Origin: an uncultured Eubacteriales bacterium
Lineage (GTDB): Bacteria; Actinomycetota; Coriobacteriia; Anaerosomatales; JAAXUF01
Length of the DNA: 64,000 nucleotides
NCBI GenBank assembly: GCA_964388455.1
Contig: CAYMAN010000009.1
Coordinates: forward strand, 9,711-73,710
Direction: 5' to 3'
Made by a program: the position numbers and the translations under genes. Below the pieces are notes generated by a model. It was given only the letters and a program-made list of their open reading frames with translations. It made no database searches and had not been told where the DNA came from. Below, in pieces: positions 1 through 64,000 of the stretch (position 1 is its first letter; each line of letters starts with the position of its first letter).

Positions 1-120
1 CTTAGTGAGGTCCGGGTAGCTGCCCGACGCATCCCGCAGGTCACACGTATGCGGACATGGGGTATGCACTGGGAGATGATCGCACTGCGAGAGGCAATGC
101 GACTGAGACTAGGGGGCGCA

Positions 121-1848
121 ATGACAACGTGCAGTTTTCGCAAGCCAACGCTGATTCTGATGGGGTTGCTGGTGGGACTGATGCTTGGCGGCTGCACCAC
201 AGAGGTCACGGTGACGAATCCCACAACCGCGGCGAACTCGAAGGCGTGCGGAGACGAGGGCTGCCACGCCCCGGTGGTCTCGAAGCAGGCTGCCGGGCCT
301 CATGAGGCGGCAGCCTGTACGATCTGTCATCCGGGAACCGGCGCAGCGCATGCCAAGGCTCCGAAGGTCGCCGTCGCAACCACTGACTGGCGCGTTGAAT
401 CATGCCGTGACTGTCACGCAGAGGAAGTGGACACCTACCTGTACGACGACAACGCGCAGGCAGGTCCGTTTGGCGGATCGACGCGCATTCCTCCTCAGCC
501 GAAGGTCGCGACGTTCCCTGAGTACAACACCATCGTTGCAGGCAGCGCGTTCGCCAAGGACTACAACGAAGAAGGCGCTCACTCGGTCATGCTTGAGGAT
601 CACTTCGCCACGACTCGCGGCAAGTTCGACACGTGCGTCCAGTGCAAGTCGACCAAGGTGGCCAAGGCGTTCCAGACGGGCTACCCCCTGACGGTCGCAT
701 CGGACACGACGATCACGCTGACGCACACGGCATCCGGAACGGTGCCGGCGAAGCAGGTCTTCATCCCTAAGGGGACCAGACTCACGTACGCAACCGATCC
801 CAAAACGCGCCGCGTTGACTCCAAGGCGGTATTCCCCGACAAGACGACGTACACGTCCAAGCCTTCTGCCAGTGAGGACGCGACCAAGAACTACAACATG
901 ATGTGGGCCGCGACGATCGCCGCGATCAAAGAGACGATGCCGTACGGTGCGAGCTGCAGTCACTGCCATGATCCGCACACCGGGAAGTTCGCCTACGTTC
1001 GTCAGGCGATGATCGAATCCATCGAGGGCACGGGCGGTGTCTCGGGCAAAGGCGGCGTGAATCCCTATGTTGCGGGCTCCGCGAAGAAGATCTCGGAGGC
1101 ATCACTGAAGGATCAGCGCGTCTTGCTCTGTGCGCAATGCCACGTCGAGTACACCTGCGGGAAATCAGGTGTTGACGGCATAGAGCGTGATGCCTACGGC
1201 TGGGCCAAAGCCAAGGACCTCCATAAGGTCTACACGCAGCAGTTCGACTACACCCAGGATTGGACGCAGAAGATCATCGGGCAGCCGCTCATCAAGAGTC
1301 AGCACCCGGAGACCGAACTGTACTGGGAAAGCACGCACTACAACGCCGGCGCGTCGTGCGGCGACTGCCACATGCCAGAGGTGCGCAGCGCACGCGGACG
1401 GGTGTTCCGGAGCCACTGGTTCACGAGCCCCTACAAGTATCAGGACGCGAAGTATTTCACGCCCTTCGCCGAGAAGACGGGCCTGAACCCCGCGTTCAAT
1501 CGCAAACCATGCGCCACCTGCCACGAGGACCGCGAGGCCCAAGGAATCGCCCAGCAGCAGGCGTTCTACAGGCGTCAAGGTGAGATCGAGAAGTTGCTCT
1601 CGGCCTCCGTTGCCCAGCTCGCTAAAGTCGCGGCCGTCAAGCAGGGCGGCGGAAAGCTCGATGCCGCAGCATATGAAAAGGCCGTCGAATCGCATCGGAA
1701 GGCACACGTGATCTGGGAGAACCTCGCTGTCTCAGAGAACTCGATGGGGTTCCACAACTTCGACGAGGTCATGAGCTCGATGGACACTGCCGAGAAGGAC
1801 GTGCGCAGCGCCATCTCGCAGGCGAAGATCGCACGCGGCTCGAAATAG
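121..1848 (+). CDS. Octahaem NrfA/ONR-type cytochrome c nitrite-reductase-like lipoprotein
   Basis: Track ORF 49..1848. I prefer the ATG at 121 (AGGGGG 4 nt upstream), which gives a signal peptide ending in the lipobox LGGC. Haem motifs in order: CGDEGCH (CX4CH, 247-267), CTICH, CRDCH, CVQCK (634-648; the Lys-type active-site motif of NrfA/ONR), CSHCH, LLCAQCHVEY, CGDCHMP, CATCH. Confidence 0.85.
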   Translation: MTTCSFRKPTLILMGLLVGLMLGGCTTEVTVTNPTTAANSKACGDEGCHAPVVSKQAAGPHEAAACTICHPGTGAAHAKAPKVAVATTDWRVESCRDCHAEEVDTYLYDDNAQAGPFGGSTRIPPQPKVATFPEYNTIVAGSAFAKDYNEEGAHSVMLEDHFATTRGKFDTCVQCKSTKVAKAFQTGYPLTVASDTTITLTHTASGTVPAKQVFIPKGTRLTYATDPKTRRVDSKAVFPDKTTYTSKPSASEDATKNYNMMWAATIAAIKETMPYGASCSHCHDPHTGKFAYVRQAMIESIEGTGGVSGKGGVNPYVAGSAKKISEASLKDQRVLLCAQCHVEYTCGKSGVDGIERDAYGWAKAKDLHKVYTQQFDYTQDWTQKIIGQPLIKSQHPETELYWESTHYNAGASCGDCHMPEVRSARGRVFRSHWFTSPYKYQDAKYFTPFAEKTGLNPAFNRKPCATCHEDREAQGIAQQQAFYRRQGEIEKLLSASVAQLAKVAAVKQGGGKLDAAAYEKAVESHRKAHVIWENLAVSENSMGFHNFDEVMSSMDTAEKDVRSAISQAKIARGSK

Positions 1849-1861
1849 TGTCACGGCAGCG

Positions 1862-2686
1862 GTGTACACTGCCCGCATGTCTGACTCAAGCGACATGCGG
1901 GTGGTGTTTCTCGGCTCCGGTTCCGGCGGCAACGCTGTTGCGGTGACCGACGGTGACACCACGGTACTCATAGACTGCGGTTTCTCGGCGCGTGAGGTGG
2001 CACGGCGCATGGCGCTGGCCGGTCTCGATGCGGGATCGGTCGACGCGATCCTGCTCACGCACGAGCACAGCGACCACCTGCGCGGGGTCGAGGTGTTCGC
2101 GAGGCGTCATGGGTGCGAAGTGCTCGCTACCACGGGCACCAGGCGTGCTGCCGGGCTCGACGCGATGGACGCTTGCGTGGTGGGCATCGCCGCCGGTTCC
2201 GAGGTGCGAGTGAAAACGTTGTCGGTGCTGCCGTTCCGCGTCTCGCACGATGCCGCTGAGCCGGTCGGTTTCCGTGTCACTGCAGCCGACGGCACCTGTT
2301 TCGGCCTGGCGACCGACACGGGGGTGCTGACGCCGGAGGCTGCGGAAGGGCTCGCGGGCGTCGATCTGCTGGGACTTGAGAGCAACCACGACCTGCGGAT
2401 GCTGGAAGCGGGGCCCTACCCCGGCTTCCTCAAGCGGCGCATCCTGTCGCGTGACGGGCACTTGTCCAATCCGGATGCGGCGGATGCACTGGAGGCGCTT
2501 GTGTCGAATCGCCTCAAACGGGTGGTCGCGGTACACCGCTCGGATACCAACAACACAGCATCGCTCGCGCGTCGCGGACTAGTGGCGCGTCTGGCCGCGA
2601 TCGGACTGGAGCTGCCGGTCGACGTGGCGCCGCAGAGCACGCCGCTCGACTGCAAACCATCGCAGGGGACGTTGTTCTCGGAGTAG
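1862..2686 (+). CDS. MBL-fold metallo-hydrolase (YycJ/VicX-like)
   Basis: Has the HxHxDH motif LLTHEHSDHLRG and an N-terminal VVFLGSGSGGN strand. The start is uncertain: GTG 1862, ATG 1877 or ATG 1895. Confidence 0.8.
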   Translation: MYTARMSDSSDMRVVFLGSGSGGNAVAVTDGDTTVLIDCGFSAREVARRMALAGLDAGSVDAILLTHEHSDHLRGVEVFARRHGCEVLATTGTRRAAGLDAMDACVVGIAAGSEVRVKTLSVLPFRVSHDAAEPVGFRVTAADGTCFGLATDTGVLTPEAAEGLAGVDLLGLESNHDLRMLEAGPYPGFLKRRILSRDGHLSNPDAADALEALVSNRLKRVVAVHRSDTNNTASLARRGLVARLAAIGLELPVDVAPQSTPLDCKPSQGTLFSE

Positions 2687-2690
2687 CGGG

Positions 2691-4007
2691 TCAGTCTCGG
2701 CCGACCGATTCGAGCAGATGCAGCGCGCTATCGACGTCCGATGCCTCCTGCGCCCCCGCCGCTCGCGCGCGCGTCCACAACTGAGTTGCAACACCGTCCG
2801 TGTAGTCTCGGCCCTCGATGTCGCCGAGAAGTACGACCGGCGTTCCTGACTCGGCGTTCTCGGCGGCGATGCGCAGGTTGTCGACGTTGCCGTGACCGAA
2901 GGGGACGTCGGACACCGCGATCGCGACGGCCGAACGTGCGAGCTCTGCGACGCGGCTGACGCAGGCGGAGTCCATGGGAGCGAACGGCGGGATGAGTGCG
3001 TAGTCGACCCCGAGCGCCTCGGCGAGTGCCTGGTCGACATCGCCTGCGTTGAGCGCACCGGCCACGACTTCCCAACCCTCCAGCACCAGGCGTCGCATCA
3101 GCTGCGAGCCGCACCCTGAGCCGCCGATGACCAGCACGCGACCGCGCGCAACTGGGGCGACGGCGCCGTCGCGCAGCACCGGCGTCACACTGACCGTCCC
3201 GGTGACGGGGTCGATGCCGACTACCGCACGCACGCCGAACACCTCGCGCACGGTGGCTGTGGTGATGGCGCGCGTGGGGGCGTCTGCGGCAGCGATGGTG
3301 CCCGCGGCGACCACGGCGATGCGGTCTGAGTATCGCGCCGCGAGGTCGAGGTCGTGGAATACCGCCAGCACCCCGATGCCCTCGTTGCGAGCGAGGTCAC
3401 GCACGAGGTCGAGAACCTGCAGCCGATGATTGAGGTCGAGGTGGCTGGTGGGCTCGTCGAGCAGCAGGAGCCGAGGCTCCTGCGCGAGCGCCTGAGCGAG
3501 CGCGAGGCGCTGGAGGTCGCCACCGGAGAGCTCGTCGGTCGGCTTCTCGGCCAGGTGCAGTGTGTCGGTGAGTCGCATCGCCCGTTCGACGACTTCGAGA
3601 TCGTGCGCGCCGGGCACTGCGAATCGCGCGAGGTGCGGGTGTCGGCCCATCGTCACGAACTCGCGCGCCTCGATCGAGAACGCCGCTGAGACCTGCTGCG
3701 GCACGACCCCGACGAGTCGCGCACGTTGCACCGCCGACAGCGCTGCAGAATCGGCACCCGCCAGCGACAGCGTCCCGCCGAGCAGGTCGGCGTCGCCGGT
3801 GACCGCTCGGAGCAGCGTCGACTTGCCGGCTCCGTTGGGGCCCACCAGGCCGACGACTTCACCGGCGCGGACCTCGAGCCTTGCGTCGGAGACGACGACC
3901 GCATCGCCATAACCGACTGTGGCTGCGATGTACGAGAGCAGAGGCGTGATGTCGGTGTTCGTCGGGTCGGTGTTCGTCGGGTCGGGGCCCGTCGGGTCGG
4001 GGCTCAT
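2691..4007 (-). CDS. Iron-siderophore/cobalamin-type ABC transporter ATP-binding protein with an extra ~170-aa C-terminal domain
   Basis: Walker A GPNGAGKST, signature LSGGDLQR and Walker B LLLLDEPTSHLD are all present. The start overlaps the permease stop (ATGA at 4004-4007). The protein is 438 aa, whereas this family is typically about 260 aa. Confidence 0.9.
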   Translation of the reverse strand: MSPDPTGPDPTNTDPTNTDITPLLSYIAATVGYGDAVVVSDARLEVRAGEVVGLVGPNGAGKSTLLRAVTGDADLLGGTLSLAGADSAALSAVQRARLVGVVPQQVSAAFSIEAREFVTMGRHPHLARFAVPGAHDLEVVERAMRLTDTLHLAEKPTDELSGGDLQRLALAQALAQEPRLLLLDEPTSHLDLNHRLQVLDLVRDLARNEGIGVLAVFHDLDLAARYSDRIAVVAAGTIAAADAPTRAITTATVREVFGVRAVVGIDPVTGTVSVTPVLRDGAVAPVARGRVLVIGGSGCGSQLMRRLVLEGWEVVAGALNAGDVDQALAEALGVDYALIPPFAPMDSACVSRVAELARSAVAIAVSDVPFGHGNVDNLRIAAENAESGTPVVLLGDIEGRDYTDGVATQLWTRARAAGAQEASDVDSALHLLESVGRD

Positions 4008-4010
4008 CGG
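3951..4010 (-). repeat. Four tandem 15-bp units (gtcggtgttcgtcgg x2, gtcggggcccgtcgg, gtcggggctcatcgg) inside a CDS
   Basis: Read directly from the sequence. The units encode the N-terminal pentapeptide repeats PDPTG/PDPTN/TDPTN of the ABC ATPase. Confidence 0.9.
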
Positions 4011-5071
4011 CGTCGCTCCCCTCTGATCAGCAGCCAGATGAAGAACGGCCCGCCGAGGACGGCGGTCACGATGCCGACCGGTATCTCGATGGGAGCGATG
4101 ATGGTGCGTGCGACCAGATCGGCGAGCACCAGCACCATCGCGCCGGCGAGGAGTGACGCGGGAAGTAGCCTGCGGTGATCGGGGCCGAGCACGAGGCGCA
4201 CCATGTGCGGCACCATGAGCCCAACAAACCCGATAAGTCCCGCGACGGCCACGGCCGCAGCCGTCATCAGCGACGCCGAGGCGAGCATGAGCAGCTTGAA
4301 ACGCTCGACCGACAGGCCGAGATGACCCGCGCGCTCGTCGCCCAGGAGCATGAGGTTGAGCTCGCGAGTAGACAGGAGTGGGAACACGACCCCGAGCACC
4401 AGCATCGGGGCAATCATGGCGATGTAGGGCCAGGACGCCTGCGAGAAGCCGCCCATCATCCAGTAGACGATGGCGGACATCTGCGCGCGCGAGACCACCA
4501 TCAGAAACGACGTGACCGCCGCCAGCGTGTAGGACAGCGCGACGCCGGCGAGCAGCAGCGACGTCGGGTCGAGGCGACCGCGAGTCGATGCAAGCCGCAC
4601 TACCAGCAACATCGTGAGCATAGCGCCCGCGAACGCGGCGAGTGGCACGGCCCCGAACCGCAACATGGTGGCGCTCGCCGTCGCGACGAACGCGATCATG
4701 GCTCCCAGCCCCGCGCCGCTCGAGACGCCGAGGATGTAGGGATCCGCGAGTGGATTGCGAAACAGCGCCTGGTAGAGCGCGCCCGCACCGGCGAGCGCGG
4801 CTCCCACCAGCGCCGCCAACACCACCCGCGGCAGCCGCACACCGACGATCAGCGTGTCGGACAGCCCGGAGGCGGTTCCGGTTAACGCCCTCATCAGCGC
4901 GCCGAGAACCTCACCGGGCGCCACCGACACGGCCCCCCACGCCACGCCCGCCACCATCGCTCCACCGAGTCCGAGCGACAGCACCGTGAACGCGACGACC
5001 GAGGAGACGTGTCGGCGGGTGCGGGTCACAGGATTACTTCGAGACCAGATCAGGATGGAGTGCGGCAGCAA
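4004..5071 (-). CDS. FecCD/BtuC-family ABC transporter permease
   Basis: Polytopic membrane protein with the typical FecCD C-terminus (GIVTAVLGGPFFIWLL). The start is uncertain: TTG 5071 or GTG 5029, the latter lying just after the binding-protein stop. Confidence 0.88.
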   Translation of the reverse strand: MLPHSILIWSRSNPVTRTRRHVSSVVAFTVLSLGLGGAMVAGVAWGAVSVAPGEVLGALMRALTGTASGLSDTLIVGVRLPRVVLAALVGAALAGAGALYQALFRNPLADPYILGVSSGAGLGAMIAFVATASATMLRFGAVPLAAFAGAMLTMLLVVRLASTRGRLDPTSLLLAGVALSYTLAAVTSFLMVVSRAQMSAIVYWMMGGFSQASWPYIAMIAPMLVLGVVFPLLSTRELNLMLLGDERAGHLGLSVERFKLLMLASASLMTAAAVAVAGLIGFVGLMVPHMVRLVLGPDHRRLLPASLLAGAMVLVLADLVARTIIAPIEIPVGIVTAVLGGPFFIWLLIRGERRR

Positions 5072-6008
5072 TCTCCTTCAGGCCCTCGACCACGCGCGGT
5101 CCGGGACGGGACACGAGGTTGTCGTCGAGGATGACGACACGACCGTTCTTTACCGCCGAGAGCTCACTGAAGCCAGCACGCTGCGACAGCTGAGCGGGAT
5201 CGCTCATCGAACCCTTGGTCGCCATGTACACCGCGGGGTTGTCCTTGACGACCTGCTCGGCCGAGTAGGCGACCCAGCTGGGCTGCGTGACGACGTTCTT
5301 GCCGCCAGCGAGCGTGATGAGCTCGTCGAGCAGCGTGCCGGTGCCGGCGGTGTAGAGCGGGTTCTGCGCGATCTCGACGAACGCGGTGACAGCGTCGGTG
5401 GCCTCGACCGACTTGACGACAGCGTCGACGTCGACCTTCATGCCATCGACGAGCGCGGCGGCCTGCGAGATGGCGCCGGTCGCCTTACCGGTGCGCTCAA
5501 TGGCGCTGTACACGCCGTCGAGGTTCTGCGGGTCCAACGCGATGACCGTGGCACCGAGCGCCTCGAGCTTGGCGAGCACTTCTGCCTGCACGCCTGTGGT
5601 CGCCAGAATCAGATCAGGCTTGGCCGCGGCGATCGCCTCGATGTTGGGTGTGGTGAAGTCGCCGATCTTGGTGATCTTGGTGACTTCGGCAGGGTAGTCG
5701 TCGTAAGTGGTGACGCCGACGACCTTCTCGCCAAGGCCGAGCGCGAACGCGATCTCGGTGTTGGCGGGCGCGAGCGAGACGATTCGCTGGGGCTCGGCCT
5801 TGATGGTGACGGTGCGGCTGGCGTCGTCGGTGATGGTCACCGGGAACGTTGCCGCGACTGCCTTGGGGGCCTCGGCGGCGGGCTTCTCGGCAGGGGCGGT
5901 ACAGCCGATGAGAGCGCTCAGGGCGAGCGCGGCGATGGCCACCAGGGCGAACCGGCGGGCGGTGCGGGTGGTGCGGACGTTGCGAGTGGTGCGGGCGTTA
6001 CGGGACAT
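5034..6008 (-). CDS. BtuF/FhuD-type periplasmic substrate-binding lipoprotein (ABC importer)
   Basis: Preferred start is ATG 6008, with GGAGGA upstream. Signal peptide plus lipobox (LIGC). Class III binding-protein features are present (VVGVTTYDDYP, PDLIL). Confidence 0.85.
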   Translation of the reverse strand: MSRNARTTRNVRTTRTARRFALVAIAALALSALIGCTAPAEKPAAEAPKAVAATFPVTITDDASRTVTIKAEPQRIVSLAPANTEIAFALGLGEKVVGVTTYDDYPAEVTKITKIGDFTTPNIEAIAAAKPDLILATTGVQAEVLAKLEALGATVIALDPQNLDGVYSAIERTGKATGAISQAAALVDGMKVDVDAVVKSVEATDAVTAFVEIAQNPLYTAGTGTLLDELITLAGGKNVVTQPSWVAYSAEQVVKDNPAVYMATKGSMSDPAQLSQRAGFSELSAVKNGRVVILDDNLVSRPGPRVVEGLKEIAAALHPDLVSK

Positions 6009-6054
6009 GCATCCTCCTTCAGGGGGTCGTGGTGGACGCGTCCCGCACACACAC

Positions 6055-6089
6055 GAAAACCCGCCACCTGCGATGCAGGATGAGCGGGT
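6055..6089 (-). terminator. Riboswitch expression-platform hairpin (intrinsic terminator/attenuator)
   Basis: On the minus strand: ACCCGC-tcat-CCTGC-atc-GCAGG-tg-GCGGGT followed by TTTTCG. It lies between the B12 aptamer and the binding-protein start codon. Confidence 0.55.
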
Positions 6090-6099
6090 CCTCGACTGG

Positions 6100-6330
6100 T
6101 TCGGAGCGGTTCGGGGTGATCGACGGGGTTCCGGCGACACCGCGAGCCGGCCTCAAGTCCTCGAAGGCCGCGTCGCGCATCACTCGGCAGGTCTCCTGAC
6201 TGGCGATCGCAGCACGCACGGTCGCATCACAGTGGCGGGTACCGTCCCGGATTCTCACCGGGTTCCCTATTCTCCCGCGGCTCTCGCGCACGGGCACCGA
6301 ATGACGCCTGTTCAATTGGCAATGCGGAGA
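6100..6330 (-). promoter_or_regulatory. Cobalamin (B12) riboswitch
   Basis: The minus strand carries AGGGAACCCGGTGAGAATCCGGGACGGTACCCGCCACTGTG (6228-6266) and the B12 box CCAGTCAGGAGACCTGCC (6186-6203). It sits directly 5' of the BtuFCD-like operon. Confidence 0.85.
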
Positions 6331-6389
6331 GTCTACTCGATGAGGGCACGCCCCGACCACAGATGCAGGTCAGACGGCTCAGCAGCAGG

Positions 6390-6971
6390 CTAGAAGAGCT
6401 GCTGCACGGCGTGCGAGGCCGCGGCCGCGCCGTACTCGGCGTAGAAGTCCTCGACGCTGAGGAAGATCTTGGAATCAAGCGCCCAGCCGAGTTGTTCGAG
6501 CGCGTCGATCGCTGCATCGAGCAGGATCGCGTGGTTTGCGAAGATCGCGAGGGTCTCGGCGTTCAGCTCGCGGTAGCCGTTGCCGTAGAGCTCGAACCGG
6601 CTGGCCGGTGTGTGTACCAGCACTGATTCGCAGAAGTTTCCTTGTCCGACGAACTCCAGGCCGAAGACACCATGGTCGCTTTCGAAGCGGCGCCGATACG
6701 ACCGACCGGTGGCCTCGTAGTCGCATGCCCGCGCGAGCACATCGAGATCGCATGCCGTGCGAAACGGGCAGTCAGGCATGACCAGCAGTAGCTCGCGCAA
6801 GTTGGCCAGCATGATCAGGTGCCTGTCAGAGGTGGTGCCGCGCAGCAGTGTGAACGCGAACAGTGCGTCGGAGTCCGCGTGGGCCGAGATGAGCGTTGAG
6901 GCGAGGTCCAGATCGATGCGCTCATCTTCCAAAACGTGCATGGCCCTGCGTGTGGTTGCCACCTGGATCAC
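6390..6971 (-). CDS. Hypothetical protein
   Basis: A 193-aa ORF (GTG start) with coding-like composition. I recognise no motif. The start is uncertain. Confidence 0.45.
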   Translation of the reverse strand: MIQVATTRRAMHVLEDERIDLDLASTLISAHADSDALFAFTLLRGTTSDRHLIMLANLRELLLVMPDCPFRTACDLDVLARACDYEATGRSYRRRFESDHGVFGLEFVGQGNFCESVLVHTPASRFELYGNGYRELNAETLAIFANHAILLDAAIDALEQLGWALDSKIFLSVEDFYAEYGAAAASHAVQQLF

Positions 6972-7102
6972 CCACTGCGGTCGAATTTGTCGTCACCACA
7001 AGTGTCGGCAGCGGAGCGCTGCATTGACTGTGACGAATCTCACAACTCGACCCGCAGGCTTCTTCAGGCTTCTTGGAGAATCCTAAGCTTGGGTGTGGAA
7101 GC

Positions 7103-7807
7103 CTAGCCTGTGGACTCCTCGGCGGACTCCTCGGCGGACTGCTCGGGGCCGACGTAGGACTGCACGACCCACGCAAGCACCACGCAGATTCCGAGCACCG
7201 CAAGTACCATTCCGAAGAACGGTCCCTTGATCTCCCAGCCGGAGTTGAGCACCGGGCTATCGGGGTGCAGGGCGCGCTTGGCGGGATCCAGGAAGATGTC
7301 GGAGAGGAGGATCGCTGCGCCGACCGTGAAGACGAGGTCGCCAACCGCCTTGTGCACGCGCTTCTCGAGTACGAGCCAGTGCAGAAGCATCAGCATCGCC
7401 ACGCCGAGCAGGATCACGAACTGGGCCACGAGTCGGGGGTCCTGGCGCACGGCCATGAGCGGCGACTCCTTGGAGCCGGTGAAGTCCCACGTGTTCAGCG
7501 CTGCGAGGAGACCTAGTACGGAGTTGAGCACCCACAGCGGCGCTGCAATCGCGCGGAAACCGACCTCCCAGGCGTAGACCGAGTCTTTGCGCGTCACGAT
7601 GTAAACGAGCGCAAGGACGCCCATCGAGACGAACAACAACAGGTCGACCCATGTCGAGCCGCCGTGGAACAGCGGGAGCTTGACCTTGTCGCCGAGACCC
7701 TTGACCGCCGGGATGTTGTAGATGATCACGGCAACCGTGATTGCGAGCGCGCCGACGGCGCCGAACGCCGTGGCGAGCGCGGTCTTCGAGAGAGGGGTTC
7801 GGGTCAC
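7103..7807 (-). CDS. Integral membrane protein, unknown function
   Basis: GTG 7807 is preceded by AAGGAG. About 6 hydrophobic helices. The C-terminal acidic tail contains a SAEESAEES repeat. Confidence 0.6.
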   Translation of the reverse strand: MTRTPLSKTALATAFGAVGALAITVAVIIYNIPAVKGLGDKVKLPLFHGGSTWVDLLLFVSMGVLALVYIVTRKDSVYAWEVGFRAIAAPLWVLNSVLGLLAALNTWDFTGSKESPLMAVRQDPRLVAQFVILLGVAMLMLLHWLVLEKRVHKAVGDLVFTVGAAILLSDIFLDPAKRALHPDSPVLNSGWEIKGPFFGMVLAVLGICVVLAWVVQSYVGPEQSAEESAEESTG

Positions 7808-7877
7808 GTCATCTCCTTGTGAGTGTCGGAAACGCACCCATCGTGGCGCGTCGCCGCTAGTCTAACGCAGGAGCGCG

Positions 7878-8828
7878 TTACGCTGCGTCCGAGACAAGCC
7901 CCGTCGCAACGGCCTTTTCGGCGATTCCCTGAGCAGGGACGGCCACGCGCGGGCTCCAAGGCGCCCTGCGGACGGTCGCCAGTGCCACGCCCGCGAGCGT
8001 GACGGCGCCTCCGACCAATGTGAGCATCTGCGGCGCCTCGCCGACCCACAACCATGCGATCGGCACGCCGAGCACCGGCACGAGATACAGGAAGCGTGAC
8101 GCCATGCCCGGCGGCAGTGCCGCAACCGAGTGCGACCAGAGCAGGTAGGCTAAGCCCCCAGGGAATACGGCGAGGAACAACACCGTCGCGAGCTGCGCCG
8201 ACGATGCGGAGGTGAGCGCCGCAAGTGAACCGGGCGCGAACACCATGAACGGGAGCGAACCTGCGACTACAGAGTACGTGACGACCTCGAGCGGCTTGTA
8301 GCGTGAGTACAGCGGCTTGGACAGCACGGTGTAGCCCGCGAAGCTCAGCGCCGCCAGGACCACCAAGCCGGCGCTCCAGCCGATCTGCCCGAATCCGCCG
8401 TTCGCAGAGCCCATCAGCATCAGACCACCCATGCACGCCGCCAGTCCGACCCACGTGAAGCCGTTCGCGACGTCGCGGCCCAGCGCCACAGCGATGAGCG
8501 TCGTGAACACGGGGTTCATGTTGATCAGGAAGCCCGCCATCGACGCCGAGACCCCTTGCTGTCCAAAGACCAGCAGCAACTGATACGCCCCAAAACCAAG
8601 TAGCCCGGTAGCGACGAAGACGGGCACGTCGGCGCGCCTTGGAAGCGGCATGCGTGTCGCGACGCCGTACCCGGCGAAGAGCAGCGCCGTGAGCGTCCAA
8701 CGCAGAAAGAGCAGGTGGCCAGGTGAGAAGTGCCTGAGCGCGACAACCAGGCCCGCGAACGTGGTGCTCCATATGAGGATCGTCGTCGTGATGGCGACGA
8801 TGGTGCCTATGCCGTAGCGCTTGACCAT
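7878..8828 (-). CDS. EamA/DMT-family transporter
   Basis: Ten-TM duplicated EamA architecture. The N-terminus (IWSTTFAGLVVAL) is typical of the DMT superfamily. Confidence 0.85.
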   Translation of the reverse strand: MVKRYGIGTIVAITTTILIWSTTFAGLVVALRHFSPGHLLFLRWTLTALLFAGYGVATRMPLPRRADVPVFVATGLLGFGAYQLLLVFGQQGVSASMAGFLINMNPVFTTLIAVALGRDVANGFTWVGLAACMGGLMLMGSANGGFGQIGWSAGLVVLAALSFAGYTVLSKPLYSRYKPLEVVTYSVVAGSLPFMVFAPGSLAALTSASSAQLATVLFLAVFPGGLAYLLWSHSVAALPPGMASRFLYLVPVLGVPIAWLWVGEAPQMLTLVGGAVTLAGVALATVRRAPWSPRVAVPAQGIAEKAVATGLVSDAA

Positions 8829-8991
8829 AAGGTGCGTCTCCCGGTCCTGTCGCCCCAGAGGGAGGGCGCGTGCGTGTTCGGGAAGTGTAGTCCGCTTGGG
8901 CGACGATTGGCAGGACGAACCGCAAGCCTGATGCTACGATTACCTACGATTACGATTATGTTCCATCTCTGTACCTACGAAGGGAAAGCCA

Positions 8992-9432
8992 ATGGACGAC
9001 GTCGACCTCGAACTGCTTTCTGCGCTCCAAGACGATGCGCGCGCCACGTATGCGGAGCTCGGGCGCACCGTGGGTCTCTCGGCGCCGGCAGTGGCCGAGC
9101 GGGTACGCCGCCTGGAGGGATCAGGCATCATCTCCGGCTACCATGCCGAGGTGGACCTGAAGAGGGCCGGCTACGGGATCGTGGCGTTCGTGCGGCTCAA
9201 CTCGGCACCCGACCTTGCGCCGCAACTCGAACGCATGGCGCGCGACACGTCCGAGGTGCTCGAGTTTCATCGCGTGACGGGCACCGAGGGATACGTGCTC
9301 AAGGTGGCGGTCACCTCGATCGAACACCTGGAACGAATCGTCGTGAAGTTTCTCCCCTACGGCAACACCACGACCTCGATCGTGCTGTCCTCACCGGTCA
9401 CCTGGCGCAAGATAGGCGTCGTGGGAGCCTGA
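8992..9432 (+). CDS. Lrp/AsnC-family transcriptional regulator
   Basis: N-terminal HTH (LDLELLSALQDDARATYAELGRTVGLSAPAVAERVRRLE) followed by an RAM/AsnC_trans_reg domain. Transcribed divergently from the EamA gene. Confidence 0.9.
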   Translation: MDDVDLELLSALQDDARATYAELGRTVGLSAPAVAERVRRLEGSGIISGYHAEVDLKRAGYGIVAFVRLNSAPDLAPQLERMARDTSEVLEFHRVTGTEGYVLKVAVTSIEHLERIVVKFLPYGNTTTSIVLSSPVTWRKIGVVGA

Positions 9433-9455
9433 TCCACGGAAAACCGCGGGAACAG

Positions 9456-9490
9456 AAAAGGACGCGAGACCCCGCGTCTCGCGTCCTTTT
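9456..9490. terminator. Bidirectional intrinsic terminator
   Basis: AAAA-GGACGCGAGAC-cccgc-GTCTCGCGTCC-TTTT: a perfect 11-bp stem flanked by A and T tracts, 24 nt after the lrp-like stop codon. Confidence 0.75.
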
Positions 9491-9750
9491 CCTATCGACG
9501 CCACTGGGACGTCGACGATTGCGGTGACCTCGCGCCGGCCGGACCGTCGGCATCGAGATCGATCTCTCGGCGAGTGAGGGGGACAAGTGCACCCGCCGAG
9601 GCATTACGTGAATCAGTGTGCACACTCACTATCGAGTGTCGCGGCCTAATACTGAACCACTTTGTGGTGCGTGCCTGTGACCCTCGTCACAGCTCTATCA
9701 CACTTCTGCCACACGACAAGAATACCTTGCAATGAGGACGTGGGAACGGG

Positions 9751-10314
9751 CTACTCGGCGGGTGCAGGCTTCTCGGCGATGCGTCGGCGTAGACGGCCGA
9801 GCCCCCACACGCTTGCGACGATCGCGATCGCCACCGTGATGAAACCGATGAGCGGCGCCGCGATGGCGAGCGCCGAGACACCCGCAGCACCGGCATCCTC
9901 GACGGTGGACGCGACAGGAGCACCCGTGCCACCCGTCGCGAGGTTGATGAGCGGACGTGAGGTCGCTTTGATGGTGTGCACCCCACCGGCGATCACAACA
10001 CCCGCTATGAGCGCCAGCCATGGAGCCACCGCGTTCTCACCGGTTGTGGACAGCGCCAGGAAGCCGCCTGCCGCGGGACGCACGAACGTCTGGATCGCGT
10101 CGTTGACGTGGTCGACCGCCGGAACCTTGTCGGCGAAGATCTCGATGATGAGGAACAGGGTGATGAGCAGGATCACCCACCACGTCCCGAGCATGTCGAA
10201 CGGCTCGCGCAGCTGCACCCAACCGACGCGCTGCGCAGCAGCAAGCGCGAGCAGCGGGATGTAGGCGTTCACGCCCGCAGGAGCGGCCAACGTGATTCCT
10301 GTCAGGACGTCCAT
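9751..10314 (-). CDS. DUF4126-domain membrane protein
   Basis: Family-typical motifs are present: NAYIPLLALAAA and IIEIFADKVPAVDHVND. Multi-TM. Confidence 0.7.
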   Translation of the reverse strand: MDVLTGITLAAPAGVNAYIPLLALAAAQRVGWVQLREPFDMLGTWWVILLITLFLIIEIFADKVPAVDHVNDAIQTFVRPAAGGFLALSTTGENAVAPWLALIAGVVIAGGVHTIKATSRPLINLATGGTGAPVASTVEDAGAAGVSALAIAAPLIGFITVAIAIVASVWGLGRLRRRIAEKPAPAE

Positions 10315-10349
10315 GCTCGTGGGCCCTCCCCCATGGTTCGCACATCGCG

Positions 10350-12503
10350 GTGAGCCGCGTGGGCTCGGCTCATTCTAGCCCGACGACACCGCCGGCGGCG
10401 ATTCGGGAATATGCACCAGAGACCACACTCACACGCCTCCGAGAGGACCTCGGTTTGAGCCGCCAGTACCGCGAACTCGTCGCCACGCAGGGCGTGACCG
10501 AGGTCGAACACGTGTGGATTCCCCTTGCCGACGGCACACGACTCTCGGCGAGACTCTGGCTCCCCTCCACTGCGTCGGCCGAGAACCCCGTCCCGGCAAT
10601 CCTCGAGTACATCCCCTACCGCAAGGATGACGCGACCGCGGCGGCCGATGCGGCACGCTACCCCTACTTCGCCGAGCGCGGCTTCGCGGGCGTTCGCGTC
10701 GATCTACGCGGCACCGGCGACTCCGACGGCGTCTGCCGCGACGAATACCTGCGACAGGAGCAAGACGACGCGCTCGAGGTGTTCGCATGGCTCGCCGAGC
10801 AGGACTGGTGCTCCGGGCACTGCGGGATGATCGGGCACTCGTGGGGCGGCTTCAACGGGCTTCAGGTCGCGGCGCGCAGGCCACCGCAGCTTAAGGCCGT
10901 GGTCACCATGTACTCCACCGACGACAGGTACGCCGATGACTGTCACTACCAGGGCGGCTGCCTGCTGGCGAGCGACATGCTGAAGTGGGCCGAGTGGATG
11001 CACGCCCTCAATGCTCGCCCCGCAGACCCGAGGATCGTCGGTGACTCGTGGCGAGAGCTGTGGCTTGAGCGGCTGCGCGAGACACCGCCCTACATAGAGG
11101 CGTGGATGGCGCATCCCACCTACGACGAGTTCTGGAAGCAGGGATCGGTCATCGAGGACTACTCGGCGATTGAGGCTGCGGTGCTGGTGGTGGGCGGCTG
11201 GACGGACGCGTACACCAACGCGGTCCCCCGGCTGCTCGAGCATCTGACGTGCCCGCGATGGGGCATCATCGGGCCGTGGGGCCACGTGGTGCCGTCGCGC
11301 GGGGTGCCCGGGCCCGCGATCGGCTTCCTGCAGGAGTGTCTGCGCTTCTTCGACCACTGGCTCAACGGCGCGAAGAACGGCGTCGAATCCGAGCCGCTCC
11401 TGCGCGCGTATCTGCACGACACGCTGCCGCCGGCCGGTTTCCGCGCCGAACTCCCCGGCCGCTGGATCGCCGAGCAGAGCTGGCCTCCCACGAGCGTCAC
11501 AGGCGAGACACTGGTGCTGACCGGCGACGGGCGACTGGTCGGGCGCGAAGCGAAGATGCTGGCCAACCGCCCGGCCGAACTCGCGATTCTCGGCGACCAG
11601 ACGTGCGGCATAACTGCCGGCGTCTGGTGCGTGAACGGCATGGCCGACGAACTCGCGATCGACCAGCGTGAGGACGACGCCCTCTCGCTCTGCTTCGACT
11701 CCACTCCGCTGCACGAGCCGATCGATCTGCTGGGCAGGCCGGAGCTGCGCTTGACCCTCTCCGCCGACCAGCCGCGCGCGCTGGTCTCGGCTCGGCTGTG
11801 CTCGGTGGCGCCGGATGGTGTGTCGACGCTGGTGACGTGGGGCACGATGAACCTGACGCATCGTCAATCGCGCGAGCATCCTGAAGCGGTGGAGCCAGGC
11901 GAGAGTTACGTGATCTCGCTGCCGCTCAATGCCGTGGGCCAGCGCATCGAGCGCGGACACAGACTGCGTATCGCGATCTCTCCCACATACTTCCCGCAAG
12001 TGTGGCCGTCACCGATACCCGTCACGCTCAAGATCGCCATCGACGGCGCGAGCTCGCTCGTACTGCCAACCCGTGTTTCACAAGCCGAGGATGCGAATCC
12101 GCCGGTCTTCCCTCCGGCCGCGGAATCCGCCCCACTTGTTGGCGCGATCCGGCAGTCGGACAGCAGGACTCGCAGGCGGCACCGTGACCCGGAGACCGGC
12201 GTGGCGACCACGGAAGACCACCAATCCTACTCGGCGCATATCGAGGCCACTGGGACCACGTATACGGAGCGCGGCATCGATCGATGGATCATCGCTCCGG
12301 ACGATCCGCTCTCCGCTCGCATCGTCTGCGACCGCGAGATCACCATCGAACGCGAAGGCTGGCACGTTCGCCTCACGACCACGGCGGAGCAGACGTGCAC
12401 CGGAGATAGGATTCTCACGCATTCAACGCTCTGCGCCTACGAGGACGACGTCCTCGTCTTCTTAGACGATCACGTATCCACAGTGGTGCGTGAGCACTTC
12501 TAG
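10350..12503 (+). CDS. CocE/NonD-family (S15 X-Pro dipeptidyl-peptidase-like) hydrolase
   Basis: ILEYIPYRKDD, the nucleophile elbow GHSWGG, and a large C-terminal beta domain. The GTG start is uncertain. Confidence 0.8.
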   Translation: MSRVGSAHSSPTTPPAAIREYAPETTLTRLREDLGLSRQYRELVATQGVTEVEHVWIPLADGTRLSARLWLPSTASAENPVPAILEYIPYRKDDATAAADAARYPYFAERGFAGVRVDLRGTGDSDGVCRDEYLRQEQDDALEVFAWLAEQDWCSGHCGMIGHSWGGFNGLQVAARRPPQLKAVVTMYSTDDRYADDCHYQGGCLLASDMLKWAEWMHALNARPADPRIVGDSWRELWLERLRETPPYIEAWMAHPTYDEFWKQGSVIEDYSAIEAAVLVVGGWTDAYTNAVPRLLEHLTCPRWGIIGPWGHVVPSRGVPGPAIGFLQECLRFFDHWLNGAKNGVESEPLLRAYLHDTLPPAGFRAELPGRWIAEQSWPPTSVTGETLVLTGDGRLVGREAKMLANRPAELAILGDQTCGITAGVWCVNGMADELAIDQREDDALSLCFDSTPLHEPIDLLGRPELRLTLSADQPRALVSARLCSVAPDGVSTLVTWGTMNLTHRQSREHPEAVEPGESYVISLPLNAVGQRIERGHRLRIAISPTYFPQVWPSPIPVTLKIAIDGASSLVLPTRVSQAEDANPPVFPPAAESAPLVGAIRQSDSRTRRRHRDPETGVATTEDHQSYSAHIEATGTTYTERGIDRWIIAPDDPLSARIVCDREITIEREGWHVRLTTTAEQTCTGDRILTHSTLCAYEDDVLVFLDDHVSTVVREHF

Positions 12504-12511
12504 CCGGTGAG

Positions 12512-14344
12512 TCAGGTCCGGGTCATCTCAGCTGCGATGGCCTCCAAGAACACGGCCCCATAGCGCTCAAGTTTCGCATCACCGACACCGTGCACTTCGA
12601 GGAACTCCTCGCGTGAGGCTGGCCGCTTGGCCGCCATGTCGGCCAGCGACTTGTCGCCAAAGACCACGTAAGCCGGCACCTGTTGCTCCGCAGCAATATC
12701 CCGTCGCAGTTCACGCAGCCGTTCGAAGAGCTCCTCGTCGGCACCGCCGGGCTCAAACGAGAGCGCGGCGCTTCCCCGCCGGGAACGCTTCTCGGCGACG
12801 GGCTTCACGACCGCGCGCGGGCGCGCGAGCATCAGCTCTACGTCACCCCGAAGCACGTCGCGGGCTTCGCCATCAAGCTTCAGCGCCGAGTAAGCCGCTA
12901 TGTCTTGGCGCAGAAAGCCCCGGTGGATGAGCTGGCGGATGACACTCGTCCAGTCGTCTCGGGAGAGTTCTGCCCCGATGCCGTGGACCGACAGCTCGCC
13001 ATGATCCCACTGACGGATCTTCTCGGTGTCGGCGCCCTTGAGCACGTCGATCACGTGTCCGATACCAAAGCGCTCCCCCGTCCGATACACCGCCGAGAGG
13101 ACCTTTTGCGCCTGCACGGTCGCATCGAACAATTCGGGCGGGTCCAGACAGACGTCGCAGTTGCCGCAGTCTTCCTCTAGCCGCTCGCCAAAGTAGCCGA
13201 GCAGAACGCGGCGGCGACACGTGGTCGCCTCGGCGAACGCGACCATCGCCTGGAGCTTATGGAGCTCGATGCGCACCTGCTCGGCGTTGTTGCTGTTCTC
13301 GATGAGCATGCGGGCCGTGACTGCGTCTTGCAGCCCGAAGAGACAGAACGCCTCGGCGGGCAGCCCGTCTCGGCCGGAACGACCGGTCTCCTGATAGTAG
13401 CCCTCGATGTTCTTGGGCATGTCGTAGTGGACGACGAAGCGGACATCGGGCTTGTCGATGCCCATGCCAAAGGCCACTGTGGCGACCACCACACGAACCT
13501 TGTCCTGCAAGAAGTCGTCTTGCACGCGCGTGCGTGTCTCGGACGGCAGCCCGGCGTGGTACGCCTTCGCCTTCACGCCGGCGTCGCGTAGCTTCTTGGC
13601 GACCTCTTCAACGCGCTTGCGCGAGAGGCAGTAGACGATCCCCGAGTCCCCTTTGGGCCGAGCCGCGATGAACTTCTTGAGCTGCTCGATGCCGGCGCGC
13701 TTATCGACGACCGTGTAGCGGATGTTGGGTCGATCGAACCCCGCCGAGAATACCGGCGCGTGGCCGATGTGCAGCCGAATGCGTACATCCTCGCGCGTCT
13801 GATCGTCCGCCGTGGCGGTCAGCGCGATGAGCGGAATGCCGGGGAACCGGTCGCGCAACTCGCCGAGGCGCACGTACTCGGGACGAAAGTCGTGGCCCCA
13901 TTGGCTGACGCAGTGCGCCTCGTCGATCGCGAACAGCGAGATGGGCATCGTCGCGATCATGTCGAGGAAGCCGTCGAGCATGAGTCGCTCGGGCGCGACA
14001 TAGAGCAGGTCGAGCCTGCCGGCGCGCAGGTCGCGAAGCACGGCGGAGGCGTCCTCGGTCGAGAGCGATGAGTTCAGACATGCGGCCGCGACGCCGTTGG
14101 CGACGAGCGCGTCGACTTGGTCCTTCATCAGCGAGATGAGCGGCGAGACCACGATGGCGGTGCCCGGCCGGTGTAGCGCGGGGATCTGAAATGTGAGCGA
14201 CTTGCCGCCACCCGTCGGCATCAGGACGAACGCGTCGCCGCCGCCAATCACGTGCTCCATGATCTCGGCTTGATGGGGACGGAACTCGTGATAGCCGAAG
14301 ACCTGCGCCAGCGTGTCGGATATCGATGTGGTGCGCAGCGGCAT
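12512..14344 (-). CDS. recQ: ATP-dependent DNA helicase RecQ
   Basis: Motifs PTGGGKS and [17 protein letters not shown], the zinc-binding CGNCDVC, and a C-terminal HRDC region. Confidence 0.95.
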
Positions 14345-14468
14345 GCGGCAAGGCCCTCTCAGAGTGCACTACGGAACGCAGGGCGAGAGCGACTCTCTCA
14401 CATGCGGGTCGACGCAGCGTAGCGCGCGAGTCTGACCACACGCAAACCCGGGCCTTACCCCGCCGTCG

Positions 14469-15026
14469 CTACTCCGGAATCTCGAGCAGGAGCTCTCTCG
14501 CGCGATTGACCCGCAGGCGTGACACGTCGTAACGCAGGTAGCTGACGTCGAGGTCGCCGAGGCGGACTCGGTCGAGCGCATCAGCATCCTTGAGCAGCCG
14601 GAATACGCGTAGCGCGGACTCCGGCTCCACCAACTCGAACAGTTCGTGTCCGTCACTCGGCACGCAGTAGCGCACCTGATAGGCCGCACGCTCGGCATGA
14701 ACTTCGTCGCCGCAGTGGTGCGTAATGGCGTAAAGCGCGGTCTCGTACACCCTCGGCGGCGTCGTGAAGTGGAGGCCCAGCGCGACCACCTTGCCTGCAC
14801 TCTTGGCGCCGTGAAAGTAGTCGACGCCATCGTGGGTCCGACCGATGTCGTGCCACAGAGCAGCGCACGCGAGCGCTGCACGCTCCCAGGCAGGCAGATC
14901 GAGCAGATCAGCGAGCTCCGTCGTGTGCACGAGCACGCGGCTGGTATGACCCATGCCATGTATCGCACGTGATGCGTCATTGCCGCTGGGTCGCACAAAC
15001 CAAGCAGGGTTCACGCTACGAATCAC
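14469..15026 (-). CDS. HD-domain phosphohydrolase-like protein
   Basis: H...HD signature (GHTSRV ... LWHDIGR). Confidence 0.7.
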   Translation of the reverse strand: MIRSVNPAWFVRPSGNDASRAIHGMGHTSRVLVHTTELADLLDLPAWERAALACAALWHDIGRTHDGVDYFHGAKSAGKVVALGLHFTTPPRVYETALYAITHHCGDEVHAERAAYQVRYCVPSDGHELFELVEPESALRVFRLLKDADALDRVRLGDLDVSYLRYDVSRLRVNRARELLLEIPE

Positions 15027-15092
15027 GATTGGTCCTTTCCACGGTGCCTACTCGGACTGCGCATCCGAGTAATAGCACCTGGGTCTGACACG

Positions 15093-15848
15093 CTACCTCC
15101 CCTGCCAGCGCTCCAGCCACAGGTCAACCGAGCGGTTCATCTCGGCCATGAAGTCTGAGGCGTATTTACGCTGGTAGATGGCTTGCCCGTAGTTTGCGAT
15201 GCCAGGCTTGTGACCGTGCGGCGCGTACTCGGTCTCGAGCGCGGCCAGTACCCCCGCGAGGTCGCTTTGCGTCAGCCGCTCGTAGCGATCGGTATGCACC
15301 ATGTGAGCCGTCTGCCGAGGAACCCGCGGGCGCTCTACGGCGGCACGCCCAAAGCACAGCATCGCGATCGGCAGCGTGTGCACAGGCAGGTCAAACATCG
15401 CGATGTGCTCCTCGGCATTTTCGAGGATGTCGCCGATGTAGCATGAGCCGATGCCGAGCGACTCAGCGGCGATCACTGCGTTCTGCGCGGCGATCAGAGC
15501 GTCAGAGCACGCCAGCATCAGATCGCCCATGCCCGGCTTGCGCAGCCCCAATCCGAGCGATGCCACATCGCAGTACTCAAACAGGTCGACCCACTTTTGG
15601 AAGTCGGCGGCAAATATCAGCACCCACGGCGCCTTGGCGATGAACGGCTGGTTGTCGCAGGTCACGACGAGCCGATCCTTCATCGCCTGATCCTGCACGT
15701 CGATTACCGAATACAGCATCATGTTGCCGCCCGTAGGTGCACGGAATGTCGCCGAGAGAATCGCGTCCTTCTCGGCATCGGTGATCGGCGTGGGCTCATA
15801 GACGCGCGTCGAACTGCGGCGGTCGAGAATTTCGAGTGTGGGGTTCAC
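15093..15848 (-). CDS. Nitroreductase-family protein
   Basis: The nitroreductase N-terminal motif LDRRSSTRVYEPTPI...APTGGN is present. Start GTG 15848 lies 7 nt after GGAGGA. Confidence 0.75.
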   Translation of the reverse strand: MNPTLEILDRRSSTRVYEPTPITDAEKDAILSATFRAPTGGNMMLYSVIDVQDQAMKDRLVVTCDNQPFIAKAPWVLIFAADFQKWVDLFEYCDVASLGLGLRKPGMGDLMLACSDALIAAQNAVIAAESLGIGSCYIGDILENAEEHIAMFDLPVHTLPIAMLCFGRAAVERPRVPRQTAHMVHTDRYERLTQSDLAGVLAALETEYAPHGHKPGIANYGQAIYQRKYASDFMAEMNRSVDLWLERWQGR

Positions 15849-16065
15849 CAAGAATCCTCCTACGTGGGGTGATCGAGTGGCCTGCGGGTACGAGTCTACC
15901 CACTCGCTCAAACGGTCGCACGCGGCCCGTCACAGGTGGCTGTCCGCTCATCCGTGCTAGGATGGGTATAGATTTCGATGTCGGCAACCCTGTCGCATCA
16001 ACCGTCTCACGGACTTGACCGGCACCATCCGGTCGCCTCCTCTGAGCCTGACTCGAGGAGTGCCC

Positions 16066-17190
16066 ATGCCCCATCCCACACCCTCAGAACCCTTCAGAAC
16101 GCGCGTTCTGCCTACCGCGATCGTCTACTGCGAAGGCAACTTCGGCGCGATCGACGGCAAGACCGCCAACGGTCTGGTTCGCCACTCCGAGAAGTACCAG
16201 ATCCTCTCGGTGATCGACAGTACGCAGTCGGGCCTCGACACCGGTGTCATCCTCGGATACGCCGCGAACTCGATACCGCTTTGCGACGACCTGGACCATG
16301 CGATCGCGTTGGCCGGTCGCGTTCCCGACACTTTCATCTTCGGTATCGCTCCGGCGAGCGGGATGCTCTCGGCCGACGAGCGCGAGGTAGTGCTCGGCGC
16401 GATGCGCCGCGGCATGAACATCGTAAGTGGGCTGCACGAGTTCCTTGGCGATGACCCGGAGTTCTCGGCTGTCGCAGCGATGCACAGCGTCACCATCCAC
16501 GACGTGCGGCGGCCGCGAGACAAGAAGGACCTGCGCACGTTCAGTGGTGCGATCAGATCGGTCACCTGCCCGCGCATAGTGGTGCTGGGCACCGACTGCG
16601 CGATCGGCAAGCGGACCACTGCGACGATCCTGACCAAGGCGCTCAACGACCGCGGCATCAGGGCGGTGCTCGTTGGCACGGGGCAGACGGGGCTCATCCA
16701 GGGCGCGTGCTATGGCGTCGCGCTCGATGCCATCCCATCGCAGTTCTGCGCCGGCGAGATGGAAGCGGCCGTGGTCGAGGCGTTTGAGGGCGAGCACCCC
16801 GACGTGATCATCGTCGAAGGCCAGGGCGCGCTCAGTCACCCCGCATACCTGACTTCAGGCTTCATCCTCAAGGGCAGTCAGCCGCAGGCCGTGATCTTGC
16901 AGCACGCGCCGGCGCGCAAGCGTATGGCGGACTTCCCTGACGTGCCGATGCCCAAGCCCAAGCGCGAGATCAATCTGATTCAGACATTCTCAGACACGAA
17001 GGTCATCGGGCTCACCATCAACCACGAGAACATGAGCGAGGCAGATATCACGGCCGCGATCATGCTCTACGAACTCCAGCTGGGAATCCCCGTCACTGAT
17101 GCGCTCACCAGGCCGACTGACGACCTGGTCGACATGGTGGTCGGCGCATTTCCGGAGCTCGAGCAGAAGCTGGTCGCCATCGCCCGATAG
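16066..17190 (+). CDS. DUF1611-family protein (DgcN-like)
   Basis: ATG 16066 follows GAGGAG. Family-like N-terminus (AIVYCEGNFG..GKTANGL) and a P-loop-like GTDCAIGKRTT. Confidence 0.7.
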   Translation: MPHPTPSEPFRTRVLPTAIVYCEGNFGAIDGKTANGLVRHSEKYQILSVIDSTQSGLDTGVILGYAANSIPLCDDLDHAIALAGRVPDTFIFGIAPASGMLSADEREVVLGAMRRGMNIVSGLHEFLGDDPEFSAVAAMHSVTIHDVRRPRDKKDLRTFSGAIRSVTCPRIVVLGTDCAIGKRTTATILTKALNDRGIRAVLVGTGQTGLIQGACYGVALDAIPSQFCAGEMEAAVVEAFEGEHPDVIIVEGQGALSHPAYLTSGFILKGSQPQAVILQHAPARKRMADFPDVPMPKPKREINLIQTFSDTKVIGLTINHENMSEADITAAIMLYELQLGIPVTDALTRPTDDLVDMVVGAFPELEQKLVAIAR

Positions 17191-17241
17191 ACTCCCCGCC
17201 CGCGGCCACCACCTTCGCAGGCGCATCGTGTGCCCTTGCGC

Positions 17242-18315
17242 CTAGTCGTCCTCGGGCTGCCTCACGTGACAGCGCACGCAGAACGCGGGCTGATGACACT
17301 CGAAACAGCCGGCTGCGCCGCGCGCCTCGACCTCGAGGAAGTGCTGTTTGGCCCACGTGCCCTTGGTGGGGTCGTAGCTCACGTGGTGGCACATGCTGCA
17401 CAAGTCCGGCTTCTGCTTGTGGCACCTAGCGCACATCGCGCGGTTGGCCTCGGCGTTGATACCGTGCCCTGTCTTGCCCTGCCCCCAGCCCTCGGGGTGC
17501 GGCATCTCGAGGCCGTGACAGTCGGTGCAGAAGGCTTTGGTGTGGCACATGACGCACTGCTTGGGATCGGCCTTGGCAACCACCGCATGTCCGCGGTTCC
17601 ACTTCGCGGTCTTGTGTGACGTCGGCTTGAGCGCGTACCCGACCGGATGGCACACACTGCACTGCGCCGAGGCCGTGGGATACTTGGTCGTGCCGTGGCA
17701 GGTGAAGCACTGCGACATCAGCGACAATGGCGTGCCCCGATCAGGCAGCGGATGCGCAGTGCGGACGTGGCACGACACGCAAGATTTGTTGCGTTTCGCG
17801 TGCTCGGCGTGGTCGATGAGAATGCGGAAACCGGAGGTGGCCTTGCGGTTCACGTCGTGGCACTGCAGACAGATCTCGTCGGCCATAGGCTCCGTGCCGG
17901 GCAGGCGACCGTCGACCGGGTCAGGGTAGCCGCCGCGCACGTGCGCTACGACGTCGCGTGCCAGAAGTGCGGTCTGACTCACGACCGATTGCGGCACTTC
18001 GTACCACCGATGCGGGGCCGTGTGGCATCTCACGCAGCTCACCGCGGCGTGCGCCGACCGCTCCCAGGTCGCATGGCGCGGCTGCATCTCATGACAGCTC
18101 GCGCACAGGATCGGCGACGCGGTCACGACGTCCCACATGCCGAGCAGCACGATGATGCCGAACACGATCGCGACGATTCGCAGCACCCGTGGCCTCGCCG
18201 AGGACGCCGTGGCAGCTGTCGCCGGGGATTCGCCCACGCTTGACTCGGCGGTCAGCTCGGCTGCGCCCGCCTCCTCTGCTGGTCCCTGATCGCTCATGCC
18301 GGAAGTGTGCTCCAC
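17242..18315 (-). CDS. Membrane-anchored dodecahaem cytochrome c with an N-terminal NapC/NirT/NrfH-type tetrahaem domain
   Basis: GTG 18315 lies 5 nt after GAAGGA. One N-terminal TM helix, then 12 CXXCH motifs. The first four follow the NapC/NirT pattern (LCASCHEM..W..S.H....CVRCH ... CLQCH ... H.EH....CVSCH..TAH). Confidence 0.9.
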   Translation of the reverse strand: MEHTSGMSDQGPAEEAGAAELTAESSVGESPATAATASSARPRVLRIVAIVFGIIVLLGMWDVVTASPILCASCHEMQPRHATWERSAHAAVSCVRCHTAPHRWYEVPQSVVSQTALLARDVVAHVRGGYPDPVDGRLPGTEPMADEICLQCHDVNRKATSGFRILIDHAEHAKRNKSCVSCHVRTAHPLPDRGTPLSLMSQCFTCHGTTKYPTASAQCSVCHPVGYALKPTSHKTAKWNRGHAVVAKADPKQCVMCHTKAFCTDCHGLEMPHPEGWGQGKTGHGINAEANRAMCARCHKQKPDLCSMCHHVSYDPTKGTWAKQHFLEVEARGAAGCFECHQPAFCVRCHVRQPEDD

Positions 18316-18316
18316 G

Positions 18317-19189
18317 CTAGTCCTTCACGAGTTCGAGCGTCGGGTTGAAGTTGTCCCTGGGCACCTCGCCGTGACACTTCTTGCAGAATGCGCCCGTGTG
18401 GCACGCCTCGCAACTGCGGTGCTTCTTGACCTGTTCGCCGTGTGTCTCGCGCCACTTGGCGGTGTGCGAGCGCGGACGCATCTCGTGGCAGGTGGTGCAC
18501 CATGCCTCGTTCCACTTGTGGCACCTGGTGCAGTCGCCTCCCTCGGCCTTCTCGGCGTGGACGATCGTCCAGCTGGCGGCCTTGTGCGTCGCGGGTGCGG
18601 CTTTGTCGGTATGGCAGGTGGGGCACCCGTTCTTGGCAGTCTTGCCGTCGTGGCAAGTCAGGCAGCCGGTCATGGGCGGCGTGTTCTTGCCCTCGGGACT
18701 TTTGTCGTGGACCAGGTAGTTGTGGCACTCGATGCAGTCGAGCTTGAGGATCGAGACATGCGCGCGGTGCGGGATCAGGAGGTCACCCTTGGGCGAGACG
18801 GTGCGCAGATCCAGGTGACAGCGCTCGCATGCGGCATTGGTCGGCTTGGGGAACGTTGCCGGTTCCCAGTCCGGCATTGCCAGCGACAGGTAGAACTCGC
18901 CGAGCATTCGCACCGCGTAGCCAGACTGCGGGAGGACCCGCGGTGGCACGTGGCACTGCTGGCAGGTCGTTTTCGCGTGGACCGACTTTTCCCATGCCTG
19001 GTACTTGGGGTTCATGCGTTCGAACCGCTGCAGGAACGCCGGCCGAGTCCCGATGTAGGCCGGCACGATCACCAGAACGAAGATGCCGAAAGCCACCAGG
19101 CCCCACAACAGCAATCGTTTGCGCTTCTCGGCGGGCGTGGTCGGCTGCTCGGTGTCCATGATCTCCGGACTCTCGTTGGTCTCGGGCAT
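18317..19189 (-). CDS. Membrane-anchored nonahaem cytochrome c (paralogue)
   Basis: ATG 19189 overlaps the upstream stop (TGATG). One TM helix and 9 CXXCH motifs. Confidence 0.9.
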   Translation of the reverse strand: MPETNESPEIMDTEQPTTPAEKRKRLLLWGLVAFGIFVLVIVPAYIGTRPAFLQRFERMNPKYQAWEKSVHAKTTCQQCHVPPRVLPQSGYAVRMLGEFYLSLAMPDWEPATFPKPTNAACERCHLDLRTVSPKGDLLIPHRAHVSILKLDCIECHNYLVHDKSPEGKNTPPMTGCLTCHDGKTAKNGCPTCHTDKAAPATHKAASWTIVHAEKAEGGDCTRCHKWNEAWCTTCHEMRPRSHTAKWRETHGEQVKKHRSCEACHTGAFCKKCHGEVPRDNFNPTLELVKD

Positions 19190-20058
19190 CAGTGGCACTT
19201 CCCGCAGAACTTCTTCTCGTCGTGGCAGACGAGGCAGCCCTTGCCGCCCGTCGTCGCACGCTCGGCGTGGCCCGTCTTCCAATTACCGACGTGCGTCGCG
19301 GGACGCCGTTTGTGGCAGTCGGCGCAATAGTCAGGCGTCCAGTTGTGGCACTTGCCGCAGTCCATCGTCTCCGACATCGTGCCGTGCACCTTGAGCCAGT
19401 CCTTGCGCTCGTGCGTCTCGGGCGTCTCCTTGCGGGTGTGACAGTCGGTGCACTTGTTCGATGCCTTCTTGCCGTCGTGGCAGGTCTCGAGACACATCTC
19501 CATCTCGGGACGGTTGAATCCCCGGTTGTTCACCGTGTGCACCAGATCCTTGTGACACACCGTGCAGTTCATTCCGAGGACCTCGACGTGCGCCCGGTGC
19601 GGAATCAGCAGGTCGCCGTTGGGCGAGACCTGGCGGTAGTCGGTATGACACTTCTGACAGGCTTCATGCGTGGGCGGCTCGAGCAGGTTGGTCTCGTTCG
19701 CACCCTGCGCGAGCTGCGAGTAGAACGCCGGGATCGACCTGGCCGAGAAGGACGCAAACCCCTTCACGCCCGGCTCGACGTGACAGCTCACACAGCTCAT
19801 ACGGCCGTGCGTGGACGTGCGCCACGCCTCCATCCGCTCATGCATGCCCGGGTAGCGTGCGTAGTATCCCGGCTGCAGCGTGGAGAACACCGGCAGCACC
19901 AGCAGGAAGACGACCAGCGCGAGCAGCGCGCCGATGACGATGCGGCGCGTTGGGCGCAGCTTCTTGGGCGCGGGGGCGTCGGCGTGGGGCGCTTGGGCCG
20001 CCGGCGTCTCCGCGACCTTGTCGTCCGACGGGCTCAGGGTGTCGTCGCGCTCGTCCAC
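19189..20058 (-). CDS. Membrane-anchored cytochrome c, 8 CXXCH + 1 CX3CH (paralogue)
   Basis: GTG 20058 directly abuts the upstream TAG stop. One TM helix. CLETCH lies at 19477-19494. Confidence 0.9.
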   Translation of the reverse strand: MDERDDTLSPSDDKVAETPAAQAPHADAPAPKKLRPTRRIVIGALLALVVFLLVLPVFSTLQPGYYARYPGMHERMEAWRTSTHGRMSCVSCHVEPGVKGFASFSARSIPAFYSQLAQGANETNLLEPPTHEACQKCHTDYRQVSPNGDLLIPHRAHVEVLGMNCTVCHKDLVHTVNNRGFNRPEMEMCLETCHDGKKASNKCTDCHTRKETPETHERKDWLKVHGTMSETMDCGKCHNWTPDYCADCHKRRPATHVGNWKTGHAERATTGGKGCLVCHDEKKFCGKCH

Positions 20059-21072
20059 CTAGCGCATCTCCTTGAACTGCTTGTGGCAATCCTCGCAGTA
20101 CTGCTTCTTGTGGCACTCGAGGCAGCGTGCCTCGTTCTCGCCCAACTTCGAGTGGCCGCCGATCCAGGTGTCGGTAGAGCCGTGGAAGTCCGGTCGCGTG
20201 GTGTGGCATTCCTGGCACTGCGCATCGGACACGTGGCAGAGCAGGCACTTGGGCCGATCCTTGAGCGCCTCGGCGCCGTGCTGCTTCATCCAGGTCTTCT
20301 TGGTGTGCAGCACCTCGATAGCCTTCAGGCTGGTCTGCATCGGCCGGGCGGTGAACACCGGCGTCTTGCCGGTGGTGTGACACATGGTGCACTGCGCAGC
20401 GGTATGGCAGGTCTCGATGCAGCCGTTCGCACCGACGCGCTGAACCACTGCGGGGTGATCGACCTTCCACTGCACAGCGGTCTCGCCCAGTGCGTGGTGG
20501 CAGGTGAAGCAGTCCGTGCTCTTCTTGGTGCCGACGTGGCAGCCGTACGACACGCACACGCCGGAAAACGGCATCTTCTTATGCTTCACCATCACGGTGG
20601 GCTGGTGCGCGGTCCACTTGTGACAGGTCACGCAGTCGCGCGTCTCGCTTGCAACGCGCATGTGCGCGGGGTGCGGGATGCGGCTGGTGCGCTTGATGTC
20701 GTCGCTCCGGTCCGTGATGTGACACGAGCGGCACGCATCGCGCGTCGGCCGATCGAACTTCAGGAACCTCGTGGGCGCGTTGCGGCTGAGCAGCCCGGCG
20801 TAGAACTCCGCCGAGACGGCCAGCTGGTAGCGGACCTGACCGCGCGCGGGGACGTGGCAGCTCGCGCACGGGATGTCCTGGTGCGTTGATGCGGCAAGTG
20901 TCGTCGAGCTTTTCGCCAGCGAGTGGAACCGGGAGAAGAACGCCGGTTGCGTCGCCGCGATCATCGGCAGGATGGCCAGCACGACCACGGCCACCAGGAT
21001 GCCGACGGCGATCCACTTCACGGTGAGCGGGTTGATCCCCCAGCGCGACTTCTTGGTCTCGTTCGGGCTCAT
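20059..21072 (-). CDS. Membrane-anchored cytochrome c, 9 CXXCH + CX4CH + CX3CH (paralogue)
   Basis: ATG 21072 lies 7 nt after the nrfD-like stop. One TM helix. CVSYGCH (20536-20556) and CIETCH (20404-20421). Confidence 0.9.
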   Translation of the reverse strand: MSPNETKKSRWGINPLTVKWIAVGILVAVVVLAILPMIAATQPAFFSRFHSLAKSSTTLAASTHQDIPCASCHVPARGQVRYQLAVSAEFYAGLLSRNAPTRFLKFDRPTRDACRSCHITDRSDDIKRTSRIPHPAHMRVASETRDCVTCHKWTAHQPTVMVKHKKMPFSGVCVSYGCHVGTKKSTDCFTCHHALGETAVQWKVDHPAVVQRVGANGCIETCHTAAQCTMCHTTGKTPVFTARPMQTSLKAIEVLHTKKTWMKQHGAEALKDRPKCLLCHVSDAQCQECHTTRPDFHGSTDTWIGGHSKLGENEARCLECHKKQYCEDCHKQFKEMR

Positions 21073-21079
21073 CGGCTGG

Positions 21080-22414
21080 TCACCCGACCTTGGCGGTGTC
21101 AGCGGCGAACTCGGGGGTCAACGCGGGTCCGCGGTGCGGCGTCGGCTCGGCGGCGGGCTCGAGCGCGGGCTCCGGCGGGTCGTAGGGCGACGGGCCGTGA
21201 TGCGCATGCTCGGCGAGCTCCTCCTCGGGCACGTGCAGCGGGAGGATCTTGGTGGCGGCCGTCATGATCAGCAGGCCGAACGATAGGATGAAGATCGCGA
21301 TGCCGACCTCGGTCAGGCTCGGCATATACGGCGGCGTGAACTGGCCGAGGGGGTTGACCGCGAAGCCCATCGCCATGAGCGAGTAGCGCTTGAGGAAGAT
21401 CGCGAGCACGTACATCGCCGCCGCGGTCAGCTGAACCGCCGGCAGATGTCGCGTGCTCTTGCGGGACAGCAGGATGAACGCGGTGATCCCGAGGATGAGC
21501 ACAGGGACAAAGGCGAACGCGTAGTCGCCGGTCAGGAACTCGGCGAAGCGGATGGTGTGGCCCGGCTTGGCCGAGGTCGGCCAGAAGATGGTGAGGATCT
21601 CAACGACCAGCAGGAAGAGGTCGATGATGATGACCGTCGCGAGCAGCGTCGAGAGGCTCCGGAACATGCTCGGCTTGAACTTGGTGACCTTCAGCTTCTG
21701 CATGATGTAGGCCGAGATCATCAGGAGTGCTATGCCCGACGCTGTGGCCGAGGTCAGGAAGATCGGGACCATGACGGCCGAGTTCCACAGCTCGCGCGAC
21801 TTGTTCATCGAGAGCACGAACGCCGTCGTGGTGTGGAGATAGACCGCGAACGGGAGCGCGATGAGCGTCATGCGGGTCGCGAGTTTCTCGCCGCCCTTGC
21901 CGGTGATGAGAATCCACAGGTCGACGAAGCAGATGATCATGTAGATGTTGGCCGCACTACCGGTGTAGACGAACGGCGAGGTCACGTTGGGCGTGAGCAG
22001 CATGTAGACCGCGCGCCACGGGCGCTCCATGTCCGTGATGATGCCCATGAGCGCCATCATGACCAGCACGCCGGCCTGCAGGACAGCGATACGGGAGAGC
22101 GGCCGGAACTGCTCGGCGCCAAAGAGGTGGACGCTGGCGTAGACCACGAGCCCGCCCGCCGAGAGCCCCACGTAGTACATATAGTTAGTGAACCAGAGGC
22201 CCCACGGGTAGTTGTCGCGCATCGCCATGACGGCGCCGCCTTCGGTCATCGCCGCGCCCCATGACATGAGGCCGAGGATGAGGCCGCAGCCGAGCAGCGA
22301 GACGAAGGCCCAGTAGCGCGGGCTCGCGTTCAGTACGGCGCCGACGTTCCAGTCGATGCCGATGAAGCGCTTGATGCCGGGTCGAGGTGTGGACACGAGA
22401 CTCACGCCCATCAC
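21080..22414 (-). CDS. NrfD/PsrC-family polytopic membrane (quinol-interacting) subunit
   Basis: A 444-aa protein with many TM helices and an NrfD-like N-terminus (YWAFVSLLG..., NYPWGLWFTNYMYYVGLSAGG). Start overlaps the upstream stop (ATGA). Confidence 0.9.
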   Translation of the reverse strand: MMGVSLVSTPRPGIKRFIGIDWNVGAVLNASPRYWAFVSLLGCGLILGLMSWGAAMTEGGAVMAMRDNYPWGLWFTNYMYYVGLSAGGLVVYASVHLFGAEQFRPLSRIAVLQAGVLVMMALMGIITDMERPWRAVYMLLTPNVTSPFVYTGSAANIYMIICFVDLWILITGKGGEKLATRMTLIALPFAVYLHTTTAFVLSMNKSRELWNSAVMVPIFLTSATASGIALLMISAYIMQKLKVTKFKPSMFRSLSTLLATVIIIDLFLLVVEILTIFWPTSAKPGHTIRFAEFLTGDYAFAFVPVLILGITAFILLSRKSTRHLPAVQLTAAAMYVLAIFLKRYSLMAMGFAVNPLGQFTPPYMPSLTEVGIAIFILSFGLLIMTAATKILPLHVPEEELAEHAHHGPSPYDPPEPALEPAAEPTPHRGPALTPEFAADTAKVG

Positions 22415-23367
22415 CCCACATACCAGATCATAGGTTCATTGCCGTACTCTTCCTTGAGCCGCATGACGCGGCGGGTCTTCAGCAGAATCGAGACCTCGCT
22501 CTCGGGGTCGTTCAGGTCCCCGAACTTGCGAGCGCCGACCGGACACGCCTCGGTGCAGGCGGTGGTGCCGCCGTTGCGCGTGCGCTGGACGCAGAAGGTG
22601 CACTTCTCCACGACGCCGGCCTTCTCATGGAGAGGGACCTTGGGGTTGATCTCGGCCTTAGGGACCTCGGGCTCGACCCAGTTGAAGTGCCGCGCGGCGT
22701 AGGGGCAGGTGACCATGCAGTTGCGGCACGCGATGCACTTGTCGTAGTCGATGACCACGATGCCGTCCGGGTCCTTCCAGGTCGCGATGACCGGGCACCC
22801 GTAGACGCACGTGGGCTTGGCGCACTGCATGCACTGGACGGGCAGGTACCACTTCTCGGGGTCGCCACCCTCTTTGTACTCGGCGTTGGAGTGCTCGAGG
22901 TCGAAGCCGCCCACGTCCATCTCGAGCACCTGGATGTAGGTGAAGCCGGAATTGCGGCCGATGTTGTTCTCCTTGACGCACGCGTAGACGCACTTGCGAC
23001 AGCCGATGCAGGCCTTCACGTCGATGACCATCGCCCAGTTCTGATCGCCGGGCTCATCGGCGTAGCTGACCGTGTGGCCGGGGTAGTTGACGGGGTGGTT
23101 CTCCTCGATGATGTGGTCGATCGCCTCGTTGCCGGTGGACTCACGCGCGGATTCCTCGGCGATGGCGACCTGCGGGAGGGCCGAGACCACCGCGGGGATG
23201 ACGCCCGCTGCCACGACGCCGGCGCCGATGCCGAGACTCTCGAGGAAGCGTCGGCGCGAGACCGTGTGGCCGGGCTCGCAGGCTCCCGGCTGACACGCAC
23301 CCGGTTCAGGAGCGCCGGGTACGGTTGCACCGGGCTGCTGCGCCCCGGGCACGATGGGCTTGCTCAT
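22411..23367 (-). CDS. Tat-exported 4x[4Fe-4S] ferredoxin-type subunit (NrfC/PsrB/HybA/ActB-like)
   Basis: ATG 23367 overlaps the upstream stop (ATGA). Twin-arginine motif SRRRFLESLG. Four Cys clusters: CIGCRKCVYAC, CMQCAKPTCVYGCP, CIACRNCMVTCP, CTFC...CTEACP. Confidence 0.9.
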   Translation of the reverse strand: MSKPIVPGAQQPGATVPGAPEPGACQPGACEPGHTVSRRRFLESLGIGAGVVAAGVIPAVVSALPQVAIAEESARESTGNEAIDHIIEENHPVNYPGHTVSYADEPGDQNWAMVIDVKACIGCRKCVYACVKENNIGRNSGFTYIQVLEMDVGGFDLEHSNAEYKEGGDPEKWYLPVQCMQCAKPTCVYGCPVIATWKDPDGIVVIDYDKCIACRNCMVTCPYAARHFNWVEPEVPKAEINPKVPLHEKAGVVEKCTFCVQRTRNGGTTACTEACPVGARKFGDLNDPESEVSILLKTRRVMRLKEEYGNEPMIWYVG

Positions 23368-24116
23368 GTGCGTGCCCTTCCTAGTATCAGCCAGCCGATG
23401 AGACCGGCGGCGATGACGATGAGGACCGAGGCTCCGAGGGTGAGCCACAACGGCGTGTGCACCGGCGGCGCGACGGGCGGAGATGCGAGCGGCGTGAACA
23501 CAGCGCGTTCCGAGACCGCGCGCACCTGGAAACCGGTGCCGACAAACGGAAGCAGCGGACCGGCGTAGATCCACTGCGGGCTGTGCGGGTCGTGACACCC
23601 TGCGGCGGTGCACTTGGCGAGCCGCTTGCCGTGGGTGCCGGCCAGCCACTCCTTGTACTTGGGCGAGTGGCACTTCTCGCAGACCCTGGCGACGTCGCCC
23701 TTGATGTCGACGGTGGTGCCGTCCATGGTCTTGAGCTTGCCGGGGTTCTTGGCGGCGTCGTCGTGGCAGACGAGACACGCCTCGCCTTCCGCGGCCAGTC
23801 GATCGTGACCGACGAGCTTGACCTGATGCCCCTTGAAGTCGTTGGGCAGCTTCTTGGTCGGCTTTCCGCCCGCGCCCATGACCACCGGATGGCAGTCCGT
23901 GCACGGGTAGAAGAACAGATCGCCCGAGGCGGCCTGCCCGGCAAACGCCGCGGGCGCGGTCGCCAGAACAACCGATGCGACCAAAACGAGAAGTAGGGAA
24001 ACAACTACGAAAGCCCCGCGTGACCAGGGGCGGCTCCGGGCCGTGAGTCCCGGATCTGTGAACGAATGCTGCACGTCTATGGTATTGACACCACCTTGGT
24101 CGCGAGTTGTTCCCAC
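23364..24116 (-). CDS. Tetrahaem cytochrome c3-like protein with signal peptide and C-terminal TM anchor
   Basis: GTG start. Signal peptide ending AFA-GQ. Haem motifs CTDCH, CLVCH, CEKCH and CTAAGCH (CX4CH, 23592-23612). The C-terminal hydrophobic helix is LWLTLGASVLIVIAAGLIGWLIL. Confidence 0.85.
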   Translation of the reverse strand: MGTTRDQGGVNTIDVQHSFTDPGLTARSRPWSRGAFVVVSLLLVLVASVVLATAPAAFAGQAASGDLFFYPCTDCHPVVMGAGGKPTKKLPNDFKGHQVKLVGHDRLAAEGEACLVCHDDAAKNPGKLKTMDGTTVDIKGDVARVCEKCHSPKYKEWLAGTHGKRLAKCTAAGCHDPHSPQWIYAGPLLPFVGTGFQVRAVSERAVFTPLASPPVAPPVHTPLWLTLGASVLIVIAAGLIGWLILGRART

Positions 24117-24175
24117 ACGATCAAGGACGAGACTAGCACCGCCCCTGACCTCCCCTATTCGCGAGTGATTACCGT

Positions 24176-24193
24176 ATTGTTAGCATTGTGTTA
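24176..24193. promoter_or_regulatory. Candidate response-regulator/promoter element (direct repeat in an AT-rich patch)
   Basis: ATTGTTA-gc-ATTGTGTTA lies inside the only AT-rich stretch of the 24117-24260 divergent intergenic region. This is a tentative call. Confidence 0.25.
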
Positions 24194-24260
24194 ATGCCCA
24201 TTCCGACGTCGTCGGCTATGGTCAGGCATGAAAAGTGCCGCGGTTTCCAAAGGAGCGCAC

Positions 24261-24944
24261 GTGACCAAACGCGTTCTGGTCGTCGATGACGAGGAATCGA
24301 TCCTCAAGGTGGTCTCCTACGCCCTGTCGCAAGCGGGCTATGAGGTCCACACCGCCGCCGACGGCACCGGCGCCGAGTTCATGTTCTCCGAGGTCAAACC
24401 GGATCTCGTCATCCTCGACGTCATGCTGCCCGGCAAGTCCGGACTCGACGTCGCACGCGACCTGCGGACGCACTCCAATACCCCCATCATCATGCTCTCC
24501 GCGCGCGGGGACGAGGTCGACCGCATCCTCGGCCTCGAGTTTGGCGCCGATGACTACGTCACCAAGCCGTTCTCGCCTCGCGAGCTCGTCAGTCGCGTCA
24601 AAGCGATCCTGCGTCGCGTCGACACCGTCCCGGACGCTGCCGCGTGCCTCCAGGTGGGCGACCTCGAGATCGACACGCTCGCTCGGCAGGTGAAGTTGTC
24701 GGGGCAGGCGATGCACCTGACCAGCTCCGAGTACGGCATCCTGCTGTATCTCGCCCGGCACCCCGGCACCGCGTACTCGCGCCAGGCGATCCTCTCGGCG
24801 TTGTGGGAGGAGTCACCGGTGGGCGACGAGCGCGCGGTCGACGTACACATTCACAACATCCGCGAGAAGATCGAGGAAGATCCCAAGAACCCGACGTATC
24901 TGCTCACGGTCCGTGGCTACGGGTACCGGCTGAGAGAGTCGTAG
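24261..24944 (+). CDS. OmpR/PhoB-family response regulator
   Basis: GTG 24261 follows AAAGGAG. Receiver domain (VLVVDDE, DLVILDVMLPG) plus a winged-helix output domain (LLTVRGYGYRL). Confidence 0.9.
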   Translation: MTKRVLVVDDEESILKVVSYALSQAGYEVHTAADGTGAEFMFSEVKPDLVILDVMLPGKSGLDVARDLRTHSNTPIIMLSARGDEVDRILGLEFGADDYVTKPFSPRELVSRVKAILRRVDTVPDAAACLQVGDLEIDTLARQVKLSGQAMHLTSSEYGILLYLARHPGTAYSRQAILSALWEESPVGDERAVDVHIHNIREKIEEDPKNPTYLLTVRGYGYRLRES

Positions 24945-24951
24945 GCCCGCC

Positions 24952-26736
24952 ATGCCGAGGAAGCCGTGGCGCGCGTCGATCCGCCTGTGGCAGACTTCGC
25001 TGTTCGTCGCCGTCATCATGGTCGCGATCCTGATTCTGTCCGGATCGCTCTCGGCGGGGCTCAAGACCACGTTGACTCAGATGTCTGAGGCAAACGAGCT
25101 GCGCAACGCATCCGCGCTCGCGCGCCGGCTCGAGGCCGAGTTCCCGCTTACCGCAGCGAGCATCGAGCGCGTGCGCCAGGACCTGCTTGAGTATCGCGAC
25201 ATATATGGGTCGAGCATCTGGGTCTACAACGCGTCGGGCCGACTCATCGACTCGGCCAATGACAGCGGGCCGGGTCAGGAGGCGCTCGACGCCGCCCGCG
25301 CGGCCGTGAAAGCCGGCGACACCGCCTATGCGACCGTCGACCTGCGCGCGGGTGGGTGGGTCGTCGCCGCCAAGCCGATCATCGCCGCCGACGGCAAGAC
25401 TGAAGGCACCGTGGTGACCGCCGGCTCCGTGGCCGATTCGCTCGCAATCCTCGCCGCGGTCCGCTTCCGGCTGTGGATCACCTTCTGGGTATCCCTGCTG
25501 GTGGCCGGGTCGCTCGGCTACTGGTTCTCGTCGCTGATGGGCAAGCGCATCCGCGAGATGTCGGAGGCCGCCATCGCGATCGCCGACGGCGACTTCGAGC
25601 AGCGCCTCCCGACCGGGTACGTGCCGGATGAGATCTACGACCTCGCCGACTCCTACAACCGCATGGCCGTGAGCCTGGGCGAGGCGTTCGGCGCGGTGCA
25701 GGAGAGCCAGCAACGACTGTCAGCCGTGGTCGCGTCGATGGCCGAGGGGCTCGTGTCGTTTGACTCCAAGGGCGTCGTGCGCGTCATCAACCAGGAGGCC
25801 GCTCTGCTGCTAGGGCTGGGCAATCCCGGCGACGGAATCGACCGTGAACTCGTAGGCACACCCGCCGAGGAGTTGGCCCCCGATGCAGAGGTGCTCGATA
25901 TCATCCGCACGGGACTCGTCGGCGACAGCGTCGCCAAGACCGTGGGCCTGGGCGGCTACACCGTGCTGCTGCACTGCACGCCACTGATCGGTACCACCGG
26001 CAACCTGCGTGGCGCCGTGCTCCTGCTCGCCGACGTGACCGAACAGCAGCGCATCGAAGACGCGCAGCGCCGCTTCATCGCCGACGCGAGCCACGAGATG
26101 CGCACGCCGCTCGCAGCACTCAAGGGCATCCTCGAGCTGCTCATCGACGGCGCCGCCGAGGATCCTGCCGTCCGAGACGACTTCCTCTCGACGATGCAGT
26201 TCGAGGCCGACCGTTTGGGCCGCCTCGTCACCGACCTGCTCACACTCGCACAACTCGAGGCCGGTAGCCTGCAGCTCAAGGTCACCTCGGAGTCCGCAGC
26301 CGACCTGCTCGGCAGCGTCGCCAGCGTCATGAACACCCTGGCCGAGCGCGCCGGAGTCACACTCGCGGTCGACCTCCCCGACGGCGACGTCCGCGTGATG
26401 GCCGACCGCGATCGCGCCGTACAGGTCCTGCTCAGCTTCACCGACAACGCCCTCAAGCACTCCCCCCGAGGCTCGACCGTACGCCTGCGTGCCGTTCGCC
26501 GAGACGAGCGCGTCCTCTTGGCCGTAGCCGACGAGGGCTCCGGCATCAACGCCGAGGAGCTCACGCGCGTCTTCGAGCGTTTCTACCGGGCCGATGCTGC
26601 ACGCGCCGGCGGTGGCGGCGCGGGCCTGGGCCTCGCGATCGCCAAGGAGATCGTGGAAGCGCACGGCTCCAGCATCGAAGTGCACTCCGAGCCGGGCACG
26701 GGAACCACGTTCGGCTTCGAGCTGCCGATCGCGTAG
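24952..26736 (+). CDS. Sensor histidine kinase (two TM helices with an extracytoplasmic loop, then HAMP, PAS-like, HisKA, HATPase_c)
   Basis: H-box ADASHEMRTPL and the G-boxes GAGLGLAIAKE / GTGTTF. TM helices at about aa 12-35 and 160-185. Confidence 0.9.
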   Translation: MPRKPWRASIRLWQTSLFVAVIMVAILILSGSLSAGLKTTLTQMSEANELRNASALARRLEAEFPLTAASIERVRQDLLEYRDIYGSSIWVYNASGRLIDSANDSGPGQEALDAARAAVKAGDTAYATVDLRAGGWVVAAKPIIAADGKTEGTVVTAGSVADSLAILAAVRFRLWITFWVSLLVAGSLGYWFSSLMGKRIREMSEAAIAIADGDFEQRLPTGYVPDEIYDLADSYNRMAVSLGEAFGAVQESQQRLSAVVASMAEGLVSFDSKGVVRVINQEAALLLGLGNPGDGIDRELVGTPAEELAPDAEVLDIIRTGLVGDSVAKTVGLGGYTVLLHCTPLIGTTGNLRGAVLLLADVTEQQRIEDAQRRFIADASHEMRTPLAALKGILELLIDGAAEDPAVRDDFLSTMQFEADRLGRLVTDLLTLAQLEAGSLQLKVTSESAADLLGSVASVMNTLAERAGVTLAVDLPDGDVRVMADRDRAVQVLLSFTDNALKHSPRGSTVRLRAVRRDERVLLAVADEGSGINAEELTRVFERFYRADAARAGGGGAGLGLAIAKEIVEAHGSSIEVHSEPGTGTTFGFELPIA

Positions 26737-26906
26737 CACGCCGGGCACACGAGCGCCCTGTTGCAGTCCGCGATGCTCACGAAACCCTAACAAGACAGAA
26801 ACCGAGCGCGAACCTACGCCGCTTGGAACGGGGTCATATTCTCTGTAGCAACTTGAGACGGAATTCGCGTGTCCACCGGGCGGCGAATCGTTGGAGGGAA
26901 AAGGTC

Positions 26907-27470
26907 ATGGCAGTCTTCTTCGCAGGAATCCTCATCGTAGTCGGGCTCGTGAGCGCAGTCGCCGTCGCGGTCGCGGTCCCGCTCCTCTTCGGCCTTATGG
27001 CATTCGATGTGGCCGAGTCCCGCAAGAATGCGGTCGTCTCCCCCAAAGACGCACCGCTCCGTATCGCGGTCGAACGTGGCGTCGCTCGCGCTTTCGTCAT
27101 CGCCGGCGGTGCGTTCTGGTCAGTCGCGATGTTCATGGGCCTCACTTCCGGCGGCTCTTCCGGCGCCGTGATGCTGGGTGCGTTCGTACCGCTGGTCGCC
27201 GTGGCAGCCACGCTGATCATCGGCTGGTACTACGAGCGCGCCGCTGCGGTGCTGCTGGTCGCAGCTTCGTTCGCAGTGCTCGCATGGGGCGTCGTCTACC
27301 AGTTCGAGGCTGGCGTGTGGCTGATCATGACGTTCGCACTCCTCGGCCCGATGCTCACCGCAGCCGTGCTGTTCTGGATGGCCCGCACCGAGCAGGAGCA
27401 GTTCGAGTTCGCGATGGCCGCCAGCCCGCAGCTCGCCCCGATCTTCTCGGCAAGGAGCACGATCAGCTAA
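26907..27470 (+). CDS. Hypothetical integral membrane protein
   Basis: ATG 26907 follows GGAGGG. Multiple (about 5-6) hydrophobic helices. No recognised motif. Confidence 0.55.
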   Translation: MAVFFAGILIVVGLVSAVAVAVAVPLLFGLMAFDVAESRKNAVVSPKDAPLRIAVERGVARAFVIAGGAFWSVAMFMGLTSGGSSGAVMLGAFVPLVAVAATLIIGWYYERAAAVLLVAASFAVLAWGVVYQFEAGVWLIMTFALLGPMLTAAVLFWMARTEQEQFEFAMAASPQLAPIFSARSTIS

Positions 27471-27496
27471 TCCTCAACACACCGTAGTCCCCGCCT

Positions 27497-27526
27497 CGAA
27501 GGGCCGGCAGAGATGCCGGCCCTTCG
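27497..27526 (+). terminator. Stem-loop terminator candidate
   Basis: CGAAGGGCCGGC-agagat-GCCGGCCCTTCG: a perfect 12-bp stem 27 nt after the stop codon, with no T-tract. Confidence 0.55.
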
Positions 27527-27748
27527 TGTCGCGCGTCATGGCATCTCGCCACGGATGCCGGGCGTCGTGGCGGACATCCATCGGAGATCCAACCCCGCAT
27601 CACCGAGACTTCGTGGGCGAGAGTGGGTATAGGTGACGTTGCGGAACGCCCCTCTTCCGCGCAAACACTCGACACCAATCATTCAATGGGCGCTTCCGCA
27701 TGTTCGAGTGCGGCCTCAAACGGGGGCCGACGAACTGAGGGAGGAAGC

Positions 27749-28309
27749 ATGAAACCATTCGGTGCGGTATTCGCGGTCTTGCTGGCAACAGCTCTGATCA
27801 TCCCTGCGGTGGCGATCGCAGTCGAACCCATTGTCCTTGCTCCGCCCGCAAGCGGAGTGCTCACGGTTCCCGCTGGTGCCCCACTCGTCGTACCCGCAGG
27901 ATGGGTCGCAGGAAGTCGTGGCCTGGCGATGAGGGGACCGCAGGTCACTCAGTTCTTCCTCATAATCACCAAGCATGCCGAGGCGGGAGAAGAACCGCTG
28001 ATGCTCGAGGTGACCGCTGCGGACTCGTCAAAGTACTGGCTTCCCGGGGTGACGCCTGCGACATCCGAGCTCGTCGGTTTCGACCTGATGCCGTTCAATT
28101 CCATGATCGGGGCCAAGCCATACTCGAAGGAGTGGGCGTATCCGATTCCGGAGGGACTCCCAGCGGGCGAGTACACCTTTGAGTCCGGCTTCGTACAGAC
28201 ACGCCAGGCCATCGATCTATTGTGGTACTTCGACGGACAGCGCTCACCGCTCATATTTCCGGCCTCGCCTGCGCAGGACTTCCCTGCGTGGGACTTCCAC
28301 GTGAACTGA
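27749..28309 (+). CDS. Hypothetical secreted protein
   Basis: ATG 27749 follows GGAGGA. Signal peptide MKPFGAVFAVLLATALIIPAVAIA. No recognised domain. Confidence 0.55.
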   Translation: MKPFGAVFAVLLATALIIPAVAIAVEPIVLAPPASGVLTVPAGAPLVVPAGWVAGSRGLAMRGPQVTQFFLIITKHAEAGEEPLMLEVTAADSSKYWLPGVTPATSELVGFDLMPFNSMIGAKPYSKEWAYPIPEGLPAGEYTFESGFVQTRQAIDLLWYFDGQRSPLIFPASPAQDFPAWDFHVN

Positions 28310-28441
28310 GTCGGACCCCTACCCGAGCACACTCTCACGAGCGCGAGCCCTCCGCGCAGGCGACTGTCGGAGGGCTCCTTCACGCCACCCGGACTTACCG
28401 TGTCAGACCCCTGAGCTATGCTCTGTTCAGGAGGTGCAGAC

Positions 28442-29911
28442 ATGGCAAACCGCCTGTCCAAATCGAGGTTCCAGACTGGGCTCCAGTGCCCCAAGGCGCT
28501 GTGGCTCTCGACCCACGCTCGCGATCTTGCAGACCCCACGTCGGAGAATCAGCAGCACATCTTCGACACCGGCACGTCGGTGGGAGAACTCGCACGCGAG
28601 CGCTTCGCAGACGGAGTCCTGGTCGCCGAGGACTACATGCAGTCTGCGGCCGCGCTCGAGACCACGCGTCACCTGCTCGAGCATCCGCCCGGCGCGATCT
28701 TCGAGGCCGCACTCGAGCACGGAGGTGTCTTCGTACGCCCGGACGTGCTGGTACGCGTGGGTGATAACCTCTGGGATCTCTACGAGGTGAAGTCCACAAC
28801 GCGCGTCAAAGCGGTCCACATCACCGACATCGCCGTGCAGACGTGGGTACTCGAAGGCGCCGGTCTCCCCATTCGCCGCGCCTACCTCATGCACCTCGAC
28901 AACACCTATGTGTACCAGGGCGGCGAGTACGACCTCACGCGACTCTTCCGCGCATCCGACGTCACCGCAGACGCCCGCGCATACCTCCCACAGATCCCCA
29001 CCCTGGTCGCCGAGATGCTCGATATGCTCGACGTCGCCGAGCCGCCATCAGTGTCGATCGGCAAGCACTGCACCACCCCATACACATGCGCGTACTACGG
29101 CTCGTGCCACGCCTTCCTGCCCGAGAACCCCGTCACCGCGCTCCCCAAGATCAGCGAGTCGCTGCTGGATTCACTGGTCGCTGACGGCATCTTCGCCATC
29201 GAGGATGTGCCGCTCGACTACCCACGGCTCACCGCCGATCAGCGCGAGGTCTGCCAGCTGGTACAGTCGGGAGAAGCTCACATCGTGGGCGACATCAAGC
29301 GCTCGCTCGCGGGCCTCACCTATCCCATCCACTTCCTCGACTTCGAGACGTTCATGTCCGCGCTGCCGCTCTACCCCGGCACCCGTACCTGGCAGGCGAT
29401 CCCGTTCCAGTGGTCCGACCACATCCTGTACGATAACGGAGACCTCGAGCACCGCGAGTTTCTGCACGAGGGCACCAGCGACCCGCGCCTGGGCTTCACC
29501 ACCAGCCTGATTGACGCGCTGGGCGAGACCGGCAGCATCGTTGTCTACTCGGCGTACGAGAACACACAGCTCACGGCGCTGGCCAAGGAGTTCCCGCAGC
29601 ACGCCACGGCGATCGCCGCCGCGCAGTCGCGCCTCTTCGACCTGCTGCGGACGGTCCGCACCCATGTCCGTCACCCGGAGTGCCTGGGCAGCTCCAGCAT
29701 CAAGGTCGTGCTGCCCGCGCTGGTGAGCGACCTGTCCTACCAGGGCCTCGGCATCGCCGACGGAAACACGGCATCCAGGCGCTACCTCCGCACCGTCACA
29801 AACCAGCTTCCCGCCGAGGAGTGCGCGACCGTCTACGCCGATCTGCGCGAGTATTGCGGGACGGACACCATGGCGATGGTGCGGCTGTTGGAGGTGCTAC
29901 GGGAGGGGTAG
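28442..29911 (+). CDS. DUF2779-family protein (PD-(D/E)XK / Cas4-like nuclease fold with a 4-Cys cluster)
   Basis: ATG 28442 follows AGGAGG. N-terminus LSKSRFQTGLQCPKALWL. Nuclease core DLYEVKS. Cys pattern C(15)...C-x5-C-x5-C (CTTPYTCAYYGSC). Confidence 0.75.
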   Translation: MANRLSKSRFQTGLQCPKALWLSTHARDLADPTSENQQHIFDTGTSVGELARERFADGVLVAEDYMQSAAALETTRHLLEHPPGAIFEAALEHGGVFVRPDVLVRVGDNLWDLYEVKSTTRVKAVHITDIAVQTWVLEGAGLPIRRAYLMHLDNTYVYQGGEYDLTRLFRASDVTADARAYLPQIPTLVAEMLDMLDVAEPPSVSIGKHCTTPYTCAYYGSCHAFLPENPVTALPKISESLLDSLVADGIFAIEDVPLDYPRLTADQREVCQLVQSGEAHIVGDIKRSLAGLTYPIHFLDFETFMSALPLYPGTRTWQAIPFQWSDHILYDNGDLEHREFLHEGTSDPRLGFTTSLIDALGETGSIVVYSAYENTQLTALAKEFPQHATAIAAAQSRLFDLLRTVRTHVRHPECLGSSSIKVVLPALVSDLSYQGLGIADGNTASRRYLRTVTNQLPAEECATVYADLREYCGTDTMAMVRLLEVLREG

Positions 29912-29930
29912 CCGCCAACTGTGTCGAGTC

Positions 29931-30503
29931 TCAGCTGGTCCCCCGCGCCACAACTTCCCCCCACGTCCGCCCCTGCGCAATCGATTGCACCGTCGACGCG
30001 GAGACCCCATACTCCGCGGCCACCTTCCGCGCACTCTGCCCGGCTGCAAGCCGTTGCTTCATCTCCGCGACCTTCTTGGCGGTGAGCTTCTTGCCTCGCT
30101 GCTCCAGCGCGGCCAGTCTCGTCGGCAGCTTCGGGTCGAGCTCGGCCCAGGCTTTGCCGCTCTTGATCGCGCTGACCATGCTCGGGCTGATCGCGAACTC
30201 CTCGGCGATCGAATTGCCTGAGCGGCCTCCCTCGAGGGCTGCCATCACACGGCGTGCGGCGTCGGCGTTGAGGGCTGCTCCGGACGGCTCGACGGCTCGC
30301 ATCCGGGCTCGCAGCTCGTCGTCTATCGCGTCGGCCCAGCGCTTGCCGCTCTTGATCGCGCCGACTGTCTCGACGGAGACGCCGTAGCGCTCGGCGATCA
30401 CGGTGTGGCGTTCGGCGGCGGCGATGTCCTCGGCGATGGCGCGGGCCTTCTCGGCGGTGAGCTTGGCTCGCTTCTCGGCGGGATCGAGGCGGTCTGTTGG
30501 CAC
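29931..30503 (-). CDS. DNA-binding protein with three tandem HTH modules
   Basis: GTG 30503 lies 6 nt after GAGGAG. Three repeats: IAERYGVSVETVGAIKSGKRWA, IAEEFAISPSMVSAIKSGKAWA and VAAEYGVSASTVQSIAQGRTWG. Confidence 0.65.
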   Translation of the reverse strand: MPTDRLDPAEKRAKLTAEKARAIAEDIAAAERHTVIAERYGVSVETVGAIKSGKRWADAIDDELRARMRAVEPSGAALNADAARRVMAALEGGRSGNSIAEEFAISPSMVSAIKSGKAWAELDPKLPTRLAALEQRGKKLTAKKVAEMKQRLAAGQSARKVAAEYGVSASTVQSIAQGRTWGEVVARGTS

Positions 30504-30650
30504 GAGTATCTCCTCGCTGACGTCGCTGTGGCGTGAGGCACCACGCTCATAATCTCTGCTCACAAACCATACCGCGAACGGTCGAGAGCTGGCTCGGTAG
30601 TTGCGCTTAAGGGGTCGTCGGGACGGACCTCTCGGCGGAATGGCGGCGTC

Positions 30651-32237
30651 ATGAACCACAGAACTCGGAGAACCGCGTGCGCACGCAGCTGTCTGGTGGC
30701 GTTCTCGCTGCTGACCGGTCTACTGATTGCCGCATCTGCGATCCCCTCGGGGGCGTTCGCCGCACCATCGCCGCATGTGAGCGCCACCGCCAACACCACG
30801 AGTTGCAGCGCGTGTCATCGCGTACACAATGCTCCCGCGGACTCGATGTTTTTGGGTGCCGCTGACGCTTCCGGTTCGATCACGGCCTCGTGTCTGTCCT
30901 GCCACAACGGCAGCGATAGCGATGCCTCCAACATTGTCGACGGGTCCTCTGACTCCTTCGGCCAGCCCAGCGGACACACCCTCAGCGCCAATAGCGCGGG
31001 CACAGCGGATATCGATGGCTGCGCCACGTGTCACGATGCCCACGGCTCATCGTCCGAGACGCGCCGGATACCTGCGAAAGAGATCAACGGCGTCGCGATC
31101 TCATCGGCGGGTAACCAGTCGTGCCTCGCATGTCACGCGACGAACGCAGACTGGTTTGGGCCCGGCTATCCCGAGGCAGACGCCCCCACGCGCGACGCGG
31201 CCGGCTACCCGGTTGCCGGAACGTGGCCGGGCAAGGCCTCCTACGAGTCGACCTCCAACGCGCATCGGCTGATCCCGGAGTCGACGCGGACCGTCGGCGT
31301 CAGCGAACCGATTCGTCGCCAGCAGGGCGACTGCACCTACTGTCACGGCGCGCACGGTGGCGCGAACGACTACGACGGCCTCAAGGCCACCTACACCGTG
31401 CCGACACAGGCGACACTCGCCTCAGACACCGCCGACGGCTCGTACGCGGCGCTGTGCTTCACATGTCACGGTGGCGATAGGCCGGCTGGATTCGCCACCA
31501 CACCGGTCGACATCAAGAGCTTCGCCACGGCGGGCGGCGCCGGTGGTCACTCGGTCGTCACCTCCGGCGGCACGCTGCCGGTCGGCTCTCCGCTGCCGTG
31601 CTTCGAATGCCACAACCCACACGGCTCCACACGCCAGAACAGCTCGCTGCTCTCCGACGAGCGCGGCGCGTCACTCGCAACCACCAACGCCGCGGACGTC
31701 CGTGCGTTCTGCTTCACATGCCACACCACGAGCGACAGCGCATCGGGCTGGAACAGCGTCACGAGCACCTACACCGCAGTCCCCGCAGCCGAGGAAGTCG
31801 TCGGCCTCTCCCGCCAGGCCGGCGTGCTTCGCCTCCCGGCAGTCGCCGCCCATGAGCAGGCCGCGGCGGACTCGTGCTACACCTGCCACGGCAACAGCTA
31901 CGCGGCGGGCGGCTCCAACGTGCACAATCCCGGCGAGGCAACCGTCGCGAACTTTGGCAGCAACCTAGCCTCGACCACCGACGGCGCGATGGTTCCGTCG
32001 GCCACAGCCGATGCGACCGCCACCGTCGATACCAGCGCGTCAGTCGACGCGACGGTCAGCATCCCGACATCGCCGACAGTGCCGGCAACCGACACGCTTG
32101 TGCCGAGCTGGTCGGATCTGGGGACGCCGTTCCTGGAGAGCACGCCGACACCGCTGTCGGGGTCGCTGCTCGAGTCGCTGACATCATCGATGCCGTCGTC
32201 GGACTCTGCGACGGGCTCCTCGACACCGTTGCCGTAG
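30651..32237 (+). CDS. Secreted nonahaem cytochrome c (doubled-CXXCH type) with a Ser/Thr/Pro/Ala-rich C-terminal tail
   Basis: Signal peptide ending AFA-AP. Nine CXXCH motifs, several of the form CxxCHxxHG (CATCHDAHGS, CTYCHGAHGG, CFECHNPHGS). The last ~110 aa are low-complexity S/T/P/A/D. No TM helix or LPXTG motif is seen. Confidence 0.85.
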   Translation: MNHRTRRTACARSCLVAFSLLTGLLIAASAIPSGAFAAPSPHVSATANTTSCSACHRVHNAPADSMFLGAADASGSITASCLSCHNGSDSDASNIVDGSSDSFGQPSGHTLSANSAGTADIDGCATCHDAHGSSSETRRIPAKEINGVAISSAGNQSCLACHATNADWFGPGYPEADAPTRDAAGYPVAGTWPGKASYESTSNAHRLIPESTRTVGVSEPIRRQQGDCTYCHGAHGGANDYDGLKATYTVPTQATLASDTADGSYAALCFTCHGGDRPAGFATTPVDIKSFATAGGAGGHSVVTSGGTLPVGSPLPCFECHNPHGSTRQNSSLLSDERGASLATTNAADVRAFCFTCHTTSDSASGWNSVTSTYTAVPAAEEVVGLSRQAGVLRLPAVAAHEQAAADSCYTCHGNSYAAGGSNVHNPGEATVANFGSNLASTTDGAMVPSATADATATVDTSASVDATVSIPTSPTVPATDTLVPSWSDLGTPFLESTPTPLSGSLLESLTSSMPSSDSATGSSTPLP

Positions 32238-32470
32238 CGCCGCGCCCCAGCAAGACATGCGCTCGACGCGCTCGGCTGCGACTACGGGTACAAACCCCGC
32301 AGACGTCGCCGACCGAAGATGCGTCCCATGGTCCCCGCTCCCCCGCTCGGCATCAGCGTCGACATCACGGTTCATTCCCGTTGGGCCCGCCCGCACGACA
32401 ACTCGGACGCGCTCCTGGGCATAGACCGAAGCGTGGGTGCAGGCACACGACCACGAGAGATGGGCCGACG

Positions 32471-33454
32471 ATGCGACTGCTCTTCCTCGGTGGAAGCGGG
32501 ATGATCAGCACGGCGACCAGCCGGACGGCGATTGCTGCCGGCCACGAGGTCTATGTGCTCAACCGCGGGCTCACGGCTTCCGCCCTGCCCTTGTCCTGCA
32601 CGCTGACCGCAGACCTGCGCGACCCCGACGCCTCACGCGCCGCGCTCGATGGCATGCGATTCGACGCGGTCGTCGACTGGATCGCCTACACCGCGGGTGA
32701 CGTCGAACGCCATCTGGATCTGCTGCGCGGCCGAGTGGGGCAGCTCCTCTTCATCAGCTCCGCCTCGGTCTACGAGAAGCCGCCTGCGAACTACCTGATC
32801 ACGGAGTCGACGCCCGTCCGCAACCCGTTCTGGCAGTACGCGCGCGCCAAGATCGCCTGCGAGGAGCGCCTGATGCGCGCGTATCGCGACGAAGAATTCC
32901 CGGTAACGATCGTGCGCCCCTCGATGACGTACGACCACAATCTCCCCATCGCGCTTGGCGGCTGGGGCACCTACACGCTCGCCGACCGACTGCTGACCGG
33001 CCTCCCGGTCATCGTGCACGGCGACGGCTCGTCGCTGTGGGTTGTCACTCACGCCGACGACCTCGCACGCGGCATCCTCGGCCTACTCGGGAACGCGCGG
33101 GCGATTGGCGAGGCGTTCCACATCACGTCCGACGAGGTCCTGTCATGGGACCAGATCTATCGGATGACCGCCGAGGCGCTCGGCGTGGAAGCGGACATCG
33201 TGCACATCCCATCCGACTTCATCGCGGACGTCGCCCCGCAGATGGCGGGCAGCCTGCTCGGCGATAAGACGTGGAGCGTGGTGTTCGACAACAGCAAGAT
33301 CAGGGAGTTCGTGCCCGGCTTCGAGGCCCGGATTCCGCTGCGCGACGGCATCCGGCGGACGCTCGATTGGTTTGCGGCCGACGCGAGCCGGCGGACCGTG
33401 GACGCAGCGGTGAACACCGAGCTCGACCGGATTCTCTCGGCCTACGGACGCTAG
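32471..33454 (+). CDS. NAD-dependent epimerase/dehydratase (extended SDR) family protein
   Basis: ATG 32471. Glycine-rich FLGGSGMIS and the catalytic YARAK. The track ORF 31874..33454 carries a spurious 5' extension. Confidence 0.8.
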   Translation: MRLLFLGGSGMISTATSRTAIAAGHEVYVLNRGLTASALPLSCTLTADLRDPDASRAALDGMRFDAVVDWIAYTAGDVERHLDLLRGRVGQLLFISSASVYEKPPANYLITESTPVRNPFWQYARAKIACEERLMRAYRDEEFPVTIVRPSMTYDHNLPIALGGWGTYTLADRLLTGLPVIVHGDGSSLWVVTHADDLARGILGLLGNARAIGEAFHITSDEVLSWDQIYRMTAEALGVEADIVHIPSDFIADVAPQMAGSLLGDKTWSVVFDNSKIREFVPGFEARIPLRDGIRRTLDWFAADASRRTVDAAVNTELDRILSAYGR

Positions 33455-34671
33455 CGCGCCTGCTCGCCCTGGCGACGCATCCGCGTGACCGACTCGATGG
33501 TGACCGCGGTGATGAGCACCGCGCCGGTCACGATGAACTTCACCGAGGAGGAGAACGCGAGCAGGTTCATCCCGTTAGCAATCGAACCGATGACCACCGC
33601 GCCCAGCAGCGCAGACCAGATCGATCCGCGACCGCCGAAGAGGCTGGTGCCCGCGATGACAGGACCTGCGATGGCCATCAGCAGCAGGTCGCTGCTGCCG
33701 GTCGACTGGTTCACGGCCATGAGCCGCGACGCGGCAAGCACGCCACCGGCGGCTGCCATCGTCGACGCGAGAACGAACACCATGATGCGCACATGGTCGA
33801 TCTTGATGCCTGCTCGGCGAGCCGCCTCGGCGTTGCCTCCGACGGCGAAGATCCGTCGGCCGAAGCGCGTGCGCTCGGTGACGAAAGAGAATGCCAGCGC
33901 GAGGCCGAAGACGATGCACATGACCAGCGGCAACCCGCGGTCTTGGTTCACGATGACGACCACCGCGATGAACGACACGGCGACGATTCCCACTCGGAAG
34001 AGGAGCCCGTTCATCGAGCCCACCTTGAGCCCGGCTGCCTTGCGCTGCGCGCGTCCGAGAAGTGCCAAACCTGCTGCGAGCGCTGTCGCTGCCGCGGCGA
34101 TGGCCCAGCCGGCCCACGCCGGCAGAAACGTGTAGGTCAGACCGATCACCAGCGGATGGCTCAGGTTGATCGTCCCCGTCTGGCCGAGCACGTAGAGCTG
34201 CAGGCCGACCAACGTGAGCGAGCCTGCAAGCGTGACGACGAAGGAAGGAATCCGGAAGCGCGTGATCATGAAGCCGTTGAACAGACCGATGAGTGCGCCG
34301 AGCCCGAGTGCTGCGAGCACGCCCACGATGGGCGACATCCCGCGCTGCACGATCAGCACCGCCATGACCGAGGAGCAGAAGCCGCTCACCGCCCCCACCG
34401 ACAGGTCGATCTCGCCGAGGAGCAGCACAAGCACAACGCCGATCGAGATGGTCGCGACCGCCGCCTGCTGCAACATCAGGTTCGTGAGGTTTCCGGGGCT
34501 GAGGAAGCGGCCGTTCTGCGACTGGAAGAACGTCCAGATCGCGCCGACCATCAACAGCACCAACAGGGTGCCCGCCTCGCCCTGGGCGAGCTTGCGTCCG
34601 AGCTCCTTCACGATTCCCGCGGGACCGCGTGTCAGCATCGGGGTTTCAGGCTTCGATTGCATGCTGCTCAC
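33451..34671 (-). CDS. CUT2-family sugar ABC transporter permease (XylH-like)
   Basis: About 10 TM helices, with family-typical LSPGNLTNLMLQ and GEIDLSVGA. The start is uncertain: GTG 34671 or ATG 34662 (which follows AGGTGA). Confidence 0.85.
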   Translation of the reverse strand: MSSMQSKPETPMLTRGPAGIVKELGRKLAQGEAGTLLVLLMVGAIWTFFQSQNGRFLSPGNLTNLMLQQAAVATISIGVVLVLLLGEIDLSVGAVSGFCSSVMAVLIVQRGMSPIVGVLAALGLGALIGLFNGFMITRFRIPSFVVTLAGSLTLVGLQLYVLGQTGTINLSHPLVIGLTYTFLPAWAGWAIAAAATALAAGLALLGRAQRKAAGLKVGSMNGLLFRVGIVAVSFIAVVVIVNQDRGLPLVMCIVFGLALAFSFVTERTRFGRRIFAVGGNAEAARRAGIKIDHVRIMVFVLASTMAAAGGVLAASRLMAVNQSTGSSDLLLMAIAGPVIAGTSLFGGRGSIWSALLGAVVIGSIANGMNLLAFSSSVKFIVTGAVLITAVTIESVTRMRRQGEQAR

Positions 34672-35470
34672 CTGCCAGCCCTGCGCCGAGACCGAACTCG
34701 GCCCCGGTGATGGCCGAGACGACGTCTCCTCGGCTGACTCCGCGCACGTCGAACGACGCCGCCCGCTTGCCTAGACGCAGCACGACGATCCGGTCGGCGA
34801 CGGCGAACACGTTCTCAAGGTTGTGGCTGATGACCACGACCCCCAGACCACGCTCGCGCAGGGTGTGGATGAGCTGAAGCACCTGCTCGGTCTGCGACAC
34901 GCCGAGGGCGGCTGTAGGCTCGTCGAGCAGCACCACGCTCGGCTCTCCGAGCAACGAGCGAGCGATCGCCACAGCCTGGCGCTGGCCGCCGGAGAGCGAC
35001 CCGACCTGGACGCGCACGTCCTTGATCGTCGTCACCGCGAGAGAGTCGAGCAACTCCAGAGCGCTCTGCTCCATGGCGGTTTCGTCGAGGTAATAGGCCG
35101 CACGGGCGAGGCCCTTGCCAAACACCTCTCGACCGAGGTACAGGTTCTCGACGACGTCGAGGTTGTCGCATAGCGCCAGATCCTGGTAGACGGTCGCGAT
35201 ACCGAGAGCGGTCGCGTCTTGAGGGCTGTTGATCCTGACCACCACGTCGCGGAAGGTGAACTCGCCCTCGTCGCAGAGTTGGACGCCGGCGATGGCCTTG
35301 ATGAGCGTCGACTTTCCCGCCCCGTTGTCGCCGACAAGCGCGACCACCTCACCGGCGCCGACTTCGAAGTCGACACCGGTGAGTGCGTGGTTCGCGCCAA
35401 ATGACTTGCTGACGCCCCTCAGTGAAAGCAGGGGCGCCGTGGTGCTCATCGTGTCTGAAGCTGCGGTCAC
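34646..35470 (-). CDS. Sugar ABC transporter ATP-binding protein (single NBD)
   Basis: Walker A GDNGAGKST, signature LSGGQRQ, Walker B VVLLDEPTAAL. Start overlaps the binding-protein stop. Confidence 0.9.
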   Translation of the reverse strand: MTAASDTMSTTAPLLSLRGVSKSFGANHALTGVDFEVGAGEVVALVGDNGAGKSTLIKAIAGVQLCDEGEFTFRDVVVRINSPQDATALGIATVYQDLALCDNLDVVENLYLGREVFGKGLARAAYYLDETAMEQSALELLDSLAVTTIKDVRVQVGSLSGGQRQAVAIARSLLGEPSVVLLDEPTAALGVSQTEQVLQLIHTLRERGLGVVVISHNLENVFAVADRIVVLRLGKRAASFDVRGVSRGDVVSAITGAEFGLGAGLAGEQHAIEA

Positions 35471-36591
35471 TGAATTCCGAGCTTCGCCGCTGCGGCCTTC
35501 AGTTCAGGCGAGTTGGCGATGTCCTCTAGCTTCCAGAATCCATCTGCGATGATCGTATCCTTGATGTTGTCCTTGTTGACGGCGACCGGCGGAAGCAGAA
35601 TCGAGGGGATGTCTGCCGAGCCGTTGTTCACCTTGGAGAGCGTCATGTCGGTCGGCACAGGCTCGCCCTTGGCAAGTGCGACCGCGAGTCGTGCGGCTGC
35701 CTCGGCCTCGAGCTTGATGGCCTTGTACACCGTCATGAACTGCTCGCCGATGATGATGCGCTGAATCGCCGCGAGTTCCGCGTCCTGACCGGTGGTCGGC
35801 CTGGTCGACGGGTCGATACCGGCACCCTTCATGGCGGCGATAGCGCCACCACCGGTGCCGTCGTTAGCGGCAAGCACGCCGACGAATCCGTCCTTGCCGA
35901 GCTTCGTGATCGCCTGGTCCATCTGGTCCTGGGCCTTGTCCGGGCTCCAGTCAGGCGTGTCGTACTCGGCACCGATCTTCACCTTGCCATCGAGGACGCT
36001 GTGGGCGCCCTTCTTGAACAGCGTGGCGTTGTTGTCGGTCGGCGAGCCGTTGATGAAGACGACCGTCTTGCCGGCATTGCCGTCGGCGGTCAGCTTGTCG
36101 AGGAGCGCCTGGCCCTGAAGTGTGCCGACCTTCTCGTTGTCGAAAGAGACGTAGTAGTCGACAGGAGCGTTGAGGATCAGTCGGTCATAGCTGATGACCG
36201 GGATCTTCGCGGAGTTCGCCTTCGTCACGATCGAAGCGGCGGATGCCGAGTCGACCGGGTCGAGTACGAGGACCTGCGCGCCGTTTGTGATGGCCGCATC
36301 AGCCTGTGACTGCTGCAGCGCGGCGTCCTGGTTGGCATTGCTATAGAGAATCTCGGCGTCGGGAGCGAGTTCCTTGACCTTGGCCTCGAAGAGCGGCTTG
36401 TCCTGGGTCTCATAGCGAGCCGTCTTCGTCTCCGGGAGCAGCAGCGCAATCTTGATCGGCGTGGTGGTCGCGGTATCAGTGGTTCCACCCGTGTCCGAGG
36501 TCTTAGCCCCGCCACAACCGGAAAGCGCGACAACCGTGCCAACAATGAGCAGTGCCGCTACCGCCAGAATCAGTACCCTCTTCATGCGCAT
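35467..36591 (-). CDS. Sugar ABC transporter substrate-binding lipoprotein (XylF/periplasmic-binding-protein type I)
   Basis: Signal peptide plus lipobox LSGC. PBP type I fold features are present (IALLLPE..., VLVLDPVD, VISYDR). Confidence 0.85.
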   Translation of the reverse strand: MRMKRVLILAVAALLIVGTVVALSGCGGAKTSDTGGTTDTATTTPIKIALLLPETKTARYETQDKPLFEAKVKELAPDAEILYSNANQDAALQQSQADAAITNGAQVLVLDPVDSASAASIVTKANSAKIPVISYDRLILNAPVDYYVSFDNEKVGTLQGQALLDKLTADGNAGKTVVFINGSPTDNNATLFKKGAHSVLDGKVKIGAEYDTPDWSPDKAQDQMDQAITKLGKDGFVGVLAANDGTGGGAIAAMKGAGIDPSTRPTTGQDAELAAIQRIIIGEQFMTVYKAIKLEAEAAARLAVALAKGEPVPTDMTLSKVNNGSADIPSILLPPVAVNKDNIKDTIIADGFWKLEDIANSPELKAAAAKLGIQ

Positions 36592-36851
36592 GACCGCCTC
36601 CGTTCAGCTGTCCGGCCACGACCCGATCCGCGGGTCACGCTACCGGCGAATTGAAACAAGCAGGGCGAATGCAGCAGCGCTTGTGACGGACGAGCGGCCC
36701 TGCCAGGTTCACTAGGCTAGAACCTATCGGGACGATACCCATGTTGCCGATTGGCTATCGCTGCCATTCACTGGAGACAGCCGAAAATTGGACTGCGTGG
36801 TACGGTTTCTCTCGTAACCACACACTCGTGCGTATGAGAGAGGCGGCTCGC

Positions 36852-37715
36852 ATGGCACTGGACACCAGCTCGCGACGTCGGTTCGCGGTCATCACCGACA
36901 GCACCGCTGATATCGCTCCGGAGCTCGCCGCCCAACGCGGCATCACCGTCGTCCCGCTGTCGATCACCATCGGCGACGAGACCCTGCCTGACGGCGTCTT
37001 GACCCAAGCCGAGTTCTTCGAGCGCATGGCCGCCGCGCCCGACCTCCCCACCACTTCGCAGCCCAGCGCGGGCACCTTCGTCGACGCCTACACGGCAGCG
37101 CTCCAAACCGCCGACGAGGTTCTCTCGATCCACATCTCCTCGAAGCTCTCGGGCACGGTCGAGTCCGCGCGCACCGCGGCGCAGCAGTTCGACAGTCGCG
37201 TCCACGTCTTCGACTCGCACAATCTCTCCGGGGGCCTGCTGTGGCAGGTCTTCGACGCGGCCTCCGCTGCCGACGAGGGGCTCTCCGCCCCCGACACCGT
37301 CGCGCGCCTCGAACGCACGCGCGAGCAGGTGAAGCTCCTCGTGGGCCTCGACTCGCTGGAGAACCTCCGCCGCGGCGGCCGTATCGGCGCCGTATCGTCG
37401 TTCCTCGGCTCGATGCTCAACCTCAAGGTCACGCTCACCGTGGACGAGGCCGGCGCGTTCTCCCCGCTCGGCAGAAGCCGAGGCGAGAAGGCGGCCCTCG
37501 AGTACACGATGGAGTGGGTCGGCAAGCAGATAGGCGACGCGCATAGCGTGCGGGTCGCCGTCGGGCACGGCCTTTCCGAGGAACGCGCGCATCGCATCGC
37601 CGACATGATCGCAGAGCGATGGGACGTCACCGAGCTCGTTATCTACGAGGCCGGCTCCGTGGTGTGCACGCACACCGGTACCGTGTGGGGCGTGGCGGTG
37701 TGGCCGGAAGGGTAG
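36852..37715 (+). CDS. DegV-family (fatty-acid-binding) protein
   Basis: FAVITDSTADI N-terminus and a TSQPS motif. ATG 36852 follows a GAGAGAGG tract. Confidence 0.85.
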   Translation: MALDTSSRRRFAVITDSTADIAPELAAQRGITVVPLSITIGDETLPDGVLTQAEFFERMAAAPDLPTTSQPSAGTFVDAYTAALQTADEVLSIHISSKLSGTVESARTAAQQFDSRVHVFDSHNLSGGLLWQVFDAASAADEGLSAPDTVARLERTREQVKLLVGLDSLENLRRGGRIGAVSSFLGSMLNLKVTLTVDEAGAFSPLGRSRGEKAALEYTMEWVGKQIGDAHSVRVAVGHGLSEERAHRIADMIAERWDVTELVIYEAGSVVCTHTGTVWGVAVWPEG

Positions 37716-37828
37716 CGGGTGCTCGTCGCTGTAGCTAGTGACGACCGTCACACGCACACCTGACGCATTCGCTCGCTGACCTCGCGGTGGCTCATGGGCG
37801 CGTCGATACCTCAGCTGGAGGTACTCCC

Positions 37829-39181
37829 ATGACACACACCCTTGCTCGCAACGCTCGTTCCGCTCACCCGATTCGCTCGGCCCTCGCCACAGGTGCCGCC
37901 GTCCTCGCGCTCGCCTGCGCGTTCGCGGCCGTCTCGGCGACCAGTGCGCTGGCGATCAGTCGCACAGAAGTGCTCGCTCGCGCCCAGAAGCGCGTCGACG
38001 CGCCGGTGCCGTACAGCCAGTCCAAGTACTACGCGGGCTACCGCACCGACTGCTCGGGCTACGTGTCGAGCTGTTGGGGAACCGGGACGTCGTGGTCGAC
38101 CAGCTCGTTTTACAAGGTGTCCCACCCCATCAAGGCGTCGCAGCTCCTGCCTGGCGACGCGATGCTGAAGAAGGGCTACCACGTCCGGCTCTTCTATGGC
38201 TGGCTCGACGAATCACGCACTCACTACGTCGCCTACGAGTCCGCGTACGGCCAGATCGCCGGCGTTCGCGTCCATTCGCTGGCCGATGACCTCAGGTTCG
38301 GCTACATCCCCACCCGCTACGACAAGATCACCGGCACCATCTCCTCGCGCAATGTACTCAAGAACGGCGCCTTCGATTCGTGGAAGCGTGGCTGGAACTC
38401 GACTGCGCTGACCCCCGTCTGGTGGGAGGTCGAGGGTCCGTGGGGCAGCACCCTGGTCACTCGCCGACAAGACACCGCACACTCCGGCAGGAACTCGCTC
38501 AAACTCATCAACCCCGCTGGGGAGCCGGAGACGTTCACCGAGCTCAGCCAGTCGGTGCGTGTCGTCGGGAGCGCGCGCTACCGGCTCACAGCGTTCGCCA
38601 AGACCAGCTACTCGCCCGCCGGAGTCGAGATGCGGCTGGCCTACCTCAACGAGCTGGGCGAGTCCGTGGCCGAGACCAGCGTCGCCGGCGATCGCGTCCC
38701 GCTGCTTGCTGCTTCTTGGCGGCTGATGTCGCTGCAGGAAACGGCGCCTGCCGACGCGATTCGGGCCGTCGTCACGATGCGGCTCGCAGGCGCGACGACA
38801 ACCGACACGGCGGGGCTCGGCATCCCGGGTTCCTCGGCGACGTTCGATGACATATCGCTCTCGCGCCAACAGGTCTCGGTGACCATCAGACAGAACCGGA
38901 CCGTGTGCACCAACGGGACCTACGTGGCGCTTACCGGCTCGGTGACACCCACCTCGGCGATCGGCGTGCCGGTTGCAATCTACGTGCAGAAACCGGGCGG
39001 TAGCTGGACCAAGCTCGCCACCAACAAGGTATACGCGGCCGGTAGCGGCGCGGCGTGGAAGAGTCGCTACAACTTCACGAGCGGAATGCGCCGTGGCACC
39101 TACCGCTTCAAGGCGAGTGTGTCTGGCTTCCCGGGCGTCCTTGGCGCGACGAGCAAGGTTGCGAGCGTCACTCTCAAGTAA
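37829..39181 (+). CDS. Secreted NlpC/P60-like cysteine peptidase with C-terminal beta-rich (CBM/Ig-like) domains
   Basis: ATG 37829 follows GGAGG. Signal peptide. Catalytic-type RTDCSGYVS ... GYHVRLF. The annotation of the downstream domains is tentative. Confidence 0.6.
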   Translation: MTHTLARNARSAHPIRSALATGAAVLALACAFAAVSATSALAISRTEVLARAQKRVDAPVPYSQSKYYAGYRTDCSGYVSSCWGTGTSWSTSSFYKVSHPIKASQLLPGDAMLKKGYHVRLFYGWLDESRTHYVAYESAYGQIAGVRVHSLADDLRFGYIPTRYDKITGTISSRNVLKNGAFDSWKRGWNSTALTPVWWEVEGPWGSTLVTRRQDTAHSGRNSLKLINPAGEPETFTELSQSVRVVGSARYRLTAFAKTSYSPAGVEMRLAYLNELGESVAETSVAGDRVPLLAASWRLMSLQETAPADAIRAVVTMRLAGATTTDTAGLGIPGSSATFDDISLSRQQVSVTIRQNRTVCTNGTYVALTGSVTPTSAIGVPVAIYVQKPGGSWTKLATNKVYAAGSGAAWKSRYNFTSGMRRGTYRFKASVSGFPGVLGATSKVASVTLK

Positions 39182-39294
39182 CGGGCATGCGTCTGCATGC
39201 AGCAATCCGAGGCTCGACCACGTGCTGTGGTGCGGGCCTCGCTGCATTGCATGACCGTGTGAGGCGGAGTGCGGTACGTTTGGCATGCATTCTG

Positions 39295-39330
39295 CTTGTC
39301 CTATCGCGACAGATAGCGATATATCGCGTT
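39295..39330 (+). promoter_or_regulatory. Candidate promoter/operator of the PadR gene
   Basis: TTGTCC-18 nt-TATATC, with the perfect palindrome GCGATATATCGC (39316-39327) and repeated ATCGCG elements. It lies 25-60 nt upstream of ATG 39354. Confidence 0.35.
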
Positions 39331-39353
39331 ATCACTCAGCGAAAGGAACTCAC

Positions 39354-39902
39354 ATGCACCCTCATCACAAAGGCGACGAGTCCTGCGGACACGGCAAGCG
39401 TGGCATGCGTGCGCCGTTCGGCATGATGGGCCACATGCACGGTATGGGTCACCCCGGTGGCAGTCGCGCGCGTCGCGGCGACGTCCGCACCGCCGTCCTG
39501 CGTCTCCTCTCGGAGGCTCCGATGCACGGCTACCAGATCATCCAGGAGCTCTCGGCACGCAGCGAGGGTGCGTGGAGCCCCAGCGCCGGATCCGTCTACC
39601 CCACCCTCCAGCAACTCGCCGACGAGGGTCTCGTCACCGCCGAGGAGACCGCGGGTAAGAAGGTATTCAGCCTCACCGAGACCGGTGCGGCCCTCGTAGC
39701 CGAGACCGCCGATCAGCCCGCTCCCTGGGAAGACGCCGCGCAAAGCAACAGCGACGCCGGCAACTTCCGCGAGGCCGCCGGCAAGCTTATGCCCGCCCTG
39801 TTCCAGATCGGCAAGAACGGCACGCCCGAGCAGATCGCTGCCGCCGTCGAGGTCGTGAACGACGCTCGCAAGAAGCTCTACGCGATTCTCGCCGAGGGCT
39901 AG
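39354..39902 (+). CDS. PadR-family transcriptional regulator with a His/Met-rich N-terminal extension
   Basis: PadR winged helix (VLRLLSEAPMHGYQIIQEL...GSVYPTLQQLADEGLV). N-terminus MHPHHKGDESCGHGKRGMRAPFGMMGHMHGMGHPGG. Confidence 0.85.
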   Translation: MHPHHKGDESCGHGKRGMRAPFGMMGHMHGMGHPGGSRARRGDVRTAVLRLLSEAPMHGYQIIQELSARSEGAWSPSAGSVYPTLQQLADEGLVTAEETAGKKVFSLTETGAALVAETADQPAPWEDAAQSNSDAGNFREAAGKLMPALFQIGKNGTPEQIAAAVEVVNDARKKLYAILAEG

Positions 39903-39956
39903 AGGCCGCGTTCACCCACCGCCCCTGACCGCCATGCACGCAGCAACGGAGGACGA

Positions 39957-41669
39957 ATGAAGGCGTCACAACTTCGCGCCCGCTACTGGCGCATCGTGTT
40001 CTTCTTTGGCCGAGTGACGCTCGGCTTCATCTTCTGGGAGATCTTCCTGCGTCGCATCGGTCTGGGCGCGTGGGCGGCTCGCGGCCGCACCGAGCGCAAC
40101 CGCGCCACGGCGGTCCGCTTCCGCGCACTCGCCATCCGTATGGGCGGCCTGATGATCAAGGTCGGCCAGTTCCTCTCGGCCAGGCTCGACGTGCTTCCGG
40201 CGGAGATCACCGACGAGCTCTCCGGCCTCCAAGACGAGGTACCCGCCGAGAGTTTCGCCGCGATCCGCGCACAGGCCGAGAACGAGCTCGCGCTCCCGCT
40301 GTCTGAGCATTACGAGTGGTTCGACGAGACGCCGCTGGCTGCCGCATCGCTGGGTCAGGCACACCGCGCGCGCCTGAACGAGGCGGACGCTGCCGAACTG
40401 GGATTCGCCGACGTCGTCGTCAAGGTGCAGCGGCCCCACATCGAGGCTGTGGTCGAGGTCGACCTGTCGGCGCTGCGACGCGTCGGCGGCTGGCTCAAGC
40501 GCTACAAGCCAATCAGCGACCGGGCGGATGTGGGCGCGCTCATCGAGGAGTTCGCCACCACCACGCGCGCGGAGATCGACTATCTCGCCGAGGCCAGCAA
40601 CGCCGAGTCCTTCTCGGCGGCGTTTGTCGACGACCCGCGCGTGCACGTGCCGCGCGTGGTGTGGGAGCTGAGCACGCGTCGGGTGCTGACGCTCGAGGAC
40701 GTCTCGGCGATCAAGCTCGGCGACTACGACGCGATCACTGCAGCGGGCATCGACCGCACGCAGGTCGCAGAAGTCCTGGTCGACACGTATATGCGGCAGA
40801 TCTTCGAGGACGGCTTCTTCCACGCGGACCCGCACCCCGGCAACCTCTTCGTTACACCGCTCGACACGTACGATGCCGACGGCAAGCAAGAGTGGAAGCT
40901 GACGTTCATCGACTTCGGGATGATGGGCCACGTGCCCGAGAACCTGCGCGCCGGACTGCGCGAGGCGGTCATCGCCATCGGCACACAGGACGGCAAACGG
41001 CTGGTGAAGAGCTTCAAGACACTCGACGTGCTGCTTTCCAGCGCCGATCTCGCCCTGATCGAGCGAGCGAGCATGGCCGTCTTCGACCGCTTTGGCGGTA
41101 TGAGCATGGGCGAGCTGCGCGAGATCGATCACGCGCAAATGATGAACTTCGGCCTGCAGTTCCGCGAGCTGATGCTCAACCTCCCCTTCCAGCTGCCGGA
41201 GAACCTGCTGCTGCTGGGCCGCTCGCTCGCGATCCTCTCGGGTATGTGCACGGGGCTATCCCCCGAGTTCAACCTCTGGACCTCGATCGCCCCCTACGCA
41301 ACCAAACTCATCTCCGACGAGTCCGACGGCGAGGGCGGCTTTGGCGGCACCTTCAACACGATCCTGGCCGAAGGCACGAAGGTCTTCCAGACCGCTATCG
41401 GCCTGCCGGGTCGCGCTGACCGCGTACTGACGCTCATGGAACGCGGCGAGTTCAGTGTGCAGACGCCGATGCTCGACCTGCGCGTGCGGAGGTTGGAGCG
41501 ATCGGTGGCGCGTGCCGTCACGGCGCTGGTGTTCGCGGCGCTGCTCATCGCAGGCGCGATCGTCTACGCGACCGACCCTGGGCTCGGCAAGCTGCTCATG
41601 GGCGCCTCGGTGTTGCCGCTGCTTGCAGTGCTGCTGGGCGGCCGTGGCGGACATCCCGGCAGACGGTAG
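39957..41669 (+). CDS. ABC1/UbiB-family atypical kinase, membrane-anchored
   Basis: ABC1 motifs (PLAAASLGQAHRARL, HADPHPGNLF, IDFGMMG). C-terminal TM helices. Confidence 0.9.
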   Translation: MKASQLRARYWRIVFFFGRVTLGFIFWEIFLRRIGLGAWAARGRTERNRATAVRFRALAIRMGGLMIKVGQFLSARLDVLPAEITDELSGLQDEVPAESFAAIRAQAENELALPLSEHYEWFDETPLAAASLGQAHRARLNEADAAELGFADVVVKVQRPHIEAVVEVDLSALRRVGGWLKRYKPISDRADVGALIEEFATTTRAEIDYLAEASNAESFSAAFVDDPRVHVPRVVWELSTRRVLTLEDVSAIKLGDYDAITAAGIDRTQVAEVLVDTYMRQIFEDGFFHADPHPGNLFVTPLDTYDADGKQEWKLTFIDFGMMGHVPENLRAGLREAVIAIGTQDGKRLVKSFKTLDVLLSSADLALIERASMAVFDRFGGMSMGELREIDHAQMMNFGLQFRELMLNLPFQLPENLLLLGRSLAILSGMCTGLSPEFNLWTSIAPYATKLISDESDGEGGFGGTFNTILAEGTKVFQTAIGLPGRADRVLTLMERGEFSVQTPMLDLRVRRLERSVARAVTALVFAALLIAGAIVYATDPGLGKLLMGASVLPLLAVLLGGRGGHPGRR

Positions 41670-41682
41670 CGCGCAAGCGGGG

Positions 41683-43122
41683 CTAGTCGTCGTCCCTGGA
41701 CTTGCCGGGCTTCTGTCGGCCGTCCTTCCACGAGCCCGCCGCCGGGTCCGGCCCTCGGCTGACGGCGTAGTTCACGACCGAGAGGGGCTCCGCCTGCACG
41801 TCAGCCTCCGGGAACTGCGCATACACCTCGTTCTCAGGGATATCCGCGTTGTACTCGGCAGGCAGTGCCTGGGGGCTGAAGCCCGCGTCCTTGATTGCAG
41901 CGAAGGCCTCGGCTGCATCCATGCCTACGATACCGGGCACTGTCGCCACCGACGGTTCAGGGATCACGGCTGGAGCGGTCTCGGTCGCAGGAGTCGTCTG
42001 TGAACTGTCGGCCGCCCGTGACCCTGGCGTGGAGCTCGCACTGCGCGGTGGATCGCTGGCGGTGACGCCGTCCGGACCGAGTCGCGAGGCCATCCCAAGC
42101 CCGGCAGCCGCGAGCAGTACCGCGAGCGCCACCCACGCCCAAGCGGGACGATGCGCACCCACTCGTGACTCCGTGTCCAGAGTGTCCGCGAACACGGGCT
42201 CGGCACTGGCACTCGCGCCTGCACCCTCGACTCCCTCGAATCCTGCACCGACCACCGGCATGACCGCAGTCTTGTCGACGCGGCCGATGACGCTGGTAGC
42301 GGCACCAGCGGCACCGGACGCGATCGCGTCCAGCTCGCGGCGCATCTCATCGGCCGAGGCGTAACGATCGTCGGGGTTCTTCTGCATCGCCTTGATGATC
42401 ACGGACTCGAGTGCTGGGTCGATCCCAGGGTTCACAGCGCTTGGCAACGGAGCCACCTCGCCCACGTGCATGAGTGCGACCGTCACGGGATTATCGGCGT
42501 CAAAGGGTAGACGCCCTGTCGCGGCTTCGTAGAGGGTAACGCCCAGCGAGTACAGATCGCTCGCAGGGCTCAACGGCTTGCCCTGCGCCTGTTCGGGCGA
42601 GAGGTACTGGACGGTTCCCATGACCGATCCGGTCTGCGTCATCGCCGAGTTGCCGGCGCGCGCGATCCCGAAGTCCATCACCTTCACCGAGCCGTCCGGC
42701 TGCACCATGATGTTGTGCGGCTTGATATCACGGTGGATCACGTCGTAGCCGTGTGCAGCCGACAGGGCCGTACACACCTGAGCGCCGATCTCAGCGACAC
42801 GCGACGAGGGTAGCGCCGCATCATGCTCGACCTGCTTGAGATCGGACCCCTGAACGTACTCCATGACGATGTAGTAGGAATCCCCGTCCTGGCCCCAGTC
42901 GTACATATTCACTATGTAGGGGCTGACCAGGTTGGCGGCCGCCCGCGCCTCCTGACGAAACCGCGCTGCGAAGTGCGGTGATGTCGCAAAGCGTGCATGC
43001 ATCACCTTGACGGCGACGGTCCTACCGAGCGTCTCGTCGACTGCCCGATAGATGTCCGCCATACCGCCGGAACCGATCTTCTCGGTCACGCGGTATCTTC
43101 GGCCGAACAGCAGTTCCTTCAT
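41683..43122 (-). CDS. Ser/Thr protein kinase with TM helix and a single C-terminal PASTA domain
   Basis: ATG 43122. Kinase motifs GSGGMADIY, HRDIKPHN, DFGIA and SPEQ, followed by a TM helix and then a PASTA-like region (VPGIVGMDAAEAFAAIKDAGF...). Confidence 0.9.
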   Translation of the reverse strand: MKELLFGRRYRVTEKIGSGGMADIYRAVDETLGRTVAVKVMHARFATSPHFAARFRQEARAAANLVSPYIVNMYDWGQDGDSYYIVMEYVQGSDLKQVEHDAALPSSRVAEIGAQVCTALSAAHGYDVIHRDIKPHNIMVQPDGSVKVMDFGIARAGNSAMTQTGSVMGTVQYLSPEQAQGKPLSPASDLYSLGVTLYEAATGRLPFDADNPVTVALMHVGEVAPLPSAVNPGIDPALESVIIKAMQKNPDDRYASADEMRRELDAIASGAAGAATSVIGRVDKTAVMPVVGAGFEGVEGAGASASAEPVFADTLDTESRVGAHRPAWAWVALAVLLAAAGLGMASRLGPDGVTASDPPRSASSTPGSRAADSSQTTPATETAPAVIPEPSVATVPGIVGMDAAEAFAAIKDAGFSPQALPAEYNADIPENEVYAQFPEADVQAEPLSVVNYAVSRGPDPAAGSWKDGRQKPGKSRDDD

Positions 43123-43317
43123 GCGGCGCTCCCGTGCTCGTGTACGCGCCGAGGTCTGTCGAGTCTCATCTCGGCTCGAGCGATGTGTGGGTCGCGCCGC
43201 TCGGCCAGCTGCCAGCGGACACGGCAACGTCGGCATCAGGTGCCGACGTACCCTTGTCAGTGCAACTATCAGGCCCTTTGGCGAACTCGGACGTCTGATG
43301 CCCCACGCCGCAGCGGG

Positions 43318-43767
43318 TTAGCTTGCCGCCAGGTACGCGTTCAGCTTCGCGAAGCCGGACTGCATGACCTCGATGTGTCGCTTCTTGAGGTTGAACAGCG
43401 GGCCGAGGATGTTGGCTTTTCCACGTGTGCGGACGCGCCAGTGATACTCGACTCGCGTCGTCTCGCCCTCGGGCTCGAGTCGAAGATCAGCGAACCCGGC
43501 GATGTCGCCCTCGTGATACTCGAAACGAATGTAGTGGTCGTCGATTATCTCGGCGGTTCGCCACTTGAAGCGAGCGGTGATGCCTCGGCTGCGAACCGAG
43601 ACGGCGCATACCGCACCGACTTCACCGAACGGGATGTCACCGATCTGCCGCGACTCGACCTCGTTCCACCAGTGAGTCCTTCCCGCGTACTCGTCGGAGA
43701 GCGCAGAGAAGACACGCTGAGGTGTGGCGTTGACGATGGCGACGTCCGTGGTTTCGTAAGAAGGCAT
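43318..43767 (-). CDS. SRPBCC (START/polyketide-cyclase-like) family protein
   Basis: ATG 43767. About 150 aa with an SRPBCC-like pattern (ATPQRVFSALSD...WW). The upstream part of the track ORF was rejected. Confidence 0.6.
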   Translation of the reverse strand: MPSYETTDVAIVNATPQRVFSALSDEYAGRTHWWNEVESRQIGDIPFGEVGAVCAVSVRSRGITARFKWRTAEIIDDHYIRFEYHEGDIAGFADLRLEPEGETTRVEYHWRVRTRGKANILGPLFNLKKRHIEVMQSGFAKLNAYLAAS

Positions 43768-43853
43768 CCGCGGAGTGTACGCGAACGCCAGCTCCGATGG
43801 GAATATACTGGCAGTAATCGTGCATATCGCAGTCGAGCATCGATGGAGAGCAC

Positions 43854-44753
43854 ATGAATGCGATTGAGACCACAAAACTGACCAAGTACTACGGCACATC
43901 GCGGGGCATAGTCGACGTGGATCTGACCGTTCACGAGGGTGAGATCTTCGGGTTCATCGGCCCAAACGGCGCGGGGAAGTCGACCACGATCCGGACACTA
44001 CTCGGGCTGATCCACCCCACCAGCGGCTCGGCCACGATCTTCGGGCGTGACGTCGTCAAGGACGGGCCCAAGATTCGCGAGGATGTCGGCTACCTGCCCT
44101 CAGAGGTCTTCTACTACGACGACATGCGCGCGATCGACCTCCTCAAGTACTCGGCCAGCTTCTACAAGAAGGACCCCAAGGCCATCGAGAAGCGGATCCG
44201 CGAGCTCGCCGAGCTGCTCGATCTGGACCTGAAGAAGAAGATCGACGACCTCTCCTACGGCAACAAAAAGAAGGTCGGCATCATCCAGGGTCTCGCGCAC
44301 GAGCCCAAGCTCATCATCCTCGACGAGCCCACCGGCGGTCTCGACCCGCTCATCCAGCAGCAGTTCTTCAATCTCCTCCGAGAAGAGAATCAGCGGGGCG
44401 CCACGATTCTGTTCTCGTCGCACATTCTCGGCGAGGTGCAGAAGCTCTGTGACCGCGTCGCGATCATCAAGGACGGCACGATCATCAAGGTCGAGCAGAT
44501 CAAGACGCTTCTCGAGCACAGCACCAAGCGTTTCACCCTCGAGATGTCGTCCACACCGGACCCTGTGCTCTTCAGGATCGACGGCGTCAGCGACTTCAAG
44601 ATGACGGCCGACTCGGCGAGTTTCCTGTTCCGCGGTCACATCAACGACATCACAAGGATTCTCGCGGGGCTCGACCTCACAGACCTGCTGGTCGAGGAGC
44701 CTGACCTCGAGGAGATATTCCTTCACTACTACGAGAAGGATGACGCCCAGTGA
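43854..44753 (+). CDS. ABC-2-type exporter ATP-binding protein
   Basis: Walker A GPNGAGKSTT, signature LSYGNKKK, Walker B LIILDEPTGGLD. Overlaps the next gene (GTGA-type, 4 nt). Confidence 0.88.
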   Translation: MNAIETTKLTKYYGTSRGIVDVDLTVHEGEIFGFIGPNGAGKSTTIRTLLGLIHPTSGSATIFGRDVVKDGPKIREDVGYLPSEVFYYDDMRAIDLLKYSASFYKKDPKAIEKRIRELAELLDLDLKKKIDDLSYGNKKKVGIIQGLAHEPKLIILDEPTGGLDPLIQQQFFNLLREENQRGATILFSSHILGEVQKLCDRVAIIKDGTIIKVEQIKTLLEHSTKRFTLEMSSTPDPVLFRIDGVSDFKMTADSASFLFRGHINDITRILAGLDLTDLLVEEPDLEEIFLHYYEKDDAQ

Positions 44754-45550
44754 ACGTCTTCCTCCGCGAGCTGACGGCATATCGCAAGTCGACCATCACA
44801 TGGGCCATCTCCCTGAGCGGGATCATCCTCATGTTCATGGCGCTGTATCCGGCGTTCACCACGGACATCACGGCGACAAAACAGATCCTCAGCCAGTTCC
44901 CGCCTGCACTGCGAACCGCGCTCAACATCTCCCTCTCCAACTTCTTCACCCTGTACGGCTTCTTCGGCTACCTACTGGGCTTCGCGATGCTGGCGGCGTC
45001 GATTCAGGCGATGAACCTGGGAGTGGGCGTCATCTCCAAGGAGGTGTCGGGCAAGACCGCTGACTTCCTGCTCTCCAAGCCGATCTCCCGCGCGACGGTC
45101 GTGACCTCCAAGCTGGGTGCAGCGCTCATCATGCTGCTCATCACCAACGTGGTGTTCTGGACGGTGTCTTACTTCGCGGCTCTGGCGGTCTCGAAGGAGC
45201 CTATCGAGGTCGCGACGTTCTTCCTCTTGCTGTCCACACTCCTGCTGGTGCAGCTGATCTTCCTCGCACTTGGGGCGCTGTTCGCAGTGATGATCCCGAA
45301 GGTGAAGTCAGTTGTCTCGGTCAGTCTGCCCACGGTATTCACGTTCTACATAGTCGGTGCGATCGGCGACGTCCTCGAGAACGACAGCGTCCGATACGTA
45401 TCGCCGTTCAGGTTCTTCAACACCAACTTCATCATCACGAACGTCAGTCTCGAGGGAAGATACCTGGCCGTCTCGGCCGCGATCATCGTGATCGCCGTGG
45501 CACTGGCTTACGCGATCTATCTCAAGAAGGACGTCCGTTCCTCGACCTAG
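44750..45550 (+). CDS. ABC-2 transporter permease
   Basis: Six hydrophobic helices. N-terminus MNVFLRELTAYRKS. Confidence 0.72.
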   Translation: MNVFLRELTAYRKSTITWAISLSGIILMFMALYPAFTTDITATKQILSQFPPALRTALNISLSNFFTLYGFFGYLLGFAMLAASIQAMNLGVGVISKEVSGKTADFLLSKPISRATVVTSKLGAALIMLLITNVVFWTVSYFAALAVSKEPIEVATFFLLLSTLLLVQLIFLALGALFAVMIPKVKSVVSVSLPTVFTFYIVGAIGDVLENDSVRYVSPFRFFNTNFIITNVSLEGRYLAVSAAIIVIAVALAYAIYLKKDVRSST

Positions 45551-45559
45551 GTGGAATCC

Positions 45560-46357
45560 ATGAACGTGTATCTGCGAGAGATGAAGGCTCACCGAGTCGG
45601 GCTCGTGTGGTGGTGCCTCGGCATGATCGCACTGGTCGCCTCGGGAATGGCCAAGTACGCCGCATACGAGACGGCCGGCCAGTCGATCACGGCGATTTTC
45701 GAGACGCTGCCCAAGGCCGTGCTCGTTGTCTTCGGCATGCAGGGATTCGACCTCACCAAGGCAAGCGGCTTCTTCGGCGTGCTGTTCCTGTACATCGCCG
45801 TTATGGGGGCGATTCACGCCGCGCTACTGGGCGCGAGCCTCATCTCGAAGGAAGAGCGGGACCGGACATCGGAATTCCTCTATACCAAGCCGATCTCCCG
45901 GGGGACGGCGCTGACCGCCAAGCTTCTGGCCGGTCTCACCAACGTCGTCATCTTCAACATCGCCACGTCGGTGTCGTCCGTCTACTTCGTCGACTACTTC
46001 AGTAAGGGCGAGTCGGTAGGCAACGAGATCATCTTGCTCATGGTGGGGTTCCTGTTCTTGCAGCTGATCTTCTTCTCGATGAGCGCGCTGGTGGCCGGTG
46101 TGGTCAGGAAGCCGAAGGCGGCGCCCTCGATCGCCACCTCGATCATGTTCACCTTGTTTCTACTCGCCTACCTGGTGAACATGAGCGAGAAGCTCGACTT
46201 CCTGAAGTACCTGACCCCATTCAAGTACTTCGATGCGCTCGCGCTGTTGACCGACGGCAAGCTCGACCCGCTCTACGTCGGGATGTCCGTGCTCATCGTG
46301 GCGCTCTCGGTGTTCGGGACCTACTACTTCTACGATGCCCGCGACCTCACGGTATAG
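45560..46357 (+). CDS. ABC-2 transporter permease (paralogue)
   Basis: The N-terminus MNVYLREMKAHRVG parallels that of the previous gene, so I prefer ATG 45560 over GTG 45551. Confidence 0.72.
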   Translation: MNVYLREMKAHRVGLVWWCLGMIALVASGMAKYAAYETAGQSITAIFETLPKAVLVVFGMQGFDLTKASGFFGVLFLYIAVMGAIHAALLGASLISKEERDRTSEFLYTKPISRGTALTAKLLAGLTNVVIFNIATSVSSVYFVDYFSKGESVGNEIILLMVGFLFLQLIFFSMSALVAGVVRKPKAAPSIATSIMFTLFLLAYLVNMSEKLDFLKYLTPFKYFDALALLTDGKLDPLYVGMSVLIVALSVFGTYYFYDARDLTV

Positions 46358-46437
46358 CTGCGGCGTCGCCTGGCGTCGAGCGCCTCGTGCCCACGGCGCC
46401 GGTGTCCGACCCTCCGCTCGTCACGTTGCCCTGAAAC

Positions 46438-46476
46438 GCGAAGGGGCCCGCCATCTGCCGAGGCGGGCCCCTTCGC
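46438..46476 (+). terminator. Stem-loop terminator candidate
   Basis: GCGAAGGGGCCCGCC-atctgccga-GGCGGGCCCCTTCGC: a perfect 15-bp stem, 80 nt after the permease stop codon. Confidence 0.65.
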
Positions 46477-46788
46477 ACACAAGGAGGGGGGAGGAGGGGT
46501 GTGTCCGGCTCTGCCAAACCGGCCGCATCTCTTCTAAGGAGTACGTTCGTCCTTCTCGGTGAATCTGTGATGACGATCGCGTGCCCGTGCTGTGGGTCAG
46601 TCGTGGAGATGCCGTGAACCGACGTCGACAACGACTCCCGCGCGATGCCCCCTGGCGTTGTGGCGCATGGCCGGCCCGTGTCCGAACCCGCTGAACTGGG
46701 TACGGGTCATCTAGAGACTTCCCGCGGATCTCGTCACCGACACCACTGTCGGTGGCTTCCTCAGCCGCGGCGAGCAAGGGGGCACCAC

Positions 46789-48252
46789 ATGTCACGCGAC
46801 AAGAAGCTCACCACCAATGTCGGAGCACCGGTTCCGGACAACCAGAATGCGATGACCGCCGGCCCCCGGGGGCCGATGTTGTTGCAGGACGTCTGGTTCC
46901 TCGAAAAGCTCGCGAACTTCGACCGTGAGGTGATTCCGGAGCGTCGGATGCACGCGAAGGGCTCGGGAGCCTTCGGCACGTTCACGGTGACGAACGACAT
47001 CACCGAGTACACCAAGGCCGACATCTTCTCGGCGATCGGCAAGGAGACCGAGTTGTTCGTGCGCTTCTCGACCGTCGCTGGCGAACGCGGCGCGGCGGAC
47101 GCAGAGCGCGACATCCGCGGCTTCGCGGTCAAGCTCTACACCCAGCAGGGCAACTGGGATCTCGTGGGCAACAACACGCCGGTGTTCTTCCTGCGCGACC
47201 CGCTCAAGTTCCCGGATCTCAACCACGCCATCAAGCGCGATCCGCGCACCAACATGCGCAGCGCCGGCAACAACTGGGACTTCTGGACGTCGCTTCCCGA
47301 GGCGCTCCACCAGATCACCATCGTAATGAGCGACCGCGGCCTGCCGGCGAGCTACCGCACCATGCACGGCTTCGGCAGCCATACGTTCAGCATGATCAAC
47401 GCCGAGGGAGTGCGTCACTGGGTCAAGTTTCGCTGGGAGTGTCAGCAGGGCATCAAGAACCTGACCGACGCCGAGGCCGAAGCGCTTGTGAGCAAAGATC
47501 GCGAGAGTCATCAGCGTGACCTCTACGAGGCCATCGAACGGGGCGACTTCCCCAAGTGGACGCTGCAGCTGCAGGTCATGCCCGAGGCCGACGCGGCCAA
47601 GATGCCGTACAACCCCTTCGACCTGACCAAGGTCTGGTATCACGGCGACTACCCGCTCATCGAGGTCGGCGTGATGGAGCTCAACCGCAATCCCGAGAAC
47701 TACTTCGCCGACGTCGAGCAAGCCGCATTCAACCCCGCTAACGTCGTACCAGGCATCGGGTTCTCCCCCGACAAGATGCTGCAGGGCCGTCTGTTCTCGT
47801 ACGGCGACGCCCAGCGCTACCGCCTCGGCGTCAACAACCACCTGATCCCCGTCAACGCCGCACGGTGCCCGGTCCATGGCTACAGCCGAGACGGCGCGAT
47901 GCGCGTGGACGGCAACTACGGTGGCACCCTGGGATACGAGCCCAACAGCTACGGTGAGTGGGCCGAGCAGCCCGATTTCGCGGAGCCCCCTCTGCCGCTC
48001 GACGGAGCACCAGCCGACCACTGGGACTTCCGAGAGGACGACGACAACTACTACGAGCAGCCCGGCAGGCTCTTCCGCCTGATGTCGCCGGCGCAGCAGC
48101 AGGTGCTGTTCGACAACACCGGCCGTGCGATGGGCGACGCTCCCAAGGAGGTCAAGCTCCGCCACATCGGCAACTGCCTCAAGGCGGATCCGGCATACGG
48201 CGAAGGCGTGGCCAAGGCGCTGGGCATTGCGGTGAGCGAGGCCGAGGCGTAG
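46789..48252 (+). CDS. katA: Monofunctional haem catalase (small-subunit type)
   Basis: ATG 46789 follows AAGGGGG. Contains [20 protein letters not shown], the RDIRGFAVK motif and the proximal-Tyr region [14 protein letters not shown]. Confidence 0.95.
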
Positions 48253-48261
48253 GGAGCGACG

Positions 48262-50844
<2,583 letters not shown>

Positions 50845-50868
50845 GTCGCTACCTCCGCATTGCCTGCG

Positions 50869-51282
50869 CTATCCCTGATGCCGCATGACCGCACCGCGCT
50901 CGACGCGCACGATGGCCGCGCGCACCTCTCGGACGCGGACCTGCTCGCGCGCATGACGCGCCGCCGCTTCCGCCCGAGCCGCACGCACGCGCATCGCGTC
51001 GAGCTCGGCACGCATCCGGGCCGCTTCGCGCTCGAGTTCGATGATGCGCACGACCCCGGCGAGATTGATGCCCTCCTCCTGCGTGAGCTGCTGGATCAGT
51101 CGAAGCCTGTCGACGTCTGCCTGCGAGTAAAGCCGCGTATTGCCCTGCGAGCGTTGCGGCCGAATGAGCTGCTTGCGCTCGTAGATGCGCAGCGTCTGAG
51201 GGTGCACGCCGGCAAGGTCCGCGGCGACGCTGATCATGTACAGCGGCCTGTCATCATCCCGTGAGACTCTCACGTCTCTCAT
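50869..51282 (-). CDS. hspR: MerR-family heat-shock repressor HspR
   Basis: MerR HTH (YMISVAADLAGVHPQTLRIYERKQLIRPQRS.GNTRLYS). Positioned between dnaJ and clpB as in actinobacterial dnaK operons. The start is uncertain (ATG 51282 or GTG 51273). Confidence 0.85.
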   Translation of the reverse strand: MRDVRVSRDDDRPLYMISVAADLAGVHPQTLRIYERKQLIRPQRSQGNTRLYSQADVDRLRLIQQLTQEEGINLAGVVRIIELEREAARMRAELDAMRVRAARAEAAARHAREQVRVREVRAAIVRVERGAVMRHQG

Positions 51283-51330
51283 CCTTCCAGAGGTGGTTGT
51301 CGCGCCATGACGCCGACCGCGCATCGTCTT

Positions 51331-52284
51331 CTACGTGATATGAGCTCGCACATCGTCCGCCGAGAGACCCGCGAACGCCTCAAGCGCCTCGCGCTGTTCG
51401 TCGGTCAGCGACTCAGGCACGGCGACGTTGACGCGGACCTTGAGATCGCCGTGTTCCGACCCATTCAGCTTGGGCGCTCCCTTGCCGCGCACGCGATGCA
51501 CCTTGCCACTCTGCGTGCCGGCGGGAATCTTGAGCTTCACTTTGCCGCCGTCGGGCGTCGGCACGCGAATCTCAGTGCCCAGCACCGCCTCGGCAAAGGT
51601 GATCGGCACGTCGATGATCACATCGGCCCCATCGCGTGAGTAGTATGGATGCCGACGGATGTGCGTCGTGACGTACAGGTCGCCGGCCGGCCCGCCGTTG
51701 GCCCCGGCCGCGCCTTTGCCCTTGAACCGCAGCTTGCCGCCATCGGTGGCGCCCGCCGGAACGGTCACGCTGACGGAACTTCCAGCACCGCTGCGCATCG
51801 TCTTCTTCGTTCCGCTGAACGCCTCTGCGAACGTCAGGTCCAGTTTGGCCTCCTGGTCTGCGCCTCGGTGCGGCTGTGGCCGACCGCCAAAGCCCGAGCC
51901 ACCGAACCCTCCGCCACCGCCGCCGAACACGCTACCGAAGAGATCGCCCAAGTCGCCAAGGTCGCCCATGTTGACGCTTTGATAGCCGCCCCCGCGACCA
52001 CCTCCGCCACCCGGAAAGCCACCCCCCGGCCAGCCGCCGGCACCGCCAGCGCCGCCCGGAGGCATCCCTCCGCCAAAGTACTGTCCGTACTGGTCATACT
52101 GCGTACGCTTCTCGCTGTCCGAGAGAACCTCGTACGCCTCGTTTATCTGCTTGAACTTCTCCTCATCGCCGCCCGCGTCCGGATGATGCTTGCGGGCAAG
52201 CTTGCGAAACGCCTTCTTGATCTCATCGGCGGTCGCGTCCTTCTTCACTCCGAGAAGCTCGTAGTAGTTGGTCTTGGGGCTCAT
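51331..52284 (-). CDS. dnaJ: DnaJ-class co-chaperone lacking the zinc-finger domain (type II / CbpA-like)
   Basis: J-domain with HPD, a Gly-rich linker and C-terminal substrate-binding domains. No CxxCxGxG repeats are present. Confidence 0.85.
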
Positions 52285-52289
52285 GGCGC

Positions 52290-53060
52290 CTACTCCTCGC
52301 GCTTCGGTCCCCCGGTGGACACGACGACCATAGCCGGGCGCACCACGCGTCCGCCCATCGCATAGCCCTTCTGGAAGACGGCGACCACAGTGCCCTCGGG
52401 CACCTCGGCATCCTCCTGCTGGCTGACGGCCTGCTGCGTGTTGTGGTCGAACGGCTGACCGAACGGATCGATCACCTCGACGCCTTCCTTGCCGAGAATC
52501 CCGATGACCTGCGCGTGCACGGCCTCGACACCCGCGAGCAGGTGGACGAGGTCGCCACCTGCTGTCGTGTGCTCGATGGCGCGCTCCAGGTTGTCGATTG
52601 CCGGCAGCAGCTCGCTGACCAGACGCTCGCCAGCCCGCTTGCGCTCTTCTTCGCGCTCACGGCTGGTGCGCTTCCGGAAGTTGTCGAACTCCGCCTGCCC
52701 GCGAGCCACGCGATCCCGAAGATCCGCGGCCTCCCCGCGAGCCGCCTCAAGCTCGGCCTCCATGACGTCCCCACGCAACTCGAACTCAGCGCCCAGATCC
52801 GCTTCCAGCTCCGGATCGAAAGCGTCGCCGGCATCCAGCCCGCCAGCAGCACCCCCAGCGCGCGCCGAAGGCGTCGCGCCCTTGGAGGCTGCAGAAGCCT
52901 TAGTGGCGTCGGAGTCATGCGGCTTAGGGTTCTTGACACCCCGCGGCCCGGAGGCCCCTCCGGCAGTGCCGAAGGGAGCCTCCGCAGCGCGATCTTCGCG
53001 AGGACCGCGACCGGAGGTACTACCGGAGGGGCCGTCAGGTCCGATTGGTCGAGTACTCAT
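52290..53060 (-). CDS. grpE: Nucleotide exchange factor GrpE
   Basis: Disordered N-terminus, coiled coil ([11 protein letters not shown]), and the GrpE C-terminal beta domain (GTVV.V.QKGY). Confidence 0.9.
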
Positions 53061-53062
53061 GG

Positions 53063-54958
<1,896 letters not shown>

Positions 54959-55074
54959 GATGTGGTTCCCCTTTCATGTCCGAGCCGCATGTGCGCGGAT
55001 CGAGCCTTCTGACATATTCGATGTCCGTTAATGCGCGAGAATGGCGCACGAAGCACACTACATCTTTTGTGCGG

Positions 55075-55115
55075 GTGTCAACTTAATATCTGAGTGCATC
55101 ATTGTCAAGTTTCGT
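55075..55115 (-). promoter_or_regulatory. Candidate dnaK promoter with a degenerate HAIR-like (HspR operator) element
   Basis: The minus strand reads aaCTTGACAatgatgcACTCAGAtattaagTTGACAc. There are two TTGACA hexamers. The CTTGAca-N7-ACTCAga element matches the HAIR consensus CTTGAGT-N7-ACTCAAG at 10 of 14 positions with the correct spacing. Confidence 0.35.
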
Positions 55116-55313
55116 GTCAGCGTGCTTTATAGTTCTACCCTCATTTACGGCAACTGAACCCTCGGCTTGATGCGCGTTGTCGGCCCTCGAACAGGATCGC
55201 CGAATGCTGTCCGCGAAGTACGGTCTTTACACGACCCGTAACGGTCGGTACAGTACGCACGAAACTGCGGCGGGACACCTCGCCTACGAGTCAGGAAACG
55301 AGAAGGAGAACCG

Positions 55314-55502
55314 ATGCCCCGACCCATCATCACCGAGGACGATTGTTCGGCCTGCGGCATTTGCGTCGACGCGTGCCCCCACGACGTTCTGGAGATTGTC
55401 GGCGACGTCGCTGAGCCGGTTCGTGACGAGGACTGCGACGCCTGTGCGACGTGCATGGAAGAGTGCCCGATGGGCGCCATCACTGAGATCGAAGAGGACT
55501 AG
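55314..55502 (+). CDS. 2x[4Fe-4S] ferredoxin (62 aa)
   Basis: GAAGGAGA lies upstream. Two motifs, CSACGICVDACP and CDACATCMEECP. Confidence 0.85.
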   Translation: MPRPIITEDDCSACGICVDACPHDVLEIVGDVAEPVRDEDCDACATCMEECPMGAITEIEED

Positions 55503-55578
55503 CTCCTCGCGCTGACCCGCGAATAGTGACTCTCTGGGGGCGCTCCGATAAGGGGCGCTCCTTTCGCGTATCCGTCCG

Positions 55579-56148
55579 TCAGTACACCTTCGCGGGCGGC
55601 GTGGCGAGCTTGAGCTGTGACCAGACTCGCCGCTTGCGCGCGGTATCACCGAGCGAAGCCTCAAGCCCGTCGCACGCCAGCACGCGCCGTCCTCCCGCCC
55701 GCACCACCGTGCCCAGCACGAGCCGCTCGATCCCCAGCGCCTCCGCGACGTCTGCCGCGGCATCCGTGTCAACGGCAAGCACGAACTCCGGGTCGACGGT
55801 CTCGATCTGAAGCTGCAGCCGGGCTGTTCGGCGAGGGGCATCGGTGTTCGATCCCGGACGCGAGAGCGTGTAAAAGACCGAGTCGGGCTCCCAGCCCAAA
55901 GCACCGAGAGCCTTGCGCGCCGCCTCACCGTCTGCCCCGGACATGGCGGGCTTGCCGCTCGCCTCGGCCGGGCCGGGCAGGCCTTTGACCACAAAGATCG
56001 TCGCGAAGTGGGCGCCCGCGGACCCAACGGAGTCGGAACCCGGCAACCGCTTGTCAGCAGCAGCGAGCTCCGCTTTGACGCGCGCCTCGTGTTGCCCTCG
56101 GATGACGTCGGCGCTGAACTCTCGGGCTGTGTCGGGCTTATCGGTCAC
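55579..56148 (-). CDS. Uracil-DNA-glycosylase-superfamily-like protein with degenerate motifs (tentative)
   Basis: GTG 56148 overlaps the epimerase stop (GTGA). The layout resembles family-4 UDG, but it has GLPG in place of GE(G/A)PG and lacks both the HPS motif and the Fe-S cysteines. Confidence 0.4.
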   Translation of the reverse strand: MTDKPDTAREFSADVIRGQHEARVKAELAAADKRLPGSDSVGSAGAHFATIFVVKGLPGPAEASGKPAMSGADGEAARKALGALGWEPDSVFYTLSRPGSNTDAPRRTARLQLQIETVDPEFVLAVDTDAAADVAEALGIERLVLGTVVRAGGRRVLACDGLEASLGDTARKRRVWSQLKLATPPAKVY

Positions 56149-57092
56149 GCGCGTGAGGCGAACCACTGCCACGTGAACTGGAGGCCCACGTCGAGCGTCT
56201 GGTGCGCTTTCCAGCCAAACGCATGCACGGCCTTGGCGGGTGACAGTGAGCTACGCGCGACGTCGCCTTCTCGGCCGGGACGGAAGTCGGTGCCGCCGAG
56301 GTACCTCGAGGTCTGGCGAAGCGACATGAGCAGATCGTTCACGGAGATCTCCGAGCCGGTCGACACGTTGTAAGACGCACCGTCTGCTCCGTCCTGCGCG
56401 AGCTTGCCCTCGGCCACCAGCGCCGAGATGATCGCGCCGACCACGTCGCCGACGTAGATGAAATCACGTGTCTGCGTGCCGTCGCCGAAGATGATCGGCG
56501 GCGTCTGGGCATGCATCGCGGCGCAGAAGAGCGCGACGACCCCGCCCTCTCCGGCCGCATCCTGGCGCGGACCGTAGACGTTGCTGAAGCGGAAGCATGC
56601 GTGGTCGACGTCGGAGCCGGCGAGCGCATCGGCAAGCATGGACTCGGCCGCGAGCTTGCTCTTGCCGTAGGGGTTCGCAGGCGCCTTGGGCGCCGTCTCA
56701 ACCAGCGGCAACATGGCCGCATCGGGCTCGCCGTACACCGCTGCCGAGCTCGCGGAGATGACCCGACGAGCGCCGGCCGCGCGCGCGGCCCTGGCCACAG
56801 CCGCAGTGCCCTCGGCGTTGACGGCCCAGTCGCGCTCAGGGTCGCGCTGTGACTCGGTGACGCTGGCCTGTGCCGCGAGATGAACCACAGCATCCGGAGC
56901 GAACTCCGCAACCGCACCGGGCATCTCGGGAGAGAGTATGTCGAGCGTGCGGAACCACGCATGCGGATGCAGATTCTCGTGGTGGCCGGTCGACAGATCG
57001 TCGAGGACTCCGACACTGTGCCCACCGCTGATGAGCGCATGGACGAGGTTCGAGCCGATGAACCCGGCGCCGCCGGTTACCAATACGCGCAT
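56145..57092 (-). CDS. NAD-dependent epimerase/dehydratase (GalE-like)
   Basis: [11 protein letters not shown] and the catalytic YGKSK. Its start shares 1 nt with the lon stop codon. Confidence 0.85.
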
Positions 57093-59515
57093 CAGGCACC
57101 CTTCCGCGGAGTCGCAGGTCTGCTGGCCTTCACAGGCTTGACGGCCTTCGCGGGCTTGGGCGGCTTGAGGCCGGACGGCTTACATGCACGCGACAACGCG
57201 TGGTCGAGGACCTCGTCCATCGTCTTGACCGGGATGAGTTCGAGTTCGCTGCGCACCTTCTCGGGCAGCAGCACGAGGTCTCGTTCGTTGTCCTTGGGAA
57301 TCAGCACGGTCTTGAGGCCCGCGCGGTGCGCCGCGAGCAGCTTCTCCTTCAGGCCGCCGATGGGCAGCACGCGCCCTCGCAAGGTGATCTCGCCGGTCAT
57401 CGCCAGATCGCGCCGTACCGGACACGACAGCAGTGCCGAGGCGATCGCCGTCGCCATCGTGATACCTGCAGAGGGACCGTCCTTGGGCGTAGCCGCGGCC
57501 GGCACGTGGATGTGCAGGTCGAGTTTGTCCTGGAAGTTCTCAGGAAGGCCGAGGTCGAGGGCGCGCGTGCGGATGTAGGTGACCGCTGCGGTCGCCGACT
57601 CCTGCATGACGTCGCCGAGCTGGCCGGTGAGGATGAGCTTGCCGCTGCCCGCCATCTTGGTCGCCTCGATCGAGATCACGTCTCCGCCGACCTCGGTCCA
57701 GACCAGTCCTGTCGCGACACCTATCTCGTCGTTCTCCTCGGCCAGTCCGTAGCTGAACTTGGCCGGGCCCAGGTACTTGTGAAGCGTGCGCTCGGTGACG
57801 CTGGTCTTGCCCTTGGCGCCCTCGACAACCTTACGTGCGACCTGGCGCGCAATGGCGGCGATGGTGCGCTCGAGTCCTCGGACGCCGGCCTCGCGGGTGT
57901 ACACGCGGACGATGAGTCGCAGCGCGCCCTCACTGATGACGAGCTTGCTCGCCGAGAGGCCGTGCTCCCTGAGTTGCTTGGGGACCAGGTACTGCTCGGC
58001 GATGTGGAGCTTCTCGTCTTCCGTGTAGCCCGGGAAGTGGATGACCTCCATGCGGTCGCGCAGCGCCGGCGGAATCGTGTCGAGCATGTTCGCAGTGGTG
58101 ATGAACATGACGTTGGAGAGGTTGAACGGCGCCTCGAGATAGTGGTCCTGGAACGCGTTGTTCTGCTCGGGGTCGAGCACCTCCAGGAGCGCCGAGGTCG
58201 GATCGCCGCGGAAGTCGGTGCCCACCTTGTCGATCTCATCCATCATGAAGACGGGATTGTTGGTGCCCACCTGGCTGATCGACTGGATGATGCGGCCGGG
58301 CAGCGCGCCCACGTAGGTGCGCCGGTGACCGCGGATCTCAGCTTCGTCGCGTACGCCGCCGAGCGACTGGCGGATGAACTCGCGGTTCAGCGCTCGCGCG
58401 ATCGACTTGCCGATCGACGTCTTGCCCACGCCCGGAGGTCCCACGAAGCACAGGATCGGGCCGCGCATCTTGTCGGTGAGCTTATGCACGGCGAGGTACT
58501 CGAGGATGCGCTCCTTGACCTTTTCGAGGCCGTAGTGATCTTCGTCGAGAATGGCCTGCGCCTCGATCAGATCCAGCTTCTCCTCGGACTCGGTGTTCCA
58601 CGGCAGTCCTACGAGCCAGTCGAGGTAGGTGCGGATGACGCCGGTCTCGGCGGACTGCGGCTGCATCTTCTCGAGCCGCTTGAGCTCCTTAAGCGCCTTC
58701 TCCTCGACCTGCTCCGGCATGTGCGAGTCGCGGATCTTCTCGGTGTACTCGGTGATTTCTGCCTGGACCTCGTCGAACTGGCCGAGCTCCTGCTGGATCG
58801 CCTTGAGCTGCTCGCGCAGGAAGTACTCGCGCTGACTCTTGGTCATCTGCTCCTTGACGCGGTCCTGGATCTTGCTGCCCAGCTCGAGGATCTCGAGTTC
58901 CTTCTTGAGGAACCGGGTGATGAGCTCGAGGCGCGCGCGCGGATCGACCGCCTCAAGAATGTGCTGCTTCTCATCGGTCTTCAGGTTGAGGTGAAACGCC
59001 ACGAAGTCGCCGAGGCGACCTGGCTCTTCGAGTGCCGAAGCCGCGATGAGGACCTCCTGCGGGATCGGCTTGCCGAACTCCGCCGCACGCTCGAAGTCGC
59101 CGACGACGGCGCGCATGAGCGCCACGTCCTCGACGTCTGCGCCGAGAGGTTCCTCTATCATCTCCACGCGCACAAGGAAGTACGGCTCAGTCTGCACGTA
59201 CTCGAGGATGCGAAAGCGCTGCTGTCCCTCGACAAGCGCCTTGGCGGTGCCGTCGGGAAGCTTGAGCTCCTGCATGACCGAGGCGACGCAGCCGATCTCG
59301 AAGATGTCGCCCTCGCCGGGGTCCTGGGTCTCGGCGACCTTCTGCGTTGCGAGCGCGACGAGATGGCCTTCGCGCATCGCGGCTTCAAGTGCCTTGATGG
59401 AGCGCTCGCGGCCAACAAAGAGCGGCACCACGAGGTCGGGGAAGAGGATGATGTCCCTGAGCGGGATCAGGGGCAGAACATCCGGAATGATCGGTGTTTC
59501 ACTACGCTGCGACAT
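57092..59515 (-). CDS. lon: ATP-dependent protease Lon (LonA)
   Basis: LON N-domain, AAA+ module (GPPGVGKTS) and protease Ser motif PKDGPSAG. Lys/Pro-rich C-terminal tail. Confidence 0.97.
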
Positions 59516-59635
59516 GCACCCCTCGCGTTCTCTCGATTCAGTTCGTGCGATACTCTTGTGTGCCCGTTGCTAACACATGGTACACGCCCACGACCTCCCG
59601 GCGAACGGTGTCTGCCGCCGGTTCGGAGCCGCTTG

Positions 59636-61699
59636 ATGCCCATCACGCCTTGCACACTGACTAGCAGAATCGGCCGCGCGTTCGCGGTCGTGGCGGTCGT
59701 GCTGAGTGCGGTGGCGGCAACGTGGCTCACAGCGAACGCCGCTCCGTCGGCCATGCCGCCCTTCCCTGCCGACGAGCCGGTCCTCTCGGTGAGGCTCGAG
59801 AGCAGCCAACCAGCGGTCCCGACCACCGGGCAGTTTGCCTACACCACCCAGATTCGCCTCCAGACGCCGGCTTCCTATCTGCAGACGCGAATCCAGGTAC
59901 GGCGCCCGACAGGCCAGCTCATCTTCCAGCGGACCGATGTCGACAACAACCTGCCGGCCGGTACGCATGTCGCACAGTTCGGGCGATCACTTGTTGGGCT
60001 CGGCCTCGAGCCGGGCGCGTACCCCGTCGAAGTGGAGATCCGTGGCGACCTTGTGGGTGGTCTCGAGACGACGACCGTCGCGACCGAACTCCTGGTGTTC
60101 GACCCCGCGATGAAGGCGGCCGGGACCGTTCTGGTGGCACGCGTCACAGCTCGGCCACTTGAGGCACCTGACGGTAATCTGGCCATCGACCCGGCGGTGG
60201 CGACCAAAGCGCGCGACGACGTCACTTCGATCGCATCGCTCGTGGTCGCCGATCCCGCCGCCCGGATCACTCTGGCGATCCCACCGATGCTTCTGGGCGA
60301 GTGGCAGCGCATCTCGGACGGCTACACCATGACCGACGGCCGAGAAGTGCCTGCTGCAGACCCGACGGTCATCGCGTACACCAAGGCGCTCGAACTGCTG
60401 GACCAGGCGGTCTCGAGCGGCCGGCTGGAGCTACTGAGGACCGGACTCGCCGACCCGGATCTCGCTCAGCTCGCCGCACAGGGCCAGTCACGTGACGTGG
60501 TGCCACAGTACGAAGCGGGACTCTCCGCGACGTACGCGAGTCTCGAGACCTCACCTTCGACCGGGACCGTCCCTGCGGGCACGTGCATTCCGCCCGCGGC
60601 CATGCCCGCTCTCAAAGGCCTGGGGCTAGGCTACGTGATAGCCGACATCGGGTGCGCCCGCTCCGGCGATTCCACCGTAGCCAGTGGCTCGTATCCCATC
60701 TCGAACTCGAGCATGCGCGCGCTGCTCTCGGACCGCATAGCGAGCACGGCTCTCTCCTCGGCAGATACCACTGCGGCCATCAGGCGTATCGCGGCCGGCC
60801 AGGTGGTCAGACCCGGTCAGCCGACCGTTGTGCGCATAGAGCTCCCAGAGGGCGGATCGACCGCCACGCAGACGATCGTTCCCGCAGTCCGCGGGCTCGA
60901 GGGCAGAGGGTGGACGAGCCTGGTCCTGGGCCGAGAGACCGTCAGCCCGGGCAAGGTAAAGGCGGTACGCCTTCTGGCCGACAGAACCGGTCCCGCAGGC
61001 CCGCAAAACTATCTTGCCGCGGTGTCGCGCGCGCGGAGCTTCGCAGAAGCGCTCACATCAGCGCTCGGCGAGGCTGACCCCGACGCCTCCTCGGCCCGGA
61101 CGAGCTCGCTCGTGTCGCAGAGTTCCGCGTGGTCCGAGCCCGACAACACCTGGAGCGGTGCGGAGAGAGGCGAGGAGTTCGCGCTGGCCTCTCTCAAGAC
61201 ATCGCGCTCGATTCTCGACAGAATCGACCTCAAGATCGAGCCGATCACCCTCGCAGGTGCGAAAGGATCGGTCCCCGTCAGTCTCCAGAACGGTTCAGAG
61301 AAGGTCCTCCAGGTCACCGTGCGCACCTCGACACAGGGCGGCATCGAGGTCGTCGGCTCGAATCGGACCAAGACGATGATGAGGCCCCAGGAGACGTTCG
61401 TTCAGATTCCGGTCAACATGCATTCGGCACTCTCTGGCAGGCTCTCGGTCGAGGTCCTTGCCGGTGATGTGGTGTTCGCGCGACGGACGGTTGAGGTGCG
61501 CGCCTCGTATCTGGACCGACTCGCGGTGATCGGCGGCATCGTCATCGCACTCGCGATACTGCTCGCGTTCATCGTCCGAAGGGTGCGCGCGGCCGAGCGA
61601 GCCGAGGAAGCCGAGCTGGCACGAGCACACACTTCCGACACAAACGAGCGTTACACTGACTCGTCCGAACCGGAAGCAGAGGAGCCTGAGACCCTATGA
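59636..61699 (+). CDS. Large secreted protein with C-terminal TM anchor (DUF6049/Rv3909-like, tentative)
   Basis: ATG 59636 lies 7 nt after GGAG. Signal peptide ending ANA-AP. About 640-aa ectodomain, then a TM helix (LAVIGGIVIALAILLAFIV) and an acidic tail. The family call rests on architecture and on trxB-proximal synteny. Confidence 0.55.
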   Translation: MPITPCTLTSRIGRAFAVVAVVLSAVAATWLTANAAPSAMPPFPADEPVLSVRLESSQPAVPTTGQFAYTTQIRLQTPASYLQTRIQVRRPTGQLIFQRTDVDNNLPAGTHVAQFGRSLVGLGLEPGAYPVEVEIRGDLVGGLETTTVATELLVFDPAMKAAGTVLVARVTARPLEAPDGNLAIDPAVATKARDDVTSIASLVVADPAARITLAIPPMLLGEWQRISDGYTMTDGREVPAADPTVIAYTKALELLDQAVSSGRLELLRTGLADPDLAQLAAQGQSRDVVPQYEAGLSATYASLETSPSTGTVPAGTCIPPAAMPALKGLGLGYVIADIGCARSGDSTVASGSYPISNSSMRALLSDRIASTALSSADTTAAIRRIAAGQVVRPGQPTVVRIELPEGGSTATQTIVPAVRGLEGRGWTSLVLGRETVSPGKVKAVRLLADRTGPAGPQNYLAAVSRARSFAEALTSALGEADPDASSARTSSLVSQSSAWSEPDNTWSGAERGEEFALASLKTSRSILDRIDLKIEPITLAGAKGSVPVSLQNGSEKVLQVTVRTSTQGGIEVVGSNRTKTMMRPQETFVQIPVNMHSALSGRLSVEVLAGDVVFARRTVEVRASYLDRLAVIGGIVIALAILLAFIVRRVRAAERAEEAELARAHTSDTNERYTDSSEPEAEEPETL

Positions 61700-62070
61700 G
61701 AAAGGTAATCTACCTCCTGTTCGTTGTAGCCGTGCTCGCAATTCTGGCCAACGATGGCGGTCGGCTGTTCGTCGGCAAGAGCGCACTACGAGCGAACACG
61801 GGTACTCTGGCATCGTGGGCGATCAACAATGCCGACGGCATGACCCGAGAGCAGACGGCACAAGAACTCGCGAACCGCTCGGCCGCACTCAAGCTACGCG
61901 TCTATCAGTACGGACAGGACGACAAGCAGCTGCAGATCTGGACCGAGGCCGATGTCACCGGCCTGTGGGTCTTGGGAACGTATACGGCAACGCTTGAAGG
62001 CGTGCCCTTTCGTAAGGCCATAGGTAGACCCATAGTGATCAGAGACTACGCGGCTGCGCAGTACCGGTAA
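61696..62070 (+). CDS. Small N-terminally anchored hypothetical protein
   Basis: ATGA overlap with the upstream gene. TM helix VIYLLFVVAVLAILA. No recognised motif. Confidence 0.5.
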   Translation: MRKVIYLLFVVAVLAILANDGGRLFVGKSALRANTGTLASWAINNADGMTREQTAQELANRSAALKLRVYQYGQDDKQLQIWTEADVTGLWVLGTYTATLEGVPFRKAIGRPIVIRDYAAAQYR

Positions 62071-62116
62071 CGGCAGCACGAGACCACTCGCGTTCGCGAG
62101 GCGAAAGGCAACACGT

Positions 62117-63259
62117 ATGAACAAGGTCGTCGTACTGGACACAAACGTACTGCTGGCGGATCCCAACTCCGTCCTGTCGTTTCCTCGCGCCGAGATCGTC
62201 ATCCCTGAGACCGTGCTGGGCGAGCTGGATAAGCTCAAGACGGCGCGTGTGGATCCCGACCTGCGTTTCCGTGGCCGAGAAGTGAGCCGCATCCTCTTCG
62301 AGCTGTCCGAGGAAGGGTCGCTTATCGAGGGCGTCGACCTACCGGACGGCGGTCGGCTTCGTGTCGCCCCCTTCGAGAACGACGGGAGCCTGCCCGACGG
62401 ATTCCAGACCCGCAACGCCGACGATCGCGTGCTTGCCACCGCATACCAGGTCTGCAAGTCGTCGGATGCGACATGTGAGGTGACGCTGATCACGAACGAC
62501 CTGAACATGTTGCTCAAGGCGCAGACCCTCGGGGTGTCCGTGGAGCGCTACGCCGACGGGGTCGAGGGCGGTTTCGCCCGCAACTACATCATCAGGCCAT
62601 TCCAGCGCTACAAGACACCGATCACGATCCTTGCCGTCGCTCTCGCGGTGTTCGTCGCAGTGATCGTGATCGCGCTCTACATTCAGAAACCTATTCAGAA
62701 CAACGCGCAGCTGCCCTCGGAGCTCAAGAACGTACTGGCGCCGGGCCAGCTCAAGGCCCTCGATGCGATTCAGACCCTCCAGACGAACTCCAAGGATCCC
62801 GAGGCGCTGCTTTTCATGTCTAACTTCTACTACGACTTGCGAAACTCCGCCTCGGAGTCCGATCCTGTCGCCGCACTCGATTACGGACGTCAGGCGATTC
62901 GCTACTTCGAGCGCTATATGGTGGTATCACCGCAGGACGGGTCTGCGAAGGTCGACCTTGCTGCGCTCTACTTCTACAACGGCCAGACCGACCTGGCGAT
63001 CAACCTCGTCGGCGAAGTACTCAAAGAGGACAAGAACCACGTGAGCGGAAACTTCAATCTCGGTATCTTCTACTGGAAAGGCCCGCAGCGTGATTTTCAG
63101 GCCGCTGCCGCACAGTTCCAGAAGGTGATCGACCTGACCAAGAACGACGCTCAGCAGCATTCGCTCTTCAAGCAGGCGGAGGCGTTCCTCGCCCAGCTCG
63201 AGAATGAAGCGAAGTCTGCCGGACGACCCCTCGAGACCACCGCAGGAGTGTCACAGTGA
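62117..63259 (+). CDS. PIN-domain (PhoH/YlaK-N-terminal type) - TM - TPR-repeat fusion protein
   Basis: PIN acidic residues are intact (VVLDTNVLL, PETVLGELD, NADDRVLA, ITNDLNML). TM helix ITILAVALAVFVAVIVIALYI. The ~185-aa C-terminal region is TPR-like. Confidence 0.7.
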   Translation: MNKVVVLDTNVLLADPNSVLSFPRAEIVIPETVLGELDKLKTARVDPDLRFRGREVSRILFELSEEGSLIEGVDLPDGGRLRVAPFENDGSLPDGFQTRNADDRVLATAYQVCKSSDATCEVTLITNDLNMLLKAQTLGVSVERYADGVEGGFARNYIIRPFQRYKTPITILAVALAVFVAVIVIALYIQKPIQNNAQLPSELKNVLAPGQLKALDAIQTLQTNSKDPEALLFMSNFYYDLRNSASESDPVAALDYGRQAIRYFERYMVVSPQDGSAKVDLAALYFYNGQTDLAINLVGEVLKEDKNHVSGNFNLGIFYWKGPQRDFQAAAAQFQKVIDLTKNDAQQHSLFKQAEAFLAQLENEAKSAGRPLETTAGVSQ

Positions 63260-64000
63260 CCAGAGAACGTATCGATATCGCGATCATCGGTGGAGGTCCG
63301 GGCGGACTCGCTGCCGCCCTGTACGCATCGCGCGGCCGCGCCAAGACGGTCGTCTTTGAGCGGGGCATCCCGGGTGGCCAGATCGTGACCACCGACTGGG
63401 TGGAGAACTACCCGGGCTTCCCCAAGGGTGTCTCAGGCCAGGAACTCGGCGATCTGCTGACGGCACAGGCCGAGGAGCACGGCGCGGTCATCCGGTCGTT
63501 CGCTCCGGTGGACTCCATCAAGCAGGAGAACGACGGGATGTTCGTGCTGACCTGTGAGGATGAGGAGTTCGAGGCGTACAGCGTCATCGTCGCCACGGGT
63601 GCCGTCCCCCGGAAGCTCGGTATACCGGGCGAGGCCGAATTCACCGGGAGGGGCGTTTCGTGGTGCGCCACCTGTGACGGCGCGCTGTTCCGCGAGAAGG
63701 TCGTGGCCGTCATCGGCGGTGGCGATGCCGCGGTTGAGGAGGCTATGTTCCTCACCAAATTCGCGAGCCAGGTGCACCTGATCCACCGCCGCGACGAGTT
63801 CCGTGCGACGCGCTGCATCCAGGAGCGCTGCCGAGCCAACCCCAAGGTCGAGGAGCACCTCAGCCGCGTGCCGGTCGAGGTCGTCGGCAAGGACGGCAAG
63901 GTGGCCGGATTGCGACTGGAGTCGACCAAGGGTGAGCCCGAGGAGTATCTTGCGCTCGACGGCGTCTTCATCTTTGTCGGCGTGGATCCGATGAACGAAC
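63256..64000 (+). CDS. trxB: Thioredoxin-disulfide reductase (3'-truncated by the window edge)
   Basis: GTG 63256 follows AGGAG (7 nt spacer) and overlaps the upstream stop (GTGA). IIGGGPGG, redox-active CATCDG, GGGDAAVEEA. The frame stays open to the window end, which is why it is absent from the ORF track. Confidence 0.9.
   Translation, partial: MTRERIDIAIIGGGPGGLAAALYASRGRAKTVVFERGIPGGQIVTTDWVENYPGFPKGVSGQELGDLLTAQAEEHGAVIRSFAPVDSIKQENDGMFVLTCEDEEFEAYSVIVATGAVPRKLGIPGEAEFTGRGVSWCATCDGALFREKVVAVIGGGDAAVEEAMFLTKFASQVHLIHRRDEFRATRCIQERCRANPKVEEHLSRVPVEVVGKDGKVAGLRLESTKGEPEEYLALDGVFIFVGVDPMNE

Follow-up and report, generated by a model that had tools for sequence, protein, structure and literature searches.

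Whether a bacterial RNase can be coupled through the membrane to a protein-binding domain on the envelope side is the question raised by one gene in the window, the 64,000-nucleotide stretch of DNA analysed here. What is known of PIN-domain RNases concerns mainly soluble toxins and enzymes of RNA processing, and bacterial transmembrane signalling relies mainly on kinases, anti-sigma factors, and proteolysis. An apparently active PIN domain behind an extracytoplasmic protein-binding domain would let the envelope influence gene expression by a different route, through RNA itself. The gene (62117..63259, + strand, stop codon included) starts with ATG and encodes a protein of 380 residues, for which the ORF, Pfam, and the homologue search gave a PIN domain, a transmembrane (TM) helix, and a TPR domain (PIN-TM-TPR).

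PIN-TM-TPR was not a chance ORF, because the search returned more than 1400 homologues at E ≤ 1e-3 and those listed were mostly near full length. The 120 listed homologues showed 60–100% identity, nearly all of them over about the full length. Family relatives were present in 155 GTDB species genomes, of which 80 had their loci read, together with distant loci (87 loci were scanned for multiheme cytochrome genes). PIN-TM-TPR is a real, conserved gene of deep-branching Actinomycetota. The distribution reached Thermoleophilia and Aquicultorales MAGs, and the family is vertically inherited in these and in environmental Coriobacteriia (e.g., Anaerosomatales). The database names of its members were generic and automatic, and neither the PIN superfamily classification (PMC5499597) nor full-text literature searches gave a description of the architecture. 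The earlier note did not recognise this architecture as described; that part stood, but the architecture is not rare, it belongs to a sizeable family, and it is common without having an assigned function.

Residues 1–147 (62117..62557, +) formed the predicted cytoplasmic PIN_4 nuclease domain, recognised by Pfam, invariant residues, alignment with SMG6, and Foldseek. Pfam PIN_4 (PF13638) matched residues 5–145 with an E-value of 4.5e-23 (82.4 bits against a cutoff of 21.9) over model positions 1–131 of 132, and the same family was matched in 61/61 homologues. The catalytic acids D8, E36, D102, and D128 were invariant in these 61 homologues. In the profile alignment to the human SMG6 PIN (2hww) and its E1282C mutant (2hwx), D8, E36, and D128 corresponded to SMG6 D1251, E1282, and D1392, respectively, and D102 took the third acidic position. 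Against distant PIN-TM-TPR and PhoH2-type PINs, D8, E36, and D128 remained invariant and D102 was at least 90% conserved. A basic helix, D46-x-D-L-R-F-R-G-R-E-V-S-R, was also conserved in the domain. The AlphaFold2 model showed an α/β/α PIN fold with strands at residues 3–7, 26–30, 80–84, 121–125, and 141–143, and Foldseek ranked the SMG6 PIN 2hwx first (E 1.3e-5, target TM-score 0.64), followed by 3ix7 and 3i8o. The SMG6 alignment required a profile; single-sequence phmmer against the PDB was insufficient, and its sole hit to the PIN domain, a sliding clamp (E 0.41), was discarded as spurious. From the matches and the intact active site, we infer that the PIN domain is a metal-dependent endoribonuclease.

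PhoH2/YlaK and SMG6 PINs resemble the domain in belonging to the PIN_4 subfamily with four catalytic acids, and SMG6 was the closest solved fold. Outside the family, the closest sequences were those of PhoH2-type and short PIN_4 proteins (35–45% identity over residues 1–146). The NCBIfam PhoH2 model (NF053827) gave 70.1 bits against a cutoff of 680, matching at model positions 2–143 of 427. The protein is not a PhoH2, as the score lies below the cutoff and the C-terminal half consists of a TM helix and an extracytoplasmic TPR domain in place of the PhoH P-loop ATPase domain. PIN-TM-TPR differed from PhoH2-type PINs by a 2-residue insertion with a D-x-x-L-R-F-R-G-R motif, by a third acidic site that reads ‘DD’ rather than ‘DN’, and by a T-N-D-L-N-M-L-L-K-A-Q signature. 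YacL (COG4956), which is likewise held with its PIN at the cytoplasmic membrane, was compared through the 3ix7 PIN (Foldseek E 4.3e-4). However, YacL has four N-terminal TM helices followed by a PF01850-type PIN and TRAM, all intracellular and without an ectodomain, whereas in PIN-TM-TPR the only TM helix follows the PIN and leads to a large TPR ectodomain. With a single TM helix and no TRAM match the protein fell outside the YacL type, and its likeness to 3ix7 is at the level of the fold only.

After the PIN domain came a linker with a basic juxtamembrane helix (residues 148–165, GFARNYIIRPFQRYK; 62558..62611, +), delimited by AlphaFold2, charge counts, and identity; the helix itself covered residues 153–164 in the AlphaFold2 model. 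It was followed by a single TM helix, predicted to be a signal-anchor in N-in/C-out orientation (residues 166–189; 62612..62683, +). Kyte-Doolittle analysis gave one hydrophobic segment at residues ~166–189, with values up to 3.24 over 19 residues. The segment was helical in the AlphaFold2 model, and a single hydrophobic segment was seen in 72/79 orthologues. The topology was assigned by the positive-inside rule and hydropathy across the 79 orthologues. On average, the N side of the TM helix carried 4.9 K/R and 0 D/E and the C side carried 1.4 K/R and 1.8 D/E, with more K/R on the N side in 79/79 orthologues. No N-terminal signal peptide was found, and the N-terminus was the PIN β1 strand in the AlphaFold2 model. 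The protein is thus predicted to be a type II signal-anchor bitopic protein, with the PIN inside and the TPR outside.

On the outer side, a variable linker with a conserved P200-x-E202 in the alignment (residues 190–208; 62684..62740, +) led into a TPR-type repeat domain of eight helices (residues 209–367; 62741..63217, +), recognised by AlphaFold2, Pfam, and PDB/Foldseek searches. The helices were modelled by AlphaFold2 at pLDDT >90. Pfam TPR_19, TPR_2, and TPR_16 matched residues 259–346, and TPR_19 matched 59/61 members (best E 1.3e-12). The ectodomain was essentially Cys-free (0.01 Cys per protein in 79 orthologues). PDB profile searches with full-length and TPR-only alignments were led by consensus/designed TPRs, OGT, MamA, and YrrB, and the best Foldseek matches of the TPR were consensus TPRs, MamA, and SycD. 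Judged by these matches, the domain is a generic TPR, closer to consensus TPRs than to any specific family, and its ligand is not readable from the sequence. Mean pairwise identity among 79 species was 0.71 for the PIN domain, 0.65 for the juxtamembrane helix (above that of the TM helix), 0.46 for the TPR domain, and 0.37 for the ecto-linker. The much stronger conservation of the PIN domain and juxtamembrane helix fits a constrained catalytic module on a faster-evolving ectodomain. The earlier note had read a PIN domain with four intact acidic residues, one TM helix, and an extracytoplasmic TPR-like region, in that order; Pfam, hydropathy, and AlphaFold2 bore this out, and the charge and hydropathy prediction placed only the PIN domain in the cytoplasm.

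The gene order of the locus was lon(-) / DUF6049-like ectoprotein → [MurJ or Amj] → [small bitopic protein] → PIN-TM-TPR → trxB/trxA. The bracketed genes, for a lipid II flippase (MurJ or Amj) and for the small bitopic protein, are optional. Among the 80 species loci, the DUF6049-like gene was upstream in 78 and trxB downstream in 79. The DUF6049-like protein of the window (687 aa; 59636..61699, +), with an N-terminal signal/anchor and a C-terminal TM, gave no Pfam or NCBIfam match by itself and was assigned from orthologue Pfam matches, AlphaFold2, and Foldseek. Pfam on 28 orthologues detected DUF6049 in 10/28 (best E 1.3e-8) and GH57 in 8/28. In the AlphaFold2 model (pLDDT 86) the core was GH57-like and lay between two β-sandwich domains, and Foldseek matched the GH57 amylopullulanase 7e1y_A (E 2.5e-24). 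By prediction, this partner is a GH57-like protein anchored in the membrane on its extracytoplasmic side. The small bitopic protein, taken from the ORF listing (124 aa; 61696..62070, +), has an N-terminal TM followed by an N-D-x-G motif, and its ATG overlapped the stop codon of the DUF6049-like gene (ATGA). It showed no Pfam or NCBIfam match, and an ORF of this type filled the slot in 38/78 loci, with L085 and L086 as further, distant cases.

Downstream, trxB (63256..64000, +; thioredoxin reductase, Pyr_redox_2 E 2.6e-39) extended past the end of the window. Its GTG start at 63256 overlapped the TGA stop of PIN-TM-TPR (63257–63259), and the GTGA overlap on which translational coupling to trxB had been proposed is real. 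A promoter/terminator scan of 59400–64000 gave no signal above shuffle expectation. Starts and stops that overlap or lie close together, and internal promoter and terminator signals that did not exceed chance, suggest that the locus is co-transcribed. Rfam analysis of the whole window found a distant cobalamin riboswitch and nothing else.

Members with just 37–45% PIN identity held the same slot. L085 showed the order DUF6049-MurJ-small-PIN-TM-TPR-trxA, and L086 the order DUF6049/GH57-small-CsoR-PIN-TM-TPR-trxB-trxA. L082 showed Amj-PIN-TM-TPR-trxB-trxA; genes for a CwlM-like amidase, an M23 peptidase, and an NlpC/P60 protein lay farther downstream, and the 8 kb read upstream contained no DUF6049 gene. 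In L012, as in L082 and L086, trxA followed trxB. MurJ or Amj adjacency was limited to some distant lineages, and apart from L082 the DUF6049-like protein is the sole near-universal co-encoded partner. PIN-TM-TPR sits in a cell-wall/thioredoxin cluster and not with cytochrome c maturation genes. The adjacency of trxB/trxA may reflect mere ancestral gene order and not shared function.

Elements of this locus are known from mycobacteria, where the DUF6049 protein Rv3909 adjoins the lipid II flippase gene mviN and is cell-wall-linked (PMC6656915), and where trxB2-trxC-cwlM forms a likewise cell-wall-linked run of trxB, trx(A/C), and a CwlM-type amidase gene (PMC7527780). L085 and L082 repeat these Rv3909-mviN and trxB2-trxC-cwlM elements around PIN-TM-TPR. 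In H37Rv, the slot between mviN and trxB2 presumably holds sigM-rsmA, the genes for the ECF sigma factor SigM and an anti-sigma factor in the membrane. The corresponding slot is taken by PIN-TM-TPR in deep-branching Actinomycetota, and the two are unrelated proteins. The positional match is only a lead towards a possible regulatory role, and a literature search on the locus tags Rv3910-Rv3913 found nothing. The position of the gene inside an ancestral actinobacterial cell-wall/thioredoxin locus adds to its interest, and the predicted GH57-like fold and the conserved neighbour give two new handles on the essential, uncharacterised DUF6049/Rv3909 family.

We tentatively propose, at somewhat short of an even chance, that PIN-TM-TPR is an endoribonuclease tethered to the membrane, with an ectodomain that docks a partner in the envelope and perhaps gates RNA cleavage in an IRE1-like manner. 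The N-terminal PIN_4 domain (SMG6/PhoH2 type) would be a metal-dependent endoribonuclease facing the cytoplasm. The C-terminal domain, with ~four canonical TPR hairpins, would face the cell envelope and bind a protein partner at the outer face, for which the co-encoded DUF6049-like ectoprotein and small bitopic protein are candidates. Clustering or release that depends on the partner might be relayed through the TM helix and the conserved basic juxtamembrane helix, and this relay would switch or position the PIN nuclease, which would cut cytoplasmic RNA at the membrane. Post-transcriptional control would thereby be tied to the state of the envelope, following the logic of IRE1 without homology. 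IRE1 is a eukaryotic ER stress sensor with a kinase, a KEN RNase, and a lumenal peptide-binding domain, and it is activated by ectodomain-driven oligomerisation. Both proteins are single-pass and would join a non-cytoplasmic sensor to a cytoplasmic endoribonuclease, but the likeness is a functional analogy only: there is no homology, the RNase is N-terminal here and the sensor is N-terminal in IRE1, and regulation here is only proposed.

A more far-reaching reading, which we consider unlikely, makes PIN-TM-TPR an IRE1-like sensor-RNase assembled from unrelated parts, in which the ectodomain would monitor wall assembly, the PIN domain would cleave specific RNAs, and the protein would replace SigM/anti-SigM in its slot. 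The DUF6049 ectoprotein with its GH57-like fold, or else the lipid II flippase machinery, might then convey the state of wall assembly, and the murJ/trxB/trxA transcripts of the locus itself would be candidate RNA targets.

The gated model assumes that one TM helix can carry a signal, and a constitutive membrane tether fits the same data. The TM helix and TPR domain would then only localise or scaffold the protein in an envelope complex, without transmembrane regulation, and the PIN domain would degrade or process RNAs near the membrane, resembling the localisation of RNase Y/RNase E or the membrane-bound PIN-TRAM protein YacL. Such a tether is possible, if rather doubtful. The structural facts for it are identical to those for the gated model, the generic TPR shows no sign of a specific sensor, and a membrane-bound PIN protein of unknown function, with four TM helices, PIN, and TRAM, is already catalogued as COG4956 (PMC5499597). 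However, a folded ectodomain of ~160 aa, conserved across several actinobacterial classes, exceeds the needs of a tether, and the strong conservation of the juxtamembrane helix hints at more than anchoring. The tether and the gated model cannot be separated by sequence alone; even as a mere tether, PIN-TM-TPR would enlarge the small group of bacterial RNases that are localised at the membrane. It is much less probable that the protein acts as a PIN toxin in a toxin-antitoxin or anti-phage system whose antitoxin comes from the small gene upstream. The PIN classification places bacterial PIN_4 proteins (COG1875) among toxin-antitoxin toxins and describes PhoH2 proteins as toxin-antitoxin modules coupled to RNA helicase domains (PMC5499597), and a small ORF does lie directly upstream in the window. 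But the product of this ORF is a bitopic membrane protein with no DNA-binding domain, the ORF is missing from about half of the loci, mobile-element genes were not seen among the annotated neighbours, and the family is inherited vertically in a fixed housekeeping neighbourhood across classes. A PADLOC scan of the PIN-TM-TPR gene and both upstream genes gave no match. By VapC-type criteria, with no antitoxin-like neighbour, fixed synteny, and no PADLOC match, the toxin-antitoxin/defence reading was rejected.

The ectodomain had also been likened in the earlier note to CcmI/NrfG-type apocytochrome c chaperones, a link that would tie cytochrome c maturation to RNA cleavage and to which we give very little credence. 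CcmI/CycH/NrfG proteins similarly carry an extracytoplasmic TPR on a membrane anchor, the JGI automatic names of the family include ‘CcmH/NrfG’, and the CcmI/CycH/NrfG model PF23914 gave sub-threshold matches at E<0.01 in 28/61 members (best E 4.8e-7). Thioredoxin supplies the reducing branch of cytochrome c maturation, and thioredoxin genes adjoin PIN-TM-TPR. The organism encodes multiheme cytochromes c, and at the distant loci L084 and L085 a multiheme cytochrome gene lies within a few kb. However, these were the only 2/87 loci with such a gene in the flanks read, and PF23914 scored 13.7 bits on the window protein against a cutoff of 42 (E 0.056) and was always weaker than the generic TPR families. 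The PDB profile and Foldseek searches gave no NrfG or CcmI structure among the matches listed, and the two-TM N-terminal module of CcmI is absent. The flanks of the 80 species loci and 6 distant loci contained no ccm/ccs/nrf/res genes, nor were ccm/ccs genes present among the window ORFs at ~16–33 kb and 40–64 kb, and synteny follows the DUF6049 and lipid II flippase genes instead. The similarity of the window protein and its 61 homologues is to generic TPRs alone, and the CcmI/NrfG link was rejected. Multiheme cytochromes c are encoded elsewhere in the window, by NapC/NirT and c7-type genes at 17242–21072 (-) and by an MtrC-like gene at 30651–32237 (+).

The PIN-TM-TPR gene (62117-63259, plus strand), named after its PIN nuclease domain, single TM helix and TPR domain, starts with ATG and has 380 codons. 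Its product is a member of PIN_4, which matched residues 5-145 in Pfam (E 4.5e-23; 82.4 bits, cutoff 21.9). Matches to generic TPR families lay within residues 259-346. The only very hydrophobic segment was found at about residues 166-189 (Kyte-Doolittle 3.2). In the AlphaFold2 model, built from 61 homologues (mean pLDDT 84), an alpha/beta PIN domain (1-145) is followed by a linker with little order and a short helix (153-164); the TM helix (166-189) is long, and beyond it an ecto-linker without structure leads to a TPR region of eight helices (209-367, pLDDT >90). The gene's stop codon and the GTG start of trxB overlap within GTGA at 63256-63259. By this ORF, domain, TM, model and overlap evidence, the earlier note had described the ORF, its PIN and TPR domains, the TM segment and the trxB overlap correctly throughout. 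A 124-aa ORF lies 46 nt upstream, and its start overlaps the stop of a 687-aa ORF in ATGA at 61696-61699. From the 687-aa ORF to trxB, no promoter-like or terminator-like signal exceeded shuffle expectation.

The active site of the PIN_4 domain is complete. A profile built from PIN-TM-TPR and PhoH2-type PINs, aligned with the human SMG6 PIN in a register fixed by 2hwx (an E1282C mutant entry), paired D8 with D1251, E36 with E1282 and D128 with D1392; D102 is the third acidic position. All four residues were without variation in 61 close homologues. When members at 37-50% identity and PhoH2-type PINs were compared, D8, E36 and D128 stayed invariant and D102 was at least 90% conserved. The subfamily signatures are D46-x-D-L-R-F-R-G-R-E-V-S-R, a 'DD' at the third acidic site, and T-N-D-L-N-M-L-L-K-A-Q. 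Foldseek of the N-terminal half gave the SMG6 PIN (E 1.3e-5), the Thermus YacL-type PIN 3ix7 and MJ1533 (3i8o) as best PDB matches. From the sequence, we infer nuclease activity of the PIN domain. PIN-TM-TPR is not PhoH2, as it lacks the PhoH2 ATPase; the NCBIfam PhoH2 model matched the PIN part only (positions 2-143 of 427), at 70 bits where the cutoff is 680. Unlike YacL-type proteins it has neither a four-TM module nor a TRAM domain, and it is not a VapC toxin module.

Topology was predicted by the positive-inside rule in 79 orthologues from species-representative genomes. The 15 residues on the N-side of the TM helix carried on average 4.9 K/R and 0.01 D/E, and those on the C-side 1.4 K/R and 1.8 D/E. 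The bias had the same sign in 79/79, and 72/79 had exactly one hydrophobic segment. There is no signal peptide at the N-terminus; the chain begins with the PIN domain's first beta-strand. The protein is therefore predicted to be type II bitopic (N-in/C-out), with PIN inside and TPR outside, as the earlier note had proposed, rather than with both domains in the cytoplasm. The C-terminal domain is nearly Cys-free (0.01 Cys per protein versus 1.4 in the PIN domain).

The TPR ectodomain is canonical and not of the CcmI/NrfG type. PF23914 (TPR_CcmH_CycH) scored 13.7 bits against a cutoff of 42 on the window protein and reached E<0.01 in 28 of 61 homologues (best E 4.8e-7). TPR_19 matched 59 of the 61 (best E 1.3e-12), and TPR_16, TPR_17, TPR_14 and TPR_11 each matched more of them than PF23914. 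Profile searches of all PDB sequences with full-length and TPR-only alignments were both led by engineered consensus TPRs, followed by O-GlcNAc transferase, SPINDLY, MamA and YrrB, with no NrfG or CcmI entry among the matches listed; Foldseek of the TPR domain returned consensus TPRs, MamA and SycD. The similarity is thus generic, and the specific cytochrome link drawn in the earlier note falls. The JGI automatic names 'CcmH/NrfG', 'TadD', 'PilF' and 'FCF1' are generic-TPR or PIN mislabels.

That PIN-TM-TPR works as a cytochrome chaperone is poorly supported and, in our judgement, highly improbable. In its favour, multiheme cytochromes c do belong to the repertoire of the source organism: the window has NapC/NirT- and c7-type genes at 17242-21072 (minus strand), accompanied by NrfD and 4Fe-4S partners, and an MtrC/MtrF-like multiheme gene at 30651-32237 (plus strand). 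These genes point to extracellular or anaerobic respiratory electron transfer in a Coriobacteriia-like organism. No ccm or ccs gene was found near PIN-TM-TPR in the window or at any related locus read, and multiheme cytochrome genes occurred in the flanks read of only 2 of 87 loci. In one of these two, L084 (3070-8614, a Thermoleophilia MAG), about 1 kb with two opposite-strand ORFs separates PIN-TM-TPR from a row of NapC/NirT and multiheme cytochrome genes. The window's cytochrome c cluster with NrfD-like and 4Fe-4S subunits spans 17242-23904 (minus strand), and an ORF entering at the window start (1-1845, plus strand) has six CXXCH motifs.

More than 1400 homologues were obtained at E<=1e-3 in a large protein collection; nearly all of the best 120 were near full length, at 60-100% identity. 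Scanning one genome per GTDB species, 155 encoded a relative. The 80 kept were MAGs without exception, with labels such as Coriobacteriia, Anaerosomatales or Actinomycetota; the label 'Eubacteriales' on some of them is wrong. An exhaustive HMMER scan with residues 1-195 against 1.84 billion 50%-identity representatives gave 36 at E<=1e-30, of which the full-length ones mostly aligned through the TM helix; weaker matches ended at residue ~146 and were PhoH2-like or short PIN_4 proteins. PIN, a single TM helix and three to six TPRs persisted in representatives at 37-46% identity. A profile search from these representatives collected 249 proteins at E<=1e-20, with names that include Thermoleophilia, Candidatus Aquicultorales, Actinomycetota and one 'Firmicutes' MAG. 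Every carrier identified was a metagenome-assembled genome. Within several deep-branching classes of actinobacteria the architecture is common. The earlier note had not recognised it as described, and this stands in part: it is widespread, but full-text literature and PIN classification searches found no description, and NCBI products ('PIN domain-containing protein' or 'tetratricopeptide repeat protein') carry no functional name. Among PIN_4 relatives from the representative search, P0193 (653 aa) by eye had PIN_4 followed by an Omp85/BamA-type beta-barrel-like region, and P0208 was PhoH2-like with an apparent intein-like insertion in its ATPase domain.

PIN-TM-TPR shows operon-like linkage to thioredoxin genes and to the gene of a GH57-like protein predicted to be extracytoplasmic; at some loci genes for a small bitopic protein and a lipid II flippase are linked as well. 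The order in 80 species loci was lon (minus), then on the plus strand the large protein (687 aa here; present in 78), PIN-TM-TPR and trxB (79); in 65/80 lon and the DUF6049-like gene were divergent neighbours, and trxA followed trxB in L012. The small bitopic ORF (~120 aa, an N-terminal TM, then N-D-x-G) stood between the large protein and PIN-TM-TPR in 38/78 loci (here 61696-62070, plus strand); at the others the large-protein gene abuts PIN-TM-TPR. It has no family assignment, also occurs in distant lineages (7642-8004 in L085; 7206-7562 in L086), and shows only 17-19% identity between lineages.

The start of the 687-aa gene is at 59636, and its product begins with a signal/anchor sequence. 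A 1499-aa ORF over the same region (57200-61699, plus strand) was rejected: for about the first 800 codons it runs antisense to lon, where the 65% G+C leaves a spurious frame free of stops. Alone, the 687-aa protein had no family match; among 28 orthologues DUF6049 matched 10 (best E 1.3e-8) and GH57 8, weakly. Its AlphaFold2 model (pLDDT 86, pTM 0.76) runs from an N-terminal anchor through a beta-sandwich, an alpha/beta core forming a GH57-like (beta/alpha)7-barrel and a second beta-sandwich to a C-terminal TM helix. Foldseek ranked 7e1y_A, a GH57 amylopullulanase, first (E 2.5e-24, target TM-score 0.66, 533 columns aligned), and later matches included further GH57 and GH38 enzymes. The protein is a divergent DUF6049 member, and the model suggests an extracytoplasmic, glycan-acting enzyme for this family, which is predicted essential in mycobacteria.

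Distant members keep the same locus slot. L085 reads lon (minus), then DUF6049, MurJ, a 120-aa ORF, PIN-TM-TPR and trxA; L086 reads lon (minus), then DUF6049/GH57, a 118-aa ORF, CsoR-like, PIN-TM-TPR, trxB and trxA; L087 has a 764-aa ORF, PIN-TM-TPR and trxA. The two lipid II flippase families known are MurJ and Amj. In L082 (7078-16627) Amj, not DUF6049 or MurJ, is directly upstream of PIN-TM-TPR, trxB and trxA, and downstream come a CwlM-like amidase (Amidase_3 + PG_binding_1), an M23 peptidase and an NlpC/P60 protein. In M. tuberculosis, Rv3909 is presumably itself a DUF6049 member, and we take sigM and rsmA to lie between mviN and trxB2. Rv3909 is predicted essential and adjoins mviN (MurJ), with which it is probably co-transcribed (PMC6656915); trxB2-trxC-cwlM form one locus (PMC7527780). 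The C. diphtheriae gene dip2370, late in the locus-tag numbering, is annotated DUF6049 (PMC12445094). Given the conserved gene order and the mycobacterial parallels, PIN-TM-TPR looks like part of an ancient actinobacterial cell-wall/thioredoxin neighbourhood.

The gene is vertically inherited. Mean pairwise identity was 0.71 for PIN, 0.65 for the juxtamembrane helix, 0.55 for the TM helix, 0.46 for TPR and 0.37 for the ecto-linker, a gradient as expected for a constrained catalytic module with a faster-evolving outward binding module. Our preferred but tentative reading, which falls somewhat short of an even chance, is an endoribonuclease docked at the envelope and possibly gated by it. The TPR domain would bind a protein on the outer face, and clustering or release would alter the activity or position of PIN at the inner face; the logic resembles that of IRE1, with no homology. 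That the architecture is a constitutive membrane tether is, in our judgement, only somewhat less likely than this reading. A toxin-antitoxin or defence role is poorly supported and very unlikely: PADLOC gave no match, the neighbours include no antitoxin-like gene, and the synteny is fixed. New here are the undescribed membrane/ectodomain architecture of a putative PIN RNase and its distinctive, conserved context. Its domains are ordinary, but architecture and locus are notable and testable for specialists in bacterial RNA decay or the actinobacterial envelope.

Directly upstream of the locus is a stress-protein neighbourhood (46645-59515) with catalase (46645-48252, plus strand) and, on the minus strand, clpB (48262-50844), dnaJ (51331-52284), grpE (52290-53060), dnaK (53063-54958), a 247-aa ORF without assignment (55284-56027), an NAD-dependent epimerase (56145-57092) and lon (57092-59515). 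A PASTA-domain Ser/Thr protein kinase, a PknB-like transmembrane cell-wall sensor, is encoded at 41683-43236 (minus strand), and an ABC1 atypical kinase at 39957-41669 (plus strand). PASTA kinases are the canonical single-pass envelope-sensing signalling proteins of the phylum, and this one is a useful comparator for PIN-TM-TPR. A cobalamin riboswitch (Rfam RF00174, 6169-6316, minus strand; 92 bits, E 1.3e-21) is unrelated to PIN-TM-TPR.
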